Part shown: positions 1 through 64,000 of the stretch, piece by piece | How the letters are laid out: every line of letters begins with the position of its first letter | How positions within the stretch are numbered: position 1 is the first letter of the stretch | Position numbers and translations under genes: made by a program | Notes under the pieces: model-generated | The model's input: only the letters and a program-made list of their open reading frames with translations | Database searches by the model: none | Told to the model about the DNA's origin: nothing | NCBI GenBank assembly: GCA_049512415.1 | Contig: JBEKXD010000020.1 | Coordinates: forward strand, 732 to 64,731 | Origin: Polyangiaceae bacterium | GTDB taxonomy: Bacteria > Myxococcota_A > Polyangia > Polyangiales > Polyangiaceae | DNA: 64,000 nucleotides | Direction: 5' to 3'

Positions 1-98
1 CGTCATCGCTCAGCTATCACGCCGTCTACTCCACGACGGCCGTCATGGAAAGCCCCGCTCAGGCCGGCCCGGGCCAAGGGACGCCCGTTCACCCATGA
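1..98 (+). CDS. 3' end of an upstream ORF (partial); possibly another minor pilin of the same operon
   Basis: Frame 3 is open from the window edge to TGA at 96-98 and has mostly G/C third positions. Its stop overlaps the next ATG (ATGA at 95-98), like the other junctions in this operon. Identity cannot be told from 31 residues. Confidence 0.3.
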   Translation, partial: SSLSYHAVYSTTAVMESPAQAGPGQGTPVHP

Positions 99-1429
99 TT
101 CGAAGGCACTCCCACGTCGGATTCACGCTGATCGAGCTCGTGATGGCTCTCACCGCGGGTCTGATCGTCGCCATGGGCATCGTCGCGCTCTCGCGCGAGG
201 CGACCCGCACGTTCCACGAGGAGGTGCGGTCGGCCGCTGCCGAGGCCACCCTTCGCACCGCCGTTGACCGGCTGCGCGCCGACCTCCAGCGCGCCGGTTT
301 CATGAGCACGGCGAACTTCACCACGGACCCCCTGATCGCGAGGTCCTCCACCGGTATCGTTTGCAGTACGTACTGGGCTATCTGCAATCTTGCAGCGGTG
401 CACGTGACCGATAGCGGGTCCGTTCAGCAGACTCCATTGTCAGCGGTTCAGACGCCGGCCCTGGCGCCGGATTACGTCGACATCGCGGGCAACATGACGT
501 CGGTCGAGCAGTTCGAAGTGCAAGCCGTGCTGCCCGTCACCAATGGCCAGAACTGTCAGACGATTCTCCTCTCTCAGAGTTCAGCCACCTACGCGCGCGT
601 CGTGGCGGGGGCCGGGGCCGGCAATACGGCGGCCATCCAAACCGACCTTCAGAACATGTTCGCGCCCGATAGCGCGTCGCAGTTCATCGTGCGCCTCGTC
701 GATGACACGGGCCGCAGCCAGTTTCTCGCGACGTGTCCAGGCAACCCGGCGGGGCTCCAGAACGGTCAGCCCTACGTGAGCGTCTCCTCGGATACGGCTG
801 TCGTGACCGCGAAGATGACCGGGAACGTCGGAGGGGTCTCGGGCTTCGCCGCCGGCCGGGCGTGGGTCAATCCGGTTCAGATCGTGCGCTGGCAGATCAT
901 GCCTGCAACGCTCGAACCTCCGGCGTTCCAGATCGGGCTGGGCGCCCAGTCCCTCGGGGGAGCCGTCGACCCGAACAAGTACGACCTGGTGCGTTGGTAC
1001 TTGGGCATGAATGGCTCCGGCATCGCGAACACGATGGAAGTCGTCGCTGAGTATGCCGTGGACCTCGATTTCGCATTCTCGTTCGAGATGGGAACGGCGG
1101 CCGCGCCGGCGAGCCAGACCTACTGGTTTGAGGACACGGTCCACAAGACGGATTGGGTCGAGTGGTCCAACACCGGCACCCAGGGGGTGCCAGCGACCGC
1201 GATTCCCCAGAGGCTGCGTTCCGTTCGCGTTCGTCTGGCGACGCGGGTAGCCCAAGCCGACCGCTCAGTGAACATTCCAGCCAATGCCGGCAATTTCATC
1301 TACCGGTATTGCCTCAACACGGCCGGCTGCCCGAGCCCGGGTGACCCGAATGCCCCGATGTGGGCGCGCACGCGGACGATCACGACCGAGGTGTCCCTGC
1401 CGAACCTAGCCACGGAATTCTACCCATGA
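95..1429 (+). CDS. pilW: PilW-like type IV pilus minor pilin (prepilin-type N-terminal cleavage/methylation domain)
   Basis: The N-terminus MIRRHSHVGFTLIELVMALTAGLIVAMGIVAL carries the G/FTLIE prepilin motif plus a hydrophobic helix. The gene sits directly before PilX-like and PilY1 genes. At 444 aa it is long for PilW. Confidence 0.75.
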   Translation: MIRRHSHVGFTLIELVMALTAGLIVAMGIVALSREATRTFHEEVRSAAAEATLRTAVDRLRADLQRAGFMSTANFTTDPLIARSSTGIVCSTYWAICNLAAVHVTDSGSVQQTPLSAVQTPALAPDYVDIAGNMTSVEQFEVQAVLPVTNGQNCQTILLSQSSATYARVVAGAGAGNTAAIQTDLQNMFAPDSASQFIVRLVDDTGRSQFLATCPGNPAGLQNGQPYVSVSSDTAVVTAKMTGNVGGVSGFAAGRAWVNPVQIVRWQIMPATLEPPAFQIGLGAQSLGGAVDPNKYDLVRWYLGMNGSGIANTMEVVAEYAVDLDFAFSFEMGTAAAPASQTYWFEDTVHKTDWVEWSNTGTQGVPATAIPQRLRSVRVRLATRVAQADRSVNIPANAGNFIYRYCLNTAGCPSPGDPNAPMWARTRTITTEVSLPNLATEFYP

Positions 1430-2097
1430 GGAAGCGAATGCAAACACGGTGGACCCGACGAGGGCAGGAGGGGGCGGCGATCTTCGTAGTCACGATGATC
1501 CTCTCCGTGCTCGCGTCTGTCGGGATCTATGCGCTGGCGGCTGCGGCCAGCGAGGTGCGGACGAGCGGCAACGAGCGGCAGTCCATGCAGACGCACTACA
1601 TGGCGACCTACGGCATCGTGGGCACCTTGCACGAGATGACCGCGACGACGGCGCAGTTCTATCTCGGGCTCATGCTCACGCAGCCGTCCACGTGCGCGTC
1701 CGTTCCGTCCGTGGACATGTCAGCTCCCCTCGCTACTCCGCAAACCCTGGCGTGCAGGAAACTCGCGTCGACGGAGATCGGTCAGCCCTGGATTAGCTAC
1801 GGGCAGCAGATCACGGTTCCTTACAGTTCGACCACGCCGCTGCTCACGACCATGACCCCTGGCAGTTTTGGGCCGACACCGGTTTCGGGCAACTTCTCGG
1901 TCGAGCTCTCCGAACCGACCCAAGCCGGGGCGGCGGCGCGCTACGCCAAAGACTTAGGCTTTTGCTTCGTCGTGATGACGGCGACTTCGTACGGTACGAC
2001 GCAACCAAGCGTCGTCGGTACGACGTTGCCCGTGGGAATCGGGACGGAGACGCAGCGAGCGCGTCTCGTCGTCGGGCCGATTCAATGCCCGAGGTGA
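1426..2097 (+). CDS. pilX: PilX-like minor pilin / pilus assembly protein
   Basis: The ATG at 1426 overlaps the pilW stop (ATGA). The N-terminal segment RGQEGAAIFVVTMILSVLASVGIYALAAAAS is a PilX_N-like hydrophobic helix. The gene lies between pilW and pilY1. The track ORF start at 1360 lies inside pilW. Confidence 0.6.
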   Translation: MRKRMQTRWTRRGQEGAAIFVVTMILSVLASVGIYALAAAASEVRTSGNERQSMQTHYMATYGIVGTLHEMTATTAQFYLGLMLTQPSTCASVPSVDMSAPLATPQTLACRKLASTEIGQPWISYGQQITVPYSSTTPLLTTMTPGSFGPTPVSGNFSVELSEPTQAGAAARYAKDLGFCFVVMTATSYGTTQPSVVGTTLPVGIGTETQRARLVVGPIQCPR

Positions 2098-2101
2098 GAC
2101 C

Positions 2102-5100
2102 ATGAAAACGTCGACCAGATTCGCCTTCTCGGTGTTCTCCGGGCTCCTCTGCGCGTTGGGCGTGGTTGCAAGCCCCTCGACCGTCTTCGCGCAGCCGGTC
2201 GACGCCAATCCGCCGCTGCCCAACGTGCTCCTGCTGCTCGACAACTCGGGCTCGATGGACCGCATGATCGACGGCACGCTGCCGGAGGACACTCCGGCGA
2301 ATGCGTGCGACTGCAACGCGACGACGGGATCCTGTACGTGGGTCTCGCCGGCTAGTCCCAATCGTTGGGGGCTGATGACGCAGGCGATGACCGGAAACTT
2401 CTCCAATGGATACCACTGCGCGGCGATGCCGCGGACGCCGGGCAGCCTCTTCGCCCAGGAATACCAGATTGGGGGCGTTGCCCCGTACGATATCAACTAC
2501 TATCTACCATTTCACCGCCCCATCGCCGAAGACACCACGACCGCGACGCAGCCGATGGCCTGTGTGTACGCGCCGGGAGCGCTGCCGGGAGCGGCATCCG
2601 GTCAAGGTGTGGGCCCGACGGCTGCAGGGGCTGGCGGCAATGCCACCGACTTCCCGAGTGGCGCGATCGTGACGCACTCCTACGGCGTCCAGAACACGAC
2701 AGCGTGCGCATTTGCTCAAGACGCGAGCGGCGCCCTCGATACCGCCCGGGACCTCATGCGCTTCGGGCTCATGACGTTCGACCAGGACCCAAGCCCGGGA
2801 ATCGGAGTCACGACCGGGGCCAGCCCTCAGGTCCTGAGCCCGCCGTTCAACGGGATGTGGTCGTATTTCCCAGGTTGGAACACGGGTGCCGCGTGCACTT
2901 ACTACGGCAATCCCGCCAGCTGCACCACGCAAGACCTCTTCGCCGTGGGCGCTCGCAATCCGGCGGCTCCCCCGTGGGAGGGGCGCATGATGCTCTTTCC
3001 CTCCACGAACGAAATTACGACCCAAGAGCAAGTCAACAACCAGATTCAGCAGGTCATTCTGGCTACGCGGCCCTACGGCGCGACCCCTCTCGCGGGAATG
3101 ATGGTCGGTGCCAAATACTACTTTTGGACCGATCCGCAGGGGCCGCAACAAACCGACGGATATGTCCAGGGCAAGTGCCGAAACGAATTCATCATCGTGA
3201 TCACGGACGGCGCCCCGAACCTCGACTTACAGCCGTCGTGCAGCGCCGCGGGCAGCCCGCCGGGACACTGCCCCTTCCCTACGCCGGATGTCACCGCCAA
3301 GAGCCTCTATCAGCCGGCAGCGAACTCGAATCAACAGGTGGTCACGTACGTCCTCGGGTTTGCCGTCTCGTCGTTTACGGATCAGGGCACGCTCGTCAAC
3401 TGCTCCAACCTGGTGACCAACGGCACGCTGTCGACGACGTGCAACTCCACGGACCCATCCGTTCAGGCCCTTTATGGCCCCTGCTGCGAGCTGCAGCTCA
3501 TCGCCCTCAGCGGGGGCAGCGGCCACGCCTACTTCGCCGATACGCCGGGCGATCTCAACGCCGCCCTCGGGTCGATCCTCGCCGACATTGCCAAGAACGC
3601 GACGACGCGCACGACGCCGGCGTACTCGCCGGTGACGACGAACGTGGTGGCGAACCCGGATACCCCGGTGACCAACGCCTCTATCTTCCTTGCGTCCTTC
3701 ACGCCGAGCGTGGGGAGCCCGTGGTCCGGCGATGTTCAGCGGCAGCGCTACGAGTGCACATATACCTCCGGCGGGGGCGGAGACGCCGGCGCGGACGCCG
3801 GAGCGAAGTCAGGCTACACGGTGCCGCCTTCGAGTATCGACGTCACCAAGGGCGACGACTTCGCCACGAACCTCAATCAGCCGGGCGCGACGCGCACGTT
3901 CTATGCGTTCATGCCGGACAACTCCCTCGGCCCCGCGAACGCTTCGGGCACGATTCGGCCTTACGTCGATCCTGCAGTCGGCGACGGCATCGGTCAGTAC
4001 AAGGCGACGACGATCGTCGGAGCGGCGTTGCCGGTCATCCAGATGATTGGCACGGACGCGCTCGGGGTGACCAATACGTCGTGCGGGTACACTCCGACTG
4101 GCAGCACGACCGTGCAATATCTCTCGGCGGCCGATTGCCGGACCATGCTGCTCGACTACAGCTTTGCGCAGCCCACGTTCACCGGATCGGCCTCGAACTT
4201 TCCGTTCGTCTCGCGATACGGCAACGCCTTTGGAGACGTCTACGACGCGATCCCGATCGCCGTCGGTCCGCCGGGTTCGCTCCTCGGCGATGACGCCTAC
4301 GTCGCCTTTCGCAGCGCGTACTCGACGCGGGAGCAAGACCTCTACGTCGCCACCAACGACGGTCTCTTGCACGCGTTCTGGGCCGACGTGGCTACGAAGA
4401 CGAACAACGAACGTTGGGCGCTCATGCCGCCGGCCGTCATGCCGAATATCTTGAGTTCCTATCCTTCCAGCCACCAGTTCTTGCTCGATGGCTCTCCCAT
4501 CGTCCGGGACGTTCCCTGGACCCGCTCTCAGGGGGGGGACGCCGGCGCGGTTTCTGCCAATTGGCGTACGACGCTCGTAGCGAGCTTCGGCTCGTACCAG
4601 AAGGGCTACTACGCGCTCGACGTGACCAACCCTTGCCCCAACTGTACGACCTCGACGACCTCGCTGCCGCCTGGTTCGCTGTCCAACGTTAACGGGGGGA
4701 TTCCGGACGAGACGGCCCCGCCGATGGGCCCAACGTTTCTGTGGCAGCTGACGACCATGCCGAGCGGCAATGCTCCGCTCTTTGCATCGCAATCGGCCAC
4801 CCCGGCGATCACGTCTGTGGCGATCCTGGACCCAGTGACCAGTATCCAGGAGGAGGTGGGCGTGGCCATTCTGCCGGGTGGCCAGGACCAGGCGCCGTCC
4901 AATTCGGGTCAAGGGTGTCCACGGGCGGTCAACACAGCCGGCTCGACGTACCCGGCGAGCGACGCGACTCCCCTCAACGGGTTCCAGGCGCGAACGTCCG
5001 TGCGCTCGTGGAGCAGCTCGTGTTCGACTCCCGTCGTGGGACGTTCGGTTGCGGTCGTGCGCCTGGACACCGGCGAGATCCTCGCCGTCTTCATGCGCAA

Positions 5101-6076
5101 AGGGGACGTCCCCGCCACCGATACGCTCCTGAGGGCCGCGAAGTCGCGCATCATCGATACGCCCCTGGATTCGCCGATGACTGGAACGCCGATCGTCTAT
5201 CCGAACGATGTGGGCACCGACGCCACCAAGTTCTTCATTGGCGACGCCGACGGCACGGTGTGGCGATTCGACCTGTCCAATCCCGATTTCACGCAATGGA
5301 AGGGCGAGCTTTTTCTCGACCTCTACAACCAGACGGCGGACACCAACGCGAGCGCGGTGACTGACGGGCAGCCCATCCAAGTGAGCCCAGTGCTCTCGGT
5401 CGACCCCGCGGCGCACATCGTCCTGAACATTGCGTCCGGCAGCCAGCAGACCTTCAACACGACCGCCACGAACTTTCTCTATTCGGTGACGGAAGAAGTG
5501 CAAACCGACACGAGCGGCACATCGAGCTTGCGCGCGGTGGTCAACTGGTACCTCGGCCCGAGTGCGAGCACCGTGTGGGCCGCCGGCGAGTGCGTGTCGG
5601 GCCCGATGACCGTCTTCGACGGCGTGCTCTACTTTGCGACGTATGCGGCCCCCGCAGCGAATACTGCCGTGTGCGGTGGGGGGACGGCCAAGCTCTGGGG
5701 TCTCGACTACGTGAATCCGTTGGATCCGAGCGATCTCTCGCAGGGAGGCGTCGCTCGTCTCCTACCGCCGTCCGGCCAAACCCAAACGCTCACGCAATAC
5801 ATCACGCCCGGCTTGATTGACTCGAGCATCGCGGGCAAGGTCATCCCCGGAGTGTCCATCAACGCGACCCCCGCGTGCGCCGACCTCGGCGCTGCGGACG
5901 CTGGGACGGCGAACTCAAGTGGGGTTCCACAAAACTTCACTCCTGGTTCCTATTCGCTCTTCACGCAGATCGGCGCCCAGGGGTCCGGCGGGGCGTCGAC
6001 CAAGCAGATCAATGTCCAGGTTCCCACCCCGTCCAGTCCGACCCTGGTCGATTCGTGGGCTGCGGTGACGGAATGA
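2102..6076 (+). CDS. pilY1: PilY1-like type IV pilus tip-associated adhesin with N-terminal vWA domain
   Basis: It has a signal peptide and a MIDAS-like motif LLLLDNSGSM (nt 2240-2254). The LYVATNDGLLHAFWAD and FFIGDADGTVWRFDL motifs are typical of the PilY1/PilC beta-propeller. A GAGG lies upstream of the ATG. Confidence 0.85.
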   Translation: MKTSTRFAFSVFSGLLCALGVVASPSTVFAQPVDANPPLPNVLLLLDNSGSMDRMIDGTLPEDTPANACDCNATTGSCTWVSPASPNRWGLMTQAMTGNFSNGYHCAAMPRTPGSLFAQEYQIGGVAPYDINYYLPFHRPIAEDTTTATQPMACVYAPGALPGAASGQGVGPTAAGAGGNATDFPSGAIVTHSYGVQNTTACAFAQDASGALDTARDLMRFGLMTFDQDPSPGIGVTTGASPQVLSPPFNGMWSYFPGWNTGAACTYYGNPASCTTQDLFAVGARNPAAPPWEGRMMLFPSTNEITTQEQVNNQIQQVILATRPYGATPLAGMMVGAKYYFWTDPQGPQQTDGYVQGKCRNEFIIVITDGAPNLDLQPSCSAAGSPPGHCPFPTPDVTAKSLYQPAANSNQQVVTYVLGFAVSSFTDQGTLVNCSNLVTNGTLSTTCNSTDPSVQALYGPCCELQLIALSGGSGHAYFADTPGDLNAALGSILADIAKNATTRTTPAYSPVTTNVVANPDTPVTNASIFLASFTPSVGSPWSGDVQRQRYECTYTSGGGGDAGADAGAKSGYTVPPSSIDVTKGDDFATNLNQPGATRTFYAFMPDNSLGPANASGTIRPYVDPAVGDGIGQYKATTIVGAALPVIQMIGTDALGVTNTSCGYTPTGSTTVQYLSAADCRTMLLDYSFAQPTFTGSASNFPFVSRYGNAFGDVYDAIPIAVGPPGSLLGDDAYVAFRSAYSTREQDLYVATNDGLLHAFWADVATKTNNERWALMPPAVMPNILSSYPSSHQFLLDGSPIVRDVPWTRSQGGDAGAVSANWRTTLVASFGSYQKGYYALDVTNPCPNCTTSTTSLPPGSLSNVNGGIPDETAPPMGPTFLWQLTTMPSGNAPLFASQSATPAITSVAILDPVTSIQEEVGVAILPGGQDQAPSNSGQGCPRAVNTAGSTYPASDATPLNGFQARTSVRSWSSSCSTPVVGRSVAVVRLDTGEILAVFMRKGDVPATDTLLRAAKSRIIDTPLDSPMTGTPIVYPNDVGTDATKFFIGDADGTVWRFDLSNPDFTQWKGELFLDLYNQTADTNASAVTDGQPIQVSPVLSVDPAAHIVLNIASGSQQTFNTTATNFLYSVTEEVQTDTSGTSSLRAVVNWYLGPSASTVWAAGECVSGPMTVFDGVLYFATYAAPAANTAVCGGGTAKLWGLDYVNPLDPSDLSQGGVARLLPPSGQTQTLTQYITPGLIDSSIAGKVIPGVSINATPACADLGAADAGTANSSGVPQNFTPGSYSLFTQIGAQGSGGASTKQINVQVPTPSSPTLVDSWAAVTE

Positions 6077-6630
6077 TCGGCACCTCGCGAGTCTGTCGCT
6101 ATCCGGCAGGGAGCGCTGCCCTCCTGCTCGCACTTTCGATCGTCGCCTTCGGAGCGGGCTGTCGCCACGCTCCTGCTCAGACGGACGCACACGAGCATGG
6201 ACCGCCTCCTGCGCAGGCTGCGGCCGTTCCGATCGACCACCTCGCTCCAGGCGAATTGCTCGAAGGGCCGGAGCAGGCCTTTGGAATTGCGCTGCCTCGC
6301 GGGATTGGGGTCGATGGCGCGTTCAGTCGCGTCGTCCACGCGAGCGGCCGAGGGTCCGTGAGTGCCCTGACGAAGTATTTCGAGGCGCGCGTGTCAGGAG
6401 GAGAGTTTCGCGACGGGCCCGAGAGTGCGACCTTCGAGCACGTGCGGTCCCCAACCCGCCCCGACAGGGACTTACGGATTCACATTCGTGCGTGGGGGTC
6501 TGGAGTGACCGTGGAGGTTCGAGACGTGACCCCCCCGCCGACGCCCGACCTACCCAATGAGGCGGCTCGGTGGCGTCAGGTAGGACTCACGCCCGACGGC
6601 AAGCTCGCCGATCCGACGCATCTCGAGTGA
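6073..6630 (+). CDS. small lipoprotein of unknown function, translationally coupled to pilY1
   Basis: The ATG at 6073 overlaps the pilY1 TGA (ATGA). The signal peptide ends in the lipobox LSIVAFGAGC. I recognise no domain. The track start at 5875 is inside pilY1. Confidence 0.6.
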   Translation: MIGTSRVCRYPAGSAALLLALSIVAFGAGCRHAPAQTDAHEHGPPPAQAAAVPIDHLAPGELLEGPEQAFGIALPRGIGVDGAFSRVVHASGRGSVSALTKYFEARVSGGEFRDGPESATFEHVRSPTRPDRDLRIHIRAWGSGVTVEVRDVTPPPTPDLPNEAARWRQVGLTPDGKLADPTHLE

Positions 6631-6657
6631 GCGTCTGGTATAGAAGCAGCCCCGCGC

Positions 6658-8259
6658 GTGCCCGAGCTGCTGCGCGGCGGCATGCAGGACGGCAATCTCA
6701 CATCGACGACGGACCTAGGACGCGCAGGCCGCTCCGCGGGGCGGGGTGGGCTCGCCGTGCTCGGGGCGAAGGTCTTCTTCCTTCTCGTCGGCTTTGCCCA
6801 GCAGCCGCTCTTGCGTCTGGTCGTGGGGCTCCATGATTTCGGAGCCCTCGCGCAGGCGCTCGTCGTAGCCAATACGGTCAATAACGTCGTCGTGGCGAGC
6901 GCGACGCAGGGTGTGAGCCGCGCGGTGGCGGGAGCCGAGGGCACGGAGCACTTCGCGTTTCGGTCCACGCTCAAGGTCCACATTCTCCTTGCGTTTGCCG
7001 TGGCTGGACTCGTTGCCGCAACCGCCCCTCTCTACGCACGTTTCGAGCGCGCCGAGGACGTCGCGCCGCCGCTCGCCGTGCTCGCCGGTGTGGCTTTCTG
7101 CTACGGCGTCTATGCGCCGCTCATCGGCGCCCTCAACGGCACACGGCGGTTCGGCCGGCAGGCGCTGCTCGACGTGACCTTCGCGATTCTTCGGACCGGG
7201 GGGATGCTCGGCGTCGGCTGGGTCTTCGTGCACCGGAGGCAGTCGGGCGTGCTTGGAACGACGGTGGGGTGGCTCGCCGCCTCCGTCCTGATCATCCCCA
7301 TCGCAGCCGGGGCTCTCCCACGATGGGGGCGTCCTTCGACAGCCGCGGTGCCGAGGGCGACTCGGAGCTACTTGGCTGTGCTCGGTCCGATCGCTGGCGC
7401 GCAGCTTTGCACCAATCTCCTGATGCAGATCGATCTCGCTCTGCTCGGACGATTCTTGAGCGAGCGGACCGCCGAGTCGGCCCTCACGGCCGGGGGGGCA
7501 CGCGACGCGGTCAAGGTCTGGATCGCGATCTACAAGGAGTGCCAGACCTACGCGTTCCTGCCGTATCAGCTCCTCTTCAGCGTTACGCTCGTGCTCTTTC
7601 CCATGCTGGCGCGAGCGACCGCGGACGACAATCGTGCGGACGTGCGCGCGTTCGCTGCGCGCGGCGGAAGGCTCGCCGCCATCTTCTGCGGTCTTCTCGT
7701 GTCGGTCATCGTGGCGATCCCCGGTCCGCTTCTGACATTCGCCTACGGTGCGGCCGACGCCGCCCGCGGCGCGGACGTCCTTCGGATCATGGTCCTCGGA
7801 CAAGGTGCTTTCGCGATGCTTGGCGTGGCCACCACTGTGCTCACGGGCATTCGAAGCGAACGGGCCGCGGCGCTCATCACGTTCCTGGCTGTCCTCGTCG
7901 TCGGAGCGGCCTGCTACGCCTTCGTTCCGAGCGCGCCGACGGGGCACTCCCAGCTTCTGCGATCGGCGCAGGCGTCGGCGAGCGCGATGGCCGTGGCGCT
8001 GATCGTGGCGGGCGCGGTCGTTCGAGCCCGCGCAGGAGCGTTCGTGCCCGCGCTCACGATGGTGCGCGCGGGAATCGCGACCATGGTGTGCGCCGCCGCA
8101 GGGATGTTCGTGCCCCCCGTCGGGCGGGTGCTCGTCCCGGGTTTGGCGCTCGGCGTCGTGGCGCTCTACGTGTGCGTGCTGGTTGTCACCCGAGAGCTTG
8201 GCGGAGCGGACCTGGCGGCGGTTCGAATCGTGGCGCGTGGATCAGCGCGACGGCAGTAG
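6658..8259 (+). CDS. polysaccharide biosynthesis / oligosaccharide flippase family membrane protein (Wzx/MOP-like)
   Basis: The protein has about 12-14 hydrophobic segments. The N-terminal pattern GLAVLGAKVFFLLVGFAQQPLL...ATQGVSRAV resembles polysaccharide-biosynthesis (MOP superfamily) proteins. The start is GTG at 6658 or ATG at 6682. Confidence 0.65.
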   Translation: MPELLRGGMQDGNLTSTTDLGRAGRSAGRGGLAVLGAKVFFLLVGFAQQPLLRLVVGLHDFGALAQALVVANTVNNVVVASATQGVSRAVAGAEGTEHFAFRSTLKVHILLAFAVAGLVAATAPLYARFERAEDVAPPLAVLAGVAFCYGVYAPLIGALNGTRRFGRQALLDVTFAILRTGGMLGVGWVFVHRRQSGVLGTTVGWLAASVLIIPIAAGALPRWGRPSTAAVPRATRSYLAVLGPIAGAQLCTNLLMQIDLALLGRFLSERTAESALTAGGARDAVKVWIAIYKECQTYAFLPYQLLFSVTLVLFPMLARATADDNRADVRAFAARGGRLAAIFCGLLVSVIVAIPGPLLTFAYGAADAARGADVLRIMVLGQGAFAMLGVATTVLTGIRSERAAALITFLAVLVVGAACYAFVPSAPTGHSQLLRSAQASASAMAVALIVAGAVVRARAGAFVPALTMVRAGIATMVCAAAGMFVPPVGRVLVPGLALGVVALYVCVLVVTRELGGADLAAVRIVARGSARRQ

Positions 8260-8309
8260 GAAACCGGGCAGCCGCCGTCATTGCGATCGGACGACTTCAT
8301 CGCCACATG

Positions 8310-9614
8310 TCAAAGTTTCAAGACGTTGGCACGGCCCGATCCGCCATGGTCGTGAAGCACATCGCGTGTGTCGACGATGACGCGAGCTTCGTCGAGCATT
8401 CGCCGGTAGTCGATCGCGGCGTGATGCGTGACGATCACCACCGCATCGTAGGGAGCGAAGCTCGACGACGGGTCGACCGAACGCATCTTGACGTCGTGCT
8501 CGTCGACCGCGCGAACGTGCGGGTCCATGTACGCAACCTCGGCTCCCATTCTGCGGAGCTGGAGGATGATCTCGAAGGCGGGGGACTCGCGCACGTCGCT
8601 GACGTTGGCCTTGTACGCCACGCCTGCGACGAGCAATAAGGATCCATTGACCGCCTTGCGGTCGCGATTGAGGGCTTCGACGACCCGGCCGACCACGTGC
8701 ATCGGCATCGCGCTGTTGATGGCATCCGCGAGCTCGATGAACTGGGCCTGAACGTTGAGAGACCTCAGTCGCCACGACAGATAGAGCGGATCGATCGGGA
8801 TGCAGTGGCCACCGAGTCCCGGCCCCGGATAAAATGGCATGAAGCCGAAAGGCTTCGACGCCGCAGCCCGAATCACCTCCCAGACGTCGACGCCTAGGTG
8901 ATGGCACATGACCGCGAACTCATTCACGAGCCCGATATTCACGGCGCGGAACGTGTTCTCGAGGAGCTTGACCATCTCGGCGGCGTCCGTGCTCGAAACC
9001 GGCACCACGGTGTCGATCACTTTCGAATACAGAGCCTTGGCGACTTCCAAGCATGCGGGCGTCCTTCCGCCGATGACCTTCGGTGTGTTTCGCGTCCCGA
9101 AGCGCGTATTGCCAGGGTCGACTCGCTCCGGCGAAAACGCGACGAAGATGTCGCGACCGACGGTGCCCGTTTCGGAGAGGCGAGGGCAGACGAGCTCCCG
9201 TGTCGTGCCTGGGTAGGTCGTCGACTCGAGCACGACGAGCATACCGGCGTGCTGATGCGCGACGATATCGTCGGTGGCCGAGACGATAAACCGCATGTCC
9301 GGCTCCTTCGTCTTGTTGAGCGGCGTCGGGACGCACACGACGACGACATCCGCGTGCTCCAATGCGCTCGCTTGGGTCGTGGCATCGAGGAGTCGACCTT
9401 GGACGAGAGGCGCCAACTCGGCGGACGCGATGTCGCCTATGTAGGACTCGCCCGCGTTGAGCCGGCGGACCTTCTCCGGGTCCTTGTCGTAGCCGGTCAC
9501 GTGGTAGCCGGCGCGAGCGAACTCGACGACGAGTGGCAGCCCTACGTAACCGATGCCTATGACGACGATGCGAGCGGTCTTGGCCTCGATTTTGTCGATG
9601 AGCTGCGAGGGCAT
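8310..9614 (-). CDS. nucleotide-sugar dehydrogenase (UDP-glucose/GDP-mannose/UDP-ManNAc dehydrogenase family)
   Basis: It has the Rossmann motif IVVIGIGYVGLPLVVEFA and the catalytic-Cys motif GLGGHCIPIDPLYL. The length of 434 aa is typical. The substrate cannot be assigned by eye. Confidence 0.9.
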   Translation of the reverse strand: MPSQLIDKIEAKTARIVVIGIGYVGLPLVVEFARAGYHVTGYDKDPEKVRRLNAGESYIGDIASAELAPLVQGRLLDATTQASALEHADVVVVCVPTPLNKTKEPDMRFIVSATDDIVAHQHAGMLVVLESTTYPGTTRELVCPRLSETGTVGRDIFVAFSPERVDPGNTRFGTRNTPKVIGGRTPACLEVAKALYSKVIDTVVPVSSTDAAEMVKLLENTFRAVNIGLVNEFAVMCHHLGVDVWEVIRAAASKPFGFMPFYPGPGLGGHCIPIDPLYLSWRLRSLNVQAQFIELADAINSAMPMHVVGRVVEALNRDRKAVNGSLLLVAGVAYKANVSDVRESPAFEIILQLRRMGAEVAYMDPHVRAVDEHDVKMRSVDPSSSFAPYDAVVIVTHHAAIDYRRMLDEARVIVDTRDVLHDHGGSGRANVLKL

Positions 9615-9650
9615 GCTGCGGATGGTAGTCCCTCGGCGAGTGCGTGCGCT

Positions 9651-12029
9651 CTACTTTACCCCGCCGGGGCCGGAGGGCTCCGCGCAGTAGCCGTTCAAGC
9701 AAAGGTACCCGGCCCCTGCTCCGCAGCAGTCGGCCGCGGTGATGCACCTTTCGAACTCATTGGCGCACCCGATGACGCCCTTCATGCACACCAGGCCCCC
9801 GCCGTCGCCCGGGCTGCGGCAGAATCCGTCGCAGCACTGGTCCCCCGTGCTGCACGGGCTGCCATCCGGCCGGCACGGCTGGACGACCCAATAGCCCTTC
9901 ATGTCGCCGGCGTTGAGCTCTTGGCCCGGCAGGTAGAAGGCGGGATGGCTCGGGTCCACACCGCTCGTCGGATTCTGGTCGATCGCGGCGACCCAGAGCT
10001 TCTTGGTGATGGGGTGGTTGACTGGGGAGTACTGGGCGCTGTCGGTGTAGGGATCGCCCGTCGCAACGTTTCCATAAAGTCGGCGGGTCGTGAACACAAC
10101 CCAGTAGTAGCCGCCCGACGCGATGGGGTTCACGGTCGGCTCATAGTTGTAGACCGTGTCGCTCGCGTGATTCGTTCCGGCGTCGGGGAGATACGATGTC
10201 GCGCAGTCACTCCCCAAGCCGTTGAGGGCACAGAGGACCTGCGGCGTCATCTGCGAAGTCTGCCGCGCGTCGGCGATCATCAACTGCGCCGTCCCATTTT
10301 GGTACGTATTGAGCGCGGAGCCTCCCCCTGAGGCAGTGATCGTGCTTTGAAATACGACGAAGTTACCATCCGGCGAGAAGGACGGCCATCCGGCGTAGCG
10401 CTTGGGATTGTTGTAAATCTGACGAAGGTTGGTAAACGAATAGGGCGGAGCGCCGCACGTCACGCTGCCCGCCGTCGCACCGCAATCAAAGTCCATGACC
10501 GCCAGCGACCCCTCTCCCGGCGTCGCCCCCGCGTCGGCGTTGGACACCCCTTGCCGGAAGTTGAACGCCACGTGCTGACCGTCCGGAGAAAAGGCCGGCG
10601 TGACGGCTTGCTGCACGAGGCTCTTGAAGCCCGTCGATGGAATCGAAAGTAGCGTGCCGCGATCGAAAATGTCCGAGTTGCTCGTGTAAGCCCACCAGTT
10701 GTCGTTGGAGTTCGCCAGGCCAAATGTGCCGTCCGGGTAGAGGCCCGAATACGTGAATATTCCTTGAGCGTAAGGATTGATGAGCGCCCCGGCGTTCGTC
10801 AGATCGTAGGAGCCACCATTGTACGTCCCGGAGGTGTTGTACTGGCCGTAGGTCGCGAACAGACTCGACCCGTTGGCCGACACTTCGTGGCACACGTGAC
10901 AAGTGCCTTGGAGCGACGGGATCGCGAGCGTCGGGGCGGGAGCTCCAGGCTGGATCTGCAGCACTGCGCCTTGGGGTACGCCCGCATCGCTGACGTTCAA
11001 GACCGTGAGGTACGAGGCGTAGTAGACGACTCCCTGTAGGATATCTGGGGAGATGATCCAGTTCTCCGCGATCGGACCGATGACGCCGTCGGCCGCCGCA
11101 ATCGTGACTTCGGCGTGCAGCTGGTCGCCCTGATTGCCGTGCGTGGCTTGGTCCCAGGCCGTCTGGTCGATCGGCTGGCGCATGAGCTGCGGGCCGGTGA
11201 GACCCGCGGCGAACGTGTAATAGCCCTTGAAGTCGAAATCGGTCTGAGACAAGTGGATGTAGACGGCCGTCGCCGTGTGAGTCGTCGTCCACTGGAGGAG
11301 CGGAGCCTGCAGGCCGCGCGGCCAGACTGTCTTGTCGTACGGGTAGAGGAAACTCATCTCCGCGGCGGAAGCGGGAGGCGTGACGGTGCCGCTGAATAGG
11401 CTCGGGTCGGCTGGCCCGCCAGGACCCTCGCCTCCGACACCCCCGTAGCCCGCCGGCCCGATGTTGCCGGCGGGCGTGCCGCCGTGATTCGTGATTGCGA
11501 TCTGCACGGTGACGGTGGTCGTACCGATGTGGGCTCCGAAGGACGCGGTGACGTTTGCGGTGCCAGGGAGAGTTCCGCTGGCTGTAAACGTTCCGCCGGT
11601 GTCGATGGCACCAAGGTCGCCGCGATCGAGAGACCACTCGGCCGGGTAGGTCGTCCCGTTGGCGCTCGCGGTGAAGGTCACGGAACTGCTGGTCACCGTG
11701 CCGTCGACGATGGTGACGCTGAGGACGGGATTCGCCGGTGTGATGGTCAGCGGGAGACCCCCGCCGTCGTCGCCGAGCGAGCCCGACGGACCGTCGTCGC
11801 CCTGCTGGACGATCGAGCCGGTGTCCACCGCCACGATGGATGAATCGTATTCTGCGCCGCTCGAGCCGTCGGTCGAAGTCGACGCATCCTTGGACGAGTA
11901 CGTCGACCCGCCCGTGTCGTCGCTGGGACCGCCGTTTGCGCAGCCGAGCGGCGCGAGCAGGACCGCCGTGACCCATAGCGGCCAAGCGAGCCACGAGAGA
12001 AGAGCGTCGAGAGATGCGATTGGCTTCAT
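9651..12029 (-). CDS. secreted lipoprotein, paralog A: Ig-like (Big_2-type) domain, CXXCH motif, PD40/TolB-like motifs, C-terminal double cystine-knot-like tail
   Basis: The lipobox is LLAPLGC. The Big_2-like segment is LTITPANPVLSVTIVDGTVTSSSVTFTASANG...TVTVQI. It also has GTCHVCHEV, the PD40-like motifs SPDGQHVAFNF and SPDGNFVVFQS, and a 12-Cys C-terminus. It is clearly a paralog of 12098..14569. Confidence 0.85.
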   Translation of the reverse strand: MKPIASLDALLSWLAWPLWVTAVLLAPLGCANGGPSDDTGGSTYSSKDASTSTDGSSGAEYDSSIVAVDTGSIVQQGDDGPSGSLGDDGGGLPLTITPANPVLSVTIVDGTVTSSSVTFTASANGTTYPAEWSLDRGDLGAIDTGGTFTASGTLPGTANVTASFGAHIGTTTVTVQIAITNHGGTPAGNIGPAGYGGVGGEGPGGPADPSLFSGTVTPPASAAEMSFLYPYDKTVWPRGLQAPLLQWTTTHTATAVYIHLSQTDFDFKGYYTFAAGLTGPQLMRQPIDQTAWDQATHGNQGDQLHAEVTIAAADGVIGPIAENWIISPDILQGVVYYASYLTVLNVSDAGVPQGAVLQIQPGAPAPTLAIPSLQGTCHVCHEVSANGSSLFATYGQYNTSGTYNGGSYDLTNAGALINPYAQGIFTYSGLYPDGTFGLANSNDNWWAYTSNSDIFDRGTLLSIPSTGFKSLVQQAVTPAFSPDGQHVAFNFRQGVSNADAGATPGEGSLAVMDFDCGATAGSVTCGAPPYSFTNLRQIYNNPKRYAGWPSFSPDGNFVVFQSTITASGGGSALNTYQNGTAQLMIADARQTSQMTPQVLCALNGLGSDCATSYLPDAGTNHASDTVYNYEPTVNPIASGGYYWVVFTTRRLYGNVATGDPYTDSAQYSPVNHPITKKLWVAAIDQNPTSGVDPSHPAFYLPGQELNAGDMKGYWVVQPCRPDGSPCSTGDQCCDGFCRSPGDGGGLVCMKGVIGCANEFERCITAADCCGAGAGYLCLNGYCAEPSGPGGVK

Positions 12030-12097
12030 AGGGGTGACCCGCTTCCGGTCTACGGTCGTGATTGCGAGCTAAGAAGGTGCAGACAAGGGTGCGGATG

Positions 12098-14569
12098 TTA
12101 AAAAACCTTGGTCGGGCTTGAGGGCTCCGAGCAGTATCCGTTCAAGCAGAGGTATCCGTCGGCAGCTCCGCAGCAGTCGGCGGCCGTGATGCACTTTTCG
12201 AACTCGTTGGCGCAGCCGGGGACGACCTTCATACAGACCAGTGCCCCGCCTCCCGCCGGGCTGCGGCAAAAGCCTCCGCAGCACTGGTCCCCAGACGTGC
12301 ACACGCTGCCGTCGGGTCTGCATGGGTCGACGACCCAGTAGCCTTTCATGTCGCCCGCGTTGAGCTCTTGGCCGGGGAGATAGAACGCGGGATGGCTCGG
12401 GTCTTTGCCCGCCGTCGGGTTCTCGTCGATCGCGGCGACCCAGAGCTTCTTGGTGAGAGGATAAGTGGACGCACCGTACTCGTTATCATATGGCCCGCTC
12501 TGGGCAATATTGCCGTACGCTCGACGCGAAGTGAAAACGACCCAGAAATACCCGCCCGACGCGACGGGGTTCACGTTCGGCTCGTAGTTGTGGACGGTGT
12601 CCGTCGTGTGATCCTGCTTGGGTACATCGTTCGCCGAGGTGTCGAGCGGCCCGACCACCGGCAGGTAGGAGGTAGCGCAGTCACTCTGTAGGCCGTTGAG
12701 TGCGCAGAGGCGTTGCGGCTGCATCTTCGGCGGCTGCCGCGTGTCGGCGATCATGAGCTCGGCTGTAGCCCCGGAGTACGTATTGAGCACCGAATTGGTG
12801 GGGTAAGGGGGGGAGTTGCCGTTGTTCACCGACGGGTTGATGGTGCTTTGGAGCACGACGAAATTGCCGTCGGGAGTGAAGGACGGCCAGCCGGGATAAC
12901 GGGTAGGGTCGCTATAGATCTGGCGAAGATTGCTGAACGCGTAGGGCGGTGCGCCGCACGTTACGCTCCCAGCCGACGCGCCACAGTCGAAGTCCATCGC
13001 GTCCAGCACATGCCCAACGCCTGTGACTCCACCGTCGATGATTTGAGTGGGAGGGTAGTTGAACGCGACGTGTTGCCCGTCCGGCGAGAAGGACGGGGTC
13101 ACGGCCTGGGTGATCAGGTTGGTGAAGCCGGTCGAGGGAATGGCGAGGAGAGTGTCTCGCGAAAAGATGTTCGAGGCCTCTCGGAAGGACCACCAGTTGT
13201 CCATCGAGTTTGCGAGCGCAAACGTTCCATCGGGGTAGATACCCCCATAGGTGAACTTACCTTCGACGTCGTAATAGCCAATTCCATTGCCTTCGGCCGT
13301 CTGGTCGTATGCTTTGATGAGCGCGCCGCCGTCCGTGAGGTCGTACGACCCGCCCAGGCCGTAGTCCCATGTCAGTCCGTTGGCCGCAAACAGCGTAGAC
13401 CCATTGGCCGACACCTCGTGGCACACGTGACACGTGCCCTTGAGCGATGGGATGGCGAGCGTCGGCGCCGCCACGCCGGGTTGAATCTTCATGACGGCCC
13501 CCTCTGGATTGCCCGCATCGTCGAGATTTAGGACGGTGCTGTACGTTCCGTAATAGACAGTGCCTTGAAGGATATCGGGGGAGATAATCCAATCCTCTGC
13601 GATGGGACCGAATACGCCGTCGGCCGCGGCGATCGTAACCTCGGCATGGAGCGCGTCGCCCTGGTTGCCGTGCGTGGCCTGATCCCACGCGGTCTGGTCG
13701 ATCGGCTGGCGCATCAGCTGGGGCCCCGGCGTCAGCCCGGCCGCGAACTGGTAGTATCCCTTGAAGTCGAAATCGGTCTGCGACAAGTGGATGTACACGG
13801 CGGTGGCTGTGTGCGTGGTCGTCCACTGGAGAAGGGGAGCCGCTAGGCCGCGCGGCCAGACGGTCTTGTCGTAGGGGTAGAGAAAGCTCAGCTCCGAGGG
13901 AGAGGATGGCGCGGTGACCGTCCCCCCAAATACGCTGGCGTTCGCGGGGCCGCCGGGCCCCTCGCCCCCCACGCCACCGTAGCCGGCCGGGCCCGAGTCG
14001 CCCGCCGGCGTCCCTCCGTGATTTGTTACGGAGAGCTGCACGGTCACCGTCGTCGTGCCGAGGTGGGCTCCGAACGACGCCGTGACTGTGGCGACGCCGG
14101 GAAGGCCGCCGCTGGCCGTGAAGATGCCGCTGGCCGCGTCGATCGCGCCGATGGCCCCCTGGTCGAGAGACCACACCGCCGGGACAGTCGTGCCGCTGGC
14201 GCTCGCGGTGAAGGTCACGGAGCTCGCGGTTACGATGCCGTCGACGATCGTGACCTCGAGGACGGGGTTCGCCGGCTCCACGTCCAGTGGGCCGCCGTCG
14301 TCGCCGGAGGGGCTCGTTTGACCTCCGTCGTCGCCCCCGTAGACGATGCTTGATCCCGTGTCGGGGGGCACCACAATCGTCGCGTCGCCCCCTCCGGAGG
14401 ACGACCCGACATAGCTCGACGAGCCGTCGGAGAAGCCACCGCCGGGCTCATCGCCGCTCGTCGCACCGGTCGCGCAATGCGGCGCCGCTGTCCCCACAAA
14501 CAGGAGAAACAGTGCATATTCTAGCCATGCGAGAACCCCGTGTGACCGCGTTCTGGCGTTAGATTTCAT
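12098..14569 (-). CDS. secreted protein, paralog B of 9651..12029 (same architecture)
   Basis: It is collinear with paralog A along the whole length, with the same Big_2-like segment, GTCHVCHEV, PD40-like motifs and 12-Cys tail. It has an ATG start and a signal peptide. Confidence 0.85.
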   Translation of the reverse strand: MKSNARTRSHGVLAWLEYALFLLFVGTAAPHCATGATSGDEPGGGFSDGSSSYVGSSSGGGDATIVVPPDTGSSIVYGGDDGGQTSPSGDDGGPLDVEPANPVLEVTIVDGIVTASSVTFTASASGTTVPAVWSLDQGAIGAIDAASGIFTASGGLPGVATVTASFGAHLGTTTVTVQLSVTNHGGTPAGDSGPAGYGGVGGEGPGGPANASVFGGTVTAPSSPSELSFLYPYDKTVWPRGLAAPLLQWTTTHTATAVYIHLSQTDFDFKGYYQFAAGLTPGPQLMRQPIDQTAWDQATHGNQGDALHAEVTIAAADGVFGPIAEDWIISPDILQGTVYYGTYSTVLNLDDAGNPEGAVMKIQPGVAAPTLAIPSLKGTCHVCHEVSANGSTLFAANGLTWDYGLGGSYDLTDGGALIKAYDQTAEGNGIGYYDVEGKFTYGGIYPDGTFALANSMDNWWSFREASNIFSRDTLLAIPSTGFTNLITQAVTPSFSPDGQHVAFNYPPTQIIDGGVTGVGHVLDAMDFDCGASAGSVTCGAPPYAFSNLRQIYSDPTRYPGWPSFTPDGNFVVLQSTINPSVNNGNSPPYPTNSVLNTYSGATAELMIADTRQPPKMQPQRLCALNGLQSDCATSYLPVVGPLDTSANDVPKQDHTTDTVHNYEPNVNPVASGGYFWVVFTSRRAYGNIAQSGPYDNEYGASTYPLTKKLWVAAIDENPTAGKDPSHPAFYLPGQELNAGDMKGYWVVDPCRPDGSVCTSGDQCCGGFCRSPAGGGALVCMKVVPGCANEFEKCITAADCCGAADGYLCLNGYCSEPSSPTKVF

Positions 14570-14950
14570 AAATTCAGCAGGCTCCCGTCGCTCGTCATCA
14601 TATCTATGTGCCGGCTATCGGCTAGGTTGGCTCAACTCGCTTGGAGCCAATCCGCCCCGTGCGCCACTCGTGATGAGGGCCGGGAGCGCCGAATCTTTGG
14701 AACGTTCCCACGCTCCGGTGGCGTCCACACCAGGTCGCGACGGCCGCAGCCACTGGGGACCGAATTGAGACGAGACGAGGCCACTGCACTTTTCTTGTTG
14801 AAACGGACGAGCGGCAAGTAAGGCGGTCTGCCACAAATTGCGTTGAGATCGGAAGATTACCACTCTGAACTAGGGTATCTTATGCTTCAGCGTAGTTTAC
14901 GCGTGCCGTTCGCCAGCCCGAAAGCCGCTCACTTGGAAGGACACATAGAG

Positions 14951-17900
14951 ATGCATGCTCGTACCGAGTCACTTCCGCTTCTCGCGGCCCTCGCTCTCAT
15001 TGCCGGGCTCGCAGCCGGTTGCGGGGGAGGGGGAGCGGCGCCCGCACGTGGCTCGGAATTCGGTGACGCGTCCTTCGCGGACTCGGCTGCCAGCGCCTTG
15101 GATGCTTATTCGCAGGACGAATGGCAGGGGCTGATCGCGCCACCCGATTCGGGGGGTAGCGACTCCGCGACTCCCGCTTGCGACGGGAGCTGTTCTTCCG
15201 GAGTGGACTCGGCTTCCGCCGGCTACTGCGGCGATGGCATCATCGAGGCCGGGGAGCAGTGCGACGATGGCAACTCGGTGCCGGGTGATGGCTGCTCGGG
15301 CACGTGCCAGATCGAGCCCGGATACACGTGCCCGATGCAGGGAAAGCCCTGCGTGCTCACGGTGACTCTGACGTGCGGCGATGGCAAGATCGAGGGGAGC
15401 GAGGAGTGCGACGATGGCAACCAGACCTCGGGCGACGGCTGTTCGTCGACCTGTCAGGTCGAACCTGGCTGGGCCTGCCCAACTCCGGGCCAACCGTGCG
15501 TCCGGATCTCGACCCTCGACGCGAGCGGGCCGACGTGCGGCGATGGCATAATCGAGTCGGGCGAGCAGTGCGACGACGGCAACACGGTCTCGGGCGACGG
15601 CTGTTCCAGCACGTGCCAGCTCGAGCCGGGCTACTACTGCCCCGCGCCTGGGCAGCTTTGCAAGCTCGAATGCGGCGACGGTGTTGTCGAGTCGGGCGAG
15701 CAGTGCGATCTCGGCGCGCAGAACGGCGTGACGGGGAGCGGTTGCACCTCGACGTGCAACATCGTCCCAGGGTACGCGTGCCCGCTGGCGGGCCATCCCT
15801 GTGTCAAGCTCGGCCAGCCTACGACGTGCGGAAACGGGGTGCTGGACCCCGGAGAGCAGTGCGATCTCGGATCTCAGAACGGAGTGGCCGGAAGCGGCTG
15901 CACGGCCAATTGCTCGATAGCGCTTGGATACTACTGCGATGCGGGGACCTCGTGTGCTCAGGCGCCGCCGAACACCTGCGGCAACGGAGTGCTGGACCCG
16001 GGCGAGCAGTGCGACCTCGGCTCTCAGAACGGAGTGGCTGGCAGCGGGTGCACTGCAACGTGCACGATTCTCGCCGGCTACTCTTGCTCCGACGCGGGCA
16101 CCTGCGTGCTAAACCAGCTCGACAAGTGCGGCAACGGCGTCCTCGATCCTGGTGAGCTGTGCGACGACGGAAACACCGTGCCGGGCGATGGCTGCTCGGG
16201 CACGTGCACGATTGAGCCAGGCTGGTCGTGTCCCGACGTGGGCCAGCCTTGCGAGCGCGTCTGGGTCTGCGGAAACGGGATTGTGGACCCCGGCGAGCAG
16301 TGCGACTTGGGGCTGCTCAACGAAGGCGATGCCGGGACGTCGACGAGTGGATGCACCTCTTCTTGCCAAGTGGCGACCGGCTACACGTGCACCAGCGCCT
16401 CGGCCGGCGGGGGCGGCGCTGACGCTGGGACGGTGGACGCGGCCGTGGTCGACGCGTCCGTGGTCGACGCGTCCGTCGGCGACGCGACGGTCGGCGATGC
16501 GACCGCAGCGGATGCTGCCGCGGCCGACGCGGCGGCGGTCGAAGCTGCCGTGGTCGATGCGGCCCCCGCCGGCACGACCGACGCGGGCAGCGTGTGCACC
16601 AAGATCAACCTGTGCGGCAACGGCGTGGTCGACGTTGCGGCCGGAGAGCAGTGCGACACCGGGCCTCTCAACGGAACCGGCGGCTGCACGACGTCCTGTA
16701 CGATCGTGTCGGGCTGGACCTGTCCGAGCGGAGGGCACTTCGCTTGCACCACCGTGTGCGGTGACGGGATCGTCGCCGGCTACGAACAGTGCGACTTCGG
16801 TTCGGCCAACGGCAGCACCGACGCCGGCGTGAGCGCGTGCACGACCGCGTGCACGATTCAGTCGGGGTATGCGTGCAGCAACAAAGGGCCGGCGACCAGC
16901 CAGGCCGATTGCCACGTCACCGTCTGCGGCGACGGAACACCGGAGGGCGCCGAAGAGTGCGACGACGGCAATCTCCGGCCATACGATGGGTGCTCGCCCT
17001 GGTGCAAGATCGAGCCGACGTGCGCCAAGGGCAGCTGCACCGCCGTCTGCGGAGATGGACAGGTGACTTCGCCGGAGGAGTGCGACGATGGCAACACGGT
17101 CTCGGGAGACGGGTGCAGCAACGTTTGCAAGATAGAGCCCGGGTGGACCTGCACGACCGTTGTCGAGCCGCCCGGCGCCTCGATCATCGTCCCCATTCTC
17201 TTCAGGGACATGCACTACTGCAACGCGGCGGACTGCGGCCAGCAGGGCGACGGGTACACGTCAGCCAACACGCTCCTAACACCGAACACGCCGCCGAACG
17301 GGCACCCGGATTTCAATCGAGACTCGTACGAACCCGGGACCACTCCGCGAACCGGACTGGTGGCCCAGCAGCTAGGCACCGACAACGAGCCGGTGTTCGC
17401 GTCGACCACGGGGGATGACCCGACCAGCCCGGCGCTGACCGGAGCCGTCCCCTTCTGCTGGTGGTACCACGATACCGGCTGCAGCGGGGCCGGCAGCACG
17501 AATCCGTACGCCATGGACGTCTGGCTCGATGCCGTCCAGAATCCGATGACCCTCCAGCTCACGCCCCAGGTCGCGGGCTCGACAGTATACGAGTTCAACA
17601 ACCAGGCGTTCTTCCCGCTCAACAACTTGGGCTGGGACAACCCGAGCGCCACGCTCAATCCTTACTGGTACAACGACCCGCAGACGTCCGCGGGCAAGGA
17701 CGGCGCGGGCAACGCGGTAGCCGGAGTCCAGAATTTCTCGTTCACGAGCGAGCTCCACTATCGCTTCACCTACCAGGCTATGTTGGCGGCCAGCGCCAAC
17801 CCGCCGGCTTTCACGTTTACCGGCGACGACGACGTCTGGGCGTTCGTGAACGGTCAACTGTTCATGGACCTCGGCGGCATGCACCCGGCCAAGTCGGGGT

Positions 17901-19351
17901 CGGTGACGCTCAACACGACCGAAGGCACCGCGTTGGGGCTCGTCGACCAGGGCATCTATTCGATCGATGTCTTCCAGGCCGAGCGGCACGTGACCCAGTC
18001 GACGTACCTGCTCACCATGCAGGATTTCATTCACCAGATCTCCCAGTGCACGGCGTCCTGCGGGGACGGTCTGCCCGCGGCGGGCAAGCAGTGCGACTTG
18101 GGCGCTGCGAACAATACGGGCTCCTACGGCGGGTGCACGAAGACGTGCACCCTGGCGGGCTACTGCGGCGACGGCATCGTCCAAAATCCGCCCGAGCAGT
18201 GCGACTTGGGCGCTGCCAACAACACGGGCGGCTACGGCGGGTGCAACGCCAACTGCACCCGCGGACCCTACTGCGGCGACGGCAGTGTCGAGCCGCCCGA
18301 GCAGTGCGACTACGGGACCGCGAACAACACGGGCGGCTACGGCGGATGCACCGCCAATTGCACGCTGGGGCCCTACTGCGGCGACGGCAAGATTCAGCCC
18401 CCGGAACAGTGCGACGATGGTACGGCGGGCAACACGGGCGGCTACGGGGGGTGCAACGCCAACTGCACGCTCGCGCCCTACTGCGGCGACGGAGTGATCG
18501 AGGGCACCGAACAGTGCGACGACGGGGTCAATAACGGAACCGTCTACAGCGACTGCACGACTCAGTGCCAGACCAAGTGCACGACATGCACGGTGACGGG
18601 ATTCTGCGGCGACGGCATCCTCCAGCCGCCCGAGCAGTGCGACTTGGGCACCGCGAACAACACCGGCGGATACGACGGCTGTAACCCGGACTGCACACTC
18701 GGCCAGTACTGCGGGGACGCCAAGGTCGAGACTCCGCCCGAGCAGTGCGACTTGGGCACCGCGAACAACACCGGCATCTACGGAGGGTGCGAGCCGAACT
18801 GCACGCTCGCGCCCTATTGTGGCGACGGGACCGTGCAGCCCCCGGAGCAGTGCGACGACGGGGCGGGCAACGTTCCGCCGACGGGTGCCTACGGCTACGG
18901 CCTTTGCACCACGAATTGCACGATTGCGCCGTTCTGCGGCGACGGGACCGTGCAGGCGCCTGAGCAGTGCGACGACGGCATCGCGAACGGCACGGCGGCG
19001 AGCAACTGCGACACGCAGTGCCGCACCAAGTGTGGCAACGGCATCGTCGACCCCGGCGAGCAGTGCGACTTCGGGACGGCGAACAACACGGGCGCCTACG
19101 GTGGGTGCAAGGCCGACTGCACGCTCGCGCCCTATTGCGGGGACGGGACCAAGCAGGATCCGCCCGAGCAGTGCGACAACGGCAAGAACAACCAGCCGGT
19201 GGCGACCGCCTACGGCGCCGGAGTGTGTACCGCCGCGTGCACGAACGCACCGTTCTGCGGCGACGGGATCGTGCAGTCTCAGTTCGGCGAGGTCTGCGAC
19301 AGCACGCCGAACTGCACGAGCACCTGTACGTTCAAGAGCGGCGTCAAGTAG
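14951..19351 (+). CDS. giant secreted lipoprotein: ~24 'Myxococcus cysteine-rich repeats' flanking a fibro-slime/PA14-like domain
   Basis: The ATG at 14951 gives [24 protein letters not shown] (lipobox). Repeats follow the pattern CGDG..[9 protein letters not shown]..(S/P)GDGCS..C..E.G(Y/W).C. The central part has [12 protein letters not shown]...GLV and [23 protein letters not shown], the fibro-slime signature. Confidence 0.85.
   Translation: [1466 protein letters not shown]
16433..16567 (+). repeat. 9 tandem copies of a 15-nt unit inside the giant protein, encoding (V/G/A)-D-A-(A/S/T)-(V/A) pentapeptides
   Basis: Read directly: gtggacgcggccgtg / gtcgacgcgtccgtg / gtcgacgcgtccgtc / ggcgacgcgacggtc / ggcgatgcgaccgca / gcggatgctgccgcg / gccgacgcggcggcg / gtcgaagctgccgtg / gtcgatgcggccccc. 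Confidence 0.85.
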
Positions 19352-19423
19352 AAAGACCTAGACGACCGGGGAAACCGGTTCGATCCTGCGCGTGGTACAC
19401 CGCGGCTTGTGAGGTGCGTCTCC

Positions 19424-20536
19424 ATGCGAATGAGCGTTCCGGTTATGGCGCTTTCGTTGGCTTGTGTTCTGTCCGGGGCCTGCAACTCGCCCAGCTCCCA
19501 CGGAACGCCTCCTCCCCCGCAGCCGGCCCCAGCCAGCGACGCGGCTGCAGAGCACGCCGACCTGTGCGCCGGGGGCGGAGGTCAAGACATCGACGCGATA
19601 AGCGCTCCCTTCGTTCCGCGCGCTGGCGGCGGCTATTGCCTCGACCCACAGGGCGAGCCGAAGACGTACGGCGACAAGGGAAAGTTTTCGATGGACGAAG
19701 TGTGCACGACCGCCTTCGACGGTGAGTGCGATGTATACAAACGCTTTGGCCTGGATCGGCTCGTGTTGCTCCGTTACGTGGACGGATCGGGGGCCCCGAA
19801 CAGCGTGGAACTCAGCTTGTCGCGGTTCGCCACGGTCGACGGAGCCTACTCGATGTTCACCAAGCGCGTGGTGGCGGACGCGGATCCGGCGCAGGCTAGC
19901 GTCAAGCCGCTCACGGCCGGCGGCGCTGCGGCCCTCGGAAGCAGCAACGCGTACGTGTGGCGGGGCGTCTATCTCGCCGAGCTGACGTTCGTCTCGGAAG
20001 ACCCGAAGATGACCCCGGCGATGATCGCGGCCGCGAACGGGCGGTCGACGGCTCTCATCGCCCGCGAGATAGGATCCAAGCTCCCTGGCCCCCTCGATCT
20101 CCCTGCCTCCGCGGCAGCCCTTCCGACCGCGTCGCGGATTGCGCTCGGCGTCGCCTACCATCCCAAGGATGCGCTGGGGATTTCGGGAATCGGTCCGGTG
20201 GCGGTCGGATACTACCGGGAAGGCGACAAGCGCTGGCGCTGTGTGGCCCTAGTGCGCTCGGACGTCGAGGGGGCGAAAGAAGCGATGCGAGCCTTCAAGC
20301 TCAAGGGCGGCGGCGCTTCGATCAAGGGCGTGGGAGACGACGCGGTATTTGCGATGCTCCAAGACGCCTCCGAGCGCTCCAGGACGGCCTACGTCATTGC
20401 ACGCAAGGGGACACTCGTAGCGGCCATCGGCGATGAAGAGTTCGCCGCGGGATCGGAAATCGGCGGCGATGCCGCCCCCGCGATCAAGCTTTCGAAGGAA
20501 GAAAAGGTCGCGAAGCTCGCGAGCTGGGTGAAGTAG
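19424..20536 (+). CDS. lipoprotein of unknown function
   Basis: MRMSVPVMALSLACVLSGAC is a signal peptide with a lipobox. A GAGG lies about 10 nt upstream of the ATG at 19424; the track GTG at 19409 is also possible. G/C third-position bias holds throughout. Confidence 0.6.
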   Translation: MRMSVPVMALSLACVLSGACNSPSSHGTPPPPQPAPASDAAAEHADLCAGGGGQDIDAISAPFVPRAGGGYCLDPQGEPKTYGDKGKFSMDEVCTTAFDGECDVYKRFGLDRLVLLRYVDGSGAPNSVELSLSRFATVDGAYSMFTKRVVADADPAQASVKPLTAGGAAALGSSNAYVWRGVYLAELTFVSEDPKMTPAMIAAANGRSTALIAREIGSKLPGPLDLPASAAALPTASRIALGVAYHPKDALGISGIGPVAVGYYREGDKRWRCVALVRSDVEGAKEAMRAFKLKGGGASIKGVGDDAVFAMLQDASERSRTAYVIARKGTLVAAIGDEEFAAGSEIGGDAAPAIKLSKEEKVAKLASWVK

Positions 20537-21467
20537 TCCCCGTCTTGCCAGGTCGCTCGAAGCATTCGCGAGGCAGCCCACTTCTCTGCCGCTCGAGGCT
20601 CGTGCCCTGGATGAAACGCATCGTCTTCGGGTCGCCATAGCCGCTCACATCGGGGAGCGAGGCGTCGCCCTGCCTGTGATGTCGAACCACCCGAGCCATC
20701 AGCAGGTCGCGCACCCACTTGCCCGCGAGCGAGGCCATGGCGACCAGCGCGTGGGAGCTGTCCGCATCGCGCACGAAGGCCAGTCTTCCAACGCCGGCGA
20801 CGGCGTACGCGCTTCGCGCTCGTCCCTCTTCGAGCGGCGAGCAGTCGAAGCCCTTCAGCGGGCCGAACGCAGGGCCATATCGATCGTACCCGCCGACTTT
20901 GCCGCAGGTGATGTCGACGTCGCCGCCCGCGTCCCGACGGGCGTCGAGCGCCAGCCGCTCCATGGCGTGCAGGTCCACCTGAAGTCGGGAAAGCCCGCGG
21001 GCGTCGGCGTCGTGTAGTCGGCGAGCGCACGTGATGACGCACGCGGCCCGCGTGACGTCGACGCCCCTGTCCTCGATGTCAGCGAGGTCGCGCTCCACCG
21101 AGGCCACGAGCTCGTCTGGCGCTCCAAACTGCTCGCCAAGAATGGCCCAACATTGTTTGGCGTGCTCATCGGGGCACGGCGCTAGCAGAGCAGCCGGTCC
21201 ATCGAGGGAGAGGGCGCGAACGACGGCGTCAGGGGTTCGCTCATCCGATCCCATCCGTCGGACGATCGCGCGAGCCCACGCTTCGCCCAAGGCGTTGTCA
21301 CCATATGAAATGAGGCGTTTTGAGTCGTCCAGGCGAACGCGAAACGCCCGGCGGGGGAGCTCACATGCCTGGCCCGCGGTGTGGGCGCAGTGCGCGGACA
21401 CGGCCGTGACCACGAGCGGGCCTAGCCGTGGGCCGAGGCCGTTTTCATCGATGCCTACAAATATCAA
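20484..21467 (-). CDS. divergent RNase HII-like (RNase H2 family) protein, 327 aa
   Basis: Three motifs occur in RNase HII order: GIDENGLGPRLGP (cf. G-DEAGRGP), LDDSKRL (cf. DSKKL) and DADSSHALVAMASLAGKWVRD (cf. D....-AAASI-AK--RD). The start is TTG at 21467, preceded by a strong AGGAGG with an 8-nt spacer. Confidence 0.55.
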   Translation of the reverse strand: MIFVGIDENGLGPRLGPLVVTAVSAHCAHTAGQACELPRRAFRVRLDDSKRLISYGDNALGEAWARAIVRRMGSDERTPDAVVRALSLDGPAALLAPCPDEHAKQCWAILGEQFGAPDELVASVERDLADIEDRGVDVTRAACVITCARRLHDADARGLSRLQVDLHAMERLALDARRDAGGDVDITCGKVGGYDRYGPAFGPLKGFDCSPLEEGRARSAYAVAGVGRLAFVRDADSSHALVAMASLAGKWVRDLLMARVVRHHRQGDASLPDVSGYGDPKTMRFIQGTSLERQRSGLPRECFERPGKTGTTSPSSRASRPFLPSKA

Positions 21468-21731
21468 TACTCACGCCTCCTGGTGTACATCAGGCCCGCC
21501 GGGGCTCGTCGCCCGAATGCGCGGGTCGGGGCCTCGCTCCACTGGACTTGTCGCGTCCGGATGCTTAGGCTGCTCGGCCCTCGATTCCGTAAGGGCGTTA
21601 GCAGCTGTAGGTGTACCTGCCGACGATTGGATCAAATAAACCGTCATGATGGGAGCGATCCGAGCGTGCCGGACGAGAGTCACGAAGTCCGAAATGGCCC
21701 GCACGGCAACTCCGCCCCGGGGAGCGACTTA

Positions 21732-22094
21732 GTGAACAAGGCCAGCCTCAAGAAGTTTAGGACGCTTCTCATCGAAAAACGCGGCGAGATCCTCAAGAAG
21801 GCCAAGCAGACTCTCGAGCAGGACATGTCCCTGGATACGGACGACCTGCCCGACGAGATGGATCTAGCCTCGAGCGAGTACCTCCAGTCGTTCACGTTTC
21901 GACTGCGCGGGCGTGAGAAGAGCTTCCTCGACAAGATCGACAAGGCGCTAAAGAAGCTCGACGAGGGCAACTTTGGCGTGTGCGAAGAATGCGGCGAGGA
22001 GATCTCTGTGAAGAGGCTCGAAGCTCGCCCCGAGACCACCCTCTGCATTCGCTGCAAGGAAGACCAGGAGCGCCTCGAGAAGGACTACTCATAG
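21732..22094 (+). CDS. dksA: DksA/TraR-family C4 zinc-finger protein
   Basis: DEMDLASSE...FLDKIDKALKKLDEGNFGVCEECGEEISVKRLEARPETTLCIRCK carries the CxxC-X17-CxxC motif and coiled-coil of DksA. GTG at 21732 is preceded by GGGGAG. The upstream part of the track ORF looks non-coding. Confidence 0.8.
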   Translation: MNKASLKKFRTLLIEKRGEILKKAKQTLEQDMSLDTDDLPDEMDLASSEYLQSFTFRLRGREKSFLDKIDKALKKLDEGNFGVCEECGEEISVKRLEARPETTLCIRCKEDQERLEKDYS

Positions 22095-25000
22095 TGTCGC
22101 GCTGGCAGTCGAGTCCGGGCGTGCCTGCGACGCTCGGTCAAGCACGGCACGAAGGTACGGCGCGGTGTGGGAGCGCTCACTTCGCGCGACAGCCTCGGGC
22201 GTACCGGCCGCCACGAGCTCCCCTCCTGCATCGCCCCCTTCGGGACCGAGGTCGAGCACCCAGTCGGCGCAGGCGACCATGTCGAGGTTGTGTTCGATGA
22301 CCAGGATGGTGTTGCCTTGGTCGCGCAGGTCGAGGAGAGCCGTCATGAGCACCTCGATGTCGGTGAAGTGCAGACCCGAAGTCGGTTCGTCGAGCACGTA
22401 GAGAGTCGCTCCGGTCGCTTTGCGCGCCAGCTCGCGTGCGAGCTTCACGCGCTGCGCCTCGCCACCGGATAGCGTCGTGGCTGGCTGTCCGAGTGTCAGA
22501 TAGCCGAGGCCGACCCTACGGAGCGCTTCGAGCTTGTCGGAGAGCTTGGGAACCGCGCCCAATAGGTCCGTCGCTTGCTCCACTGTGACGCCGAGCACAT
22601 CCGCGATCGACAAGCCTCGGTACTTGACCTCGAGAGTCTCCCGATTGTAGCGACGGCCGCTGCACGCGTCGCACGTGACGAACACGTCGGGCAGAAAGTG
22701 CATCTCGATGCGCAGAACGCCGTCGCCCTGGCAGGCTTCGCACCGTCCCCCTTTGACGTTGAAGGAGAAGCGCCCAGCCTTGTACCCGCGCGCGCGCGCT
22801 TCGGGCAGACTCGCGTAGAGCTCCCGGAGTTGGGCCGAGATACCAGTATAGGTCGCGGGATTCGAGCGAGGCGTGCGGCCGATCGGGGCCTGGTCGATCG
22901 ACACGACCTTGTCGATCTGGTCGAGTCCCTCGATCTGAGTGCATTCGCCCACTGGAGCTTTGGCGCCATAGAGTTTCATTCGAGCGGCGGGCAAGAGTGT
23001 GTCGACCACCAAGCTCGACTTTCCGCTTCCGCTCACGCCGGTCACGCACGTGAAGACGCCGAGCGGCACGTCCACGGTCAAATTCCTCAGATTATGGGCG
23101 CGGGCTCCGACGATGCGCAGCCGCGCTGGGCCCGTAGCCTTCCGCTTCTTCGGGATCGGCAGCTGCCTGGCTCCGCTCAGCCACGGTCCGGTGATGGACC
23201 GAGGGTCTCCCATGATCTGCTCCGGCGTGCCCTGCGAGACGATCTCGCCTCCGTGAACCCCCGCGCCCGGACCCATGTCGACGACGTGGTCAGCCGACAG
23301 AATGGCGTCGCGATCGTGCTCGACGACGACGACCGTGTTGCCTAGGTCACGAAGGCGCGCTTGGGCCTCGATGAGGCGCGCGTTGTCTCGGGCGTGAAGA
23401 CCGATGCTCGGTTCGTCTAGGACGTAGAGGACGCCCACGAGAGCCGCACCGATCTGGGTGGCGAGTCGGATTCGCTGCCCCTCTCCGGAGGACAGCGTCT
23501 GAGCGCTTCGGTCCAAAGTCAGGTAATCGAGACCGACGTCGATGAGGAAGCCGAGGCGAGCGGCGACCGCCTTGAGAAGCGGTTCGGCGATCGTTCGCTC
23601 GCGCGCGCCGAGGCCCTCGGGTGAGCGCCCCCCCCCGAGCGATTCAACGAACGTCTTGACCTGGCGAAGAGGCATGGATCCGACTTGGGCGATGTCCCGT
23701 CCGCCGAGCGCCACGGCCAAGGCTTCCGGGCGCAGCCTCTTGCCCTTGCACGCATCGCAGACGCGAGTCGTGAGAAACCGACCCAGCTCGTCGTCTGTGA
23801 TCCCGCCGTCGCCGGCGATTTCGTCGTCCTCCTCGGGCCGCTCCAGGGTGGCATCCGCGCGCGCGGCGATCCGATTCGCCAGCCTTGGAACGATGCCGAC
23901 GTACGCCGAGCGCTTCGGGTCGCGCTTGCGCGCGCGTCTGGGCTCGTGGCGTCGCTGCTCTGAGCCGGCAAGCGTCACCTCCGGCTGCTGCCCGAACAGG
24001 ATGGCCTCGCGCTGCGCCGCGGGAAGGTCCGACCACGGCACGTCGGGACCGACGCCCAGGCTCTCGACGGCGCGCGCCAGTTCCGTGGCGAGCGCTACGC
24101 TGGCCCGCCGGCCCCAGGCCAGGACGACGCCTTCGCGCAGAGTGTGGCGTTCGTCCCCGGTGCAGCGTTGAGGATCGACGACGTCGCGCGCGCCGAGACC
24201 GTCACATACCGGGCACGCGCCGTGCGGTCCGTTGAACGAGAACATGCGAGGCTCGATCGGGGGAAGCGATATGCCGCAGTCGATGCACGCGAACCGCTCG
24301 CTCATCCAGACCGGCTCCTCGTCGCCGGATTGCACAAGCAACCGGCCCTCGCCGAGCTTGAGCGCGAGCTCCACGCTGTCGGTCAGCCGGTTGGCGATGC
24401 CGCCCCGCAGTTGCAAGCGATCGACGACGACGTCGAGATCGTGAATCTTGGAGCGGTCGAGTTCAATCTCGTCGCCGAGGTCGAGCACCGACCCGTCGAT
24501 GCGAGCGCGAACGAAGCCATCGCGCCGCAGACGCTCGATCTCGAGCTTTAGTTCACCCTTTCGCGCGCGCGCCAGCGGCGCCAGCACGCTCAGCCTCGTG
24601 CCGTCCTCCAGCGCCAGGATTCGGTCGACGATTTGCTGGACGGTCTGCGCCTCGATGCGCTTGCCGCACTGGGGGCAGTGCGGCACTCCGACTCGCGAGT
24701 AGAGAAGTCGAAGGTAGTCGGCGATCTCGGTGACCGTGCCGACCGTCGACCGCGGCGACTTCGACAGGGGACGCTGTTCGATGGCAATGGCGGGGCTAAG
24801 TCCGTCGATGCGTTCGACGTCAGGCTTGGCGAGCTGCTCGAGGAACTGCCTCGCATAGGCACTTAGGGACTCGACGTAGCGGCGCTGGCCTTCCGCGTAG
24901 ATCGTGTCGAACGCGAGCGACGATTTGCCGGACCCGCTCGGTCCCGTGAGCACGATGATCTTGCCACGCGGCAAACTGACGCTGACGTTCTTGAGATTGT

Positions 25001-25097
25001 GCTGGCGCGCGCCGACGACTACGAGACGATCCACCGTTTGGGAGACGGTTAGCACGCGGCGCCGATGGAACGCCGTGGAAAGCCTATCGGGTTGCAT
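22089..25097 (-). CDS. uvrA: excinuclease ABC subunit A
   Basis: It has GARQHNLKN, two Walker A motifs (GPSGSGKSSLAF and GVSGSGKSSLV), CxxC zinc modules and LSGGEAQRVKLA. The start is uncertain: ATG at 25097, or GTG at 25034 giving the classical MDRLVVVGARQHNLK N-terminus. Confidence 0.95.
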   Translation of the reverse strand: MQPDRLSTAFHRRRVLTVSQTVDRLVVVGARQHNLKNVSVSLPRGKIIVLTGPSGSGKSSLAFDTIYAEGQRRYVESLSAYARQFLEQLAKPDVERIDGLSPAIAIEQRPLSKSPRSTVGTVTEIADYLRLLYSRVGVPHCPQCGKRIEAQTVQQIVDRILALEDGTRLSVLAPLARARKGELKLEIERLRRDGFVRARIDGSVLDLGDEIELDRSKIHDLDVVVDRLQLRGGIANRLTDSVELALKLGEGRLLVQSGDEEPVWMSERFACIDCGISLPPIEPRMFSFNGPHGACPVCDGLGARDVVDPQRCTGDERHTLREGVVLAWGRRASVALATELARAVESLGVGPDVPWSDLPAAQREAILFGQQPEVTLAGSEQRRHEPRRARKRDPKRSAYVGIVPRLANRIAARADATLERPEEDDEIAGDGGITDDELGRFLTTRVCDACKGKRLRPEALAVALGGRDIAQVGSMPLRQVKTFVESLGGGRSPEGLGARERTIAEPLLKAVAARLGFLIDVGLDYLTLDRSAQTLSSGEGQRIRLATQIGAALVGVLYVLDEPSIGLHARDNARLIEAQARLRDLGNTVVVVEHDRDAILSADHVVDMGPGAGVHGGEIVSQGTPEQIMGDPRSITGPWLSGARQLPIPKKRKATGPARLRIVGARAHNLRNLTVDVPLGVFTCVTGVSGSGKSSLVVDTLLPAARMKLYGAKAPVGECTQIEGLDQIDKVVSIDQAPIGRTPRSNPATYTGISAQLRELYASLPEARARGYKAGRFSFNVKGGRCEACQGDGVLRIEMHFLPDVFVTCDACSGRRYNRETLEVKYRGLSIADVLGVTVEQATDLLGAVPKLSDKLEALRRVGLGYLTLGQPATTLSGGEAQRVKLARELARKATGATLYVLDEPTSGLHFTDIEVLMTALLDLRDQGNTILVIEHNLDMVACADWVLDLGPEGGDAGGELVAAGTPEAVARSERSHTAPYLRAVLDRASQARPDSTASATL

Positions 25098-25341
25098 TCG
25101 CCCGTGCGAGCAACGATCTCGTCGCGCTCGAGACGGCGATGCTGGCGGCCGCGCAAGGCGGCTAGCACAGCCACCGCGCGGTGCGCGGATCGTATGTTCG
25201 CGCGCCCACCCCCGACGCCAATGGGGCGCCGCGCACACATCCCGGACAAGCCTCGACCATCGCCGATCGAATCCTGCGCCCAGCTGAACTTCGGTCCCCA
25301 CTCTTCACTGGCGGTCCGCATGATACGTTTCCAACGAGCGG

Positions 25342-28300
25342 ATGGTGAAGGTCGACTGCGAATCGTGCCGGGCGCCGTACCAGATCGATGAGCGCAGGAT
25401 TCCCCCGGCTGGCCTCAAGATGAGGTGCCCGAAATGTGGGCACTCGTTCGTCGTGACGCTCCCGCCCGCGTCGACGGAAGGCGGAGCGGCCGCGCTTCCC
25501 GAACGTCCGTCGGTCGACACCAAGAGCATCCTCGCTCGCCCAGCAGTTGTCCCTCGGTCGTCTCCGGCCGAGCGCGCGCCGACCGCGCCGGCTCCGCCCC
25601 CGCTGCCAAGGTCGCGTCCGGCACGGCCCACCATTGTGGGAGTTGGCGCGACGGCACCTCCGCCCGTGCCGCGGGGGCCTTCGCCGCAGTCGGTCCCACT
25701 GGGACTTGCCGCCACGCAACCGGCGGTCCGCCCATCTCCGGCGTCATTCCCTTCGGACTTCCCAGCGACTCTTGGCAGTCTCGACGAGCCCGACCTTCCG
25801 GTGCCATCCAAGGGCCTGGCCGCAAGCGGAAGTCCAACACCCACCGCGCCGGACAGCCTTGAGCTCGACCTGCCCGTGGTGGCCGATGACTTGCCGGCGC
25901 TGTCGCCGATGGATGTCCTTCACGGTACGGCGGCCGCGTCGGCGATCGAACTCGACCTTCCCGACGTCGCAGAGGCGGGGCTTCCCGTGGCTGCGGGGCC
26001 TGCCGACCTGCCGCTCGTCGCGGCATACCTGCCCGCGTCCGTGGGAGGAGGGCTGCCGGTCGTTGCGGCTGGACTGCCCGTACCAGCTGGCGCGGGGCCG
26101 CGGGCTCGCGGCGATGCCGAGCGACGCGGCGGAGCCGTTGGGGAGCAGGACCTGCCGAATCGGGCGGAATCGCTCCCGGTGGTGATCGGTTCGAATGCGT
26201 ACCTGCCCAGCCGCGGCGAGACCCTGCCGACGCTGATGGGCTTGAACGCGCAGCTTCCGAATCGGGCCGAGTCGTTACCGACGGCCATGAGTCCGAGCGC
26301 GCATTTGCCCAGTCCCGCCGATCTCTTGCCCACAGTGGGCGTCGGCGACTCCCGCGGTTCAGGGCCCCCTCGCGCCGGGCACGACAGCGGTCACTTCGGT
26401 GAGATTGAGCTCCCGGCGGAAGAGGGCGGGCGAAGGGCGTCCGCGCCGCCGGGGGCCGGCCCGGAGCTCGTCACGGGGCCGAAAACGTTGACAACCGTTT
26501 CGAGCCCATCGGCTGTTCGCCGGGAACTGTCTGCCACCGCGAGTGGAGGCATGTCGTTTGGGGAGGTGGATCTCACGGCCGACGCTGGCCCAGACAAGGA
26601 CATCAGCGTGGTCGCTACGGTGCCGAGCGGAGCTGCTGCCGAGCCACACCCGGCGACCGACTCGGCTTCGGAGGAAACGTTTTCCGCCGCGCCCGCAGCC
26701 GTGCCAAGGCTGAATCCGTTGACGGGTTCGCTGCCGGTGCGAAGGCGGCCGACGCCTGCGATATCCCGTCCGCGCCCCCTGCGTCCGCGCATCGTGGCGG
26801 GGCTGATCATGATGGCGATCGTAGGCGGATGCGCACTAGAACTCACTCCCTATGGAGCGTTCGGCTACCTCACGGCGAGCGATTGGCTCCATGCGGGGGC
26901 TTACCAGCGCGCCACCCTCGCGACCGTGCGAGACACGGAGCAGCGTCTGGGCACGGATACGTACGACGTCGCGCGAGCCGCATCCGACGCAGCGGCGGCG
27001 TCGCATGCGGCCGCTCCGCGCGCGAGGCCGCTGACCGCGTATGTAGCGCTGGTGGATTTCGCGCTCTCCGTGAGGTTCGGTCTCGACGCCCAGCGGCGTC
27101 CGCGCGGTAAGCAGCTTCTCGAGGAACTGCCTGCGAAGGACGGCGTCCGCTACCGCAACACGGCCAGCGCGGCTCAGATCGCGGAAGGCGGCGATATTGC
27201 GCGGGCGCTCGGCGTGCTCGCCACGGTTGATGGGGCTGCGCCGGGCGATCCGCTCGAGATCGAAGTCACGACTCTTCGCGGCAACCTGGCGCTTATGGCC
27301 AAAGATGGCGTCACCGCCCTCAATGCTTTCCGCCGCGCGGCCAGTTTGGCAGGCGACGCGCGGAGCCACTTCGGTCTGGCGCGGGCTTACGATCTGCTCG
27401 GGGATAGGGCCAATGTCACCAAGGAGGTTGCTGCGACACTGGCGACCTCGCCGGACCACCCGGGAGCGCTGATCCTCCGAGCGCGCTATTTGGCGTTCGA
27501 AGATGAAGAGCACGCCATGCGCGACCTGGATCGTGTGCTCTCCGGTTCGTCGCGGCCCAAGGCCTCTCCAGCCGAGCTCTCCCGCGCGTACGCTCTGCGA
27601 GCGGGCATCGACATGCGACGCGGGAGCACGAGCGAGGCGCGAGGAGCCTTCGCGGATTCACTGCACCTCGATCCGCGTGACATCGAGGCTCTCTGTGGAG
27701 AGGGCCGTTTGTTCCTCGGCGAGTCGCGTCCCACCGAAGCCCTGTCCCGTTTCGATGCGGCGCTACAGATCGACCCGACGTCCGTGGATGCCGTGGTCGG
27801 CGACGCCGCGGCGAAATTGGCTGCCGAGCGCCCCGGGGATGCCAAGGAGCAGCTTCTCGACGCACGCGCCCGATATCCCAAGAGCGCCGATGTGGCGCTT
27901 TTGCTCGGCAAGGTGGAAGAGCGCGTTGGCAGCCGGGAGGATGCGGAGGCGGACTATCGATCGGCCATCGCCCTCATCGACCCGAAGCGACCTGACGCCG
28001 TGGCTCCGTACGTAGCGCTCTCGGAGCTATGTCTGTCCCGCGGTGCGTATTCCGAGGCCATGGCGGTACTGGATGAGGCTCGCCAGCGACTCTCTCCTTC
28101 GGTAGCGCTCGACTGCGCGTTTGGGGAGGTCGCCGAGCACCAGGGCAACTTGGCGGAAGCGGTCGCGCGGTACAGGTCGGCCATCGCACGCGACCCACGT
28201 GGGGCCATGCCGCGGTTCCAACTCGCTGTCGCGTTGCGAAAGGCGCATCAACTGGCAGAGGCGCGTGCGGAGCTCGACCAGGTGGCCGCTGTCGATGCGG

Positions 28301-29247
28301 ATTATCCCGGACTTCTGCTCGAGCGCGGTCAGCTCTTCGAGGAGCTGGGGGAGATCAAGACGGCCGTCGAGGAGTTCCAGCTGGCGCTTGCCAAAGCTCC
28401 GGACGACGCAGACCTGCAGCTTCGCGTCGGGAGCGTGCTCCTCGCCGTGGGGCGTACCGACGAAGCGCTGACCATGCTGCGCAAGGTGCTCGAGAAACGT
28501 CCGACGAGCGCGCAGGCTCACCACTACATCGGCCGCGCGATGATGGAACAAGGTCCGGGACACGAGGCCGAGGCGCTTAGGTATCTCAAACGGGCTGTCG
28601 ATCTCGACGCAAACCGGGCCGAGTACCACGTCTACGTCGCCTGGGTTGCCAACGAGATCACGCCTCCGCAGCTCGAGCTGGTGCGCGACGAGGTCGCCAA
28701 GGCTCTTGCGCTGGATCAAGGCAACCCGGAGGCCTACTGGCAGAGGGGAGTTCTCGAACGCATGCAGGGGGCGGTCGAGGACGCCATCAAGGACGAGAAG
28801 CGCGCGCTCGAGCTGCGCCCGTCGCGCTACGAGGCCCACGCCGTCCTTGCGGAGTGCTACGGGGACAAGAATAACGACTCGGCAGCTGCCGCGGAGTGGC
28901 AGCTGGCGCTGGCGGGCGAGCACGCGCCGACCGCCGCGTCGGACGTGGCCCCCCACCCGTACTGGCGATATAAGCTCGGACGACTCTATTACGACCACGG
29001 GAATCCCCCGGCTGCCTTGCCGCTGCTCTTGTCGGCAGCCAACGCGCTTGAGCATCAGAGCACGCGCCCCGGTTGGCGCGCGTCGCTCTACTTCATGACC
29101 GCAGAGGGATTGCGAAAGACCGGTCGAAACGCGGAGGCCCTTACGTGGTATCGGCGATTCTTCGACGTGGCGCCTGTCAATTCGCCCGATCGCCTCGACG
29201 CCCAGACGGCGGTCGCGCGGCTCACCGGGAGCCCTGCGGGTAGATAG
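25342..29247 (+). CDS. MJ0042-type zinc-ribbon protein with Pro/Leu-rich repeat linker, one TM segment and a large C-terminal TPR region
   Basis: The N-terminus MVKVDCESCRAPYQIDERRIPPAGLKMRCPKCGHSF has CxxC...CxxC. Residues ~170-330 hold many (D/S)LP-type short repeats. The TM segment is IVAGLIMMAIVGGCAL. About 800 aa of TPR-like helical repeats follow. Confidence 0.8.
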   Translation: MVKVDCESCRAPYQIDERRIPPAGLKMRCPKCGHSFVVTLPPASTEGGAAALPERPSVDTKSILARPAVVPRSSPAERAPTAPAPPPLPRSRPARPTIVGVGATAPPPVPRGPSPQSVPLGLAATQPAVRPSPASFPSDFPATLGSLDEPDLPVPSKGLAASGSPTPTAPDSLELDLPVVADDLPALSPMDVLHGTAAASAIELDLPDVAEAGLPVAAGPADLPLVAAYLPASVGGGLPVVAAGLPVPAGAGPRARGDAERRGGAVGEQDLPNRAESLPVVIGSNAYLPSRGETLPTLMGLNAQLPNRAESLPTAMSPSAHLPSPADLLPTVGVGDSRGSGPPRAGHDSGHFGEIELPAEEGGRRASAPPGAGPELVTGPKTLTTVSSPSAVRRELSATASGGMSFGEVDLTADAGPDKDISVVATVPSGAAAEPHPATDSASEETFSAAPAAVPRLNPLTGSLPVRRRPTPAISRPRPLRPRIVAGLIMMAIVGGCALELTPYGAFGYLTASDWLHAGAYQRATLATVRDTEQRLGTDTYDVARAASDAAAASHAAAPRARPLTAYVALVDFALSVRFGLDAQRRPRGKQLLEELPAKDGVRYRNTASAAQIAEGGDIARALGVLATVDGAAPGDPLEIEVTTLRGNLALMAKDGVTALNAFRRAASLAGDARSHFGLARAYDLLGDRANVTKEVAATLATSPDHPGALILRARYLAFEDEEHAMRDLDRVLSGSSRPKASPAELSRAYALRAGIDMRRGSTSEARGAFADSLHLDPRDIEALCGEGRLFLGESRPTEALSRFDAALQIDPTSVDAVVGDAAAKLAAERPGDAKEQLLDARARYPKSADVALLLGKVEERVGSREDAEADYRSAIALIDPKRPDAVAPYVALSELCLSRGAYSEAMAVLDEARQRLSPSVALDCAFGEVAEHQGNLAEAVARYRSAIARDPRGAMPRFQLAVALRKAHQLAEARAELDQVAAVDADYPGLLLERGQLFEELGEIKTAVEEFQLALAKAPDDADLQLRVGSVLLAVGRTDEALTMLRKVLEKRPTSAQAHHYIGRAMMEQGPGHEAEALRYLKRAVDLDANRAEYHVYVAWVANEITPPQLELVRDEVAKALALDQGNPEAYWQRGVLERMQGAVEDAIKDEKRALELRPSRYEAHAVLAECYGDKNNDSAAAAEWQLALAGEHAPTAASDVAPHPYWRYKLGRLYYDHGNPPAALPLLLSAANALEHQSTRPGWRASLYFMTAEGLRKTGRNAEALTWYRRFFDVAPVNSPDRLDAQTAVARLTGSPAGR

Positions 29248-29251
29248 ACAC

Positions 29252-30775
29252 TCAGAACATTCCGCGGAGGGCAAGACCGCCGCCGTTGCGCGTGGTCCAG
29301 ATCGTCGGGACGGCGTCCAGTTCGAACCCCGAGAGGGGCGCGGGCGGGGGACGGTCGTACTTGTGAGGATCGTCCACGGTGAGCAGAAGCACGGCCCCCA
29401 CGACGGCGCCGGCGGCGCCGAGCCCGATCGCGCTCCAGCCCGCATAGTCGCGCGTGTTGGCGTCGTTGACCTGGGCGTACGCTGCGTTGATCGGGTCGAT
29501 GCACTGCTGCTGATACTGGGGCGTGCTGGTGTCCTGCGCCGAAGGATCGCAGGACGATTGGCTGTGGGGAACGATGGCCGCGCTCAGACGAGCCGCCGTG
29601 GCGTTCCCGTCGTGGCGCTGACCCGCATCGTACGCGACCAGGGCCGCGCCGCCTGCCGCCAACGCCGCGCCGCCGACCACGCCGATCCACCCCCACGTGC
29701 GCTGAGTTTGAGCGCGCTGGGCAAAGCGCGTGCGGTACTCAGGAGTGGGCTCGAGGACTATGCGAAGTGTCGTGGTCCTTCCCGCCGCGATCGACACATC
29801 GCGTTGGGCCGGCACGAAATCGCCTCGCTCGACGAGAACATGGTGCGGTCCCGCAGTGACCCGGATCGGCTCCGCGTAGACGCCTCGAGCCTTTCCGTCG
29901 ATCGCAACGACCGGCGACGACTCCGACACGTCGAGCGCGATCGCCCCGCCCGACGACGCGACCGCGGCAGGATCCTCGGTCGGCTCCAGAGTGACCTCGC
30001 CGATGGCTCCGTCGCCGAGCGTGACCCAAGCGCTTGCGGTGGCGTAGCCGGGGCGCCGCAAGTCAATGCGGTGCGCGCCGGGTGTCAGCGACAGCGACGC
30101 GGCAAGAGGAGTGCTCCCGACACGCTGGTCGTCTGCGAAGATGTCGGCTCCCGGAAGGTGCGTCTCCACGGTCAGATGGGCCAATCGGCCTTGCATGGCG
30201 ACAAGCTCGAACTCCAGCGATCGCTTGTCGCCTCCAGCCATCGCGACTTCCTTGCGCTGCGGCGAGTATCCCGGGGCGACGAGGCCGACGACATGTGTGC
30301 CGCTCGTGAGGCGCAGCGGCGCGGCCAGCGGAGTCGTCCCCACCTCGATACCGTCGACTTCCACGCGCGCGCCGTCGATGCGGGTCTCGATGGCCACGGT
30401 CGCGATGCGCGCTGCCTGTTCATCGCGGGTCTGGCGTGCAATGGCGAGGCGCTCGGGCGAGAGCTGACCTGGGTTGGCGAGGACGCGGTCGAGCGTGTCG
30501 GTCGCTTCGACCGCTCGCCCCGTCTGTGCGTAGACGAGGCCAATGTTGTAAAGGACCACCGTGTTGGCCACGAGATCGTAGGCCCGTCGGAACTCGACGA
30601 GTGCCCCGGCGTTGTCACCCGCGTTGAACAGGCGCAGGCCGCGGTCGAAGCGCTCCCGAGCCTCGGCGCGCGCAGCGTCGCTGGGCGCCGACGGTTGGGC
30701 GCTTGCGTCGCAGGGCAGGGCCGAGGGGGCCATGAGACTCAGGGCAAACGCGAGGGCCAACGCGCGTCCGTTCAT
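29252..30775 (-). CDS. secreted TPR + multi-PEGA-domain protein with C-terminal TM segments
   Basis: It has a signal peptide, a TPR-like FDRGLRLFNAGDNAGALVEFRRAY segment, and repeated PEGA-type units (e.g. ARVEVDGIEVGTTPLAAPLRLTSGTHVVGLVAPGYSP). Its ATG overlaps the kinase stop (ATGA on the minus strand). Confidence 0.8.
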   Translation of the reverse strand: MNGRALALAFALSLMAPSALPCDASAQPSAPSDAARAEARERFDRGLRLFNAGDNAGALVEFRRAYDLVANTVVLYNIGLVYAQTGRAVEATDTLDRVLANPGQLSPERLAIARQTRDEQAARIATVAIETRIDGARVEVDGIEVGTTPLAAPLRLTSGTHVVGLVAPGYSPQRKEVAMAGGDKRSLEFELVAMQGRLAHLTVETHLPGADIFADDQRVGSTPLAASLSLTPGAHRIDLRRPGYATASAWVTLGDGAIGEVTLEPTEDPAAVASSGGAIALDVSESSPVVAIDGKARGVYAEPIRVTAGPHHVLVERGDFVPAQRDVSIAAGRTTTLRIVLEPTPEYRTRFAQRAQTQRTWGWIGVVGGAALAAGGAALVAYDAGQRHDGNATAARLSAAIVPHSQSSCDPSAQDTSTPQYQQQCIDPINAAYAQVNDANTRDYAGWSAIGLGAAGAVVGAVLLLTVDDPHKYDRPPPAPLSGFELDAVPTIWTTRNGGGLALRGMF

Positions 30776-32229
30776 TGGAACGGGTTCTCGCCGGCAAGGC
30801 CCGTCTGGTCAACGCGGCTCTTCGCGGTCCCCGTCGCGGCCGGGACCGGCGTCGACGCCTGGGGCCGTGCGCTGGCCACCGGCGCCGCCGAGGCCCGCGC
30901 GCTTGGAGCCGCCTGCGTGGGACCACGCCCCGAGCCGACTGGAGGACTCGAGGAGGCAGCCGGTTTCGCGGCGGACGCCACCTGCTCCCGCCCCGGCATG
31001 GGCTCCGCGGCGCTGACGGCCAAGGGAGCCAAGTCCATCACTGGCGCGGCCGACGCTGCGTCGAAAGCCCGGCCCACGTCCCCCGACGGGACCACGCGAG
31101 GCCCATGGACCAGACGTGTCGCCGCGACCGCCGCACCCACGCCGATGGCCAAGGCCGCTGCGCCCGCGGCTCGCCCTGCCCAATGCCCTGAACGTCGCGT
31201 CCGCGCCGCGTTCGAGCCCATCGTGGCCGCGAGGCCGGCATCCGTCGAAGGCGGCAGCCCCGGGATGGCCACGGTCTCGGCATCGGAACGAGGTGGAGGC
31301 GAGGAACGTACCAGAGCGCGGGGTGGCGGGGCATCCGTCAGGGGCGTTCGGATGGTGCGCACCCGCAGGGGAGCCAGCGCATCGCCGAGCGCCCGGGCCG
31401 TCTCGAAACGCCGCGCGGGCTCGCGTGCCATGGCCCGATGAACGATCGCGCAGAACTCGGCCGGAAGCGAAGGATTCCGCTCCGACAGAGGTCTCGGCTG
31501 GCCCTCGTGGATGCGGACGGCCAGAGCCTCGATCGACTTCGCGTCGAAGGGGACCGAGCCGCAGGCACACTCGTACAGAATAACCCCGAGCGAGTAGACG
31601 TCGGTCCGGGCGTCGATGAGCGAGGCCCCCCGGACCTGCTCGGGCGACATGTAATACGGCGTCCCGAGCATCATGCCCTCGGTCGTGATTCCGAACGCCC
31701 CGGTTCGCCCTTCGTCGAACTTGGAGATGCCGAAGTCGAGGATCTTCACGAACGGTGCGCCGTCTCGCGTGGTGACGATGAGGTTCTCTGGCTTGAGGTC
31801 GCGATGAACGATACCGGCTTCGTGGGCGGCATGGACGCCCTCGCAGGCTTGGAAGACGAGGTTCGCGAGCTCGCCCGGGCTCATTGGACCCTGCTGTTGG
31901 AGACGCTGTTCGAGCGTTTCGCCGTCGACGAGCTCCATCAGCAGGTACGGCTCGCCGCCGTCCAGTCGCCCGGCGTCAAAGGTTTCGGCCACGTGGGCGC
32001 TTCCGATTCGGGCGGCCGCCGTGGCCTCGCGCAGAAAGCGCTCGAGCACGCCTGGATTGGCCGCCGCGCGGGGGTGCAGCACCTTGAGCGCGCGACGATG
32101 CTTGGTGAGTTCGTGCTCGACCTCGTAGACGACCCCCATTCCGCCGGACCCGACCACGCGTACGACGCGCAGCTTGCCTGCGACGACGGTTCCCGACGGG
32201 AGGATGCGGACCGAGTCCGAGGACGACAA
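30772..32229 (-). CDS. Hanks-type serine/threonine protein kinase with C-terminal TM and Ala/Pro-rich tail
   Basis: Kinase motifs present are GSGGMGVVYEV, ALKVL, HRDLKPENL, DFGISK and YMSPEQ. The start at 32229 is TTG, so the exact start is uncertain. Confidence 0.9.
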   Translation of the reverse strand: MSSSDSVRILPSGTVVAGKLRVVRVVGSGGMGVVYEVEHELTKHRRALKVLHPRAAANPGVLERFLREATAAARIGSAHVAETFDAGRLDGGEPYLLMELVDGETLEQRLQQQGPMSPGELANLVFQACEGVHAAHEAGIVHRDLKPENLIVTTRDGAPFVKILDFGISKFDEGRTGAFGITTEGMMLGTPYYMSPEQVRGASLIDARTDVYSLGVILYECACGSVPFDAKSIEALAVRIHEGQPRPLSERNPSLPAEFCAIVHRAMAREPARRFETARALGDALAPLRVRTIRTPLTDAPPPRALVRSSPPPRSDAETVAIPGLPPSTDAGLAATMGSNAARTRRSGHWAGRAAGAAALAIGVGAAVAATRLVHGPRVVPSGDVGRAFDAASAAPVMDLAPLAVSAAEPMPGREQVASAAKPAASSSPPVGSGRGPTQAAPSARASAAPVASARPQASTPVPAATGTAKSRVDQTGLAGENPFQ

Positions 32230-32244
32230 GATGTGGGCTCCGCG

Positions 32245-34125
32245 TCAGTGGACGCAACGGACATAACCAGAACCCGACGCCGGCACCGTGGCCGAGCTCC
32301 AGTTGTCACCATGGGCGAATTGAACGTAGTAGTTGTATCCGTTGGCGGGAACGATCGCACTGGACGTCCAAAAAATGCCACTTGGGGCGTTTGGAAAGGC
32401 GCTTGTGTCGATCGCCGGATTGTAGAGAATCGGGTCGACGAGCGTCAGCAGCTCCTTGAACAGCGGAACCCGGAAGCCGCTGCCCAGTCCGGCGCAATAG
32501 GTTTCGGCCTCGGACAGGTTGAGATTTCCGCCGCCAGGCGATCCTCGCTCCCAGGTCAACCCTGTCCAGTTGTCCGTGACGGTGTCTTCGACCACGGCGG
32601 CGTCACCCGTGCCGGCATCAATGGCACCTGGGTTGATTGTGTAATGGGCTGCGGCTGTCGTGGCACTGATGCCCGTGCCATGAACGCACCGGACGCTGAA
32701 CGAGCTGGAAAGCGCTTCCCAGCTGTCGCGGCAGTCCAAGAACCGAACCGTCCAATTGTTGCTGGTGTTCTCCTCGAACGTGGACGCGGTCCAGAACTCG
32801 GTTTGGGGGGCCGGCAGAAACGCGTTGGCGATCGACGGCGGTTGGGCGTGCGAACAGTCGAGAATGGACTCGAGCTCGATCTTCGTGGGAACTCGCCAAT
32901 CGGTCACCCCACTGAGGTTCAGGCTGGAGCAGTAGGCCGCCGCCTCGGAGAACGTGCATTCGTCCGGGGCGGTCGCATCGGGACCCGCGTCCGCTGGAAC
33001 GCTCGCGCACCCGTTCGCCGGCGGGTCGAGCTGCCACACGAGCTGCGTGACCTGGTCGGTCACCGTTCCGGCGTCCGGGTCCGTCGCGAACGACGGCAGC
33101 ATCGTGGGACCGGCGACGGGAGCCCCGGGGTCGCTCACGGGCCATTCCGCGAATTGGCCGCGACAGGCTTGGCCGGGCGAGGCCGTGGACTGGCACGGGT
33201 ACTCGGGTGTGCACAGGTTGTTTGCGAGGCACGAATCGAGGACGGTGCACGTCTTGGTTCCGGTCCCGGCGTATCCCGAGTAGCAATCGCACGCGTAGTC
33301 TTGGATTCCACTCACGCACGTGCCGTGGGGGCACGCTCCGACCGGGCAGTAGCTGCACGCTCCGTCGGCGAGCACGGACGCGTCGCCGCAGTCCGGGGGC
33401 GGCTGAGTCTCGCCATCGGTTCCCAGTCCCGGGCCCGTATCGCCCCCCGCATCGCCCTGCGTCTGGGTCGTCGAATCGACGCTCGCATCGCCTGCGGCAT
33501 CGTTTGCCGTTCCGGTCGTTGAATCGGCTCCCGCATCGCCTTGCGCCGGGGTCGTCGAATCGCCAGCCGAGTCGCCGCCAGCTACTCCATCGGCCAGAGC
33601 CGTCGAGTCAGCCGATCCATCGTGGGGAGCTGCGCCGTCGCCGAGCAGACCCGCCTCGGCGAGCTCGGCGTTGTCGACGGAATCCGCGGTCGAGTAGCAC
33701 GCGCTGACGCCGCCAGAGGCGACGCACACCTGAGAGCCGCCAGGGCAGTTCTGCGATGTCACGCATGGCATTCGGCACTGCAGGTCCGCCCCGCAAATCT
33801 CGGTCGGCACCGCGCATGGAGACGACGCGGTGCACGTGCTTTCGGTCAGAAGCTGGCACACGCTGGCAACTCCCGAGTCCGCTTCCGAGCCTGCGGTCGT
33901 CACGCACCGCTCGTCCGTCGGACAGTCCGTAGACACGACGCATGCCGTGTGGCACCGCGAAAAGACGCAGACGAGCGGCGAGTTGCAATCGCTGTTGAGC
34001 GTACATCCTGGGGCGGCAACCGGCGTGGAGCTGGAACAGCCTGCCATGGCGAGCGCCGCCGGAAGGACCACCGCTAAGTACGTACGTGCAGTGCGGGGCG
34101 TGCCCCATTGCGAATGGATAAACAC
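32245..34125 (-). CDS. Cys-rich lipoprotein with EGF-like module and two DUF1566 (Lcl C-terminal-like) domains
   Basis: The lipobox is LAMAGC. The EGF-like segment is CPHGTCVSGIQDYACDCYSGYAGTGTKTC. Two DUF1566-like units are VTQLVWQ...AAAYCSSLNLSGVTDWRVPTKIELESI and TGLTWERG...AETYCAGLGSGFRVPLFKELLTL. GTG at 34125 has GGAGG 5 nt upstream; the track ATG at 34191 is also possible. Confidence 0.8.
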   Translation of the reverse strand: MFIHSQWGTPRTARTYLAVVLPAALAMAGCSSSTPVAAPGCTLNSDCNSPLVCVFSRCHTACVVSTDCPTDERCVTTAGSEADSGVASVCQLLTESTCTASSPCAVPTEICGADLQCRMPCVTSQNCPGGSQVCVASGGVSACYSTADSVDNAELAEAGLLGDGAAPHDGSADSTALADGVAGGDSAGDSTTPAQGDAGADSTTGTANDAAGDASVDSTTQTQGDAGGDTGPGLGTDGETQPPPDCGDASVLADGACSYCPVGACPHGTCVSGIQDYACDCYSGYAGTGTKTCTVLDSCLANNLCTPEYPCQSTASPGQACRGQFAEWPVSDPGAPVAGPTMLPSFATDPDAGTVTDQVTQLVWQLDPPANGCASVPADAGPDATAPDECTFSEAAAYCSSLNLSGVTDWRVPTKIELESILDCSHAQPPSIANAFLPAPQTEFWTASTFEENTSNNWTVRFLDCRDSWEALSSSFSVRCVHGTGISATTAAAHYTINPGAIDAGTGDAAVVEDTVTDNWTGLTWERGSPGGGNLNLSEAETYCAGLGSGFRVPLFKELLTLVDPILYNPAIDTSAFPNAPSGIFWTSSAIVPANGYNYYVQFAHGDNWSSATVPASGSGYVRCVH

Positions 34126-34333
34126 TCGAGCCTCCGATCGAGGCACGCTGCCGGAATCGGGCGTCACTGTCAACGAGCGCGCTCTCTCCATTCTCTCTCT
34201 GTCTTTTCAAGCCGGACGCGACGGAGATTCGCCCAGCCTTTGGCTCATGTTTTGGGTCGGATCCGCACTCGAGCCACGGCCGGCTTTTCAACAAGACTAT
34301 TGGCTCGCTCAGTTCGCTCAGCCAAACGGGATG

Positions 34334-35176
34334 TTATCGCGCGACATTCGGATTCACGTCGGCGTCGATCGCGGCTGCCATTTGCGCGAAATCCTGGACA
34401 TCCAGCGTCTCCCCTCGGGCGCTGAGGTCGACGCGAGCCTCGGCAGCCGCGCGGACGAGCGAATCGACGTCCCGGGCCAGGCCAGTCCAAGCGTTCCGAA
34501 GCGTCTTTCTCCGCGCCGAGAAAGCCCCGTGGACCAGCGCTCGAAACGTCGGCGTCTCGGCGGCGTGGGCCTGTTCGAGAGGAAGGAGCTCGACCACCGC
34601 GCTCGTCACCGCGGGGGGCGGGAAGAACGCCGCCGCGCCCACTCGCCGAATGCGCTTTACGTCGAAAACAGCCCTTACGAAGACGGTCAGCGCTCCGTAG
34701 TCCTTGGTCGCGGGCGACGCCCGCAGACGCTCGGCGACCTCGTCCTGGACCATGAACACCACACGCTCCAGGTGCTGCGCGCATTCCGTAGCGCGGCGCA
34801 GGAGCGGACCCGTGATAGCGTAAGGCAAGTTTCCGCAAAGAACGCGTGGCGACCGCTCGTCTCTTGGTCCCAAGAGACCTATCAAATCGACATTCTTGGC
34901 GTCCTCCTCGACCACACGCACGCACGGGACGGCTCCGAATTCGCGGACGAGCAAAGGGACGAGCTCTCGGTCGCGCTCGATCGCGCACAAAGACTGAGAA
35001 CGCTCGGCGAGCCACCGTGTGAGCGCACCCGTGCCCGCACCGATTTCAATGACGCGAGCCCGCCCCCATTCCCGCATGGGCACACAGGTTGCTGCGATCT
35101 CGCGCGCGACGGTTTCCGACACAAGGAAGTTCTGACCGAAGGTCTTCTTGGGTCGCAGCCCGGCATCGTTGAGCAC
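34334..35176 (-). CDS. rsmA: 16S rRNA (adenine1518/1519-N6)-dimethyltransferase
   Basis: KKTFGQNFL, the IEIGAGTGALT SAM-binding motif and a length of 280 aa fit KsgA/RsmA. It has a GTG start. Confidence 0.9.
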   Translation of the reverse strand: MLNDAGLRPKKTFGQNFLVSETVAREIAATCVPMREWGRARVIEIGAGTGALTRWLAERSQSLCAIERDRELVPLLVREFGAVPCVRVVEEDAKNVDLIGLLGPRDERSPRVLCGNLPYAITGPLLRRATECAQHLERVVFMVQDEVAERLRASPATKDYGALTVFVRAVFDVKRIRRVGAAAFFPPPAVTSAVVELLPLEQAHAAETPTFRALVHGAFSARRKTLRNAWTGLARDVDSLVRAAAEARVDLSARGETLDVQDFAQMAAAIDADVNPNVAR

Positions 35177-35300
35177 ACTACGCGGATCGCGGCGCTCGTG
35201 CGGGGGCCGCGAGCTTGGGGCGTCTCGCTCTTGGCCGGGTCTAATGGATTCCTCGATTCGGACGTTCTACGGGTGAAAGGTGCGCGGACGAGATTGACCT

Positions 35301-35316
35301 TGGCACCTTGATTGCT
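35301..35316 (+). promoter_or_regulatory. sigma-54 (-24/-12) promoter, exact consensus
   Basis: TGGCAC cttga TTGCT matches TGGCAC-N5-TTGCW exactly. It lies in a 225-nt divergent intergenic region, 86 nt upstream of the ATG at 35402. Confidence 0.7.
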
Positions 35317-35401
35317 ACCATCTTAGCTGGATCGTCGTGCGCCGCCCGCCGAATTCTCATTCGCATCATCCCTACTTGTCCCATGGATTGGGAGGTCGAT
35401 C

Positions 35402-35584
35402 ATGTTGCCTCCGTTCATCATCGAGCAGATTCGTCGAAGAGAAGAGCAAGAGCGTGCTCGCCATGAGCACCGTCAGCCCTTCCTCGAGGTCCCCGTCGAT
35501 GCCCCGGAGCAGCATGCGCCCAGGGAGCCAGAGGACGATGGGAACCGAGGCGTTGTGATCATAGATCTAGGTCGTCTCGACTGA
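35402..35584 (+). CDS. 60-aa charged small protein of unknown function
   Basis: The ATG is preceded by GGGAGG with a 6-nt spacer. The product is MLPPFIIEQIRRREEQERARHEHRQPFLEVPVDAPEQHAPREPEDDGNRGVVIIDLGRLD. Third-position G/C is weaker than in neighbouring genes, so coding status is uncertain. Confidence 0.45.
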   Translation: MLPPFIIEQIRRREEQERARHEHRQPFLEVPVDAPEQHAPREPEDDGNRGVVIIDLGRLD

Positions 35585-35662
35585 TTCAGTGGCACAGCGG
35601 GGCGGGGGAACGCTCCCACGCTCGAGTTCGCGAAACCGTGTCGAGATGTCGAGAAAGCCTGG

Positions 35663-35719
35663 GTATTTCGGCCGGAACCGAGCGAGGCTGGAGGTGAGGC
35701 GCGCGGAACCTGCTTCCTG
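35663..35719 (+). repeat. 57-nt conserved intergenic element, copy A (second copy at 63392..63448)
   Basis: It matches copy B at 47 of 57 positions in the same orientation: gtatttcggYcgRaaccgagcgagSctggWggYgagKcgcgcggaRccKRctYcctg. It lies 78 nt after the small-ORF stop and 98 nt before the ATG at 35818. Confidence 0.7.
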
Positions 35720-35817
35720 TAGGCATGCGCGCTCGCGGCCGGGATCGCGAAGGGATCGGCCGAAAGACACCGGCCTTCTCGACACTCGCGCTCGCGCTGG
35801 CTAGGCTCGCGGCCCTC

Positions 35818-37524
35818 ATGGCGCTATTTTTGCGCAAATCGCGCGCATTGTTCGGCGCTGCTGCTGTCTGGACACTGGCGTCCGGGTGCTACACCACCGG
35901 CGGGGGCGGAACCGATCCGCCCGCTCAGAGTTTGTATTATCCGGTGGGGCTCGCGGTGTCGCAGCCCGCAGGGCGGTGGCTCGTCGTCGTGAACTCGGAT
36001 TTCGACCTCCAGTACAGCGGGGGGACGCTCCAGACCTTCGACCTCGCAGGCATTCGGCAGGACGCGGTCTACACCATCGCCTACAGGACGAATCCTGCCG
36101 CAGTGAGTTGTTCCGCCACGCCTCCCACGGACGGCTGGCTCGGCCTGGCCTGCGCTCAACCCGCGGATGCGGCTCCCGGAGTCTATTGGGCGGATCCAAG
36201 CCAATATTGGAGGAGCACGCTCATCGTCGGTGCGTTCGCCACGGACCTGCTCGAGCTCTCGGTCCCCGGGTTGAGCCTTGACCCGATTCCGCTGTTCTCG
36301 CCAATCCGCGGAACGACCGCGGTGCTCTCTGCGACGCTCGATCCCGATCCCGATCCCAACGCCGGGGGGGGACTGCTCACGTGTGGCGACGGCAACGTAA
36401 GTCGCTGCGGGGCCGGCAGTTACGTGGGCAGCGATCCGAATGCGCTTTACGACACGCGCCAGGTCGTCTTGTCCGGAGAGCCGTTCGGCATTGCGCAGAC
36501 GCACGACGGAACCGCTTTCCTGGTCACGTCGGAGAGCGACACGACGACATCGGTGTTCGCGACCGACGAGCTGACCGACGTGGGCACCCAAAAGCTAGCG
36601 GACTCGGGCACCCCGATCCCGTCGCTCCAGTTCGTGCTGAGCGGCCTTCCGGCGGCCGGAACCGGGATTGCCGAGATCCCTCACGACCCGGGGACGGCGC
36701 CGACTTGTAGTCCTACGTCGGGCCCGTCATGCGTGCGCCCGGCCTTCCTGGAGACGAATCATAGTACGGCGCAGATCGACCTTCTGCGGTACTACTCCGA
36801 TGACGGGACGGCGTCCGACGGAGGCATTCAGAGCCCCGGTGGGCAGCGAGCGTTCTTGCAGCTCGAGGGAACCCTCGCGCTCACGGCGACGACCGGCAGC
36901 GACGAGCGAGGCATCGTCATCGACGATTCGCCGCGGGCGATCTGCCATGCCGCGGCTCAGGCTGCCGAGGTGGCTTCCGGTTGCGATGCCAACTGCGTGT
37001 CGAACGCGCAAACACAAGACTTTAACTGCGGCTTTCTCCCGGCGAACATGTACGTCGCAAGCCGTACGCCCCCCGCGCTCCTCCTCGGCCAGGTCGGCAA
37101 CCAGTACGACCCTGATGCGCTCTCCATCCAAGGCACAATTCCGCTGCCCGCGGGTCCCTCGAGGGTGTACCGAGCGCCGGTCATCGCTTCGGACGGCACG
37201 TACTCCTTGCGCATCTTCGTGACGTGCTTCGATTCGGACGTCGTCATCATCTATGACCCGGCGACACAACTCTGGGACACGGTCCACGTCGGGCAGGGAC
37301 CGTTTGCGATGACGTTCGACCCGTTTCCGACGACCTGTTGGGGCAAAACCCCTGCGGCGTGCTCGCAGCAGATGACGTACCCCTATCGGTTTGCCTACGT
37401 CGCGAACTTCACGCAATCGTTCCTCGAGGTCATCGACCTGGACAACTCACAACCCACCGCGCAATTGACGTACGAATCCGTCGTCTATGCGATCGGCCAG
37501 CCGACGGCTCCCAAAGGCCAATGA
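35818..37524 (+). CDS. lipoprotein, beta-propeller-like (YVTN/LVIVD-type strand motifs), unknown function
   Basis: MALFLRKSRALFGAAAVWTLASGC has a lipobox. Recurrent strand motifs are WLVVVNSD, AFLVTSE, VVIIYDPAT, FAYVANF and LEVIDLDN. The stop overlaps the next ATG (ATGA at 37521-37524). Confidence 0.75.
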   Translation: MALFLRKSRALFGAAAVWTLASGCYTTGGGGTDPPAQSLYYPVGLAVSQPAGRWLVVVNSDFDLQYSGGTLQTFDLAGIRQDAVYTIAYRTNPAAVSCSATPPTDGWLGLACAQPADAAPGVYWADPSQYWRSTLIVGAFATDLLELSVPGLSLDPIPLFSPIRGTTAVLSATLDPDPDPNAGGGLLTCGDGNVSRCGAGSYVGSDPNALYDTRQVVLSGEPFGIAQTHDGTAFLVTSESDTTTSVFATDELTDVGTQKLADSGTPIPSLQFVLSGLPAAGTGIAEIPHDPGTAPTCSPTSGPSCVRPAFLETNHSTAQIDLLRYYSDDGTASDGGIQSPGGQRAFLQLEGTLALTATTGSDERGIVIDDSPRAICHAAAQAAEVASGCDANCVSNAQTQDFNCGFLPANMYVASRTPPALLLGQVGNQYDPDALSIQGTIPLPAGPSRVYRAPVIASDGTYSLRIFVTCFDSDVVIIYDPATQLWDTVHVGQGPFAMTFDPFPTTCWGKTPAACSQQMTYPYRFAYVANFTQSFLEVIDLDNSQPTAQLTYESVVYAIGQPTAPKGQ

Positions 37525-40500
37525 CCATGAGAATCCGGATTTCCGGGGGGCTCGCAGTCGTTGCGGGCAGCATTGTCTTCATTTCGGCGACGGGCTGCTC
37601 GCAGACGGTCAACCCCGGCGCTCCCCGCACGATGGCGCAGCCGCAGAAACTGGACGTCGTCTGCATAAACGTCAACGGCGCGAACGACCTGCCCATCCTG
37701 CAGCCCGAGCCGGTCCCCGAGGACCTCTGCTCGCCGATCCCGGCGAACACGAGTTCCTCGGCGATGCAGTACCATCTCTTCGCGGTCGTCACTCAGCGCT
37801 TGCGCGGGGAGCTAGCCGTTATCGACGTCACGGCCGCCACAGTCGTCGATGAGGATAGGACCACACCCGGCATCAACTTCATCCCGGTAGGCATCCAGCC
37901 CACCGATGTGGTGGTCGCGCCCGATGGGCGGCTCACGTTCGTCTCGACCGCCGCCGACGGCATGGCCGGCATCGACGTGATCGACAACCGCCACCTTCTC
38001 GGTGACTGGACCGGCACGGGCCAATATCCCATTGGCCTGTCCGACGAGATGGGGTGCTCGCTGCCCGGGTTGCCGATGGCGCTGGCGACGGTGCCTGCCC
38101 CGGCGTCCGCGGATCCCAGCGCATCGACCTACCAGATCGTCGCGCTTCTTGCTGGCTCGGGCGCGTCCCCCGCAACGATCGTGACGATCGACCCGACCCC
38201 CTTCGAAACGGAGCTCACGGAGGACGGCGGTGCGGTGCCCGGAGCGGCGGTTCCAGGCGCGTTTCCTCCTTGTTCTCTGGTCGCGCAGTGGCCCATGACG
38301 TCGTGGACGACGACGGGTCCGCTGACTCCCAGTTCGACTTGGCCCGACGGCGTGCCCTACGCGGACGCCGGGGACATGAGTGACGCCGAACCGATCCTCG
38401 GGCCGACGTGTCCGGGCGGAGTTGCCGCGGATGCCGGTACCGATGCAGGGGCGTCCAGCGGCCAGGCGGCCCAGTCGCTCGCGATTGCGGCGAGCGGGAT
38501 TGTGAAGCCGCCGTCGATGGTGGTTCGCAATGACGACGTGCGCGTGGCGTACGTGGCCGACGGGACGCTTCCGGTCATCCACGTCATCGATCTCACCAAC
38601 CCGGCCAATCCGACCGAACTCCCTCCTCTCCAGGCGACGCGCGTCGCCACACTGACCGCTCCCGCGGAGGTCGTTCCGGTCGGCTGGCTGGCGCTCAGTC
38701 CCCCGACGCGGGACTACAAGCGGTACCTCTACGCGATCGACCAGTCTGACGGCTCCATCATGGTCTACGACGTGACCCAGCCGGACACGACGAAGGTGGA
38801 CGGCTCGATGCGGGTGCCGCTCTTGCGCCCGCATGCGGAGCTCAATCCACTCGTCCCGGCGGACCGCATTAAGTTCTCCGCGCCGGCGGCGTCGGTCGTC
38901 TTCGCGCAACACGACTGGCCGATCCTATCGCCGGCGAATGGTTCGGCCGACACTGTGCACGAATACACGGGTCTTCTGTGCAATCCCAACCCGAACGCAT
39001 ACGACGTCGCCAGCGGGGCAGTCACCGACTTGGGCGCGTACTACCGCTGGGATCAAACCAGCATCGCCCAGGCGCAGCAAGTGATCGCGCCGACATTTCC
39101 CTATCGACTGCGGGGGGTCTTCGGATTCGTCATGTTGTCGAACGGGGAGATGGTCGTCGTGGATGTCGACGACTGGGACGCGCCCTGTCGGCGCCCGGAC
39201 CCGATGTCGTCCGACCCGACCTCGGGGGATGGCGGTTATGGCGTGACCACCGGAATGACCGGACAGCTCGACCTGCCGGAGCCACCTCCAAGCGGTCCCA
39301 CCGACCTCGATCCCTACCACGCGCCGCTCGTCTACCAGGGGGCGGCCTCAGGCACGCCTTTGCCCGACACGACTGGCGTGACGCTCGAAGCGTTCTTCCC
39401 GATGTCCGCGCCTCATCGCGCGCGGTCGTCGGTGGTCCTGACCCCGAACCTCACCGGAGGTTCTCTGATTCCGACAGTCGTCGGTCAACCCCAGCTCTTC
39501 GACGTCAATGGAGCCCCTCTACCGACTTCGGGAGGTGGCGAGATAGGTCAGCACAATCCCCTGATCCTCGCGTCGCCGCTTTCTGCGGGATTCTACGACC
39601 CGACGTACGTGACAAATCCCTCTGAGCCGTACCCTGGCAACCGCCAGGCCCCTCAGCTACCTACCGTGACACCCGAGGCGCTGCCGCCGCCGAGCGTGCG
39701 CATCTCGTTCGACGACCCCACCGTGCACCAGACGCAGGATTGGACCGTTACGTACGAGGGGACGCTGCCGAACACGACGGGAATCTCAGCGGACCTCATT
39801 CTCAACGGCCCCGACTTTTCCACGATGACGTTGAGTGCGCCGGGCGCGGGATTGTGTGAACGAGGCATCGAAGACTGGGATCTCGGTCAAGCTCGTGCCG
39901 CTGAGTATCTTGCGGAGTTGGGGAGGCTGGGCATTCCCGCCGGCGCGAGCGACGCGGGTGCCGACGCGGGTGCCGATGCGGGCGACGCCGGAGGGGGGCC
40001 GTCCTTCGCGCTGTCCGAGATCGGGCAGTGGACGGCGGACTACGTCGAGATCACCGACGACTTGCTCCAGGTCACCGACCCGTATTGGGCCATGAACTCT
40101 CTGAACCCATCCGACGACGCGGGGCTCGACAACGGATGTTGGAACGACCCGGGCTTCGATGACGGTCGCCTCGCCGATACCGATCCTAACGCTCTCGCGA
40201 GCCCGCACGCGACCGATCGATATAATTACTGCTTTGCGACCTTCGACGCAGCGGTCAACGCCGATACGCACCTCGCGCGGGACTTCCCAATCCTCCAGGC
40301 GTTCGATGACTATCTTATCGTCGGGCGCTTCGGTTGGGGCCCGTCCACAGTGGCCCAGGAAGCCGGGGTTCCGGAGATCGCCGAGACGGCCTCCAACCGG
40401 GTCATCGTGGGCGCGACCGCGGACCCGAACAGCGCGCCCTTCCTCAAGCAACTGCGATGCTGCTTTCATCGCCAAGCAGCGTTCAAAGTCCGGACGGGTG

Positions 40501-40997
40501 GCGAATGGGTGACCGTCGGGAGCGAGAACATCGGGCTCTTGCACCACGTGGTGGCGGACCGGAACAACGGGGGCCGGTGCGTGCTGTCGTGCGATCCGCA
40601 GTACGCACTGATGAACGCGCGGGCGTTTGGCGTCCCGTGGCCCGATTCGTCCTGCGCCGCCCCGTCCAACTCGAACGGCGGAGCAGCCCCGCCGCCGGGC
40701 CTCGACCGCAACAGCCCCCTGGCGATGCGCAATCCGATGTTCTCGTTCGTCATGTGGGCCGGCTGTCCGTACGATCACAGCTACGATGCCCGCGACAACG
40801 TCTGGCGATTTTCGGTCTCCCCTGGCTTCTCTCCGCTGCAAGTGACGTTAGGACAGTACGCGACCTCGCCAGCGAGCCCGCAGGCGATGCGGTTCGTCGA
40901 TTCGCTGGGGCAGATCGCAGTCGTCGACGGGTCTCTCCAAGGAGTGGTTTTCTACGACCTCAATACGATCACGCCCGCGAGCGGTCCCTATTACTGA
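37521..40997 (+). CDS. 1158-aa lipoprotein, beta-propeller-like (LVIVD-type repeats), unknown function
   Basis: MTMRIRISGGLAVVAGSIVFISATGC has a lipobox. Motifs include ELAVIDVT, VVVAPDGRLTFVST, VIHVIDLTNPANP, GSIMVYDVTQPD, MVVVDVDDWD and GVVFYDLNT. It is translationally coupled to the upstream gene. Confidence 0.8.
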   Translation: MTMRIRISGGLAVVAGSIVFISATGCSQTVNPGAPRTMAQPQKLDVVCINVNGANDLPILQPEPVPEDLCSPIPANTSSSAMQYHLFAVVTQRLRGELAVIDVTAATVVDEDRTTPGINFIPVGIQPTDVVVAPDGRLTFVSTAADGMAGIDVIDNRHLLGDWTGTGQYPIGLSDEMGCSLPGLPMALATVPAPASADPSASTYQIVALLAGSGASPATIVTIDPTPFETELTEDGGAVPGAAVPGAFPPCSLVAQWPMTSWTTTGPLTPSSTWPDGVPYADAGDMSDAEPILGPTCPGGVAADAGTDAGASSGQAAQSLAIAASGIVKPPSMVVRNDDVRVAYVADGTLPVIHVIDLTNPANPTELPPLQATRVATLTAPAEVVPVGWLALSPPTRDYKRYLYAIDQSDGSIMVYDVTQPDTTKVDGSMRVPLLRPHAELNPLVPADRIKFSAPAASVVFAQHDWPILSPANGSADTVHEYTGLLCNPNPNAYDVASGAVTDLGAYYRWDQTSIAQAQQVIAPTFPYRLRGVFGFVMLSNGEMVVVDVDDWDAPCRRPDPMSSDPTSGDGGYGVTTGMTGQLDLPEPPPSGPTDLDPYHAPLVYQGAASGTPLPDTTGVTLEAFFPMSAPHRARSSVVLTPNLTGGSLIPTVVGQPQLFDVNGAPLPTSGGGEIGQHNPLILASPLSAGFYDPTYVTNPSEPYPGNRQAPQLPTVTPEALPPPSVRISFDDPTVHQTQDWTVTYEGTLPNTTGISADLILNGPDFSTMTLSAPGAGLCERGIEDWDLGQARAAEYLAELGRLGIPAGASDAGADAGADAGDAGGGPSFALSEIGQWTADYVEITDDLLQVTDPYWAMNSLNPSDDAGLDNGCWNDPGFDDGRLADTDPNALASPHATDRYNYCFATFDAAVNADTHLARDFPILQAFDDYLIVGRFGWGPSTVAQEAGVPEIAETASNRVIVGATADPNSAPFLKQLRCCFHRQAAFKVRTGGEWVTVGSENIGLLHHVVADRNNGGRCVLSCDPQYALMNARAFGVPWPDSSCAAPSNSNGGAAPPPGLDRNSPLAMRNPMFSFVMWAGCPYDHSYDARDNVWRFSVSPGFSPLQVTLGQYATSPASPQAMRFVDSLGQIAVVDGSLQGVVFYDLNTITPASGPYY

Positions 40998-41019
40998 AAA
41001 TGGTACGCACCTCCCTCCG

Positions 41020-43653
41020 ATGTCCAAGGCTTCCGAGACGCCGGTCATGCGTCAGTACCTCGCCGCGAAGTCCGCGCATCCCGATGCGCTGCTCTTCTTT
41101 CGCCTCGGCGACTTCTACGAGCTCTTCTTCGACGACGCCGTCGTAGCCGCCCGCGCGCTCGATCTCACCCTGACCGCCCGCAACAAGGGCGCCGAAGACG
41201 AGGTCCCCATGGCGGGCGTGCCGTACCACGCGGCGAGTGGTTACGTGCAAAAGCTGCTCGAACTGGGCCATCGTGTCGCTATCTGCGAGCAGATGGCTGA
41301 CCCGGCCAAGGTGAAAGGCATCGTTCCCCGAGAGGTCGTTCGCGTCGTGAGCCCGGGCGTTGCCTATGACGATGCCGGCCTCGATGCGCGCACCAACCAC
41401 TACCTCGCATCGGTCGAAAGGCCGGCGGAGGCGGGGCCGCTCGGGGTCGCGGCGCTCGACCTGTCGACCGGAGAGCTGCTCGCCTGCGAAGCCCCGGATG
41501 AGCCGACGGCCCTGGCGGAGCTGTTGCGCCTCGAGCCTCGCGAAGTGTTCCTGGGCCCGCTCGCGCACGGCCTCGCCAAGTCGCTCGCGTTGGCCCGTCC
41601 GGCGGTTGCCCTTCGGACGAGCGTGGTCATGGTCGACTCTCCGTCGGCGGTCTTGGACTCACAGCTCGGAGCCGGCGAAGCGTTTGCGTCCTGCCCCTCG
41701 GAAGCGGGGCGCCTCGCCGCCGCACGATGCGTGGTCGCCGCGCGAACGAGCGAAGCAGGCCGCTCTCTTCCCGTCGCTCGCCTCGTCTTCTACGACCTTG
41801 GGGGCACGCTTGCGCTCGACCAAGCGACCCAGGCCAATCTGGAACTCGTACGTGGGATCGACGGCGGCGAGCGGGGGTCGTTGCTCGCCATCCTCGATCT
41901 CACCGAGACCGCTCCCGGGGCGCGGCTTCTCCGGAGGCGCCTGCTCGCTCCTCTCGCACAGGTCGCGGAAATACGGCGCCGCCACGATGCGGTCGAGCTG
42001 TTCGTGACCGAGTCGGCGGTTCGGACCGAGGTGCGCTCCGCGCTGGCGAAGATAGGCGACATCGAACGCCTCGCCGTGAAGATCGCGGTCGCCCGTGCAG
42101 CGCCTCGCGACCTCGTCGCGCTGCGAAGGTCTCTGTCGTCCTTGCCGGCGCTCGGCGCCGCTCTTGCCCGATGTCCGGATGGCGCAGCGCGCAGTGCTCT
42201 CGGCGTCGCCGACGGGGACCCTTGGGTCGACGAGTGCACGGACGTTCGCGAGCGTCTCGAGCACGCCTTGGCGGACGATCCGCCGCCGCGCGCAACCGAC
42301 CCCGGAGTCATTCGAGACGCCTTCGACCGGGAGCTCGACGACGCTCGCGCGCTCATGAAGGGTGGCCAGAATCTGATCGTGGCGCTGGAGTCGCGGCTGC
42401 GCGATGTCTCCGGGATCGCCACCCTCAAGCTTCGCTACACGCGCGTTTTCGGCTGGTACATCGAAGTGACGCGCGCCCAACTCACGAAGGCTCCGGGCGA
42501 GTGGCGACGTAAGCAGACAGTGGCCGGTGGGGAGCGCTTCACCTGCGACGAGCTCGACGACCTCGCAGACAAGCTCGCGCACGCCGAGGAGAGAGCCAGC
42601 GTGCGGGAGTCGCAACTATACGCCCAGCTCGTGACCGAACTCGGGGTTTGCGTCGAGCGGATGCGCGCAGTGGCCGCGCGCCTGGCTGTGTGGGATGTGG
42701 CGGCGGGGCTCGCCGAGGTTGCGCATCGCGAGGACTGGGCCCGCCCGGTCGTGGACGACTCCGAGGATCTCGAGCTCGAGGATTGCCGCCACCCGGTGGT
42801 GGAGAAACTCGCTGCCCATGGACGCTTCGTGCCGAACGACGTGTCGCTCGGAGCTGGGACGGGGCGTCCGCGGCTCTGGCTGGTCACGGGGCCGAACATG
42901 GCGGGCAAGTCGACCTTGATGCGCCAGACTGCGCTGGCCGTGCTCCTGGCGCAAATGGGATCCTTCGTGCCAGCGCGTCGGGCGCGCCTGGGCGTTGTGG
43001 ACCGCGTGCTGACACGCGTCGGCGCGAGCGACAACCTCTCGCGCGGCGAGAGCACGTTCATGGTCGAGATGAAGGAGACCGCGAACGTGCTGCGGCGTGC
43101 CACCCGACGCTCCCTCGTCGTGCTCGACGAGATCGGACGCGGCACGAGCACGTACGACGGACTGGCGATCGCGTGGGCCGTGGCCGAGCACCTCCATGAC
43201 GTCGTAGGGTGCCGAGCGATGTTCGCGACGCACTATCACGAGCTCACCGAGCTCGCCGAATCGCGGGTCGGAACATGCGAAAACTGGAGCGTGAGCGCCC
43301 GTGAGCACAACGGGGATCTCGTCTTCCTCCACAAGCTGCAGCGGGGCGCGGCGTCGCGCAGCTACGGCGTGGCATGCGCCCGGCTCGCCGGTGTTCCCGA
43401 GCCTGTCGTCGCCCGCGCGCGGGGGCTGCTCGATCAGTTCGAACAGGGGGGGGGCCGATCGAGCCGGCCTTCGCCGGCCCACGCTCGTCCCGCGGACCCG
43501 AAGCCACAGCTCGAACTGTTTCACGTCGCTGCGTCGGGTCCGACGAATCATCCCGCGCTCGACACCCTCCGGGCGATCGACCTCGAGCGGGTCACGCCGC
43601 TCGATGCTTTTGCCCTCGTCGTCACGCTAAAGAAAATGGCCGCGGCCCTGTGA
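41020..43653 (+). CDS. mutS: DNA mismatch repair protein MutS
   Basis: PVMRQYLAAKSAHPDALLFFRLGDFYELFFDDA is the mismatch-binding N-terminus. It also has Walker A GPNMAGKST, then STFMVEM and DEIGRGTSTYDG. Confidence 0.95.
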   Translation: MSKASETPVMRQYLAAKSAHPDALLFFRLGDFYELFFDDAVVAARALDLTLTARNKGAEDEVPMAGVPYHAASGYVQKLLELGHRVAICEQMADPAKVKGIVPREVVRVVSPGVAYDDAGLDARTNHYLASVERPAEAGPLGVAALDLSTGELLACEAPDEPTALAELLRLEPREVFLGPLAHGLAKSLALARPAVALRTSVVMVDSPSAVLDSQLGAGEAFASCPSEAGRLAAARCVVAARTSEAGRSLPVARLVFYDLGGTLALDQATQANLELVRGIDGGERGSLLAILDLTETAPGARLLRRRLLAPLAQVAEIRRRHDAVELFVTESAVRTEVRSALAKIGDIERLAVKIAVARAAPRDLVALRRSLSSLPALGAALARCPDGAARSALGVADGDPWVDECTDVRERLEHALADDPPPRATDPGVIRDAFDRELDDARALMKGGQNLIVALESRLRDVSGIATLKLRYTRVFGWYIEVTRAQLTKAPGEWRRKQTVAGGERFTCDELDDLADKLAHAEERASVRESQLYAQLVTELGVCVERMRAVAARLAVWDVAAGLAEVAHREDWARPVVDDSEDLELEDCRHPVVEKLAAHGRFVPNDVSLGAGTGRPRLWLVTGPNMAGKSTLMRQTALAVLLAQMGSFVPARRARLGVVDRVLTRVGASDNLSRGESTFMVEMKETANVLRRATRRSLVVLDEIGRGTSTYDGLAIAWAVAEHLHDVVGCRAMFATHYHELTELAESRVGTCENWSVSAREHNGDLVFLHKLQRGAASRSYGVACARLAGVPEPVVARARGLLDQFEQGGGRSSRPSPAHARPADPKPQLELFHVAASGPTNHPALDTLRAIDLERVTPLDAFALVVTLKKMAAAL

Positions 43654-44591
43654 ACCTCACTTCGTCGCGAGCCTTCCCGTACGCGGTCGTGTCCCTCGCT
43701 GCGTGCACCTGGGGAACGTGGGCCCTGGTCCTTCGATCGGTGGAGGCGCGGTGGTCCATGTCTCCCGCGACCGAAGCCACCATGACGATGGCCGTCATCA
43801 CGATCGTGAGTGGCCTGGCCATGGTGGGCGACCGGACTCACCAGCACGCACCCTGGTCGGCGCGCGCCTGGGTCGTATGCTCTGGGTTCGCGGATGCGCT
43901 GAACGTCCTGCTCTTTTTCGAGGCCTATAGGCGCACCATCGCTGTGTCCGTTCTCACGCACTACTTGATGCCGGTCTTCGTGGCCGCGGCCGCTCCGTTC
44001 GTCCTCCGCGAGAAGCTGACTGCGCGGGCGGCGCTTGCGATCGCGCTCTCGCTCGCGGGTCTCGGCGCAATGGTCGGGCCGTCGATTACGGCGGCGAGCG
44101 GGCACCTTGTGCTCGTCAGCGCTCTGCTCGGAGCGGGTAGCGCAGTCTTTTACGCGACCAACGTGATTGCCAACAAATTCGTCGCTGGATCCTTCTCGAC
44201 GAACGAAACCCTCTTTTGGCACGGGCTTGTCGCGACGCCCTACTTGGCCGCCTTCGTTCCACCCGGCGCTTGGGCTTCTCTCGCCCCACGTGGCGTCGTC
44301 GTCTTCGGAGCGTTGGCGGTGTTCCCCGGTGCGCTGGCCGGCATGGCCTTCCTCTGGGGCCTGAGGCGGGTGCCCGCAGCTCACGCGTCCACCCTCGCGC
44401 TGCTCGAGCCGCTCGTGGCGACGCTGCTCGGCACGATATTCCTAGGCGAGCGCGCCGGGCTCGGTGCGTTCGTAGGTGGACCTCTCATTCTGTCGGGTGC
44501 GGTGCTGGTGTTGGGGCAACCAGCCGTGGCGCCGAGAGGCCGCGCGCTCGAGGGTCGGGGCCATTCCAAAAACTCGGACTCAGCGCGGTAG
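43650..44591 (+). CDS. EamA/DMT-family transporter
   Basis: GTG at 43650 overlaps the mutS TGA (GTGA). The protein has about 10 hydrophobic segments with the two-halves EamA-like organisation. The upstream part of the track ORF lies inside mutS. Confidence 0.65.
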   Translation: MNLTSSRAFPYAVVSLAACTWGTWALVLRSVEARWSMSPATEATMTMAVITIVSGLAMVGDRTHQHAPWSARAWVVCSGFADALNVLLFFEAYRRTIAVSVLTHYLMPVFVAAAAPFVLREKLTARAALAIALSLAGLGAMVGPSITAASGHLVLVSALLGAGSAVFYATNVIANKFVAGSFSTNETLFWHGLVATPYLAAFVPPGAWASLAPRGVVVFGALAVFPGALAGMAFLWGLRRVPAAHASTLALLEPLVATLLGTIFLGERAGLGAFVGGPLILSGAVLVLGQPAVAPRGRALEGRGHSKNSDSAR

Positions 44592-44641
44592 GAAGCGAGG
44601 ATTCGAACCTCCCTCCGGAGCCGCAGGCGTCGTCGCTTGGG

Positions 44642-45055
44642 CTACGCGTACGCGGCGACCATGGCACCCGGAGCGGCCCACGCGGGGCGGGTGTACGCTC
44701 GTGACGCCCGCGTCGTCTTGCATCGCGAGTCACTCAGCGACTCGAGGGCTTCCTCTAAGAGCTTCTGGGCGTGCAGGAACGCTTGATGGGAGCCCCCGGG
44801 GCGATCGGGGTGGGTCTGGAACGCTAGACGGCGAAACGCTCGCTTGGCCGCGTCGATGTCGCAGGGAAGCTCCACACCCAACTCCTCAGCCCACGGGGCC
44901 TGCGCCACGAGCGACGGCGCCAGCTCCGGAAGCGCGCTGACCAGGCGTTCGAACGCCTCGAGCGTGGGCTGTTCCGAGAGCCTTGGCACCGGCGTGGCGG
45001 ACCCCGTGGGCTCGATTTGGAGCGCCTCCTCCAGCCAAGCAGCAAACGTCCTCAC
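44642..45055 (-). CDS. small J-domain (DnaJ-like, HPD motif) protein
   Basis: DIDAAKRAFRRLAFQTHPDRPGGSHQAFLHAQKLLEEALESL fits J-domain helix II, HPD and helix III. The track ATG at 45181 lies inside the tRNA gene, so the start is moved to the GTG at 45055. This start is uncertain. Confidence 0.45.
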   Translation of the reverse strand: MRTFAAWLEEALQIEPTGSATPVPRLSEQPTLEAFERLVSALPELAPSLVAQAPWAEELGVELPCDIDAAKRAFRRLAFQTHPDRPGGSHQAFLHAQKLLEEALESLSDSRCKTTRASRAYTRPAWAAPGAMVAAYA

Positions 45056-45151
45056 AGACCTGGGGAACGGCGGCGGCTGTCGGACCTTGAGGCGCCGGTC
45101 CTCGATGGCGCCGAGGGCGGTGTCCGGACTATGCGAGCAACCCCGGCTTCG

Positions 45152-45224
<73 letters not shown>

Positions 45225-45357
45225 GAATCGCCCGAACGCTCGGGAGGACGGGAGCTAAGCGAGCTGCGGCGGCTCTGTCAAGCGGCCCCAGCTCGCCGAC
45301 CGTGCGGAGCCGGGCCGTGCTTGCTCCCTTGCGCGCGGCGTCCTAAGGACGTTTCCC

Positions 45358-46740
45358 ATGCGAACCGAGTGGGTGTCGAAGCGTGCTGGCGACGCGGTGA
45401 AGACGCAGATGCACTATGCCCGCGGCGGCCTAGTCACGGAGGAGATGGCTTTCGTAGCCGCCCGCGAACGTATCGAACCGGGCACCGTCCGCGATGAGGT
45501 GGCTCGGGGCAGGCTGGTGATCCCCGCAAATGTCCACCACGCAAGTCTCGAGCCCATGGGCATCGGGGTCGCCCTGTCGTGCAAAGTGAACGCGAACATT
45601 GGCAACAGCGCGGTCACCAGCGACGTGTCGGCCGAGCTTCGCAAGCTGAGCATCTCGCTCAAGTACGGGGCTGACACGGTCATGGATCTGTCTACGGGAG
45701 GCGATATCGACTCGATTCGAGCCGCCATCGTTGCCGCGTCGCCCGTCCCGGTCGGCACGGTACCGATATACCAGGTTCTAACCGAGCGCAAGAAGGTGTC
45801 GGACATCCGCGCAGACGACATCATCGACATGCTGGAGCACCAAGCCCAACAAGGCGTCGACTATTTCACCCTCCACGCCGGCGTTCTGCTCGAGCACCTG
45901 CCGCTCGTACAGCACCGCATCACGGGGATTGTCTCACGCGGTGGCGCGATCATGGCAGCGTGGATGATCGAGACCGGCAAGCAGAACCCGCTTTACGTCC
46001 ATTGGGACAAGGTGCTCGAGATCTGCGCCCGATACGACGTCACCGTGAGCGCTGGCGACGGACTGCGGCCCGGTTGCCTGGCGGACGCCAGCGACGCTGC
46101 GCAGTTTGCCGAGCTTGCGACGCTCGGAGATCTTACGACGAAGGCATGGCAGAGAGATGTTCAGATCATGATCGAAGGGCCCGGGCACGTGCCGTTCGAC
46201 CAGATCGAAATGAACGTCCGCAGGGAGATCGAGCTTTGCCACGAGGCGCCCTTCTACGTCCTCGGTCCTCTCGTCACCGACATCGCGCCGGGGTACGACC
46301 ACATCACGAGCGCGATCGGGGCTACGATGGCAGGTGTGTCCGGGGCCGCCATGCTCTGCTACGTCACGCCGAAGGAACATCTCGGCCTTCCGGACGAGAA
46401 TGACGTGCGCGCGGGACTGGTAGCTTACAAGATAGCCGCACACGCCGCGGACATCGCACGCCACCGTCCGGGGGCTCGCGACCGTGACGACGCTCTGTCC
46501 AAGGCGCGCTACGCCTTCGACTGGAAGGAGCAGTTTCGGCTCTCGCTCGATCCGGAGACAGCCGAGGCCATGCACGACGAGACGCTCAAGGACGAGTATT
46601 TCAAGACAGCGGAGTTCTGCTCGATGTGCGGTCCAAGGTTCTGCAGCATGCACATCAACCGTGCCGTGACGAGCTTCAACGAAAGGGCGGAGGGCGACAC
46701 GCCGGCCGCTCGCCGCTCGCTCGAGGTGCTGATCCCTTGA
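45358..46740 (+). CDS. thiC: phosphomethylpyrimidine synthase ThiC
   Basis: [28 protein letters not shown] and the C-terminal Fe-S motif [11 protein letters not shown] are present. An AAGGA lies about 10 nt upstream of the ATG. Confidence 0.95.
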
Positions 46741-46753
46741 CTTCGCGGCCCGC

Positions 46754-47398
46754 ATGACGTCGAGAGACTCGGGTCTCGCCTGCCGAACGAGCAGCCTGTC
46801 CACATTCCGCCGGTTTCTTGCTGTCGCCGCCTGCGTGGGGCTCGTTTCGATCGCCGCCAACTGTGGGAAGAAGACTGCGCCGGAGGTATCGGTCGCGTCT
46901 CTCCTGTCCTCGGCAGACCCCGAGGCCGAATCGCTGGGACCTTCGAATCCGATGGATCCAGGGGAGGCAGCACTGTGGGCGGCGGCGAAGGACGGGGAGG
47001 CCGAGGATCTCATGCGCTTGGGCGACCGCGTGGGCTGCACGGGCCTCCGCGAGCGGGCGACCGTTTCAGAGCTGCGATTGACGGCCGTGCGGGCTATGGA
47101 GTTCTGTGGCGACTTGTCCGAGCTGGAGTGGCTTGCTGAGATTGCGGCGATGGCCAGCGACGATGTGGCGCAGGCTGCCCTCGATTCCATCGATGCGATC
47201 GCGGCGCTTCCGCGCCGGCCGGTCGATCCGGAGGATGCCGAGGACCTGAGGGCGGGTTGCGAGCGATTGATGAAGCTGGCCCGGTCTGCGGGCGCGGCGA
47301 AAAATCGGCGTATCGAGGCGGTTCGGGCGCTGCGAATGCTGAGCGATCGAGGCTGCGTGCGTCGAGCCGACATCCCATCGGACGTCGACACTCACTAG
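46754..47398 (+). CDS. lipoprotein with helical (HEAT-like) repeats, unknown function
   Basis: FRRFLAVAACVGLVSIAANC has a lipobox. The rest is alpha-helical and repeat-like (LRLTAVRAMEF..., RIEAVRALRML...). It starts 14 nt after thiC. Confidence 0.55.
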   Translation: MTSRDSGLACRTSSLSTFRRFLAVAACVGLVSIAANCGKKTAPEVSVASLLSSADPEAESLGPSNPMDPGEAALWAAAKDGEAEDLMRLGDRVGCTGLRERATVSELRLTAVRAMEFCGDLSELEWLAEIAAMASDDVAQAALDSIDAIAALPRRPVDPEDAEDLRAGCERLMKLARSAGAAKNRRIEAVRALRMLSDRGCVRRADIPSDVDTH

Positions 47399-47430
47399 TT
47401 CTCGCCGGGGAACGCCCAGACGGAGAGGGG

Positions 47431-47511
47431 TTCACAGGAAGGGCGGAAGGCGTGAATGGACGGGAAAAATTGCTCAGATTACCGCTTCCGATATCCCGAC
47501 CTTCCTGTGAA
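47431..47511. other. 81-nt imperfect palindrome / long hairpin between convergent genes
   Basis: A perfect 12-bp inverted repeat, ttcacaggaagg (47431-47442) and ccttcctgtgaa (47500-47511), is extended by cggaag (47444-47449) and cttccg (47485-47490). The apical region is A/T-rich. No T-tract follows on either strand. Confidence 0.6.
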
Positions 47512-47590
47512 TACTCTCTGAGCGTGAGGAGGTACGACTGCAGTGTGGATCAGGCCGACGTCGTCCGCGGGAGGAGGGTGCGTTCGATGC

Positions 47591-48358
47591 TCACCAGGAT
47601 TGCGGGTCCGCTCCGCCGTCCACTAGCTGGCGGGCGGCTCTCACAAGCTCTTGTACGGCCGCGTGTGTCCTGTCGCGGAGAGTTGCGGATCTGGAGCTGT
47701 CGTCGACTACGATAGGTGTGCCCACGCACATGGCGACGGTGGACGGGGGTGCGGCGGCCATTCGCAAAAGGTGGGCGCTGAAAGTCTCGTCGACGAACGC
47801 GGCCTCCGAGCTGCTGGCGTAGGCGATGCCCACCGGAACAATGTCGATCGGCGTGTGCATTGCGGCGACGAAGGCTCCGGCGAAAAACGGCCGGACGTCG
47901 TCTCCGGGATAGGTCGTTCCCTCAGGAAAGAGGATGACGGTGGCTTTCTCTCGCAGCAGGGATCGGATCGTCCGGACCGCGCTGGCTCCGCTGACAGCGT
48001 CCGACCGTTCGACGAACACCGTCCCAGCAGCTTTGGCCGCCCGCCCGATCAGCGGCCATCGAGCGAGATCGGCCCTGCTGACGATAGGGCCTCCGAAGGC
48101 GCGCAAGAGGAGAAGAATGTCCGCCGCAGATCGGTGATTCGCGACGACGAGGTGTCCGCGGTCGGTCGACACCATGGGTCCGCGAGCGAGGACACGGACC
48201 GCGAAGAGATCGAGGAGCGTCGACGCCCAGAGTCCCACCCACCGCGCGCGCACTTGGTCCCGGTCTCGCGGCGCCACAAACCGGCGCCGAACGAGGTACG
48301 CCGAGAGCATGGCTGACGTCACGCCCACCAAGCCGGCGATTCGAGCGGTCCGCCGCAT
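47591..48358 (-). CDS. plsC: 1-acyl-sn-glycerol-3-phosphate acyltransferase family (PlsC-like)
   Basis: It has the HX4D motif VVANHRSAADILLL and FPEGTT. The ATG at 48358 (MRRTARIAGLVGV...) precedes the N-terminal TM helix. The track start at 48511 looks too far upstream. Confidence 0.8.
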   Translation of the reverse strand: MRRTARIAGLVGVTSAMLSAYLVRRRFVAPRDRDQVRARWVGLWASTLLDLFAVRVLARGPMVSTDRGHLVVANHRSAADILLLLRAFGGPIVSRADLARWPLIGRAAKAAGTVFVERSDAVSGASAVRTIRSLLREKATVILFPEGTTYPGDDVRPFFAGAFVAAMHTPIDIVPVGIAYASSSEAAFVDETFSAHLLRMAAAPPSTVAMCVGTPIVVDDSSRSATLRDRTHAAVQELVRAARQLVDGGADPQSW

Positions 48359-48655
48359 CTCCCGTGCGATGTCGTGTAGGGGAGATCTCACCCGATCCTC
48401 CTCCTTGCAAAGGCCAGCCGTCGCATCCCCCGCCAGGTCCCGGGCCGCTCCTCCCGCGCGCGCCGTCCGTCCCAAAGCGGGTGCACGGCATCGCCGCCCG
48501 AGCGAAACCACGGTGCCGCGACATCGCGAGGCGGGATGGAATCGCCAGCGACCACGACGTCACGGGAAGGAGAGCTCAGGATTGGCAACGGCCGCATTGT
48601 AGGACGTGGCGTTCGACTTCGTGCTGCGCTCCACAGTAGGTTAATCCCAACATCT

Positions 48656-49954
48656 ATGGTCGCGATCGCACTCGCGCTCACTTCGGAGGAACGCGACCGC
48701 CTTGGGTCCGACGTCACGCTCAGGGCGATTGCAGTGCGGGCATACGAGGAGGCGTGGCGCGAGCGCTGGCCGTTCTTGAGCGATGTGTTCGCCCGGGTCC
48801 TCCGGGGCGTTCATGAAGAGGAAGCGGGGATCGTCGCCGCCGCGGTGCACGCACTGGTCAAGTACCACCGGCTCCTCGGGTTCGCGTGCGGGGATGCCGC
48901 AGGGCAAGCTGCCAAGTTGGAGATGCTCTTGGCGCTCGCTCGCGGCGAGTGCCGGGAGGTCGATGCCCGCCTGGACGCGCTCGAGGGCGAGACCGAGAGA
49001 CTCGGCACGGCCTATTCGATGCCCGACTGGTTGGTCGATCTCGTGCGGACCGAGGTGGGGACGTTGGCATTCAAAGCAGCGCTCGCTCGGATGAACGAGA
49101 CGGCACCTCGCGTGGCGCGGGTCAACACGTTGAGGACGACCCGGGACGACCTGCGGACTGCCTTGGCGGGCGAAGGCCTGGAGACTCGCTCGACCCAGAC
49201 TGCACAAACGGGGCTCGCGATCGACGGCCGGCGTTCGCCCTTTCGCACGCAAGCCTTCGCGCGCGGGGACTTCGAGATGCAGGACGAGGCCTCCCAGATG
49301 GTCGCCGAGCTCGTGGCGCCCCCTCCTCGGACCCGCGTCATTGATGCGTGTGCAGGAGCGGGAGGCAAGGCGTTGGCTCTCGCAGCACTGCTCGACGGAA
49401 AGGGAGAGGTCATCGCCCTGGATCCGTCGGGCGATAAGCTCAAGGAACTGCGCCGGCGCGCGCGTCGGGCCGGCGCAAACAACGTTCGGGCTCTGGAGTG
49501 CGACCTTCTCGCAACAGACGACCGCATCCGCGGGCTCCAGGCGAGTGCGACGCGGGTTCTCGTCGACGCTCCGTGCACCGGTGTGGGAGCGATTCGACGC
49601 AACCCGGAGGCTCGCTGGCGTCTCGGCGTCGACGAGTTAGTTCGCCTCCTCGAGCGGCAGCGGGCGCTCCTCGATGGAGCCGCTCGCCTCGTGGTGCCCC
49701 ATGGCCGCATCGTGTTTGCAACGTGCTCATTCCTGCCGAGCGAAGGCTCGAATGTCGTCGAGGAGTTTCTGGCTCGGCAAGCCGGGTATTCTCTGGTGAC
49801 TGCGCGCGAGGTCTTGGGTGGTGGGCGAGCACGACCGATGGTCACGACCGATGGCAAGTATCTCTCGACGTGGCGATTCGACGGCGCGGACGACGCGCAG
49901 TCCGACGGATTTTTCGCTGCGGTTTTGCGCAAGGCGCGACCGGTACCGCGGTAG
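48656..49954 (+). CDS. rsmB: RsmB/NOL1/NOP2/Sun-family RNA (cytosine-C5)-methyltransferase
   Basis: VIDACAGAGGKALALA (SAM motif), VDAPCTGVGAIRRNPEARW and ATCSFLPSEG (catalytic Cys motifs) are present. The ATG at 48656 follows a low-GC stretch; the track start at 48536 is possible. Confidence 0.8.
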   Translation: MVAIALALTSEERDRLGSDVTLRAIAVRAYEEAWRERWPFLSDVFARVLRGVHEEEAGIVAAAVHALVKYHRLLGFACGDAAGQAAKLEMLLALARGECREVDARLDALEGETERLGTAYSMPDWLVDLVRTEVGTLAFKAALARMNETAPRVARVNTLRTTRDDLRTALAGEGLETRSTQTAQTGLAIDGRRSPFRTQAFARGDFEMQDEASQMVAELVAPPPRTRVIDACAGAGGKALALAALLDGKGEVIALDPSGDKLKELRRRARRAGANNVRALECDLLATDDRIRGLQASATRVLVDAPCTGVGAIRRNPEARWRLGVDELVRLLERQRALLDGAARLVVPHGRIVFATCSFLPSEGSNVVEEFLARQAGYSLVTAREVLGGGRARPMVTTDGKYLSTWRFDGADDAQSDGFFAAVLRKARPVPR

Positions 49955-50036
49955 TGGAAGTGGTCCGGCGAGACGGACCGGGCTTCCCAAGCGTCGTCGG
50001 TCAACCGTCTGCCGAACTCGGCGCGATTGCCCGCGA

Positions 50037-50162
50037 TTGGGATACATGATCGCGCCGACCACCCCTTGCAGTCGCCGACCAAACGGCCGTTCTGCAGTTC
50101 GCAGAGCCCGCCGACGCGATGACCCACGCCCGGACGGATCCCAATTCTTTATCACGGGATAG
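50037..50162 (+). pseudogene. possible relic of a cyclophilin-type peptidyl-prolyl isomerase gene (frameshifted, truncated)
   Basis: In a 214-nt gap, one frame reads LGYMIAPTTP...DGSQFFITG* (cf. GFMIQGGDP and the NGSQFFIT hallmark). A second frame reads ADAMTHARTDPNS (cf. GTLAMARTxxPNS). The two overlap on the same nucleotides, consistent with a small deletion. Confidence 0.3.
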
Positions 50163-50168
50163 GAAATC

Positions 50169-51215
50169 GTGTCAGAGCCCGCAAAGATAGCGATGTTCTT
50201 CCTGGCCCTCGACAACGACTACCAGGACCTACAGAGAGACGTCGCGCGCGTTGCTGCACAGAGGCACCACTTCACTCTCAAGGAGGTGAGCGCGTTCAAC
50301 AACGGCGAACGTCAGGTTACGCAAGTTAAAGAGTGCCTCGCCGAGCCGGAGGGCGTTCGCGCGCGCGCGATCGTGGTCTGTCCGGTTGCCGATGTCCTGA
50401 TGCGGCCTCTGGCCGAAGACGCGGCCCGTCTCGGTGTGGCGTTCGTCGTCGTCAATCGCCCGTGCGACCACCTCGCGGCGCTGCGAATGAAATACCCGCG
50501 GGTGCCCCTTTTTGGGGTATCGCCCGACCAGAAGCACGTAGGCTGCATTCAGGGCCAGCAGTTCAAGAAGCTCCTGCCGAGGGGGGGATCCGTCTTCTAC
50601 GTAAGGGGAGCGGTGGGTGCCGCGTCGGCCGAGATGCGTCTGGAGGGAGTTCAGCGCGAGCTTGCCAACACGGACATCAAGATGGTGATCGAGAACGGGG
50701 ACTGGTCCCTGGTGAGCGGGGAGCGCGCGATCCAGAGTCGGCTGCGGACCCCGGGCGCGTTCACTGGCTCGAATTGGATCGTCGGCGCTCAGAACGACCT
50801 CATGGCGGTGGGCGCGCGCTCCGCCCTTCAAGCGGCGGCGGCGGAGTTGAAGAGACCCGAGCTCGCGGAAATACCCGTCACCGGATGCGACGGCACGCGG
50901 ACCTACGGTCAGACCATGGTGAGAACGCGCAAGCTGGCCGCCACGGTGGTCTTGCCACCGACGGCCGAAAGGGCCATAGACGACCTCGCTCAAGCATTTT
51001 CGAGCGGAAAGACGCCCACGGTGGACGTGCTCCTCGAAGCGGCGTCGTTCCGGGCTCTCGAGCTCATAGGAGCGGGTGTTTCAGGCGCAAGGGTAGCGGA
51101 AGGCCCCGGGCCGGCGAGATCACCCGTCGCGCCCGCCAGCACAGTAGGTGAGCGCTTGCCAGACGGGTCAGGCTCCGAGCGTAAGCGTCTCGCGTTCAAG
51201 GCCCGGGCGACGTGA
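50169..51215 (+). CDS. type I periplasmic-binding-protein-fold (sugar-binding/LacI-ligand-domain-like) protein lacking signal peptide and HTH
   Basis: It has a GTG start with AGGAAA upstream. Alternating beta-alpha segments include IAMFFLALDNDYQ, AIVVCPV, AFVVVNRP, VFYVRG, IVGAQNDLMAVGA and PVTGCDGT. There is no hydrophobic N-terminus and no DNA-binding domain. Confidence 0.55.
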   Translation: MSEPAKIAMFFLALDNDYQDLQRDVARVAAQRHHFTLKEVSAFNNGERQVTQVKECLAEPEGVRARAIVVCPVADVLMRPLAEDAARLGVAFVVVNRPCDHLAALRMKYPRVPLFGVSPDQKHVGCIQGQQFKKLLPRGGSVFYVRGAVGAASAEMRLEGVQRELANTDIKMVIENGDWSLVSGERAIQSRLRTPGAFTGSNWIVGAQNDLMAVGARSALQAAAAELKRPELAEIPVTGCDGTRTYGQTMVRTRKLAATVVLPPTAERAIDDLAQAFSSGKTPTVDVLLEAASFRALELIGAGVSGARVAEGPGPARSPVAPASTVGERLPDGSGSERKRLAFKARAT

Positions 51216-51564
51216 CTCTCGGCGCCTCCCCGCTTGGGAGGCGCGCCCGGCGCCGAGGGCAACGCCAGACGTCTTCGAGGGAGGCTGCCTTGCGTCGACG
51301 GAAGCGCTACTCCGATCGATGTAGATGCCAACCTGCTCGATGGAGGCGCCGCTCCGCGCGAGGAAAACGCCACTCCGATCGCCGAACTCCCGTCAATCTT
51401 CGCTTTGCCGTGCTCGACACTAGGACGGGCACAGCCCTAGCGAGCTATGGAGCAATAATGAGGGTGAACGCTTGTCCGACCCGTGTCGGCGTGTGAATAT
51501 TCCCGCCACCTGCGGAGAACACGTAGTCGCTGCGGCTTGTCTGTCGGCTGAAGGGCTCGGTCCA

Positions 51565-53715
51565 ATGAGGTTTCTGTCGAACGCGGGGTGGATCGCGGCT
51601 GGGCTTGTGGTCGGAGCCACAGGCTGCGTTGGGTATGCGTCGGTCGTCGCGGAGACCGACGATGCCATGACGACGGATGCGAAGTCATCGGGCGACGGTG
51701 CGCCCAGTGCTGACGCCACGAGTACGGACGGGAAGGCCGACGGCAATGCAGCAGATGGCATGATCGACGCCACATTCGATGGACGCACTGGAGCAGGCCA
51801 AGGCGACGGGGGTGAAAGCGAGGCTGGCTTGCCCGACGTGGGGCCGAATTCGCTGACGGACGTGGAAGCTGGCCCCGCGTCGACGTACCCGGACGGAGCG
51901 CTCCAGGACGTAACGACGACCGCGTGCAGCGCCGGGGCTCTGCGGTGTAACGGACTGCAAGCGCAAACGTGCGACCCCTCCGGGACATGGCAGGACACCG
52001 GGGCGACGTGTCCCTACGTTTGCGGTGCAGGGGCGTGCACGGGGACGTGTGTTCCAAGCTCTACCCAGTGCAGCGGTTTGCAGCCTCAGACGTGCGATGG
52101 TGCCGGAGCGTGGCAAAATCAGGGGGAAGCCTGCGAGTTTTCGTGCGGCGGAGGAGCCTGCTCGGGCTCGTGTACTCCGGGCGCGAGCCAGTGCAACGGT
52201 CCGCAACCTCAAGCGTGCGCCGACGGTGGCGTCTGGCAAGCAACCGGGGACAAGTGCAACTTCGTATGCGACGGCGGCGTGTGCGGGGGCGATTGCACGC
52301 CCACGGCGGCGCGGTGCAATGGGCTTCAACCGCAGAGGTGCGATGGGAACGGCACGTGGCAGAACGAGGGCACCGCGTGCACATCGTTTTGCAGCGGCGG
52401 CAGCTGCGTCGCGTGCACGGCGGGGGCGAGCCAGTGCAACGGGTTGCAGCCTGAGACCTGTGGCGACGCAGGTGCATGGGTCAGCTCAGGCGCGTCGTGT
52501 CAGTTCGTCTGCGACGGTGGCTCCTGCTCGGGTGCGTGCACCCCAACGTCGCTCCAGTGCGACCAGCTCCAGCCGCAAACGTGCAATCCAGCGGGTACGT
52601 GGGTCAATAAGGGCAACCCATGCCCTTATGTCTGCAACGGGGGGGCCTGCACTGGGGTCTGTACGCCGGATGCTCTCCAGTGCAATGGACTTCAGCCGCA
52701 GACGTGCACGAGCGCAGGTGCATGGGCAAACACCGGCGCCGCATGTCCATTCATCTGTTCCGCGGGCAAGTGCGCCGGAGTGTGTTCGCCGGACGCCGTC
52801 CAGTGCAACGGGCTCCAGCCCCAGACGTGCGATAGCCAGGGTGCGTGGACCAATAACGGCTCCGCGTGCCCCTACGTCTGCTCGGCGGGAGTGTGCTCAG
52901 GAGAGTGCATCCCCCGCGCGGTCCGGTGCAGCGGGCAGCAGCCGGAACTCTGCGTCAGCACCGGTACGTGGCAAACGAACGGGGCCCCTTGCAGCGGGTG
53001 TTACACCTGCTCGGATGCGACCGGCTCGTGCGCCGCAAGCGTTGGCAGCTCGTGCAACGACCAGAATGCCTGTACCCAGAACGACACGTGCCAAGGCAAT
53101 GGAACGTGCGCGGGCACCGCGGTCATATGCCAGCCGCTCGACAACTGCCATGTGGCGGGCACGTGCAGCACCTCGACAGGCTGCTCGAATCCGGTGGCGA
53201 CGGGCGTCAACTGTCCGACGAACGGCCCTGCCTGTCAGCAGTGGTATCCGGACTGCGACCAGGACGGCTTTGGAGACTCACAGAAAGCGCCCATCTGGTC
53301 ATGCTCGGCGCCTCTGCGCGTTCCCACCTGTTCGTCCGGTTTCAATGGCACCTATGTCAACAACAACAGAGATTGTTGTGATATCGATCCGGGCGCTAAC
53401 CCGGATCAAACGAACTACTCCATTGTCCCGGACGCGTGCGACGGCTCTTTCGATTGGAACTGCGATGGTGTCGAAACGCTCCAGAGCGACGGGCCGAGCG
53501 ACTGCGATCCGCCGAACCTTGCATGCCCTCAAGTGTCTGGCTGCCCCAACCCGACCCTGCCTCCCGACTGTGTCGACGGGATTGAAAGTGAAACGCCGGC
53601 CCTTTGCGGGCAGTATTGGCAGCTCTTCTACGCAACTTGCGCCCCAAGCCAAACGGGCACTGGTTGCGATCTGATTGCGGGCACCGCCAATGGGGGGACA
53701 CAAGCCTGCCTGTGA
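51565..53715 (+). CDS. secreted Cys-rich protein with ~8.5 tandem 41-aa six-cysteine repeats and a C-terminal Cys/Asp-rich region
   Basis: MRFLSNAGWIAAGLVVGATGC is a signal peptide with a lipobox-like end. The repeat pattern is C.P....C.GLQPQTC...G.W...G..C...C..G.C.G. between nt 51925 and 52995. The C-terminus has YPDCDQDGFGDS and DCCDIDPGANPDQ...CDG..DWNCDG motifs. Confidence 0.8.
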   Translation: MRFLSNAGWIAAGLVVGATGCVGYASVVAETDDAMTTDAKSSGDGAPSADATSTDGKADGNAADGMIDATFDGRTGAGQGDGGESEAGLPDVGPNSLTDVEAGPASTYPDGALQDVTTTACSAGALRCNGLQAQTCDPSGTWQDTGATCPYVCGAGACTGTCVPSSTQCSGLQPQTCDGAGAWQNQGEACEFSCGGGACSGSCTPGASQCNGPQPQACADGGVWQATGDKCNFVCDGGVCGGDCTPTAARCNGLQPQRCDGNGTWQNEGTACTSFCSGGSCVACTAGASQCNGLQPETCGDAGAWVSSGASCQFVCDGGSCSGACTPTSLQCDQLQPQTCNPAGTWVNKGNPCPYVCNGGACTGVCTPDALQCNGLQPQTCTSAGAWANTGAACPFICSAGKCAGVCSPDAVQCNGLQPQTCDSQGAWTNNGSACPYVCSAGVCSGECIPRAVRCSGQQPELCVSTGTWQTNGAPCSGCYTCSDATGSCAASVGSSCNDQNACTQNDTCQGNGTCAGTAVICQPLDNCHVAGTCSTSTGCSNPVATGVNCPTNGPACQQWYPDCDQDGFGDSQKAPIWSCSAPLRVPTCSSGFNGTYVNNNRDCCDIDPGANPDQTNYSIVPDACDGSFDWNCDGVETLQSDGPSDCDPPNLACPQVSGCPNPTLPPDCVDGIESETPALCGQYWQLFYATCAPSQTGTGCDLIAGTANGGTQACL

Positions 53716-53922
53716 TACGTTCAGAAAAGTGGCCGGCCGGGAGTCGCGTGTGCCAGCGAAAGAATTTTGCAGCACGTGTGCAAGTGTGACTGCTACATCC
53801 AGGCGTCGAGGGGAGCAGGGAAGAACCACCTGACGACGACGACGGGGTAAGCTGCGCGAGTCTGGATCCCCTAAGACCCGCTCGCCGGTGGGCCTCAAAT
53901 CAGCCGGAAGGGACTCATATCT

Positions 53923-54987
53923 ATGTCGTCGCGAACGCTCTCCGAGACATCTTTCGTCGTCATCGCACTCGCGCTCCCCCTCTTTGGATGCCAGAGCAGC
54001 AGCGACGACGACGCCAACGCGAATTCTTCGGACGCCAGCACCGGCAGCAGTTCGAGCTCGTCGAGCGGAGGTAGCAGTAGTTCGAGCTCGTCGAGCGGAG
54101 GCAGCAGCGGCTCGAGCTCGTCGAGCGGAGGCAGTGGCAGCAGCTCGAGCTCGTCAGGCGGCGCAACCTCGAGCAGCTCGAGCTCGTCAGGCGGCGCAAC
54201 CTCGAGCAGCTCGAGCTCGTCAGGCGGCGCGACCTCGAGCGGCTCGAGCTCGTCAAGCGGCGCAACCTCGAGCAGCTCGAGCTCGTCAGGTGGAGCAACC
54301 TCGAGCAGTTCGAGCTCGTCAGGCGGCGCGACCTCGAGTTCGTCGAGCGGCGGTCCGCTCGATGGAGGTTCTTCGGGCGAAGGCGGAACCGGGGGATGTC
54401 CGGGCGTGCCGATCACTCCCGACGCGACCGGCTACGTGGCTCCCGGCAGCAACTCTGTTGCAATCCACGGATCGTTCTTCATGTACAGCGATTGCAACGA
54501 CGGCATCAAACCGTGTTCGACGATCACCACGCCCACCTCCACGACCTCGTTTCCCAACGTGGGTGGCTTGATGTGTACGTCGGGCACCACGGTGACGGAG
54601 ACGGGGACGGCGGCGAACGCGTGGGGTGCGGGAATGGGTCTCGAGCTCAACGACGGCCCGCCCCAGCAGCCCTACGACGCGACGACGTATAACATCAAGG
54701 GATTCTGCTTCGTGCTGAGCGGCCCAACGCTTCCGAGCACGGGGCTCCGCGTGGCGTTCACAACGAAAGAGAACCAGGACTACGCGCCGTTCGAGACAGT
54801 TACGACCGCCGGGGTGACTACCGTACTGTTCTCGAACATCGCCCAGGGCTCGTGGGTATCGAAGGCCGATACGTTCACGTTCGACCCGACCGAGGTGATG
54901 TTGATGCAGTGGCAGGTTCCGGGAAACACCACAGCTCCGATACCGTGGGATTTCTGCGTCCAAGGGGTGACTGCCATCACGGAATGA
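53923..54987 (+). CDS. lipoprotein with long Ser/Gly tandem-repeat linker and C-terminal beta-sandwich-like (possible carbohydrate-binding) domain
   Basis: The lipobox is ALALPLFGC. About 115 aa are S/G/A/T only. The C-terminal ~200 aa are rich in beta-strand patterns and aromatic residues. A GGAAGGGA lies upstream of the ATG. Confidence 0.75.
   Translation: MSSRTLSETSFVVIALALPLFGCQSSSDDDANANSSDASTGSSSSSSSGGSSSSSSSSGGSSGSSSSSGGSGSSSSSSGGATSSSSSSSGGATSSSSSSSGGATSSGSSSSSGATSSSSSSSGGATSSSSSSSGGATSSSSSGGPLDGGSSGEGGTGGCPGVPITPDATGYVAPGSNSVAIHGSFFMYSDCNDGIKPCSTITTPTSTTSFPNVGGLMCTSGTTVTETGTAANAWGAGMGLELNDGPPQQPYDATTYNIKGFCFVLSGPTLPSTGLRVAFTTKENQDYAPFETVTTAGVTTVLFSNIAQGSWVSKADTFTFDPTEVMLMQWQVPGNTTAPIPWDFCVQGVTAITE
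54157..54354 (+). repeat. 6 tandem copies of a 33-nt unit (ggcggcgcaacctcgagcagctcgagctcgtca) encoding GGATSSSSSSS
   Basis: Copies start at 54157, 54190, 54223, 54256, 54289 and 54322 with few substitutions. They are preceded from ~54040 by related SGGSSSS-coding units. Confidence 0.9.
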
Positions 54988-55016
54988 CCGAGCCAGCCCC
55001 AGCAGTGGACCGGTCT

Positions 55017-56204
55017 TCAGGACTCCGCGTCGGCGTGCCCATGGCCGTGATGTAGGTCTGGCGCGTGGGCGTGAGCGTGTTCGTGAGCCTCGTGGCAGTG
55101 CACGTGATTGTGCGGGCCCACCGCCGGAGCGTCGTGGAAGTGGTGCCCGTCGTCGTGGCGATGGAGATGCTCGTGCTCGGCGCGCTCGTGGCGGTGCCTG
55201 TGACCGTGCGCCTCCGTCAACTGAAGCGCGACGCCGGTCGCAAACAGGACTGCCGCTATGCCTGTCCACTCGTTCGCCGGGCGTTCGCCCAGCATCCATG
55301 CCGTTGCCGCTCCTACGAACGGGGCCAGAGCGAAGACCGATCCCGTTCGAGCGGCCCCGACATGTCGCTGCGCGAGCAGATAGAGACGAAGGCTCAGGCC
55401 GTAGCCTATGGCGCCGCACGCGACCAGGCCCAGACACGCGGCCATCCGTGGGAACGGGCTGGAGAACGCTAGGCTCAGTACGACGCCGGACACCATGCCG
55501 AACATTCCCTTCCACCGGACGACCTCGGTCGGGTTCAGGTCCGCGAGCGGCCGCGAAAGCGTGCTGTCGAGCGCCCACCCGAGGGTTGCTAAGACGACCG
55601 CGATTGCCCCCCATCCGAAACCTGTCGCGCGCGAACCGGCGAGGACGAGGCAGGTGCCTCCAGCGACCATCGCGGCGAGGCCAAGGGCTACGCGCGGCCC
55701 GACGGACTCGCGATAGAGCATCCACGCGAAGAGGACCGTGAAGACCGCCTCGACGTTCAAGAGCAGCGAAGCGCCCGCCCCGTCCGTGTGCTGGAGGCCC
55801 CACGTGAGACTCATCGGGGCAGCCACCGCGCCGAACACCGCCGTGATGACGAGCCGGGGCACGTGAACCGACCGGACATGCGCTTCCTCGTCCCTCGCTC
55901 TGCCGGGCAGCGAATTGCCTGACGCAAGGGCGGCGCCCGCGTAAAGGAGGGCCGCCGAAGGGGCAGGACCAATCCCCTGACCGAGGCGCTGAATCAGTGG
56001 AGTCGTCACGCCGAACGCCAGGGCCGCCAGGACTGCAAAACCACCGCCACGGAGAATGGGGCTCGGGGGCAAGCGGCTCGTCGAAAACAGGCTCTGGCGC
56101 GCGCGACGCCACGCGGGACCTCGAGGGGGGCCGCGAACCGCCCCGCTCCTCGATGAGTGCGGGCTCGGAGAGTCGGTCTCTGTGCGATTCCCGTGCGACT
56201 CCAT
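55017..56204 (-). CDS. EamA/DMT-family transporter with a C-terminal histidine-rich tail
   Basis: It has about 10 TM segments. The last 69 aa contain 23 His (HGHRHRHERAEHEHLHRHDDGHHFH...HNHVHCHEAHEHAHAHAPDLHHGHGH). The start is uncertain: ATG at 56204 or TTG at 56072. The track start at 56753 is implausible because that N-terminus is Arg-rich and looks non-coding. Confidence 0.65.
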   Translation of the reverse strand: MESHGNRTETDSPSPHSSRSGAVRGPPRGPAWRRARQSLFSTSRLPPSPILRGGGFAVLAALAFGVTTPLIQRLGQGIGPAPSAALLYAGAALASGNSLPGRARDEEAHVRSVHVPRLVITAVFGAVAAPMSLTWGLQHTDGAGASLLLNVEAVFTVLFAWMLYRESVGPRVALGLAAMVAGGTCLVLAGSRATGFGWGAIAVVLATLGWALDSTLSRPLADLNPTEVVRWKGMFGMVSGVVLSLAFSSPFPRMAACLGLVACGAIGYGLSLRLYLLAQRHVGAARTGSVFALAPFVGAATAWMLGERPANEWTGIAAVLFATGVALQLTEAHGHRHRHERAEHEHLHRHDDGHHFHDAPAVGPHNHVHCHEAHEHAHAHAPDLHHGHGHADAES

Positions 56205-56688
56205 CTGGCGTGTTCGACGTCCTGCTCGGCGGTGTAGTTGCGCGTGCGACCCTTCTCGGCTAGAAATCACCGCACTCACGGCAATCGGCGAGGTCGCGTC
56301 GCTCTTGGGCGGCGGGTCCATCGTACGTCTCTTCAGTGGCGCCCGCGACTTCGGGTCGGCAAGGAAGCGTGATGGCACGGTCCGCGTTCGGACCGGTCGC
56401 GTTCGTCCGCAGCGTCGGCAGCGTGGGCGCCTACCGTAATGACCTTTGCCGAGAGAAAGATCTCGAGAACCCTTGAATTCCGCTTCCCCGCGCCCCCGTC
56501 GTCCCTTCGGGCGGCAGGCGCCGCGTCCGCACCATTCGCATTCCCCCTCAATCGCACAACACGAATCCCGGAATCGCCCCAGTGGCTTCCGACCCGCCTT
56601 CGAGCGCTCGGGTCGTGGTGACGAGACGGCTCCGCCCAAGACTCTGAGCCGTCCGTTCAATCCCGCTCCGCCACCGCGCACGCAGCCG

Positions 56689-57969
56689 GTGGCGATCGAG
56701 TCTCTGCCGGCCGCCACCCCAGCCGACTCGGCCTTCGCCGCGCTCGGCCTCAATGCTTCCCTCGTCCGCGCTGTCGCTCAGGAGGGATACACGACGCCGA
56801 CTCCCGTCCAATCGCAGGTCGTGCCCCACGTCCTCGCGGGCCGCGACGTTCTCGCATGCGCCCAGACGGGCACCGGCAAGACGGCAGCGTTCGTCCTACC
56901 GCTTCTCCAGCGCCTTTCCGCACTTCCGAAGGACCGGGGTCCTAGGTCGATACGCGTGCTCGTCGTGACGCCGACGCGCGAGCTTGCCTCCCAGATCGAT
57001 GCTCGCGTTGCAGCGTACGGTCGCTTCCTCGGGATAAAGCACACAGTCGTGTTCGGCGGAGTGAGTCAGCGCGGCCAGGAAATGGCCCTGCGATGCGGCC
57101 CGAGCGTGCTCGTGGCCACCCCAGGTCGGCTGCTCGACCTCATGAGACAGGGCGCTCTGCGGCTCGACGCGGTCTCGTACTTGGTCCTGGACGAGGCGGA
57201 CCGGATGCTCGACATGGGCTTCGTTCGCGACATATCGGCGATCTGCGCCGCGCTTCCCGCGGACCGCCAGACGCTTCTGTTTTCGGCGACGATGCCCTCG
57301 TCGGTGGGCGGATTCGCCAGGTCGCTGCTCAAAGATCCGGTGAGCGTGTCGGTCACGCCGACGGCCACGGCGGCGCCGTCGATCGCTCAATCGGTGGTCT
57401 ACGTGGAACGACCCGCCAAAAGGGGCCTTCTCGAGAGGGTTCTGCGCGAGAAGGGCGTGCTCCGCGCGCTCGTGTTCACGGCCACCAAGCATGGCGCCGA
57501 ACGCCTCGCGGAGCAGCTCACGCACGCGGGCATCGATGCGGCCTCGATCCACGGCAACAAGTCGCAGGGGGCGCGTCAACGAGCGCTCGAGGCCTTCCGC
57601 AGGGGCGCCGTTCACGTGCTCGTCGCGACGGACGTCGCGGCCCGTGGAATCGACGTGACGGGGATCTCGCACGTCGTAAACTTCGATCTGCCGAACACGC
57701 CAGAAACCTACGTGCACCGCATCGGCCGTACGGGTCGCGCTGGGGCGGATGGCGAGGCCATTTCCTTCTGCTCTCCTCAGGAGAGGGCGCTGCTGCGCGA
57801 CATCGAGCGCCTCGTGCGTCACCGTCTCGACGTGCGAGGCGACCTACAGCCGGCCACCCCCGACGTTCGACCGGCGCAGTCCGACGTTCGCCCCAAGGCG
57901 TTTCCTCGCAGGGGAGGCTTCTCGCCCGCTGGATCGTCACCCGTGCGCGACCGCGAGTTCATCGGCTGA
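56689..57969 (+). CDS. DEAD-box ATP-dependent RNA helicase
   Basis: Present are the Q motif [31 protein letters not shown] and [13 protein letters not shown] at 56689 gives a normal distance to the Q motif. The track start at 56446 would add an Arg/Pro-rich extension. Confidence 0.85.
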
Positions 57970-60706
57970 GTGCTCTCGTGAGGCGGGCGGCGCTGCTGGC
58001 GCGAAGCGCGGCGCACGCCTTGGCCAATTCGATCGCTGCGTCGAGGCGCCGCCGGAGGCCCTGGATCTCGGGAGCTGACGACGCAAAGAGCTCTGTGGCG
58101 TTGGCTGCCCCCTTCGCGTCGCACTGGGCCCCCACGGCATCGACGAGGAAGCCGTGGCCGACGGCACTCGGCGCTCGCCGAACGAGGTCATCCCAATGGT
58201 CCTTCTCCCAGGCGAGGACGACTGACCGGCCCGCACGATGGCCTAGGGCCGCGGCGAGCACGATAGAAATCTCTGAGGCTCTCACTTCCGGCGTGAGGAC
58301 GAGATCCAAGGCCTGACGCAGCAGGGTTGGGTCGCCGAATCCTCCCATCGCTCGGAGGGCGAGCTCGCGCCCCTCGAGCGTCGTGGCCTTGCTGGCGGCA
58401 AGTCTCAGTTGCTGCAAACGGGTGGCCCCTGCGGCGATCGAGGCTACGGGGACGGCGATGTCGGCGGTGTCGCTCGGAACGCTCGACGGGTCATTGAACC
58501 AGTTTGCGGCGTAGGTGTCCGCCTGCGCCATCGTAGCGGAATCGCGCACAAGCTCGCCCATGGCAGTCAGGACCGCGCGTCTCGTCATGGCTCGGTCGTC
58601 CGCCACAGTCCCCATGTGTGTTCGGGGCGCCGGCACCCACCCGAGAGCGGCTTTGCGCGGGGACAGTCGCGCGCGCACATAGCGCTCGAAGCCAGGCCGC
58701 GCGGCGTCCTCCAGCAGGGCGCGGTCGACTTCGTAGAGCGTGCGCACAATGGCTTCCACGACAAACCGGGAGTCATCGCCATCGAATCGCGCCAGCACGT
58801 CGAGCAGCGTGGCCGGGTCGAGGGTGCCACTGCGAACCTCGGCCCACGCGTTGGCGATGAGGCCCGCCCGATCGGCCGGTGGTAGCTGCCGCTCGTCCTG
58901 GGCGAGGGCGAGCAGGTGCGCGGCGTCGAGCCTGAAACGATAGTACCCGGATTGATCGGCGTTCGGATAGACCCAGGCGGGGCATCGTGACCCGAGGTCA
59001 CGAGTCGCGGGCTCGGCCCCCAGAGTGAAGCAGCTATCGGCACGCTGCGTCGGATCGCGCACGCACACGGGCACGGTCCAGCGCCCGGTCGATTCGACCG
59101 CCGAACCGGCAGCGCCGCCCACCCCCGTGGCATGCCAGCTGAACTCGCGCAGGGTCAGCGCGCTCCGGCCAGCTGGGTTGCACTTCCAGTTGGCGCGCAC
59201 CTCGGGCACACCGGGGTGGTCCAAGAAGCCGCTCGCCATCTGTCCGACGTGGAACGTGGACACGTAGTCGAGAGCGGCAAAGAGGTCGTGCGCAGTAGCT
59301 GCCGCCCCCGCGTTATCGCGCAAGTACTTTTGGACGCCGCGGCGAAATATCTCTGGGCCGACCCAGTGCTCGATCATATGAAGGATGGCGGCGCCCTTCA
59401 CGTAGGGCATTTCGTCGAACGGCTCGCCTGCTTCGGTCGGCGATCGGACGGGTTCGCGGACCGAGTGCGCGTGCGAGAGAGCGTCGAGGTCCATCACGCC
59501 GTCCACGCGTGCGAGCTGTTCGAGTCCTGCGCCGAATCCCGGTTGCCACTCGTCGACGACCTTGGTTTGCGCCCAGGTGGCGAACCCCTCGCTGAGCCAA
59601 ATGTCGTCCCACCAGCGCATGGTGACCAGGTCGCCGAACCACTGGCGTGCGAGTTCGTGCGCTATGACGAGTGCCTGCGCGCGTCGAAGGTGCGTCGAAG
59701 CGCGCGTCGGTTCGGCGAGCAGAATGCTCTCACGGAACGCAATGAGCCCCGGATTCTCCGTCGCCCCCGGCGCGAAGTCAGGCACCGCGAGGAGGTCCAG
59801 CTTGGCGTACGGGTACGAGATGCCGAGGTAGTCTGCCAGGCGGTCTACGAGCGCTGCAGCCGTCTCCAACGCCGTCGCGGAGAGCGCGCCTTCGCCCTTG
59901 GGCGCAACGACCCGGATAGGAAAAGGCGCGCTCCGACCTTGTACGATGTCGAAGTCACCGACCGCAAAGGCGACGAGAAAGCTAGGCAGCGGCGCGGTGG
60001 TCTGGAAAGCGTGGACGATCGTCCCCTCCGGTAGGATGCGCTTCGATGCTTCCGGAGCATTGGCGACCGCCGCCATCGTGGGCGGCGTGACGAGGACAAC
60101 ATCGTAGGGGGTCTTGATCCCGGGCTCGTCAAAGCAGGGAAACGCACTGCGCGCCTCCGTGGCCCCAAATTGGGTGAATGCGTAGTCGCGGTCTTGGTGG
60201 TGGACGCGATACAATCCCGACAGGCCCGTCGCGAAGGGCGCATCGTAGTCGATGACCAGTCGAAGGGTCCCGGCGGGCAGACGCGTTGGAAATCGCAGGC
60301 GTAGCTCGTCGGGCGCCGCGCCATTGCGGACGCCGCGCAGCCAAGGAGCCGCGACCAACTCGTGGTCCCCGACATGGGCCAGGGCGCGGCTGACGTGTAT
60401 GTCTCGTGCGTGCAGAACCAGAACGCTCGTCGTCTCGGCCAGCGCGACGACGATGGTCACTTTTCCGTCGAAACGTGGCTTCGACGGGTCGACGTGCAGC
60501 TCGAGCGCATAGTGCAAGGGGGTGACCGTTTGCGGCAGACGCCCCTCGGGGTTCGCAGCCGGGGCGGCCTCCGGACGGTCTTGGTCTGGCGGCGTCGCCA
60601 GCCTTCCTTGGGTGAGATCCGGTGCCGGTTGCATCCCGCCGCATGCGGCGTTCATCGACGCAATGCTGGCGAAGAGAACGCCAAGCGTCCCGGGCCGACG
60701 TAACAT
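57959..60706 (-). CDS. pepN: M1-family zinc aminopeptidase (aminopeptidase N-like), secreted/lipoprotein
   Basis: It has GATENPG (a GAMEN variant) and [27 protein letters not shown] (HEXXH-X18-E). The signal peptide ends in AACGG. Confidence 0.9.
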
Positions 60707-60716
60707 GACCGCGGGT

Positions 60717-60974
60717 TTACTGCGGGTCTCGTCCGACGGCCATCACTTGGACGTTGAGATCCAGGACGAGGCGCAGCAAAGTCGCTCGCTGTTCTTGCGT
60801 GGGGGGTCGCACGGTCCATGTGTGCAATGCCCGAGCGTACCCTTCCGCCTTCGCGCGCAGCTCGCGAACGATCGGGTCCGGAGGGAGCTCACGCAGACGT
60901 TCGATCGTGTCGTCGAGCGATTGCTCGACGATGTTGAGTCGTGTGGACAACGTCCTCGAGGCGCCAGAGGCCAT
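60717..60974 (-). CDS. 85-aa helical protein of unknown function, 10 nt upstream of pepN-like gene
   Basis: The ATG at 60974 gives MASGASRTLSTRLNIVEQSLDDTIERLRELPPDPIVRELRAKAEGYARAL... . It has G/C third-position bias and I recognise no domain. Confidence 0.4.
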   Translation of the reverse strand: MASGASRTLSTRLNIVEQSLDDTIERLRELPPDPIVRELRAKAEGYARALHTWTVRPPTQEQRATLLRLVLDLNVQVMAVGRDPQ

Positions 60975-61250
60975 GACAAATCTACGATAGCTCGCCGCGG
61001 GGCCGTGTGCCTGTGTTCGGCGGGATCTTGGCTCGTTATCGCGAGTATGTATGCCCAATAGAGCCATGGCCCTCACGAATGCGAGTTCGTCCGACCTTTA
61101 GGCTCTTTTGGCGATGTGCAGGTTACGAGTTTCTGGCTTGCGGCGGGGATTTGGCTTCTGCAAAGCGAAGGGAGCCCTGGCATCCTCCGCCTTTGGACCC
61201 GTTCGCGCAGATGGACTGTTCGCTTGAAGATTCATGATAATATCCGTCTC

Positions 61251-63377
61251 ATGCCCGGTCGCGTCTTGCCGGAATGGACCGCTAGGCTCGGCCGTGCGGC
61301 GCGTCCAGAGTTGGCCTCTCAGGTCAATGAGAGTTCCCGTTCGAGCACGGACGCGGGATGGGGCGGCATCTTCGAGCTGCGGATCGATTCCGGTGAAACG
61401 GGGTGCTCAGGGGAGTGTCGAACGACGCTGGGGCGCGAGCGGAGCGCGAGCCCCGAGACGCTCGAAACGCTAGAGTCGTTTATCGCCCTGTTCCACGAGG
61501 ACGACCAAGAGCGGCTCCTCGACCGCATTCGCGCTCCAGCTCCTCGCTCCGCGCAGCTCGGTGAAATCGAGGTCCGCGTACGGGCGCGAGATGGTTCGTA
61601 TCGATGGGTGCACTTGATGTGGCGGACCGTCGAGACCAGTGCGGATGGATGCGTCCGGCACCTCGTGGGAGTCATGACCGACGCGGCGCCCGGTCGCGCC
61701 GAGCGCGCTTTGCGGGAGGACAGCGCCACGCGTCTTCGGCTCGCGCTGGCGGCATCCAATCAGGGAACGTTTGAAGTTGATTTCACGACGGACGTCCTGC
61801 GAATTGACGCGAGCCTTGCGACGATTCTCGAGCTGGAGGCCGCCGAGAGGGAGGAAGACCTCGCTTGGTTCATCGATCGGGTTCACCCCGATGATCGCAG
61901 TCGGGTGGCAGCGGCCATGCGCGTCGATTCGGCGACCGCGAGAGCCGACCACACGTGTGAATTCCGCGTACAGATGTCCACCGGCGAGTATCGATGGCTC
62001 CTCTCCCGCGGCGCGGTCGTCGAGGGGGATGCCGACGGGCGTCCAGTCCGGCTCGTCGGAACGCAAATGGACGTCACCGACCAGCACCGCGCGATTCTCG
62101 CCAAGGAGGAACTCGAGGCGCAGCTCCGACAAGCCCAGAAGATGGAGCCAGTCGGTCGTCTGGCGAGCGGCATAGCTCATGACTTCAACAATCTCCTCTC
62201 CGTGATCCTAAGCTACGCGAGCCTTGCTCTCGATTCGGCTCGGGACCCCGAGATGCGCGAGGATTTGCATGAAATCTGCCGGGCGGCGGAACGCGGCGCC
62301 AGCTTGACGAGGCAGCTTCTGGCGTTCACACGAAAGCAGGCGACGGACGTTCAGCTCGTCGACGCCGGAGCGCTGGTAGGCGGCATGGAGACGATGCTTC
62401 GGCGTACGCTCGGCGAGCGCGTCGTCGTTCGGACCGGGGCGAGTCCCGGAGTCCCGCCCATACGAATCGACCCCGTGCAGCTCGAGCAGGTCCTTATGAA
62501 CCTTGCCGTGAATTCACGCGACGCGATGCCTGCCGGCGGTGAACTCGAAATAGGCGTGGACCTCGTCGCGTGCGCGTCCGCCCCCGAGGGCACGTTGCTC
62601 GAGCCTGGTACGTACGTTCGGATCTCTGTCAGAGACACGGGGTGCGGCATGGACGAGGAAACACGGCGCCACGCCTTCGAGCCATTCTTCACGACGAAGG
62701 CGGGGGGCACTGGCCTGGGTCTGGCGACAGTCGGGGGAATCGTTCGCGACGCCGGGGGCGCGATCGTTCTCGACAGCGCCGTAGATGTTGGAACCGCGTT
62801 CGCGGTGTACTTTCCGGCGTTAGTCGGCGCCGAACCGACTGTTCCTCCCACAGCGCGCGGGGATTCTGCACGCTGCGGAACGGAGACCGTCCTGGTCGTG
62901 GATGACGATGATGCGGTTCGCGGAGCCGCCGTCGCGGTGTTGCGCAAGCACGGTTACCGCACCCTTCACGCCAACAGTTCCGCGGGAGCCTTCGAGGTTG
63001 CGGCGACCGTTGCTGGGGATGTCGACGTGCTCGTGACGGATGTCGTCATGCCGTCAGGCGGTGGAATCGAGCTGGCGCGGCGATTGACGGAAGTCTGGCC
63101 ACGCCTCAAGGTCCTGTTCGTTTCGGGGCACACCGAAGACGTAGAGGTCGCCGGGCTTGCCCATGAGGTGCCGTCCGCGTTGCTAGCCAAACCGTTCGCC
63201 GTTCAAAGCTTGCTCGAGAACGTCCGTGCCGTGCTCGATGACGGGGGATTCGTGCGCTCCGGGACGCACCCGACCGCCGCGGCCACCGCAGCCGGGGACG
63301 CGGAACAGCCGACCGATCCCATGGGCCAGTCCACGATACCGGTCGACTTCGCCATCCAGGGAGGTTCGCGCAGGTAG
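61251..63377 (+). CDS. hybrid sensor histidine kinase (PAS domains + HisKA + HATPase_c + receiver)
   Basis: It has the H-box IAHDFNNLLSVILSYASL, G1 DTGCGM, G2 GTGLGLATV and a receiver domain VLVVDDDDAVR...DVLVTDVVMP...LAKPF. The start is uncertain (61116-61251). Confidence 0.85.
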   Translation: MPGRVLPEWTARLGRAARPELASQVNESSRSSTDAGWGGIFELRIDSGETGCSGECRTTLGRERSASPETLETLESFIALFHEDDQERLLDRIRAPAPRSAQLGEIEVRVRARDGSYRWVHLMWRTVETSADGCVRHLVGVMTDAAPGRAERALREDSATRLRLALAASNQGTFEVDFTTDVLRIDASLATILELEAAEREEDLAWFIDRVHPDDRSRVAAAMRVDSATARADHTCEFRVQMSTGEYRWLLSRGAVVEGDADGRPVRLVGTQMDVTDQHRAILAKEELEAQLRQAQKMEPVGRLASGIAHDFNNLLSVILSYASLALDSARDPEMREDLHEICRAAERGASLTRQLLAFTRKQATDVQLVDAGALVGGMETMLRRTLGERVVVRTGASPGVPPIRIDPVQLEQVLMNLAVNSRDAMPAGGELEIGVDLVACASAPEGTLLEPGTYVRISVRDTGCGMDEETRRHAFEPFFTTKAGGTGLGLATVGGIVRDAGGAIVLDSAVDVGTAFAVYFPALVGAEPTVPPTARGDSARCGTETVLVVDDDDAVRGAAVAVLRKHGYRTLHANSSAGAFEVAATVAGDVDVLVTDVVMPSGGGIELARRLTEVWPRLKVLFVSGHTEDVEVAGLAHEVPSALLAKPFAVQSLLENVRAVLDDGGFVRSGTHPTAAATAAGDAEQPTDPMGQSTIPVDFAIQGGSRR

Positions 63378-63391
63378 GCTTGACGGTCGGT

Positions 63392-63448
63392 GTATTTCGG
63401 TCGAAACCGAGCGAGCCTGGTGGCGAGTCGCGCGGAGCCGACTCCCTG
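63392..63448 (+). repeat. 57-nt conserved intergenic element, copy B (first copy at 35663..35719)
   Basis: gtatttcggtcgaaaccgagcgagcctggtggcgagtcgcgcggagccgactccctg. It begins 15 nt after the kinase stop and ends 35 nt before the fabI ATG. Confidence 0.7.
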
Positions 63449-63483
63449 GACAAGCAGGTCGAAATGGAAGAAGGAGGGCACCC

Positions 63484-64000
63484 ATGCTCTCCATCGATCT
63501 TTCGGGCAAGCGTGCATTCGTCGCCGGGGTGGCGGACGACGCGGGTCTCGGGTTCGCCATCGCCAAATCGCTCGCGGAGGCGGGGGCTACGGTTTGCGTT
63601 GGCACGTGGCCTCCGGCACTCGGCATCTTCGAGACGCTTCTGCGCCGTGGCAAGATGGACCCATCCCTGGCTCTATCCGACGGGCGCAAGCTCGCCTTCG
63701 AGCGCATCGTGCCACTCGACGCCGAGTTCGACACGCTCGAGGACGTGCCTGTCGACGTACGGGAGAACAAGCGCTACAGAGATGTGGGAGACTTCACGAT
63801 CCAGGGTTGCGCCAACAGGCTCCGAGAAGAGTTCGGTGAAACCCCCGTAGACATTGTCGCGCACGCGCTGGCCAACGCTCCGGAGATTTCCCGAGGCCTT
63901 CTCGAGACGAGTCGCCGCGGCTATCTCGCAGCCCTTGGGGTGAGCTCCTATTCGATGGTGTCGATGGCAAAGCGCCTCGGTCCCCTGATGCGAACGGGGG
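63484..64000 (+). CDS. fabI: enoyl-[acyl-carrier-protein] reductase FabI, plant/chlamydia-like long type (3' end outside window)
   Basis: GGAGGG lies 6 nt upstream of the ATG. GKRAFVAGVADDAGLGFAIAKSLAEAGA...VGTWPPALGIFETLLRRGKMD...NKRY...ETSRRGYLAALGVSSYSMVS runs parallel to the plastid/chlamydial ENR sequence as I recall it. Confidence 0.85.
   Translation, partial: MLSIDLSGKRAFVAGVADDAGLGFAIAKSLAEAGATVCVGTWPPALGIFETLLRRGKMDPSLALSDGRKLAFERIVPLDAEFDTLEDVPVDVRENKRYRDVGDFTIQGCANRLREEFGETPVDIVAHALANAPEISRGLLETSRRGYLAALGVSSYSMVSMAKRLGPLMRTG

Follow-up and report, generated by a model that had tools for sequence, protein, structure and literature searches.

Two adjacent genes within a 64,000-nucleotide stretch of Polyangiaceae DNA (the window) encode large proteins in which a single CXXCH, the signature of covalent haem attachment, occurs amid TolB/PD40-like propeller motifs. 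A strictly conserved haem-attachment motif in the core of a propeller may denote a new kind of haem protein, and the question raised by this locus is what the proteins are and what the motif does in them. The original prediction could place the combination of domains in no described family. This stands: Pfam and NCBIfam recognize only PD40, the PDB yields no sequence match and only generic propeller folds, and a full-length match to a characterized family was found in none of the three. The family is without functional annotation; one homolog bears the NCBI name 'dickkopf-related'.

An old tandem duplication retained under purifying selection

The two minus-strand open reading frames have exactly the coordinates and lengths that had been claimed for them (Table 1). 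BLASTP aligns residues 10-791 of the first protein collinearly with residues 12-822 of the second at 68% identity, and the order of domains proposed for both proteins was borne out. The view that the pair is a retained tandem duplication agrees with a dS of 1.13, a dN/dS of 0.19 and the presence of metatranscriptome contigs over both copies. The duplication is old (dS ~1.1), and the tandem pair is the product of a single such event, in a family prone to amplification within a genome. The paralog-versus-paralog dN/dS points to purifying selection on both copies. Constraint is strongest on residues 187-332, which comprise a Gly-rich motif and a beta-sandwich (dN/dS 0.055, 89% identity), and weakest on the acidic tether (dN/dS 0.46).

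Both paralogs are transcribed in peat, RNA contigs from peat metatranscriptomes covering positions 10154-11131 in paralog 1 and 12745-13769 in paralog 2. The neighbouring DUF4215 gene is likewise covered by peat RNA contigs. The nearest database relatives of paralog 1 are 74-82% identical to it (P0001-P0004); for paralog 2, the database search found no ortholog above ~74% identity. Scanning positions 8000-15200 for promoters and terminators gave nothing that exceeded shuffled expectation.

Table 1. Positions in the window of the two paralogs, their predicted segments and the flanking genes
Feature	Position	Strand	Remarks
UDP-glucose/GDP-mannose dehydrogenase	8310-9614	-	
Paralog 1	9651..12029	-	Complete ORF, 792 aa; stop codon 9651-9653
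Paralog 1, tail, two 6-Cys knottin-like modules	9654..9878	-	Residues 718-792; pLDDT ~80
Paralog 1, PD40-type beta-propeller, ~six blades	9879..11033	-	Residues 333-717; Pfam PD40 and core model
Paralog 1, CHVCH, putative c-type haem attachment site	10887..10901	-	C377, C380, H381; translation checked
Paralog 1, beta-sandwich with LYPYDxTVWPxG..PLLQW block	11034..11411	-	Residues 207-332; core-model pLDDT >90
Paralog 1, Gly-rich motif GYGGVGGEGPGGP	11412..11471	-	Residues 187-206; between Ig domain and core
Paralog 1, Ig-like (Big_2-like) beta-sandwich	11472..11750	-	Residues 94-186; AlphaFold2 pLDDT ~90; Foldseek
Paralog 1, acidic S/D/G-rich disordered tether	11751..11939	-	Residues 31-93; pLDDT 24-38
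Paralog 1, predicted type II (lipoprotein) signal peptide	11940..12029	-	Ends at invariant Cys30 (LAPLG, then C), after hydrophobic stretch
Paralog 2	12098..14569	-	Complete ORF, 823 aa; 68 nt upstream of paralog 1, same strand
Paralog 2, tail, two 6-Cys modules	12101..12325	-	Residues 749-823; translation checked
Paralog 2, CHVCH	13418..13432	-	C380, C383, H384; translation checked
Divergent giant Cys-repeat gene	14843-19351		DUF4215 x8 and weak PA14 match

The peripheral segments: predicted lipoprotein signal, Ig-like domain and knottin-like tail

Cys30 is invariant in alignment A1, which comprises 29 relatives, and the residue preceding it is G, A or S in 26 of them; the lipobox of copy 2 is on the other hand atypical (AAPH followed by C, with His at -1), and positions -3 and -2 frequently depart from the canonical [LVI][ASTVI][GAS]C among the A1 relatives. 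An export signal with a lipobox-like Cys is predicted from the sequence in all the full-length members examined, and lipidation would probably take place at the invariant Cys.

Past the tether, AlphaFold2 folds residues 95-182 into a confident beta-sandwich (pLDDT ~90), which Foldseek matches to the Big_2-CBM56 structures 7r3t and 7quz with a probability of 1.0; a profile search also matched a phage tail-tube protein, in its C-terminal domain (E=0.06). The Ig-like domain that had been predicted is hence confirmed as a fold and not as a Pfam family, since neither window protein matches Big_2 (PF02368), the isolated domain at E<=10 included, and a Big_2 match was obtained in one homolog (E=0.023). 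Many family members lack the domain. In the Gly-rich motif that follows it, A1 shows no change at G194, G197, G199, G200 or G204 and almost none at V198; AlphaFold2 confidence for this motif is low in the full-length model.

At the other end of the protein, the 12-Cys tail is as described originally: 74-75 residues forming two C-x6-C-x5-CC-x(3/7)-C-x(10/4)-C modules, in which 12 of 12 Cys and many of the intervening residues are invariant in A1. The Cys spacing of both modules fits the knottin pattern C-x(3-7)-C-x(3-8)-CC, and toxin families match below cutoff only. The sub-threshold Pfam matches are to Conotoxin_I2, Toxin_19 and Dickkopf_N for paralog 1, and to Toxin_29, Conotoxin_I2 and Dickkopf_N for paralog 2; Dickkopf_N (PF04706, cutoff 25 bits) scores 13.3 and 14.4 bits with the two tails (E = 0.11 and 0.049). 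Two tandem C-x6-C-x5-CC modules are also what the family shares with the cystine-knot toxins, double-knot toxins included, and with the Cys-rich domain of Dickkopf, the weak matches in this group (Toxin_29, Conotoxin_I2, Toxin_19, Toxin_12 and Dickkopf_N) lying at 13-19 bits against cutoffs of 23-27. The toxins, however, are secreted peptides, whereas the module here is the C-terminal appendage of a predicted 700-aa bacterial lipoprotein.

A tail of this kind on a predicted lipoprotein recalls the SitA lipoprotein toxins known from myxobacteria (PMC8546572). The proteins would then be polymorphic toxins transferred by outer-membrane exchange, with the double knottin as toxic module, a reading with which the lipoprotein signal, the multi-copy paralogy and the sub-threshold likeness to knottin toxins are all consistent. 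It is nonetheless very improbable: the C-terminus is among the most conserved parts of the protein rather than polymorphic, no small conserved adjacent gene of the immunity type was found at 86 loci, and a core so large and so conserved does not look like a scaffold for delivery. I rejected it on the first two grounds.

A proposed core of beta-sandwich and PD40 propeller

Foldseek proved uninformative with the full-length model, multi-Ig and multi-propeller receptors dominating its output at TM ~0.1-0.2, and the core was therefore re-modelled alone. The core-only model has a pLDDT of 90.4 and a pTM of 0.91 and displays four-strand blade groups, the blade count of about six being a reading of the DSSP strand groups. 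The proposed functional core pairs a PD40 propeller of that size with a beta-sandwich that packs against it; Foldseek relates the core model to generic propellers only (TM 0.2-0.4). The propeller had been predicted from its motifs, and Pfam PD40 (PF07676) supports it with 36.4 bits for copy 1 against a gathering cutoff of 20.9, with 19.9 bits, slightly below that cutoff, for copy 2, and with matches in 23 of the 29 relatives.

The block SFLYPYDKTVWPRGL.APLLQWTTTHTATAVYIHLSQTDFDFKGYY in the sandwich, singled out by the original prediction, is the same in both copies but for one residue (Q versus A), and Y229, P230, Y231, D232, T234, P237, G239, P243, L244 and W247 within it are invariant in A1. 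The invariant motifs of the propeller are FSPDG, WP..PD, GGYxWVVFTxRRxYGN, KKLWVAAID and DPSHPAFYLPGQE, and invariant basic and polar residues are grouped in blade 6 (A1). Three His are invariant in A1 and two across all clades. H695, within DPSHPAF, is kept in all clades, while H621, a candidate distal ligand, is not kept in the divergent clades of the nine-row alignment A2. Apart from those of the CXXCH, the only conserved Cys of the core are C516 and the nearly invariant C525, nine residues apart; since these two can pair with each other, C377 and C380 are left without an obvious partner.

TolB and other PD40 proteins share with the family the PD40 repeats with their FSPDG and WP..PDG signatures, about six blades, and a periplasmic or envelope location. 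The TolB model itself (TIGR02800, equivalog cutoff 343 bits) nevertheless matches only 36 residues, at 18.7 bits, and the N-terminal domain of TolB is absent. The family moreover carries parts of its own: an Ig domain and a novel beta-sandwich, the CXXCH, the Cys-knot tail and a predicted lipid anchor.

An invariant CXXCH, probably at the entry of a propeller blade

As claimed, each copy has a single CXXCH, a CHVCH in both cases. C377, C380 and H381 are invariant in alignments A1 and A3, and all the full-length members (390 sequences examined) hold exactly one motif, in the same alignment column. The motif reads C-X2-C-H in 120 of 120 close sequences and in 131 of 146 representative ones; six further representatives have C-X3-C-H, and those with neither form are fragments. 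One clade has fixed a CX3CH variant, CLMTCH (119/119 sequences). The X residues vary widely (HV, RV, TV, IV, NV, QV and others) around constant Cys, Cys and His. Haem c sites typically show just this combination of variable X residues with unchanging Cys, Cys and His, and CX3CH and CX4CH motifs can also bind haem. Block and CXXCH are thus kept far beyond the genome in which they were noticed, and since the block, the CXXCH and the 12 tail Cys are all invariant in 29 relatives, down to ~45% identity, their conservation is not due to chance.

The motif lies within the propeller sequence itself. H381-E-V-S-A-N-G aligns with the P-x-F-S-P-D-G that opens a PD40 blade, which would put the CXXCH where the innermost strand of blade 2 begins; in the core model it occupies a coil leading into a strand that opens a blade. 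The model would thereby place it on the propeller face, at the central channel. Propeller enzymes usually hold their cofactors on that face and in the central channel.

The reading that I tentatively prefer, short of calling it probable, is that of a propeller protein, exported and anchored by a lipid, to which one c-type haem is covalently bound. Sec would export the protein, the invariant Cys would receive the lipid, and the cytochrome c maturation system would then attach haem in the periplasm through C377 and C380, H381 serving as its proximal ligand. As every full-length member has a predicted export signal, the motif should reach the compartment where haem is attached. The folded core would be tied to the membrane through the acidic tether of ~60 residues and the Ig-like spacer, and the C-terminal double cystine-knot module might serve in stabilization of the protein or in protein contact. 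The invariant R649/R650 and K676/K677, on the same face as the CXXCH by strand topology, could provide contacts for an anionic substrate or for the propionates of the haem. H695 might serve as the distal residue or in catalysis; by strand topology, it belongs to a C-D loop and may be on the opposite face. The most likely role of such a protein would be that of a periplasmic or cell-surface redox enzyme, or of a redox-sensing binding protein. That it represents a new structural class of c-type cytochrome, in which the haem would be covalently attached within a PD40 blade where the central channel opens, under a cap formed by the family-specific beta-sandwich, is a bolder proposal, which I regard as possible but doubtful.

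Known proteins offer partial parallels. Cytochrome cd1 nitrite reductase, quinohaemoprotein alcohol dehydrogenase and the hydrazine synthase alpha subunit likewise combine a propeller and a CXXCH haem c in an exported polypeptide, and their propellers have the cofactor or active site at the central channel. Their haem c, however, is in a separate domain, and the propellers are six-bladed (hydrazine synthase alpha) or eight-bladed (PMC12758564 and PMC10654088, in part), whereas the motif lies inside the propeller here. None of the three appears in the Foldseek top 50, and Pfam gives no HZS_alpha or cytochrome match. Hydrazine synthase alpha was rejected as an analogue: in addition to the missing Pfam match, it is absent from the PDB profile search at E<=10, its topology differs (PMC12758564), and the motif is inside the propeller here, not after it. 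More broadly, no cytochrome c family or fold was detected in Pfam, NCBIfam or the Foldseek top 50. No direct precedent was found in the literature for a CXXCH inside a PD40 blade, for CX3CH maturation or for the family in myxobacteria. A lipid-anchored propeller that holds a tetrapyrrole, cobalamin, does exist in the Bacteroides surface lipoproteins BT1954 and BT2095, which Foldseek lists (8okv, 8bmz and 8bn0); they belong to a different phylum, resemble the family weakly (TMq 0.2-0.3, identity ~9%), bind their ligand non-covalently and are devoid of the CXXCH, the sandwich domain and the Cys tail.

A CXXC in an oxidizing compartment could also be simply a disulfide or a metal site. The protein would then be a non-haem propeller enzyme or binding protein, in which C-X2/3-C-H provides either a Cu, Zn or Fe site or a disulfide, structural or redox-active, next to a catalytic His where the propeller channel opens. 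The closest likeness would be to the metal centres of thiocyanate dehydrogenase or to the six-bladed propellers of the lactonase type. I consider this unlikely, although several observations accord with it. Thiocyanate dehydrogenase, a periplasmic redox propeller enzyme, is among the better Foldseek matches of the core (8z75, 5f75 and 6g5m; TMq 0.33-0.37), one homolog has a weak Pfam match to SGL (gluconolactonase-like, E=0.018), a loop that binds a metal or forms a disulfide could likewise accommodate the one-residue insertion in the motif, invariant Asp, Asn and His are plentiful as potential ligands, and the failure of Pfam and Foldseek to detect a cytochrome fold fits as well. The structural matches are generic, however, with low TM and ~9-10% identity to thiocyanate dehydrogenase, which has no CXXCH and whose set of copper-ligand His is unmatched in the family. 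With only three invariant His in A1 and two across clades, there is no counterpart to the multi-His ligand sets of thiocyanate dehydrogenase or nitrous oxide reductase. Furthermore, the machinery that attaches haem takes an unfolded exported CXXCH as a substrate, and selection tends to remove spurious motifs.

Distribution of the family and gene neighbourhood

At E<=1e-30 the family takes in 751 representative clusters; species-representative genomes contain at least 584 loci, the best 80 of which were viewed. Among the matches listed, all the named sources are Polyangia (Polyangiaceae, Labilithrix, Sorangium, Pendulispora and Minicystis), in line with a Myxococcota origin, and a genome often has three or four dispersed copies. 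Two copies are close together at 4 of the 86 loci examined, so that the tandem pair of the window is an exception. Polyangia are abundant predators and polymer degraders of soil and peat, with very large, poorly annotated genomes, and the family is one of the conserved proteins without known function that are widespread among them, present several times in a genome.

If the CXXCH does bind haem, the family would contain a c-type haem inside a beta-propeller, for which no precedent was found in the literature, and would point to an unrecognized extracellular or periplasmic redox activity. If the more specific proposal of a new cytochrome class were also true, a previously unrecognized haem-enzyme fold would be added, and the amplified copies across Polyangia and the expression in peat would suggest an extracytoplasmic redox chemistry of soil bacteria that is as yet unknown. 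Should there be no haem, the family would still be a well-defined target for a new Pfam/NCBIfam entry, which would supplant the misleading names 'TolB protein' and 'dickkopf-related protein'. Since the carriers include cultured strains (Labilithrix luteola DSM 27648 and Pendulispora albinea), the question is directly testable.

The neighbourhood bears on another possibility, that of a non-catalytic surface adhesin or receptor whose Ig domain, propeller and knot tail bind a matrix polysaccharide, a prey surface or a partner, the CXXCH being structural. In the window and in contig L004, the gene is found beside a DUF4215/PA14-like giant, a sugar dehydrogenase, a polysaccharide flippase and a PilY1-like gene, and the DUF4215 gene of the window is also under RNA contigs; PA14/GLEYA or lamin-tail domains, a common feature of proteins that bind at surfaces, occur in long members of the family, and the top Foldseek matches include receptor ectodomains (Sevenless, ROS1 and megalin) along with BT2095 and BT1954. 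Yet this neighbourhood is not kept across the family, the strongest constraint bears on buried-looking core motifs and on the Cys-Cys-His triad and not on a variable surface, and a purely structural role leaves the invariant His unexplained, all of which makes an adhesin quite improbable. Against the haem-bearing propeller, which remains the reading that I tentatively favour, the neighbourhoods examined yielded no partner redox gene and so no pathway context for a single haem.

The original prediction had set the pair between the giant Cys-repeat gene and the nucleotide-sugar dehydrogenase. Both adjacent genes were confirmed; the link thereby implied is kept only in the closely related genome L004 and is absent elsewhere. 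No universally conserved neighbour emerged from the contexts of P0028, P0077, P0071, P0003 and P0012 or from ORF clustering over the 86 loci. The neighbour clusters that seemed recurrent were set aside, since they consisted of ORFs inside the gene and antisense to it, of Ser/Thr kinases, which are abundant, or of housekeeping genes in synteny. This synteny is limited to ~8-14 loci, mostly labelled Labilithrix, and involves genes that, judging by eye from their translations, presumably encode a glycyl-tRNA synthetase beta-subunit-like protein and a pyruvate phosphate dikinase-like protein.

Duplication and domain layout

The two adjacent minus-strand genes of the original prediction match the ORF listing exactly in coordinates and lengths (see table), and the whole-length tandem duplication proposed for them is upheld by BLASTP, residues 10-791 of copy 1 being collinear with residues 12-822 of copy 2 at 68% identity. 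The reading frames lie 68 nt apart. Comparison of the paralogs by the Nei-Gojobori method gave a dS of 1.13, a dN of 0.21 and a dN/dS of 0.19, with the strongest constraint on residues 187-332, which comprise the Gly motif and the beta-sandwich (dN/dS 0.055, 89% identity), and the weakest on the signal and tether (dN/dS 0.46). The duplication is old, retained and expressed. Copy 1 has relatives at 74-82% identity (P0001-P0004), no database relative of copy 2 was found above about 74%, and the syntenic contig of a related organism, L004, bears one family copy only. The tandem pair is in itself ordinary; the interest rests with the family.

Features of the two paralogs and their neighbors (residue numbers are those of copy 1)
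Feature	Position	Strand	Remarks
Paralog 1 ORF	9651-12029	minus	792 aa
Paralog 2 ORF	12098-14569	minus	823 aa
Paralog 1 CHVCH	10887-10901	minus	one per protein
Paralog 2 CHVCH	13418-13432	minus	one per protein
Signal peptide	residues 1-30		ends at invariant Cys30; G, A or S at -1 in 26/29 relatives
Acidic disordered tether	residues 31-93		pLDDT 24-38
Ig-like sandwich	residues 94-186		Foldseek probability 1.0 to Big_2-CBM56
Gly motif	residues 187-206		invariant GxGGVGGEGxGGP
Beta-sandwich	residues 207-332		invariant LYPYDxTxWPxG..PLLxW
Propeller	residues 333-717		Pfam PD40; six blades, as read from model strand groups
Two 6-Cys modules	residues 718-792		
PilY1-like beta-propeller protein	2102-6076	plus	1324 aa
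Polysacc_synt_3 flippase-like protein	6658-8259	plus	
UDP-glucose/GDP-mannose dehydrogenase	8310-9614	minus	36 nt downstream of paralog 1, same strand
Giant Cys-repeat protein	14843-19351	plus	1502 aa; eight DUF4215 repeats, weak PA14 match

AlphaFold2 was run on the full protein and, with 84 sequences, on the core (beta-sandwich plus propeller, residues 203-718), whose model is confident (pLDDT 90.4, pTM 0.91). The PD40-like motifs noticed at the outset belong to a modeled propeller, in which FSPDG, WP..PD, GGYxWVVFTxRRxYGN, KKLWVAAID and DPSHPAFYLPGQE are invariant in the alignment of relatives. For the predicted Big_2 domain the fold stands, but Pfam Big_2 gave no match; this domain is missing from many relatives, in which the profile match begins at about 185-205. 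The double 12-Cys tail is present in each copy as 74-75 residues with two C-x6-C-x5-CC-x(3/7)-C-x(10/4)-C modules. The Gly-rich segment (11412-11471, minus strand, in copy 1, with an equivalent in paralog 2) is modeled with low confidence, but it is not a loose linker, since G194, G197, G199, G200 and G204 are invariant across the family and V198 nearly so; it may act as a hinge, as a processing site or as a binding loop. At the N-terminus of paralog 2 (14480-14569, minus strand) the presumed lipobox, GTAAPH|C, is atypical in having His at -1, and the processing of this copy may differ from that of paralog 1.

A large Polyangia family

The combination could not at first be placed in a described family, and no known family explains the core. 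PD40 is its sole Pfam match; in NCBIfam no model scored above cutoff (TolB, 18.7 bits versus a cutoff of 343), and a PDB sequence search, family profile included, returned no match to it. With the core model as query, Foldseek retrieved generic propellers only (TM 0.2-0.4, about 10% identity), among them Sevenless/ROS1, thiocyanate dehydrogenase, prolyl oligopeptidase, megalin, kelch/WD40 proteins and the Bacteroides B12-binding lipoproteins BT2095 and BT1954. Matches of the tail to knottin-toxin and Dickkopf_N Pfam models were all below cutoffs. The family is best classed as a new assembly of known modules.

A word-indexed search found at least 482 full-length relatives (about 750-820 aa), named, where at all, 'hypothetical', 'PD40 domain-containing', 'TolB protein' or 'dickkopf-related'. 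When 1.84 billion representatives were searched exhaustively with the family profile, 2592 matched at E<=1e-3, 1458 of them at <=1e-10 and 751 at <=1e-30. Species-level genomes, one for each species, were scanned as well and gave at least 584 encoding loci, several genomes contributing 3-4 separate loci each. The best 80 of these loci are from Polyangiaceae, Labilithrix (including L. luteola DSM 27648), Sorangium and Polyangiales, the remainder of the 80 being unclassified MAGs labeled 'Myxococcales', 'delta proteobacterium', 'Proteobacteria' or 'Pseudomonadota'; members of the family occur in Pendulispora albinea and Minicystis too. This is a large family of the Polyangia and not a local oddity. 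Its value lies in being widespread, multi-copy, expressed and unannotated, with an unusually placed haem-type motif that is invariant.

Two copies occurred within the fetched stretch at only 4 of 86 loci. One 7-Mb contig of another genome, L001, carries members of two clades: P0028 and P0038, which form a tandem pair, and P0366. Its tandem pair (4320-7305) adjoins an HvfC / MbnB-TglH-ChrH (DUF692-type) / YceI-like cluster, and a related cluster recurs at 5 loci in ORF clustering, probably as lineage synteny. On contig L064 (6082-10449) two copies again lie in tandem on the same strand; ORF clustering suggests that the second is broken or frameshifted (pieces 8163-9470 and 9106-10458).

A C-X2-C-H motif with a proposed place in a propeller blade

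The single CXXCH that had been predicted is kept across relatives: exactly one C-X2-C-H occupies the equivalent column in 120/120 sequences of the first search and in 131 of 146 representatives. At the same column another six carry C-X3-C-H, and the eight that lack both forms are fragments. Both Cys and the His are fixed, with free variation at the X positions. Among the remaining core cysteines only C516 and C525 are conserved, and at a spacing of 9 residues these two can form a pair. In a paralogous clade of Polyangiaceae (the P0220 clade, P0272-P0390, to which P0366 belongs) the motif is one residue longer, with CLMTCH in 119/119 further members; in a smaller group it reads CGNVCH or CANVCH. 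CX3CH can also serve as a haem c site.

H381-E-V-S-A-N-G aligns with P478-A-F-S-P-D-G of the next PD40 blade, which argues for a motif at the entry to the first, presumably innermost, strand of blade 2; in the core model it is a coil leading into that strand. From the strand topology I infer that R649/R650 and K676/K677, at the end of the second and the start of the third strand of blade 6 respectively, share its face. H695, within DPSHPAF, is conserved across all clades and H621 is not. In some propeller-plus-haem-c enzymes the haem occupies a separate domain (PMC12758564; PMC10654088). Other known enzymes of this type likewise hold the haem in a domain of its own, whereas here the motif lies within the propeller sequence. 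Literature searches turned up no earlier report of a haem c motif inside a PD40 blade.

The most economical reading, a tentative one, is that of an exported, lipid-anchored propeller with one putative c-type haem covalently attached at the channel mouth; a haem so placed would make the protein a redox enzyme or a redox-sensing binder. Its main rival, a non-haem metal or disulfide site at CXXCH, is less likely. Were haem binding in the propeller shown, the family could rank higher in novelty. The original description is essentially right and the finding real.

Neighborhood and transcription

The divergent giant Cys-repeat gene and the sugar dehydrogenase are where they had been reported. The former, whose repeats are of the Myxococcus Cys-rich type, starts 273 bp from paralog 2, and its PA14-like region (residues 990-1054) is weak (E=5.8e-4). 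L004 preserves its ortholog at the equivalent position, together with the family homolog, dehydrogenase, flippase and PilY1-like gene. This set suggests a neighborhood concerned with surface polysaccharide or pili and specific to the window's lineage; contexts of relatives and ORF clustering over 86 loci revealed no family-wide conserved neighbor. Such surroundings, and the extra PA14/GLEYA or lamin-tail domains of long relatives, hint at a non-catalytic adhesin or receptor, an unlikely second rival to the haem reading; a SitA-like toxin is disfavored as highly improbable.

Peat metagenomes contain this stretch. Parts of both paralogs (10154-11131 of paralog 1 and 12745-13769 of paralog 2) and the DUF4215 gene are matched by window-identical contigs from two metatranscriptomes of a single study, and the greatest depth of the region falls within the latter gene (17343-18320). 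No such contig covers the flanks 7500-8750 and 19176-20000; the DNA runs from that study span these as well as the rest. The case for transcription of both paralogs in peat is good but imperfect, since the coverage consists of assembler contigs and metatranscriptomes can contain DNA. In two RNA runs, X8 and X9, contigs at depth 29-35 match only short pieces (about 14043-14136 and 11690-11714), linked by 7 foreign letters and with flanks unlike the window; their probable source is a paralog expressed at a higher level in some other organism, or else paralogs joined into a chimera during assembly.

Follow-up and report, generated by a model that had tools for sequence, protein, structure and literature searches.

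The locus lies in a window of 64 kb, by which we mean the whole stretch of DNA that was analysed. It contains a small ORF, two lipoprotein genes (lipoA and lipoB) and mutS, together with the following features:

35294-35321, + strand: P1, predicted sigma-70-type promoter of the small ORF, from a consensus scan and conservation in orthologous loci (-35 TTGACC 35294-35299; spacer 16 nt; extended -10 TG 35313-35314; -10 TACCAT 35316-35321)
35301-35316, + strand: exact sigma-54 -24/-12 motif TGGCAC-N5-TTGCT, the sole match in the window, inside the P1 spacer and extended -10
35390-35395, + strand: Shine-Dalgarno sequence GGGAGG of the small ORF, six nt before its ATG
35402-35584, + strand: small ORF, 60 aa, from the translation
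35652-35779, no strand assigned: palindromic dispersed repeat of MITE/REP type, ~128 nt, between the small ORF and P2
35779-35807, + strand: P2, predicted sigma-70-type promoter of lipoA (-35 TCGACA 35779-35784; 17-nt spacer; -10 TAGGCT 35802-35807)
35818-37524, + strand: lipoA, 568-aa lipoprotein, from the translation (start ATG 35818; lipobox LASGC; lipidated Cys24)
37521-40997, + strand: lipoB, 1158-aa lipoprotein, from the translation (ATG 37521 overlapping the lipoA TGA; lipobox SATGC; Cys26)
41020-43653, + strand: mutS (MutS1), with Pfam MutS domains I-V and the NCBIfam mutS1 equivalog
63381-63448, + strand: second, truncated copy of the repeat, left arm only, from blastn (82% over 57 nt) and alignment

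All the features that the initial annotation had listed are present where it placed them, namely the single exact sigma-54 motif, the 60-aa ORF with a strong ribosome-binding site, the recurring element, both lipoprotein genes with their lipoboxes and ATGA overlap, and mutS 22 nt beyond lipoB. The order small ORF, lipoA, lipoB, mutS was kept in around 80 Polyangiaceae/Labilithrix species representatives, among them Labilithrix luteola DSM 27648 and a distant lineage with a 909-aa LipoB. In essentially every relative with DNA available, the small ORF stays linked to the lipoprotein pair and to mutS. The cluster is genuine and lineage-specific, and it is conserved across the Polyangiaceae/Labilitrichaceae, which are soil myxobacteria. 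The homologues of its small ORF and lipoproteins were all annotated as "hypothetical", and none of the three had a match in Pfam, NCBIfam or PADLOC. Regarding its expression, sequence comparison leads us to lean towards two transcription units instead of one sigma-54-driven unit.

The small ORF was found in 71 of the 83 loci, and most of the loci where it is missing are those without upstream DNA. It has 1117 homologues, none of them named, and the protein is 53-63 aa long across relatives, with an invariant N-terminus (MLPPFIIEQIR[RK]RE) and the pattern RGV[IV]I[ILV][DE]L in the C-terminus. The product has no signal peptide and would be cytoplasmic. A Shine-Dalgarno-like sequence precedes the ORF in 61 of 71 loci. 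In the source genome it can pair with the CCUCC of codons 3-4 (35408-35412), a pairing that is part of the minimum-free-energy fold in 47 of 69 loci; codon 3 is CCT in 56 of 70 loci despite a GC3 of around 80%.

Upstream of the small ORF, the pattern CTTGACC-N12-TTGCTAnnTT stands at the same place in 69 of 71 orthologous loci, with an unconserved spacer in 44 of those, and it also occurs at a distant locus (L087). This conservation points to P1 as a promoter, which was called independently by the consensus scan with a predicted transcription start around 35327. P1 would be a strong sigma-70-type promoter (TTGACC, 16 nt, TG-n-TAnnTT) driving a monocistronic small-ORF unit. The sigma-54 motif, TGGCACCTTGATTGCT at 35301-35316, is the only TGGCAC-N5-TTGC in the 64 kb, where chance would give 0.14 matches and a match turns up in 12% of shuffled sequences. 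At the P1 position TGGCA[CT]-N5-TTGC is invariant in 25-29 orthologous loci, with variable N5 and flanking bases, and is missing from 44-46 others. TGGCAC itself is limited to the clades of the window (29 of 75 loci, around 40% of the species, source genome included), and the decayed forms CGGCAC and TGGAAC occur in sister lineages. Its state requires at least five changes on a neighbour-joining (NJ) tree, so its history is unclear. The start point of the sigma-54 site would be essentially that of P1, and the motif would modulate, at most, the small ORF. We suggest a dual or competing promoter, at which the sigma-54 holoenzyme may add activator-dependent expression or occlude sigma-70.

A similar arrangement has been described in Vibrio parahaemolyticus, where overlapping sigma-54 and sigma-70 promoters control qrr2, with sigma-54 acting as a repressor of sigma-70 promoter use (Tague et al., bioRxiv 10.1101/2021.07.01.450815). 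In both cases a small gene is preceded by sigma-70 -35/-10 elements that overlap a canonical sigma-54 -24/-12. However, the product of the P1 unit is a small protein whereas qrr2 is an sRNA, the host is a myxobacterium, no activator was identified and P1 is a prediction from sequence; furthermore, at P1 it is the sigma-70 elements that occur universally, the sigma-54 element being clade-restricted.

The second unit would start at P2; in the source genome, 10 nt separate its -10 from the lipoA ATG. This ATG is fixed as the start by orthologues with an in-frame stop 4-5 codons upstream. A TAnnnT hexamer ending 8-13 nt upstream of the ATG was found in 65 of 69 loci, and TAGnnT occupies the -10 position in 60 of 69, whereas random positions have it in 0.25% of cases. 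In 42 of 69 a -35-like T.GACA is found 17 nt further upstream, the spacer being unconserved. None of the 69 loci has a Shine-Dalgarno-like sequence before lipoA, in contrast to the small ORF. Since P2 is close to the ATG and there is no ribosome-binding site, the lipoA-lipoB mRNA is predicted, from the conservation of these motifs, to be leaderless or nearly leaderless. Leaderless mRNAs are common in Actinobacteria and Deinococcus, and lipoA resembles them in its ATG start, in the lack of a Shine-Dalgarno sequence and in a -10 hexamer that is around 7-10 nt away from the start codon. It differs from the known cases in being a prediction from comparative sequence and in that the leaderless product would be a secreted lipoprotein, with coupled genes including mutS downstream.

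Within this second unit, lipoB would be translationally coupled to lipoA through the ATGA overlap, and mutS would most likely follow. The mutS start, 22 nt after the lipoB stop, has no Shine-Dalgarno sequence. The gap is 40 nt or shorter in 44 of 59 loci, with an SD-like sequence in only 9 of those, and no conserved promoter was seen in the lipoB-mutS junction. The short gap and the lack of a ribosome-binding site make co-transcription with lipoB likely, so that mutS would probably lie at the distal end of the transcript from P2.

Between both units lies the 57-nt element that had been described as recurring elsewhere and as a conserved RNA-like part of the locus. The recurrence was borne out, because 35663-35719 matches 63392-63448 with 82% identity (blastn, E 7e-11). 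The conserved RNA-like element had to be rejected, since the 57 nt are the left arm of a dispersed palindromic repeat that is at this locus only in the source genome; none of the 82 orthologous loci has it, and compared with the closest relatives, which also lack it, it is an insertion of ~120 nt. The repeat, of ~130 nt, has inverted arms at 35647-35674 and 35757-35784, and the hairpin 35647-35784 has a dG of -85.3 kcal/mol (z -7.4). Metagenome contigs contain its core at least 119 times; 87 of 104 copies are complete (~120 nt), 121 of 125 lie outside long open frames, and there was no Rfam match. The right-arm pattern was found only at 35743-35768, and the truncated copy precedes an ORF that begins at 63485 and may be FabI-like at its N-terminus, to judge from the translation. 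REP/BIME, ERIC and the Neisseria Correia elements are short palindromic dispersed repeats or MITE-like elements, and the repeat is like them in its length of ~120-130 nt, its terminal inverted arms forming a single long hairpin, and its many copies, full and truncated, which are nearly always intergenic and vary in presence between close relatives. Unlike them, it is related in sequence to no Rfam family, and neither a target-site duplication nor a cognate transposase was identified for it. The family appears to be restricted to peat and soil metagenome contigs of the source lineage. The copy between the units is a recent insertion which, if it does anything, may insulate the small-ORF unit from the lipoA-lipoB unit.

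The initial annotation had proposed instead one sigma-54 activator-dependent operon that would begin at 35301 and take in the small ORF, the RNA element and both lipoproteins. We regard this as very improbable. It is true that the exact TGGCAC-N5-TTGC faces the cluster and is kept in related loci, that all the genes are on one strand, and that the stretch from the small ORF to lipoA yielded no intrinsic terminator, so P1 read-through into lipoA is possible in the source genome. Nevertheless, one strand and short gaps do not make one transcription unit when lipoA is immediately preceded by a predicted promoter of its own, likewise conserved. The comparative evidence thus points to an independent sigma-70-type promoter for lipoA, with no Shine-Dalgarno sequence in any locus. 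Furthermore, in two loci (L066 and L032) a minus-strand gene separates the small ORF from lipoA while P2 is kept, the -24 GG is missing altogether in most species whereas the sigma-70 elements are kept, and the genome-specific hairpin would more likely impede read-through. Sigma-54 control of the lipoproteins and a single enhancer-dependent module are therefore not supported. Alternatively, the TCGACA-17-TAGGCT block could be an RNA processing or translation signal in a longer P1 transcript, which we find barely credible. The block always adjoins the start codon, in many orthologues its TAG serves as an in-frame stop 4-5 codons before the start, and the transcription starts are predicted ones. 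However, two hexamers at a fixed distance of 17 nt with an unconserved spacer are the signature of a promoter and not of an RNA motif. The block is also kept where the small ORF is cut off from lipoA by a convergent or opposite-strand gene, and a similar TAGACC-17-TAnnnn-8/10-ATG precedes mutS in species where mutS is detached from lipoB.

It is less easy to dismiss, although still unlikely, that P1 is purely sigma-70 and TGGCAC is unused by sigma-54, being either a half-site for a clade-specific DNA-binding regulator, given the imperfect palindrome TGGCA-N7-TGCTA, or an ancestral sequence that has been kept. TGGCAC is patchy next to the universal sigma-70 elements, the single match in the window is not significant on its own, the TGGCAC-bearing loci had no visible upstream activator site in common, and the 64-kb window contained no gene for a sigma-54 activator. 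On the other hand, the six bases are invariant in at least 25 loci where the neighbours, the N5 and the downstream bases are randomised and LipoA identity is only 36-43%, which argues for selection. The distance from TGGCAC to GC is the exact sigma-54 spacing in every case, and Myxococcota rely heavily on sigma-54 and its activators. The overlapping promoter remains our preferred reading of P1.

Regarding the lipoproteins, the recurring LVIVD/YVTN-like strand motifs noted in the translations were found again, and structure prediction with Foldseek returned propellers for both. LipoA is confidently modelled as a 7-bladed YVTN-type beta-propeller with Cys-containing insertions (AF2, pLDDT 86, pTM 0.88), and its Foldseek matches include 1l0q_A (E 3e-10) and lactonase-like propellers. 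Cys24 is invariant, and Cys98, 112, 189, 197, 376 and 404 vary little or not at all. Some orthologues depart from the canonical lipobox, with D or N at position -1. LipoB, with more than 400 full-length homologues, has an alternative start at ATG 37527 (1156 aa), which is the one used by the public annotation. Its AF2 model is of moderate quality with long low-confidence stretches (pLDDT 73, pTM 0.77) and suggests an N-terminal YVTN-type propeller (Foldseek E 1e-5), an internal Cys-rich region and C-terminal blade-like strands; its fold matches in PDB and BFVD are propellers only. The Cys-rich region (~420 aa, aa ~700-1118, nt 39618-40874) had no Pfam match, and of 1.84 billion representative proteins just 235 contain it. 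In the 150 of these that were listed, proteins of near-full length have it at the same C-terminal position, and the others look like fragments; by these searches it is restricted to the LipoB family. The invariant motifs of LipoB include DVDDWDAPCRRPDPM and RCCFH, and there are invariant acidic clusters and His residues.

As had been supposed, neither lipoprotein belongs to a characterised family in Pfam, NCBIfam, PADLOC or the PDB sequence profiles, and only the generic YVTN propeller fold is recognised (profile matches to 1l0q_A at 6e-7 for LipoA and 5e-5 for LipoB). The LipoA and LipoB profiles showed no detectable relation to each other. LipoA and the N-terminal half of LipoB share their fold with the archaeal surface-layer protein (PDB 1L0Q), COG3391/YncE-like and lactonase-like propellers (4QRJ, 3SCY, 1RI6), and both are likewise predicted to be extracytoplasmic or surface proteins. 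However, identity to them does not exceed 9-13%, the score for the TIGR02276 repeat (19.1 bits) falls short of the cutoff (27.85), and large Cys-containing insertions, lipid anchors and the LipoB region set the pair apart. Some sources label LipoA orthologues as YncE-like, and YncE is absent from the best 50 fold matches. That the pair are enzymes, that is, lactonase-, phytase- or lyase-like propeller hydrolases acting on an extracellular substrate and not binding scaffolds, is conceivable but doubtful: the best fold matches include 6-phosphogluconolactonase-like propellers and Bacillus beta-propeller phytase, and the acidic clusters and His residues of LipoB would fit, whereas the low identity to these enzymes, the curated family thresholds, none of which is reached, and the functional promiscuity of the propeller fold speak against it.

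Nothing points to a particular ligand or reaction. Given the signal peptides, the lipidation cysteine and the many invariant cysteines, LipoA and LipoB should be Sec-exported, acylated and disulfide-bonded. Our best guess is that in these myxobacteria they act as a pair, as an envelope-anchored ligand-binding or Ca2+/metal-dependent platform that would be expressed constitutively with mutS.

The gene order small ORF, lipoA, lipoB and mutS was kept in the 80 examined loci wherever the contig was long enough. In the window, whose G+C content is 66%, the locus is arranged as follows:

34334-35176, minus strand: rsmA/ksgA, upstream of the cluster
35301-35316, plus strand: sigma-54-type motif TGGCACCTTGATTGCT, 86 nt 5' of the ATG of the small ORF
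35402-35584, plus strand: small ORF of 60 aa, preceded by GGGAGG; a gap of 233 nt separates it from lipoA
35652-35779: palindromic repeat, whose right end abuts the -35 hexamer of promoter P2
35779-35807, plus strand: P2, with TCGACA (35779-35784), 17 nt, TAGGCT (35802-35807) and 10 nt before the ATG of lipoA
ATG at 35818, plus strand: lipoA ORF of 568 aa, with signal peptide and lipobox LASGC
ATG at 37521, overlapping the preceding TGA, plus strand: lipoB ORF of 1158 aa, with lipobox SATGC
Start at 41020, plus strand: mutS, 22 nt past lipoB

Every feature of the initial annotation was found where it had been placed, and as a list of sequence features that annotation was largely correct. What did not hold was the single enhancer-dependent envelope module built from them: there are two putative sigma-70-type promoters, the sigma-54 motif is clade-restricted and the repeat is unrelated.

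A Polyangiaceae MAG contains proteins, annotated as "hypothetical", that match LipoA and LipoB of the window with 100% identity. Regarding full-length homologues, we found more than 400 for LipoB and more than 350 for LipoA, all of them unnamed or "hypothetical" and from Polyangiaceae/Myxococcota MAGs, and when GTDB was scanned with one genome for each species, LipoA relatives turned up in 256 species. The same order of the four genes is found in the cultured Labilithrix luteola DSM 27648 (locus L047) and in a distant lineage whose LipoB has 909 aa and is around 35% identical in the C-terminal region; for distant LipoB relatives, the names of the cluster members are all "hypothetical" or missing. 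The cluster is lineage-specific and deeply conserved. Since lipoA and lipoB are always adjacent and often share an ATGA overlap, their co-production is suggested.

On the upstream side, the ancestral neighbour is a divergent DUF4350-MoxR(AAA+)-DUF58 operon followed by rsmA (orthologous loci L001, L002, L087 and most GTDB loci). The cluster is directly adjoined by rsmA both in the window and in its closest relatives, and beyond rsmA the window has genes for Lcl_C-domain, Ser/Thr kinase and PEGA-domain proteins. The DUF4350-MoxR-DUF58 operon was not counted as a functional partner, because neither the window nor its closest relatives have it beside the cluster. We also observed a possible alternative start of rsmA, an ATG that lies 12 nt downstream of the listed GTG (window 35164-35200, minus strand), with a TAGTGT that ends 8 nt upstream of this ATG; if rsmA starts there, -10-proximal starts of leaderless type may be common in this genome.

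The small ORF was found in 71 of the 83 loci, and in most of the remainder the upstream DNA is missing. Its protein has an invariant N-terminus (MLPPFIIEQIR[RK]RE), a variable, Pro-rich and acidic middle and a C-terminus of the form RGV[IV]I[ILV][DE]L. It has 1117 homologues, none of them named; no signal peptide was found, nor any family match in the Pfam, NCBIfam and PADLOC scans. An SD-like sequence precedes the ORF in 61 of the 71 loci. The small ORF is a real gene. As a separate observation, its codon 3 is CCT in 56 of 70 loci despite a GC3 of around 80% (window 35390-35412 and equivalents), and in 47 of 69 loci the CCUCC that begins at this codon pairs in the MFE fold with the GGAGG Shine-Dalgarno sequence (about -8 to -10 kcal/mol). 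This pairing may be a translation-control hairpin, predicted to enclose the start codon.

When the DNA 5' of the small ORF was aligned across loci, CTTGACC-N12-TTGCTAnnTT appeared in 69 of 71. This motif, which we call P1, consists of a sigma-70 -35 hexamer, a 16-nt spacer and an extended -10 (TG-n-TAnnTT), and a consensus scan called it independently at 35294-35321. As sigma-70 promoters we accepted -35 and -10 hexamers 16-18 nt apart that are conserved in orthologues while the spacer varies, and this is the pattern of both P1 and P2.

For sigma-54 we looked for GG and GC exactly 10 nt apart in TGGCAC-N5-TTGC[AT], facing a downstream gene. TGGCACCTTGATTGCT is the sole match of this type in the window; its GG and GC are 10 nt apart and it points to the small ORF. 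The TTGC is universal across the loci, but it doubles as the extended -10 of the sigma-70 promoter. The TGGCA[CT] needed for a full canonical sigma-54 site sits in the spacer of P1 and is present in only 25-29 loci, which belong to the window's own clade and to several other deep branches; 44-46 other loci have an unconserved spacer with no -24 GG. Labilithrix luteola DSM 27648 is among the species without TGGCAC. Where TGGCAY is present it is invariant, while the preceding base, the N5 and the downstream sequence vary, and LipoA identity among the species that bear it is only 36-43%. Because of this invariance amid varying neighbours at such a distance, we take TGGCAY to be under selection. 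Sister lineages carry the one-mismatch relics CGGCAC and TGGAAC.

The simplest reading is that P1 would be a dual promoter, with sigma-70 and, putatively, sigma-54 holoenzymes on overlapping sites. Both holoenzymes would start near the same point, around 35327. Overlapping promoters of this kind have a tested precedent in qrr2 of Vibrio parahaemolyticus (bioRxiv 10.1101/2021.07.01.450815). By inspection, no activator site was common to the 28 upstream regions that bear TGGCAC, and the window ORFs that were scanned include no Sigma54_activat protein. Between rsmA and P1, a 47-nt block (GGGTCTAATGGATTCCTCGATTCGGACGTTCTACGGGTGAAAGGT, window 35238-35283) is nearly identical in L083, L084 and L085, the only loci in which it is conserved; these are the three closest relatives, and the flanking DNA has diverged. 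The block could be the promoter region of rsmA or, alternatively, a putative site at which an activator or regulator of P1 binds.

The second promoter, P2, lies directly before lipoA. A TAnnnT hexamer, mostly TAGGCT or TAGTCT, ends 8-13 nt before the ATG of lipoA in 65 of 69 loci, and TAGnnT is found there in 60 of 69 against 0.25% at random positions. A -35-like hexamer T.GACA lies exactly 17 nt upstream of the -10 in 42 of the 69 loci, with an unconserved spacer, and no SD-like sequence precedes lipoA in any of the 69. The public annotation has lipoA begin at 35725, with 599 aa, which adds window 35725-35817. Most orthologues have an in-frame stop 4-5 codons 5' of the equivalent ATG; these stops tie the start to the ATG at 35818 (568 aa), and the public call is too long.

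As leaderless we regarded a start codon with a -10 within around 10 nt and no Shine-Dalgarno sequence. This is the sequence pattern at lipoA, where the 5' end is a predicted one, and a leaderless mRNA is the probable template for lipoA translation. A search of the literature for leaderless transcripts in Myxococcus gave no useful report. In two loci the small ORF and lipoA are separated by a minus-strand gene, namely a gene of around 914 aa in L066 and a short-chain dehydrogenase in L032, and both retain P2. We concluded that the small ORF and lipoA-lipoB would form separate transcription units. As far as sequence comparison goes, lipoA would have a sigma-70 promoter of its own, and independent sigma-70 promoters are an outcome that the initial annotation had named as refuting its module.

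Regarding mutS, the distance from the lipoB stop to its start is at most 40 nt in 44 of 59 loci (median around 14 nt), and an SD-like sequence precedes mutS in only 9 of those 44 short-gap loci. No mutS promoter is conserved across loci at the lipoB-mutS junction, where the TACGCA of the window is not conserved either. Because the gaps are short and mostly SD-less and the junction has no conserved promoter, mutS is most likely transcribed from P2 in this genome, as the distal gene, and a leaderless lipoA-lipoB-mutS transcript is probable. In L001, L002, L004 and L016 a gene on the opposite strand is inserted between lipoB and mutS; it encodes an inward-rectifier-type K+ channel of around 290 aa (IRK/Ion_trans_2). 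The mutS that follows it has a TAGACC-17-TAnnnn-8/10-ATG arrangement of its own just upstream, with the look of a leaderless promoter for the detached gene.

A further question is whether mutS, the small protein and the two propeller lipoproteins of the envelope act as one functional system, beyond a frozen gene order. This idea is compatible with an order kept across lineages with LipoA identity down to around 35%, and with the apparent dependence of mutS on the promoter of the lipoproteins; even so, we give it very little credence. In one version the lipoproteins would be a YncE-like periplasmic or surface platform for DNA binding and uptake, its output policed by MutS, a reading that as a whole we hold to be highly improbable. 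In another version an envelope or sigma-54 signal would set mismatch-repair expression via the small protein, and this expression would thereby set the mutation or recombination rate; taken in all its parts, this version too has only the slightest chance of being right.

The initial annotation had also described a conserved, RNA-like element of 57 nt (35663-35719). Its match to 63392-63448 is real. None of the 82 orthologous loci has the element, which lies inside an insertion of around 120 nt relative to the closest relatives (LipoA 80% and 65% identical). Pieces of 57-71 nt, on either strand, fold no better than shuffles (z at least -0.24), and Rfam gave no match for the repeat at the gathering score or at E of at most 1. 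A 24-nt core pattern has at least 119 matching stretches in metagenome contigs; the repeat loci (L089-L168) are from peat and soil, dozens of them from one sample series, Ga0182030. The aligned copies define an element of around 120-130 nt with inverted termini AGAAGGTCGGTGTATTTCGG...CCGAAAGACACCGGCCTTCT and the family consensus AGAAGGTCGGTGTATTTCGGTCGAAACCGAGCGAG...GGGATCGCGAAGGGATCGACCGAAAGACACCGGCCTTCT. Among the matches listed, 87 of 104 are complete copies (around 120 nt) and only 4 of 125 lie in long open frames; full copies have a median MFE of -82 kcal/mol. In the window, the repeat and its flanks fold into one hairpin (-85.3 kcal/mol, z -7.4) whose 28-nt inverted arms are 86% complementary, and the second copy (63381-63448) is a left arm only. 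Seeing the full palindrome and the copy number, together with the absence at orthologous loci and from Rfam, we rejected a structured cis-regulatory RNA. With inverted arms and many dispersed, intergenic copies, the element is a MITE/REP-like dispersed repeat outside the module, and the palindromic family is new.

The window also has repeats of the coding type. A protein of 1502 aa (14843-19351) with many DUF4215 cysteine-rich repeats (CGDG...EQCD) accounts for most of its direct-repeat families, and two more coding-type tandem arrays lie at 51913-52954 and 54020-54350, one with nine 123-nt Cys-rich units and the other with 33-nt units that encode Ser/Gly-rich low-complexity sequence. ARAGORN called a 92-nt tRNA-Pro(agg) at 1146-1237, inside a high-GC3 ORF (95-1429); this call is probably a false positive, because Rfam did not confirm it.

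Both lipoproteins have a signal peptide and a lipobox cysteine in their sequences. The LipoA lipobox is ...WTLASGC, with Cys24 invariant in 63 sequences and D or N at position -1 in several orthologues, and that of LipoB is ...ISATGC, with Cys26 conserved in at least 90%. The LipoA model is a confident 7-bladed propeller (pLDDT 86, pTM 0.88), and its fold is matched best by 1L0Q, an archaeal surface-layer propeller of the YVTN type (1l0q_A, E 3e-10), and by 7-bladed lactonase-like propellers. The LipoB model, of moderate quality (pLDDT 73, pTM 0.77), has an N-terminal propeller and blade-like C-terminal strands, separated by a region of around 420 aa. Its N-terminal half matches 1l0q_A at E 1e-5, and the YVTN propeller 1l0q was the sole match in PDB sequence-profile searches. 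When the LipoB model was compared with PDB and BFVD by Foldseek, propellers only were returned, with no match for the C-terminal region. The region of around 420 aa has no Pfam or PDB match. Among 1.84 billion representative proteins, only 235 contain it; of the 150 that were listed, near-full-length proteins carry it at the same C-terminal position and the shorter ones look like fragments.

Pfam gave no family for LipoA and LipoB at E of at most 1, the LVIVD model included, none for LipoB aa 1-699 and 700-1118 at E of at most 10, and none for the 63 LipoA orthologues; in NCBIfam and PADLOC, no entry exceeded its threshold for LipoA, LipoB or the sub-regions of LipoB. The YVTN repeat model TIGR02276 scored 19.1 bits on LipoA, below its cutoff of 27.85, and did not hit LipoB. 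LipoA shares the seven-bladed fold of YVTN/COG3391 (YncE-like) propellers but does not reach their sequence threshold, and structure and profile comparison point to a generic YVTN propeller only. LipoA and LipoB profiles have no detectable relation (hhalign). Invariant cysteines are numerous in both, and the invariant motifs of LipoB include DVDDWDAPCRRPDPM and RCCFH; these features fit proteins of an oxidising compartment, possibly binding metal or Ca2+. No catalytic or pathway signature could be attached to either. As envelope beta-propeller proteins, the lipoproteins are additions to a familiar class, and one domain is specific to their family. Elsewhere in the window, two adjacent paralogous genes of around 800 aa (9651-12029 and 12098-14569, minus strand) have a PD40 beta-propeller repeat hit; their DNA is 75-81% identical over several stretches of 170-300 nt, around 2.5 kb apart, and the pair looks like a tandem gene duplication.

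The analysis reveals no new kind of system, and because these are uncharacterised proteins with a familiar fold, the value is mainly in annotation and hypothesis generation. The analysis defines a domain of unknown function (LipoB aa around 700-1118) and a new, abundant palindromic repeat family. If the proposed organisation is true, a whole soil and peat myxobacterial family would have its main gene for mismatch repair driven by a promoter that belongs to two uncharacterised lipoproteins of the envelope, and would carry it on a leaderless mRNA, with an unusually invariant protein of 55-60 aa kept next door under a promoter that sigma-70 and, in some lineages, also sigma-54 would read. Labilithrix luteola DSM 27648 would then be a cultured source of genetic targets for work on the leaderless expression of secreted proteins and on dual-sigma promoters in Myxococcota.
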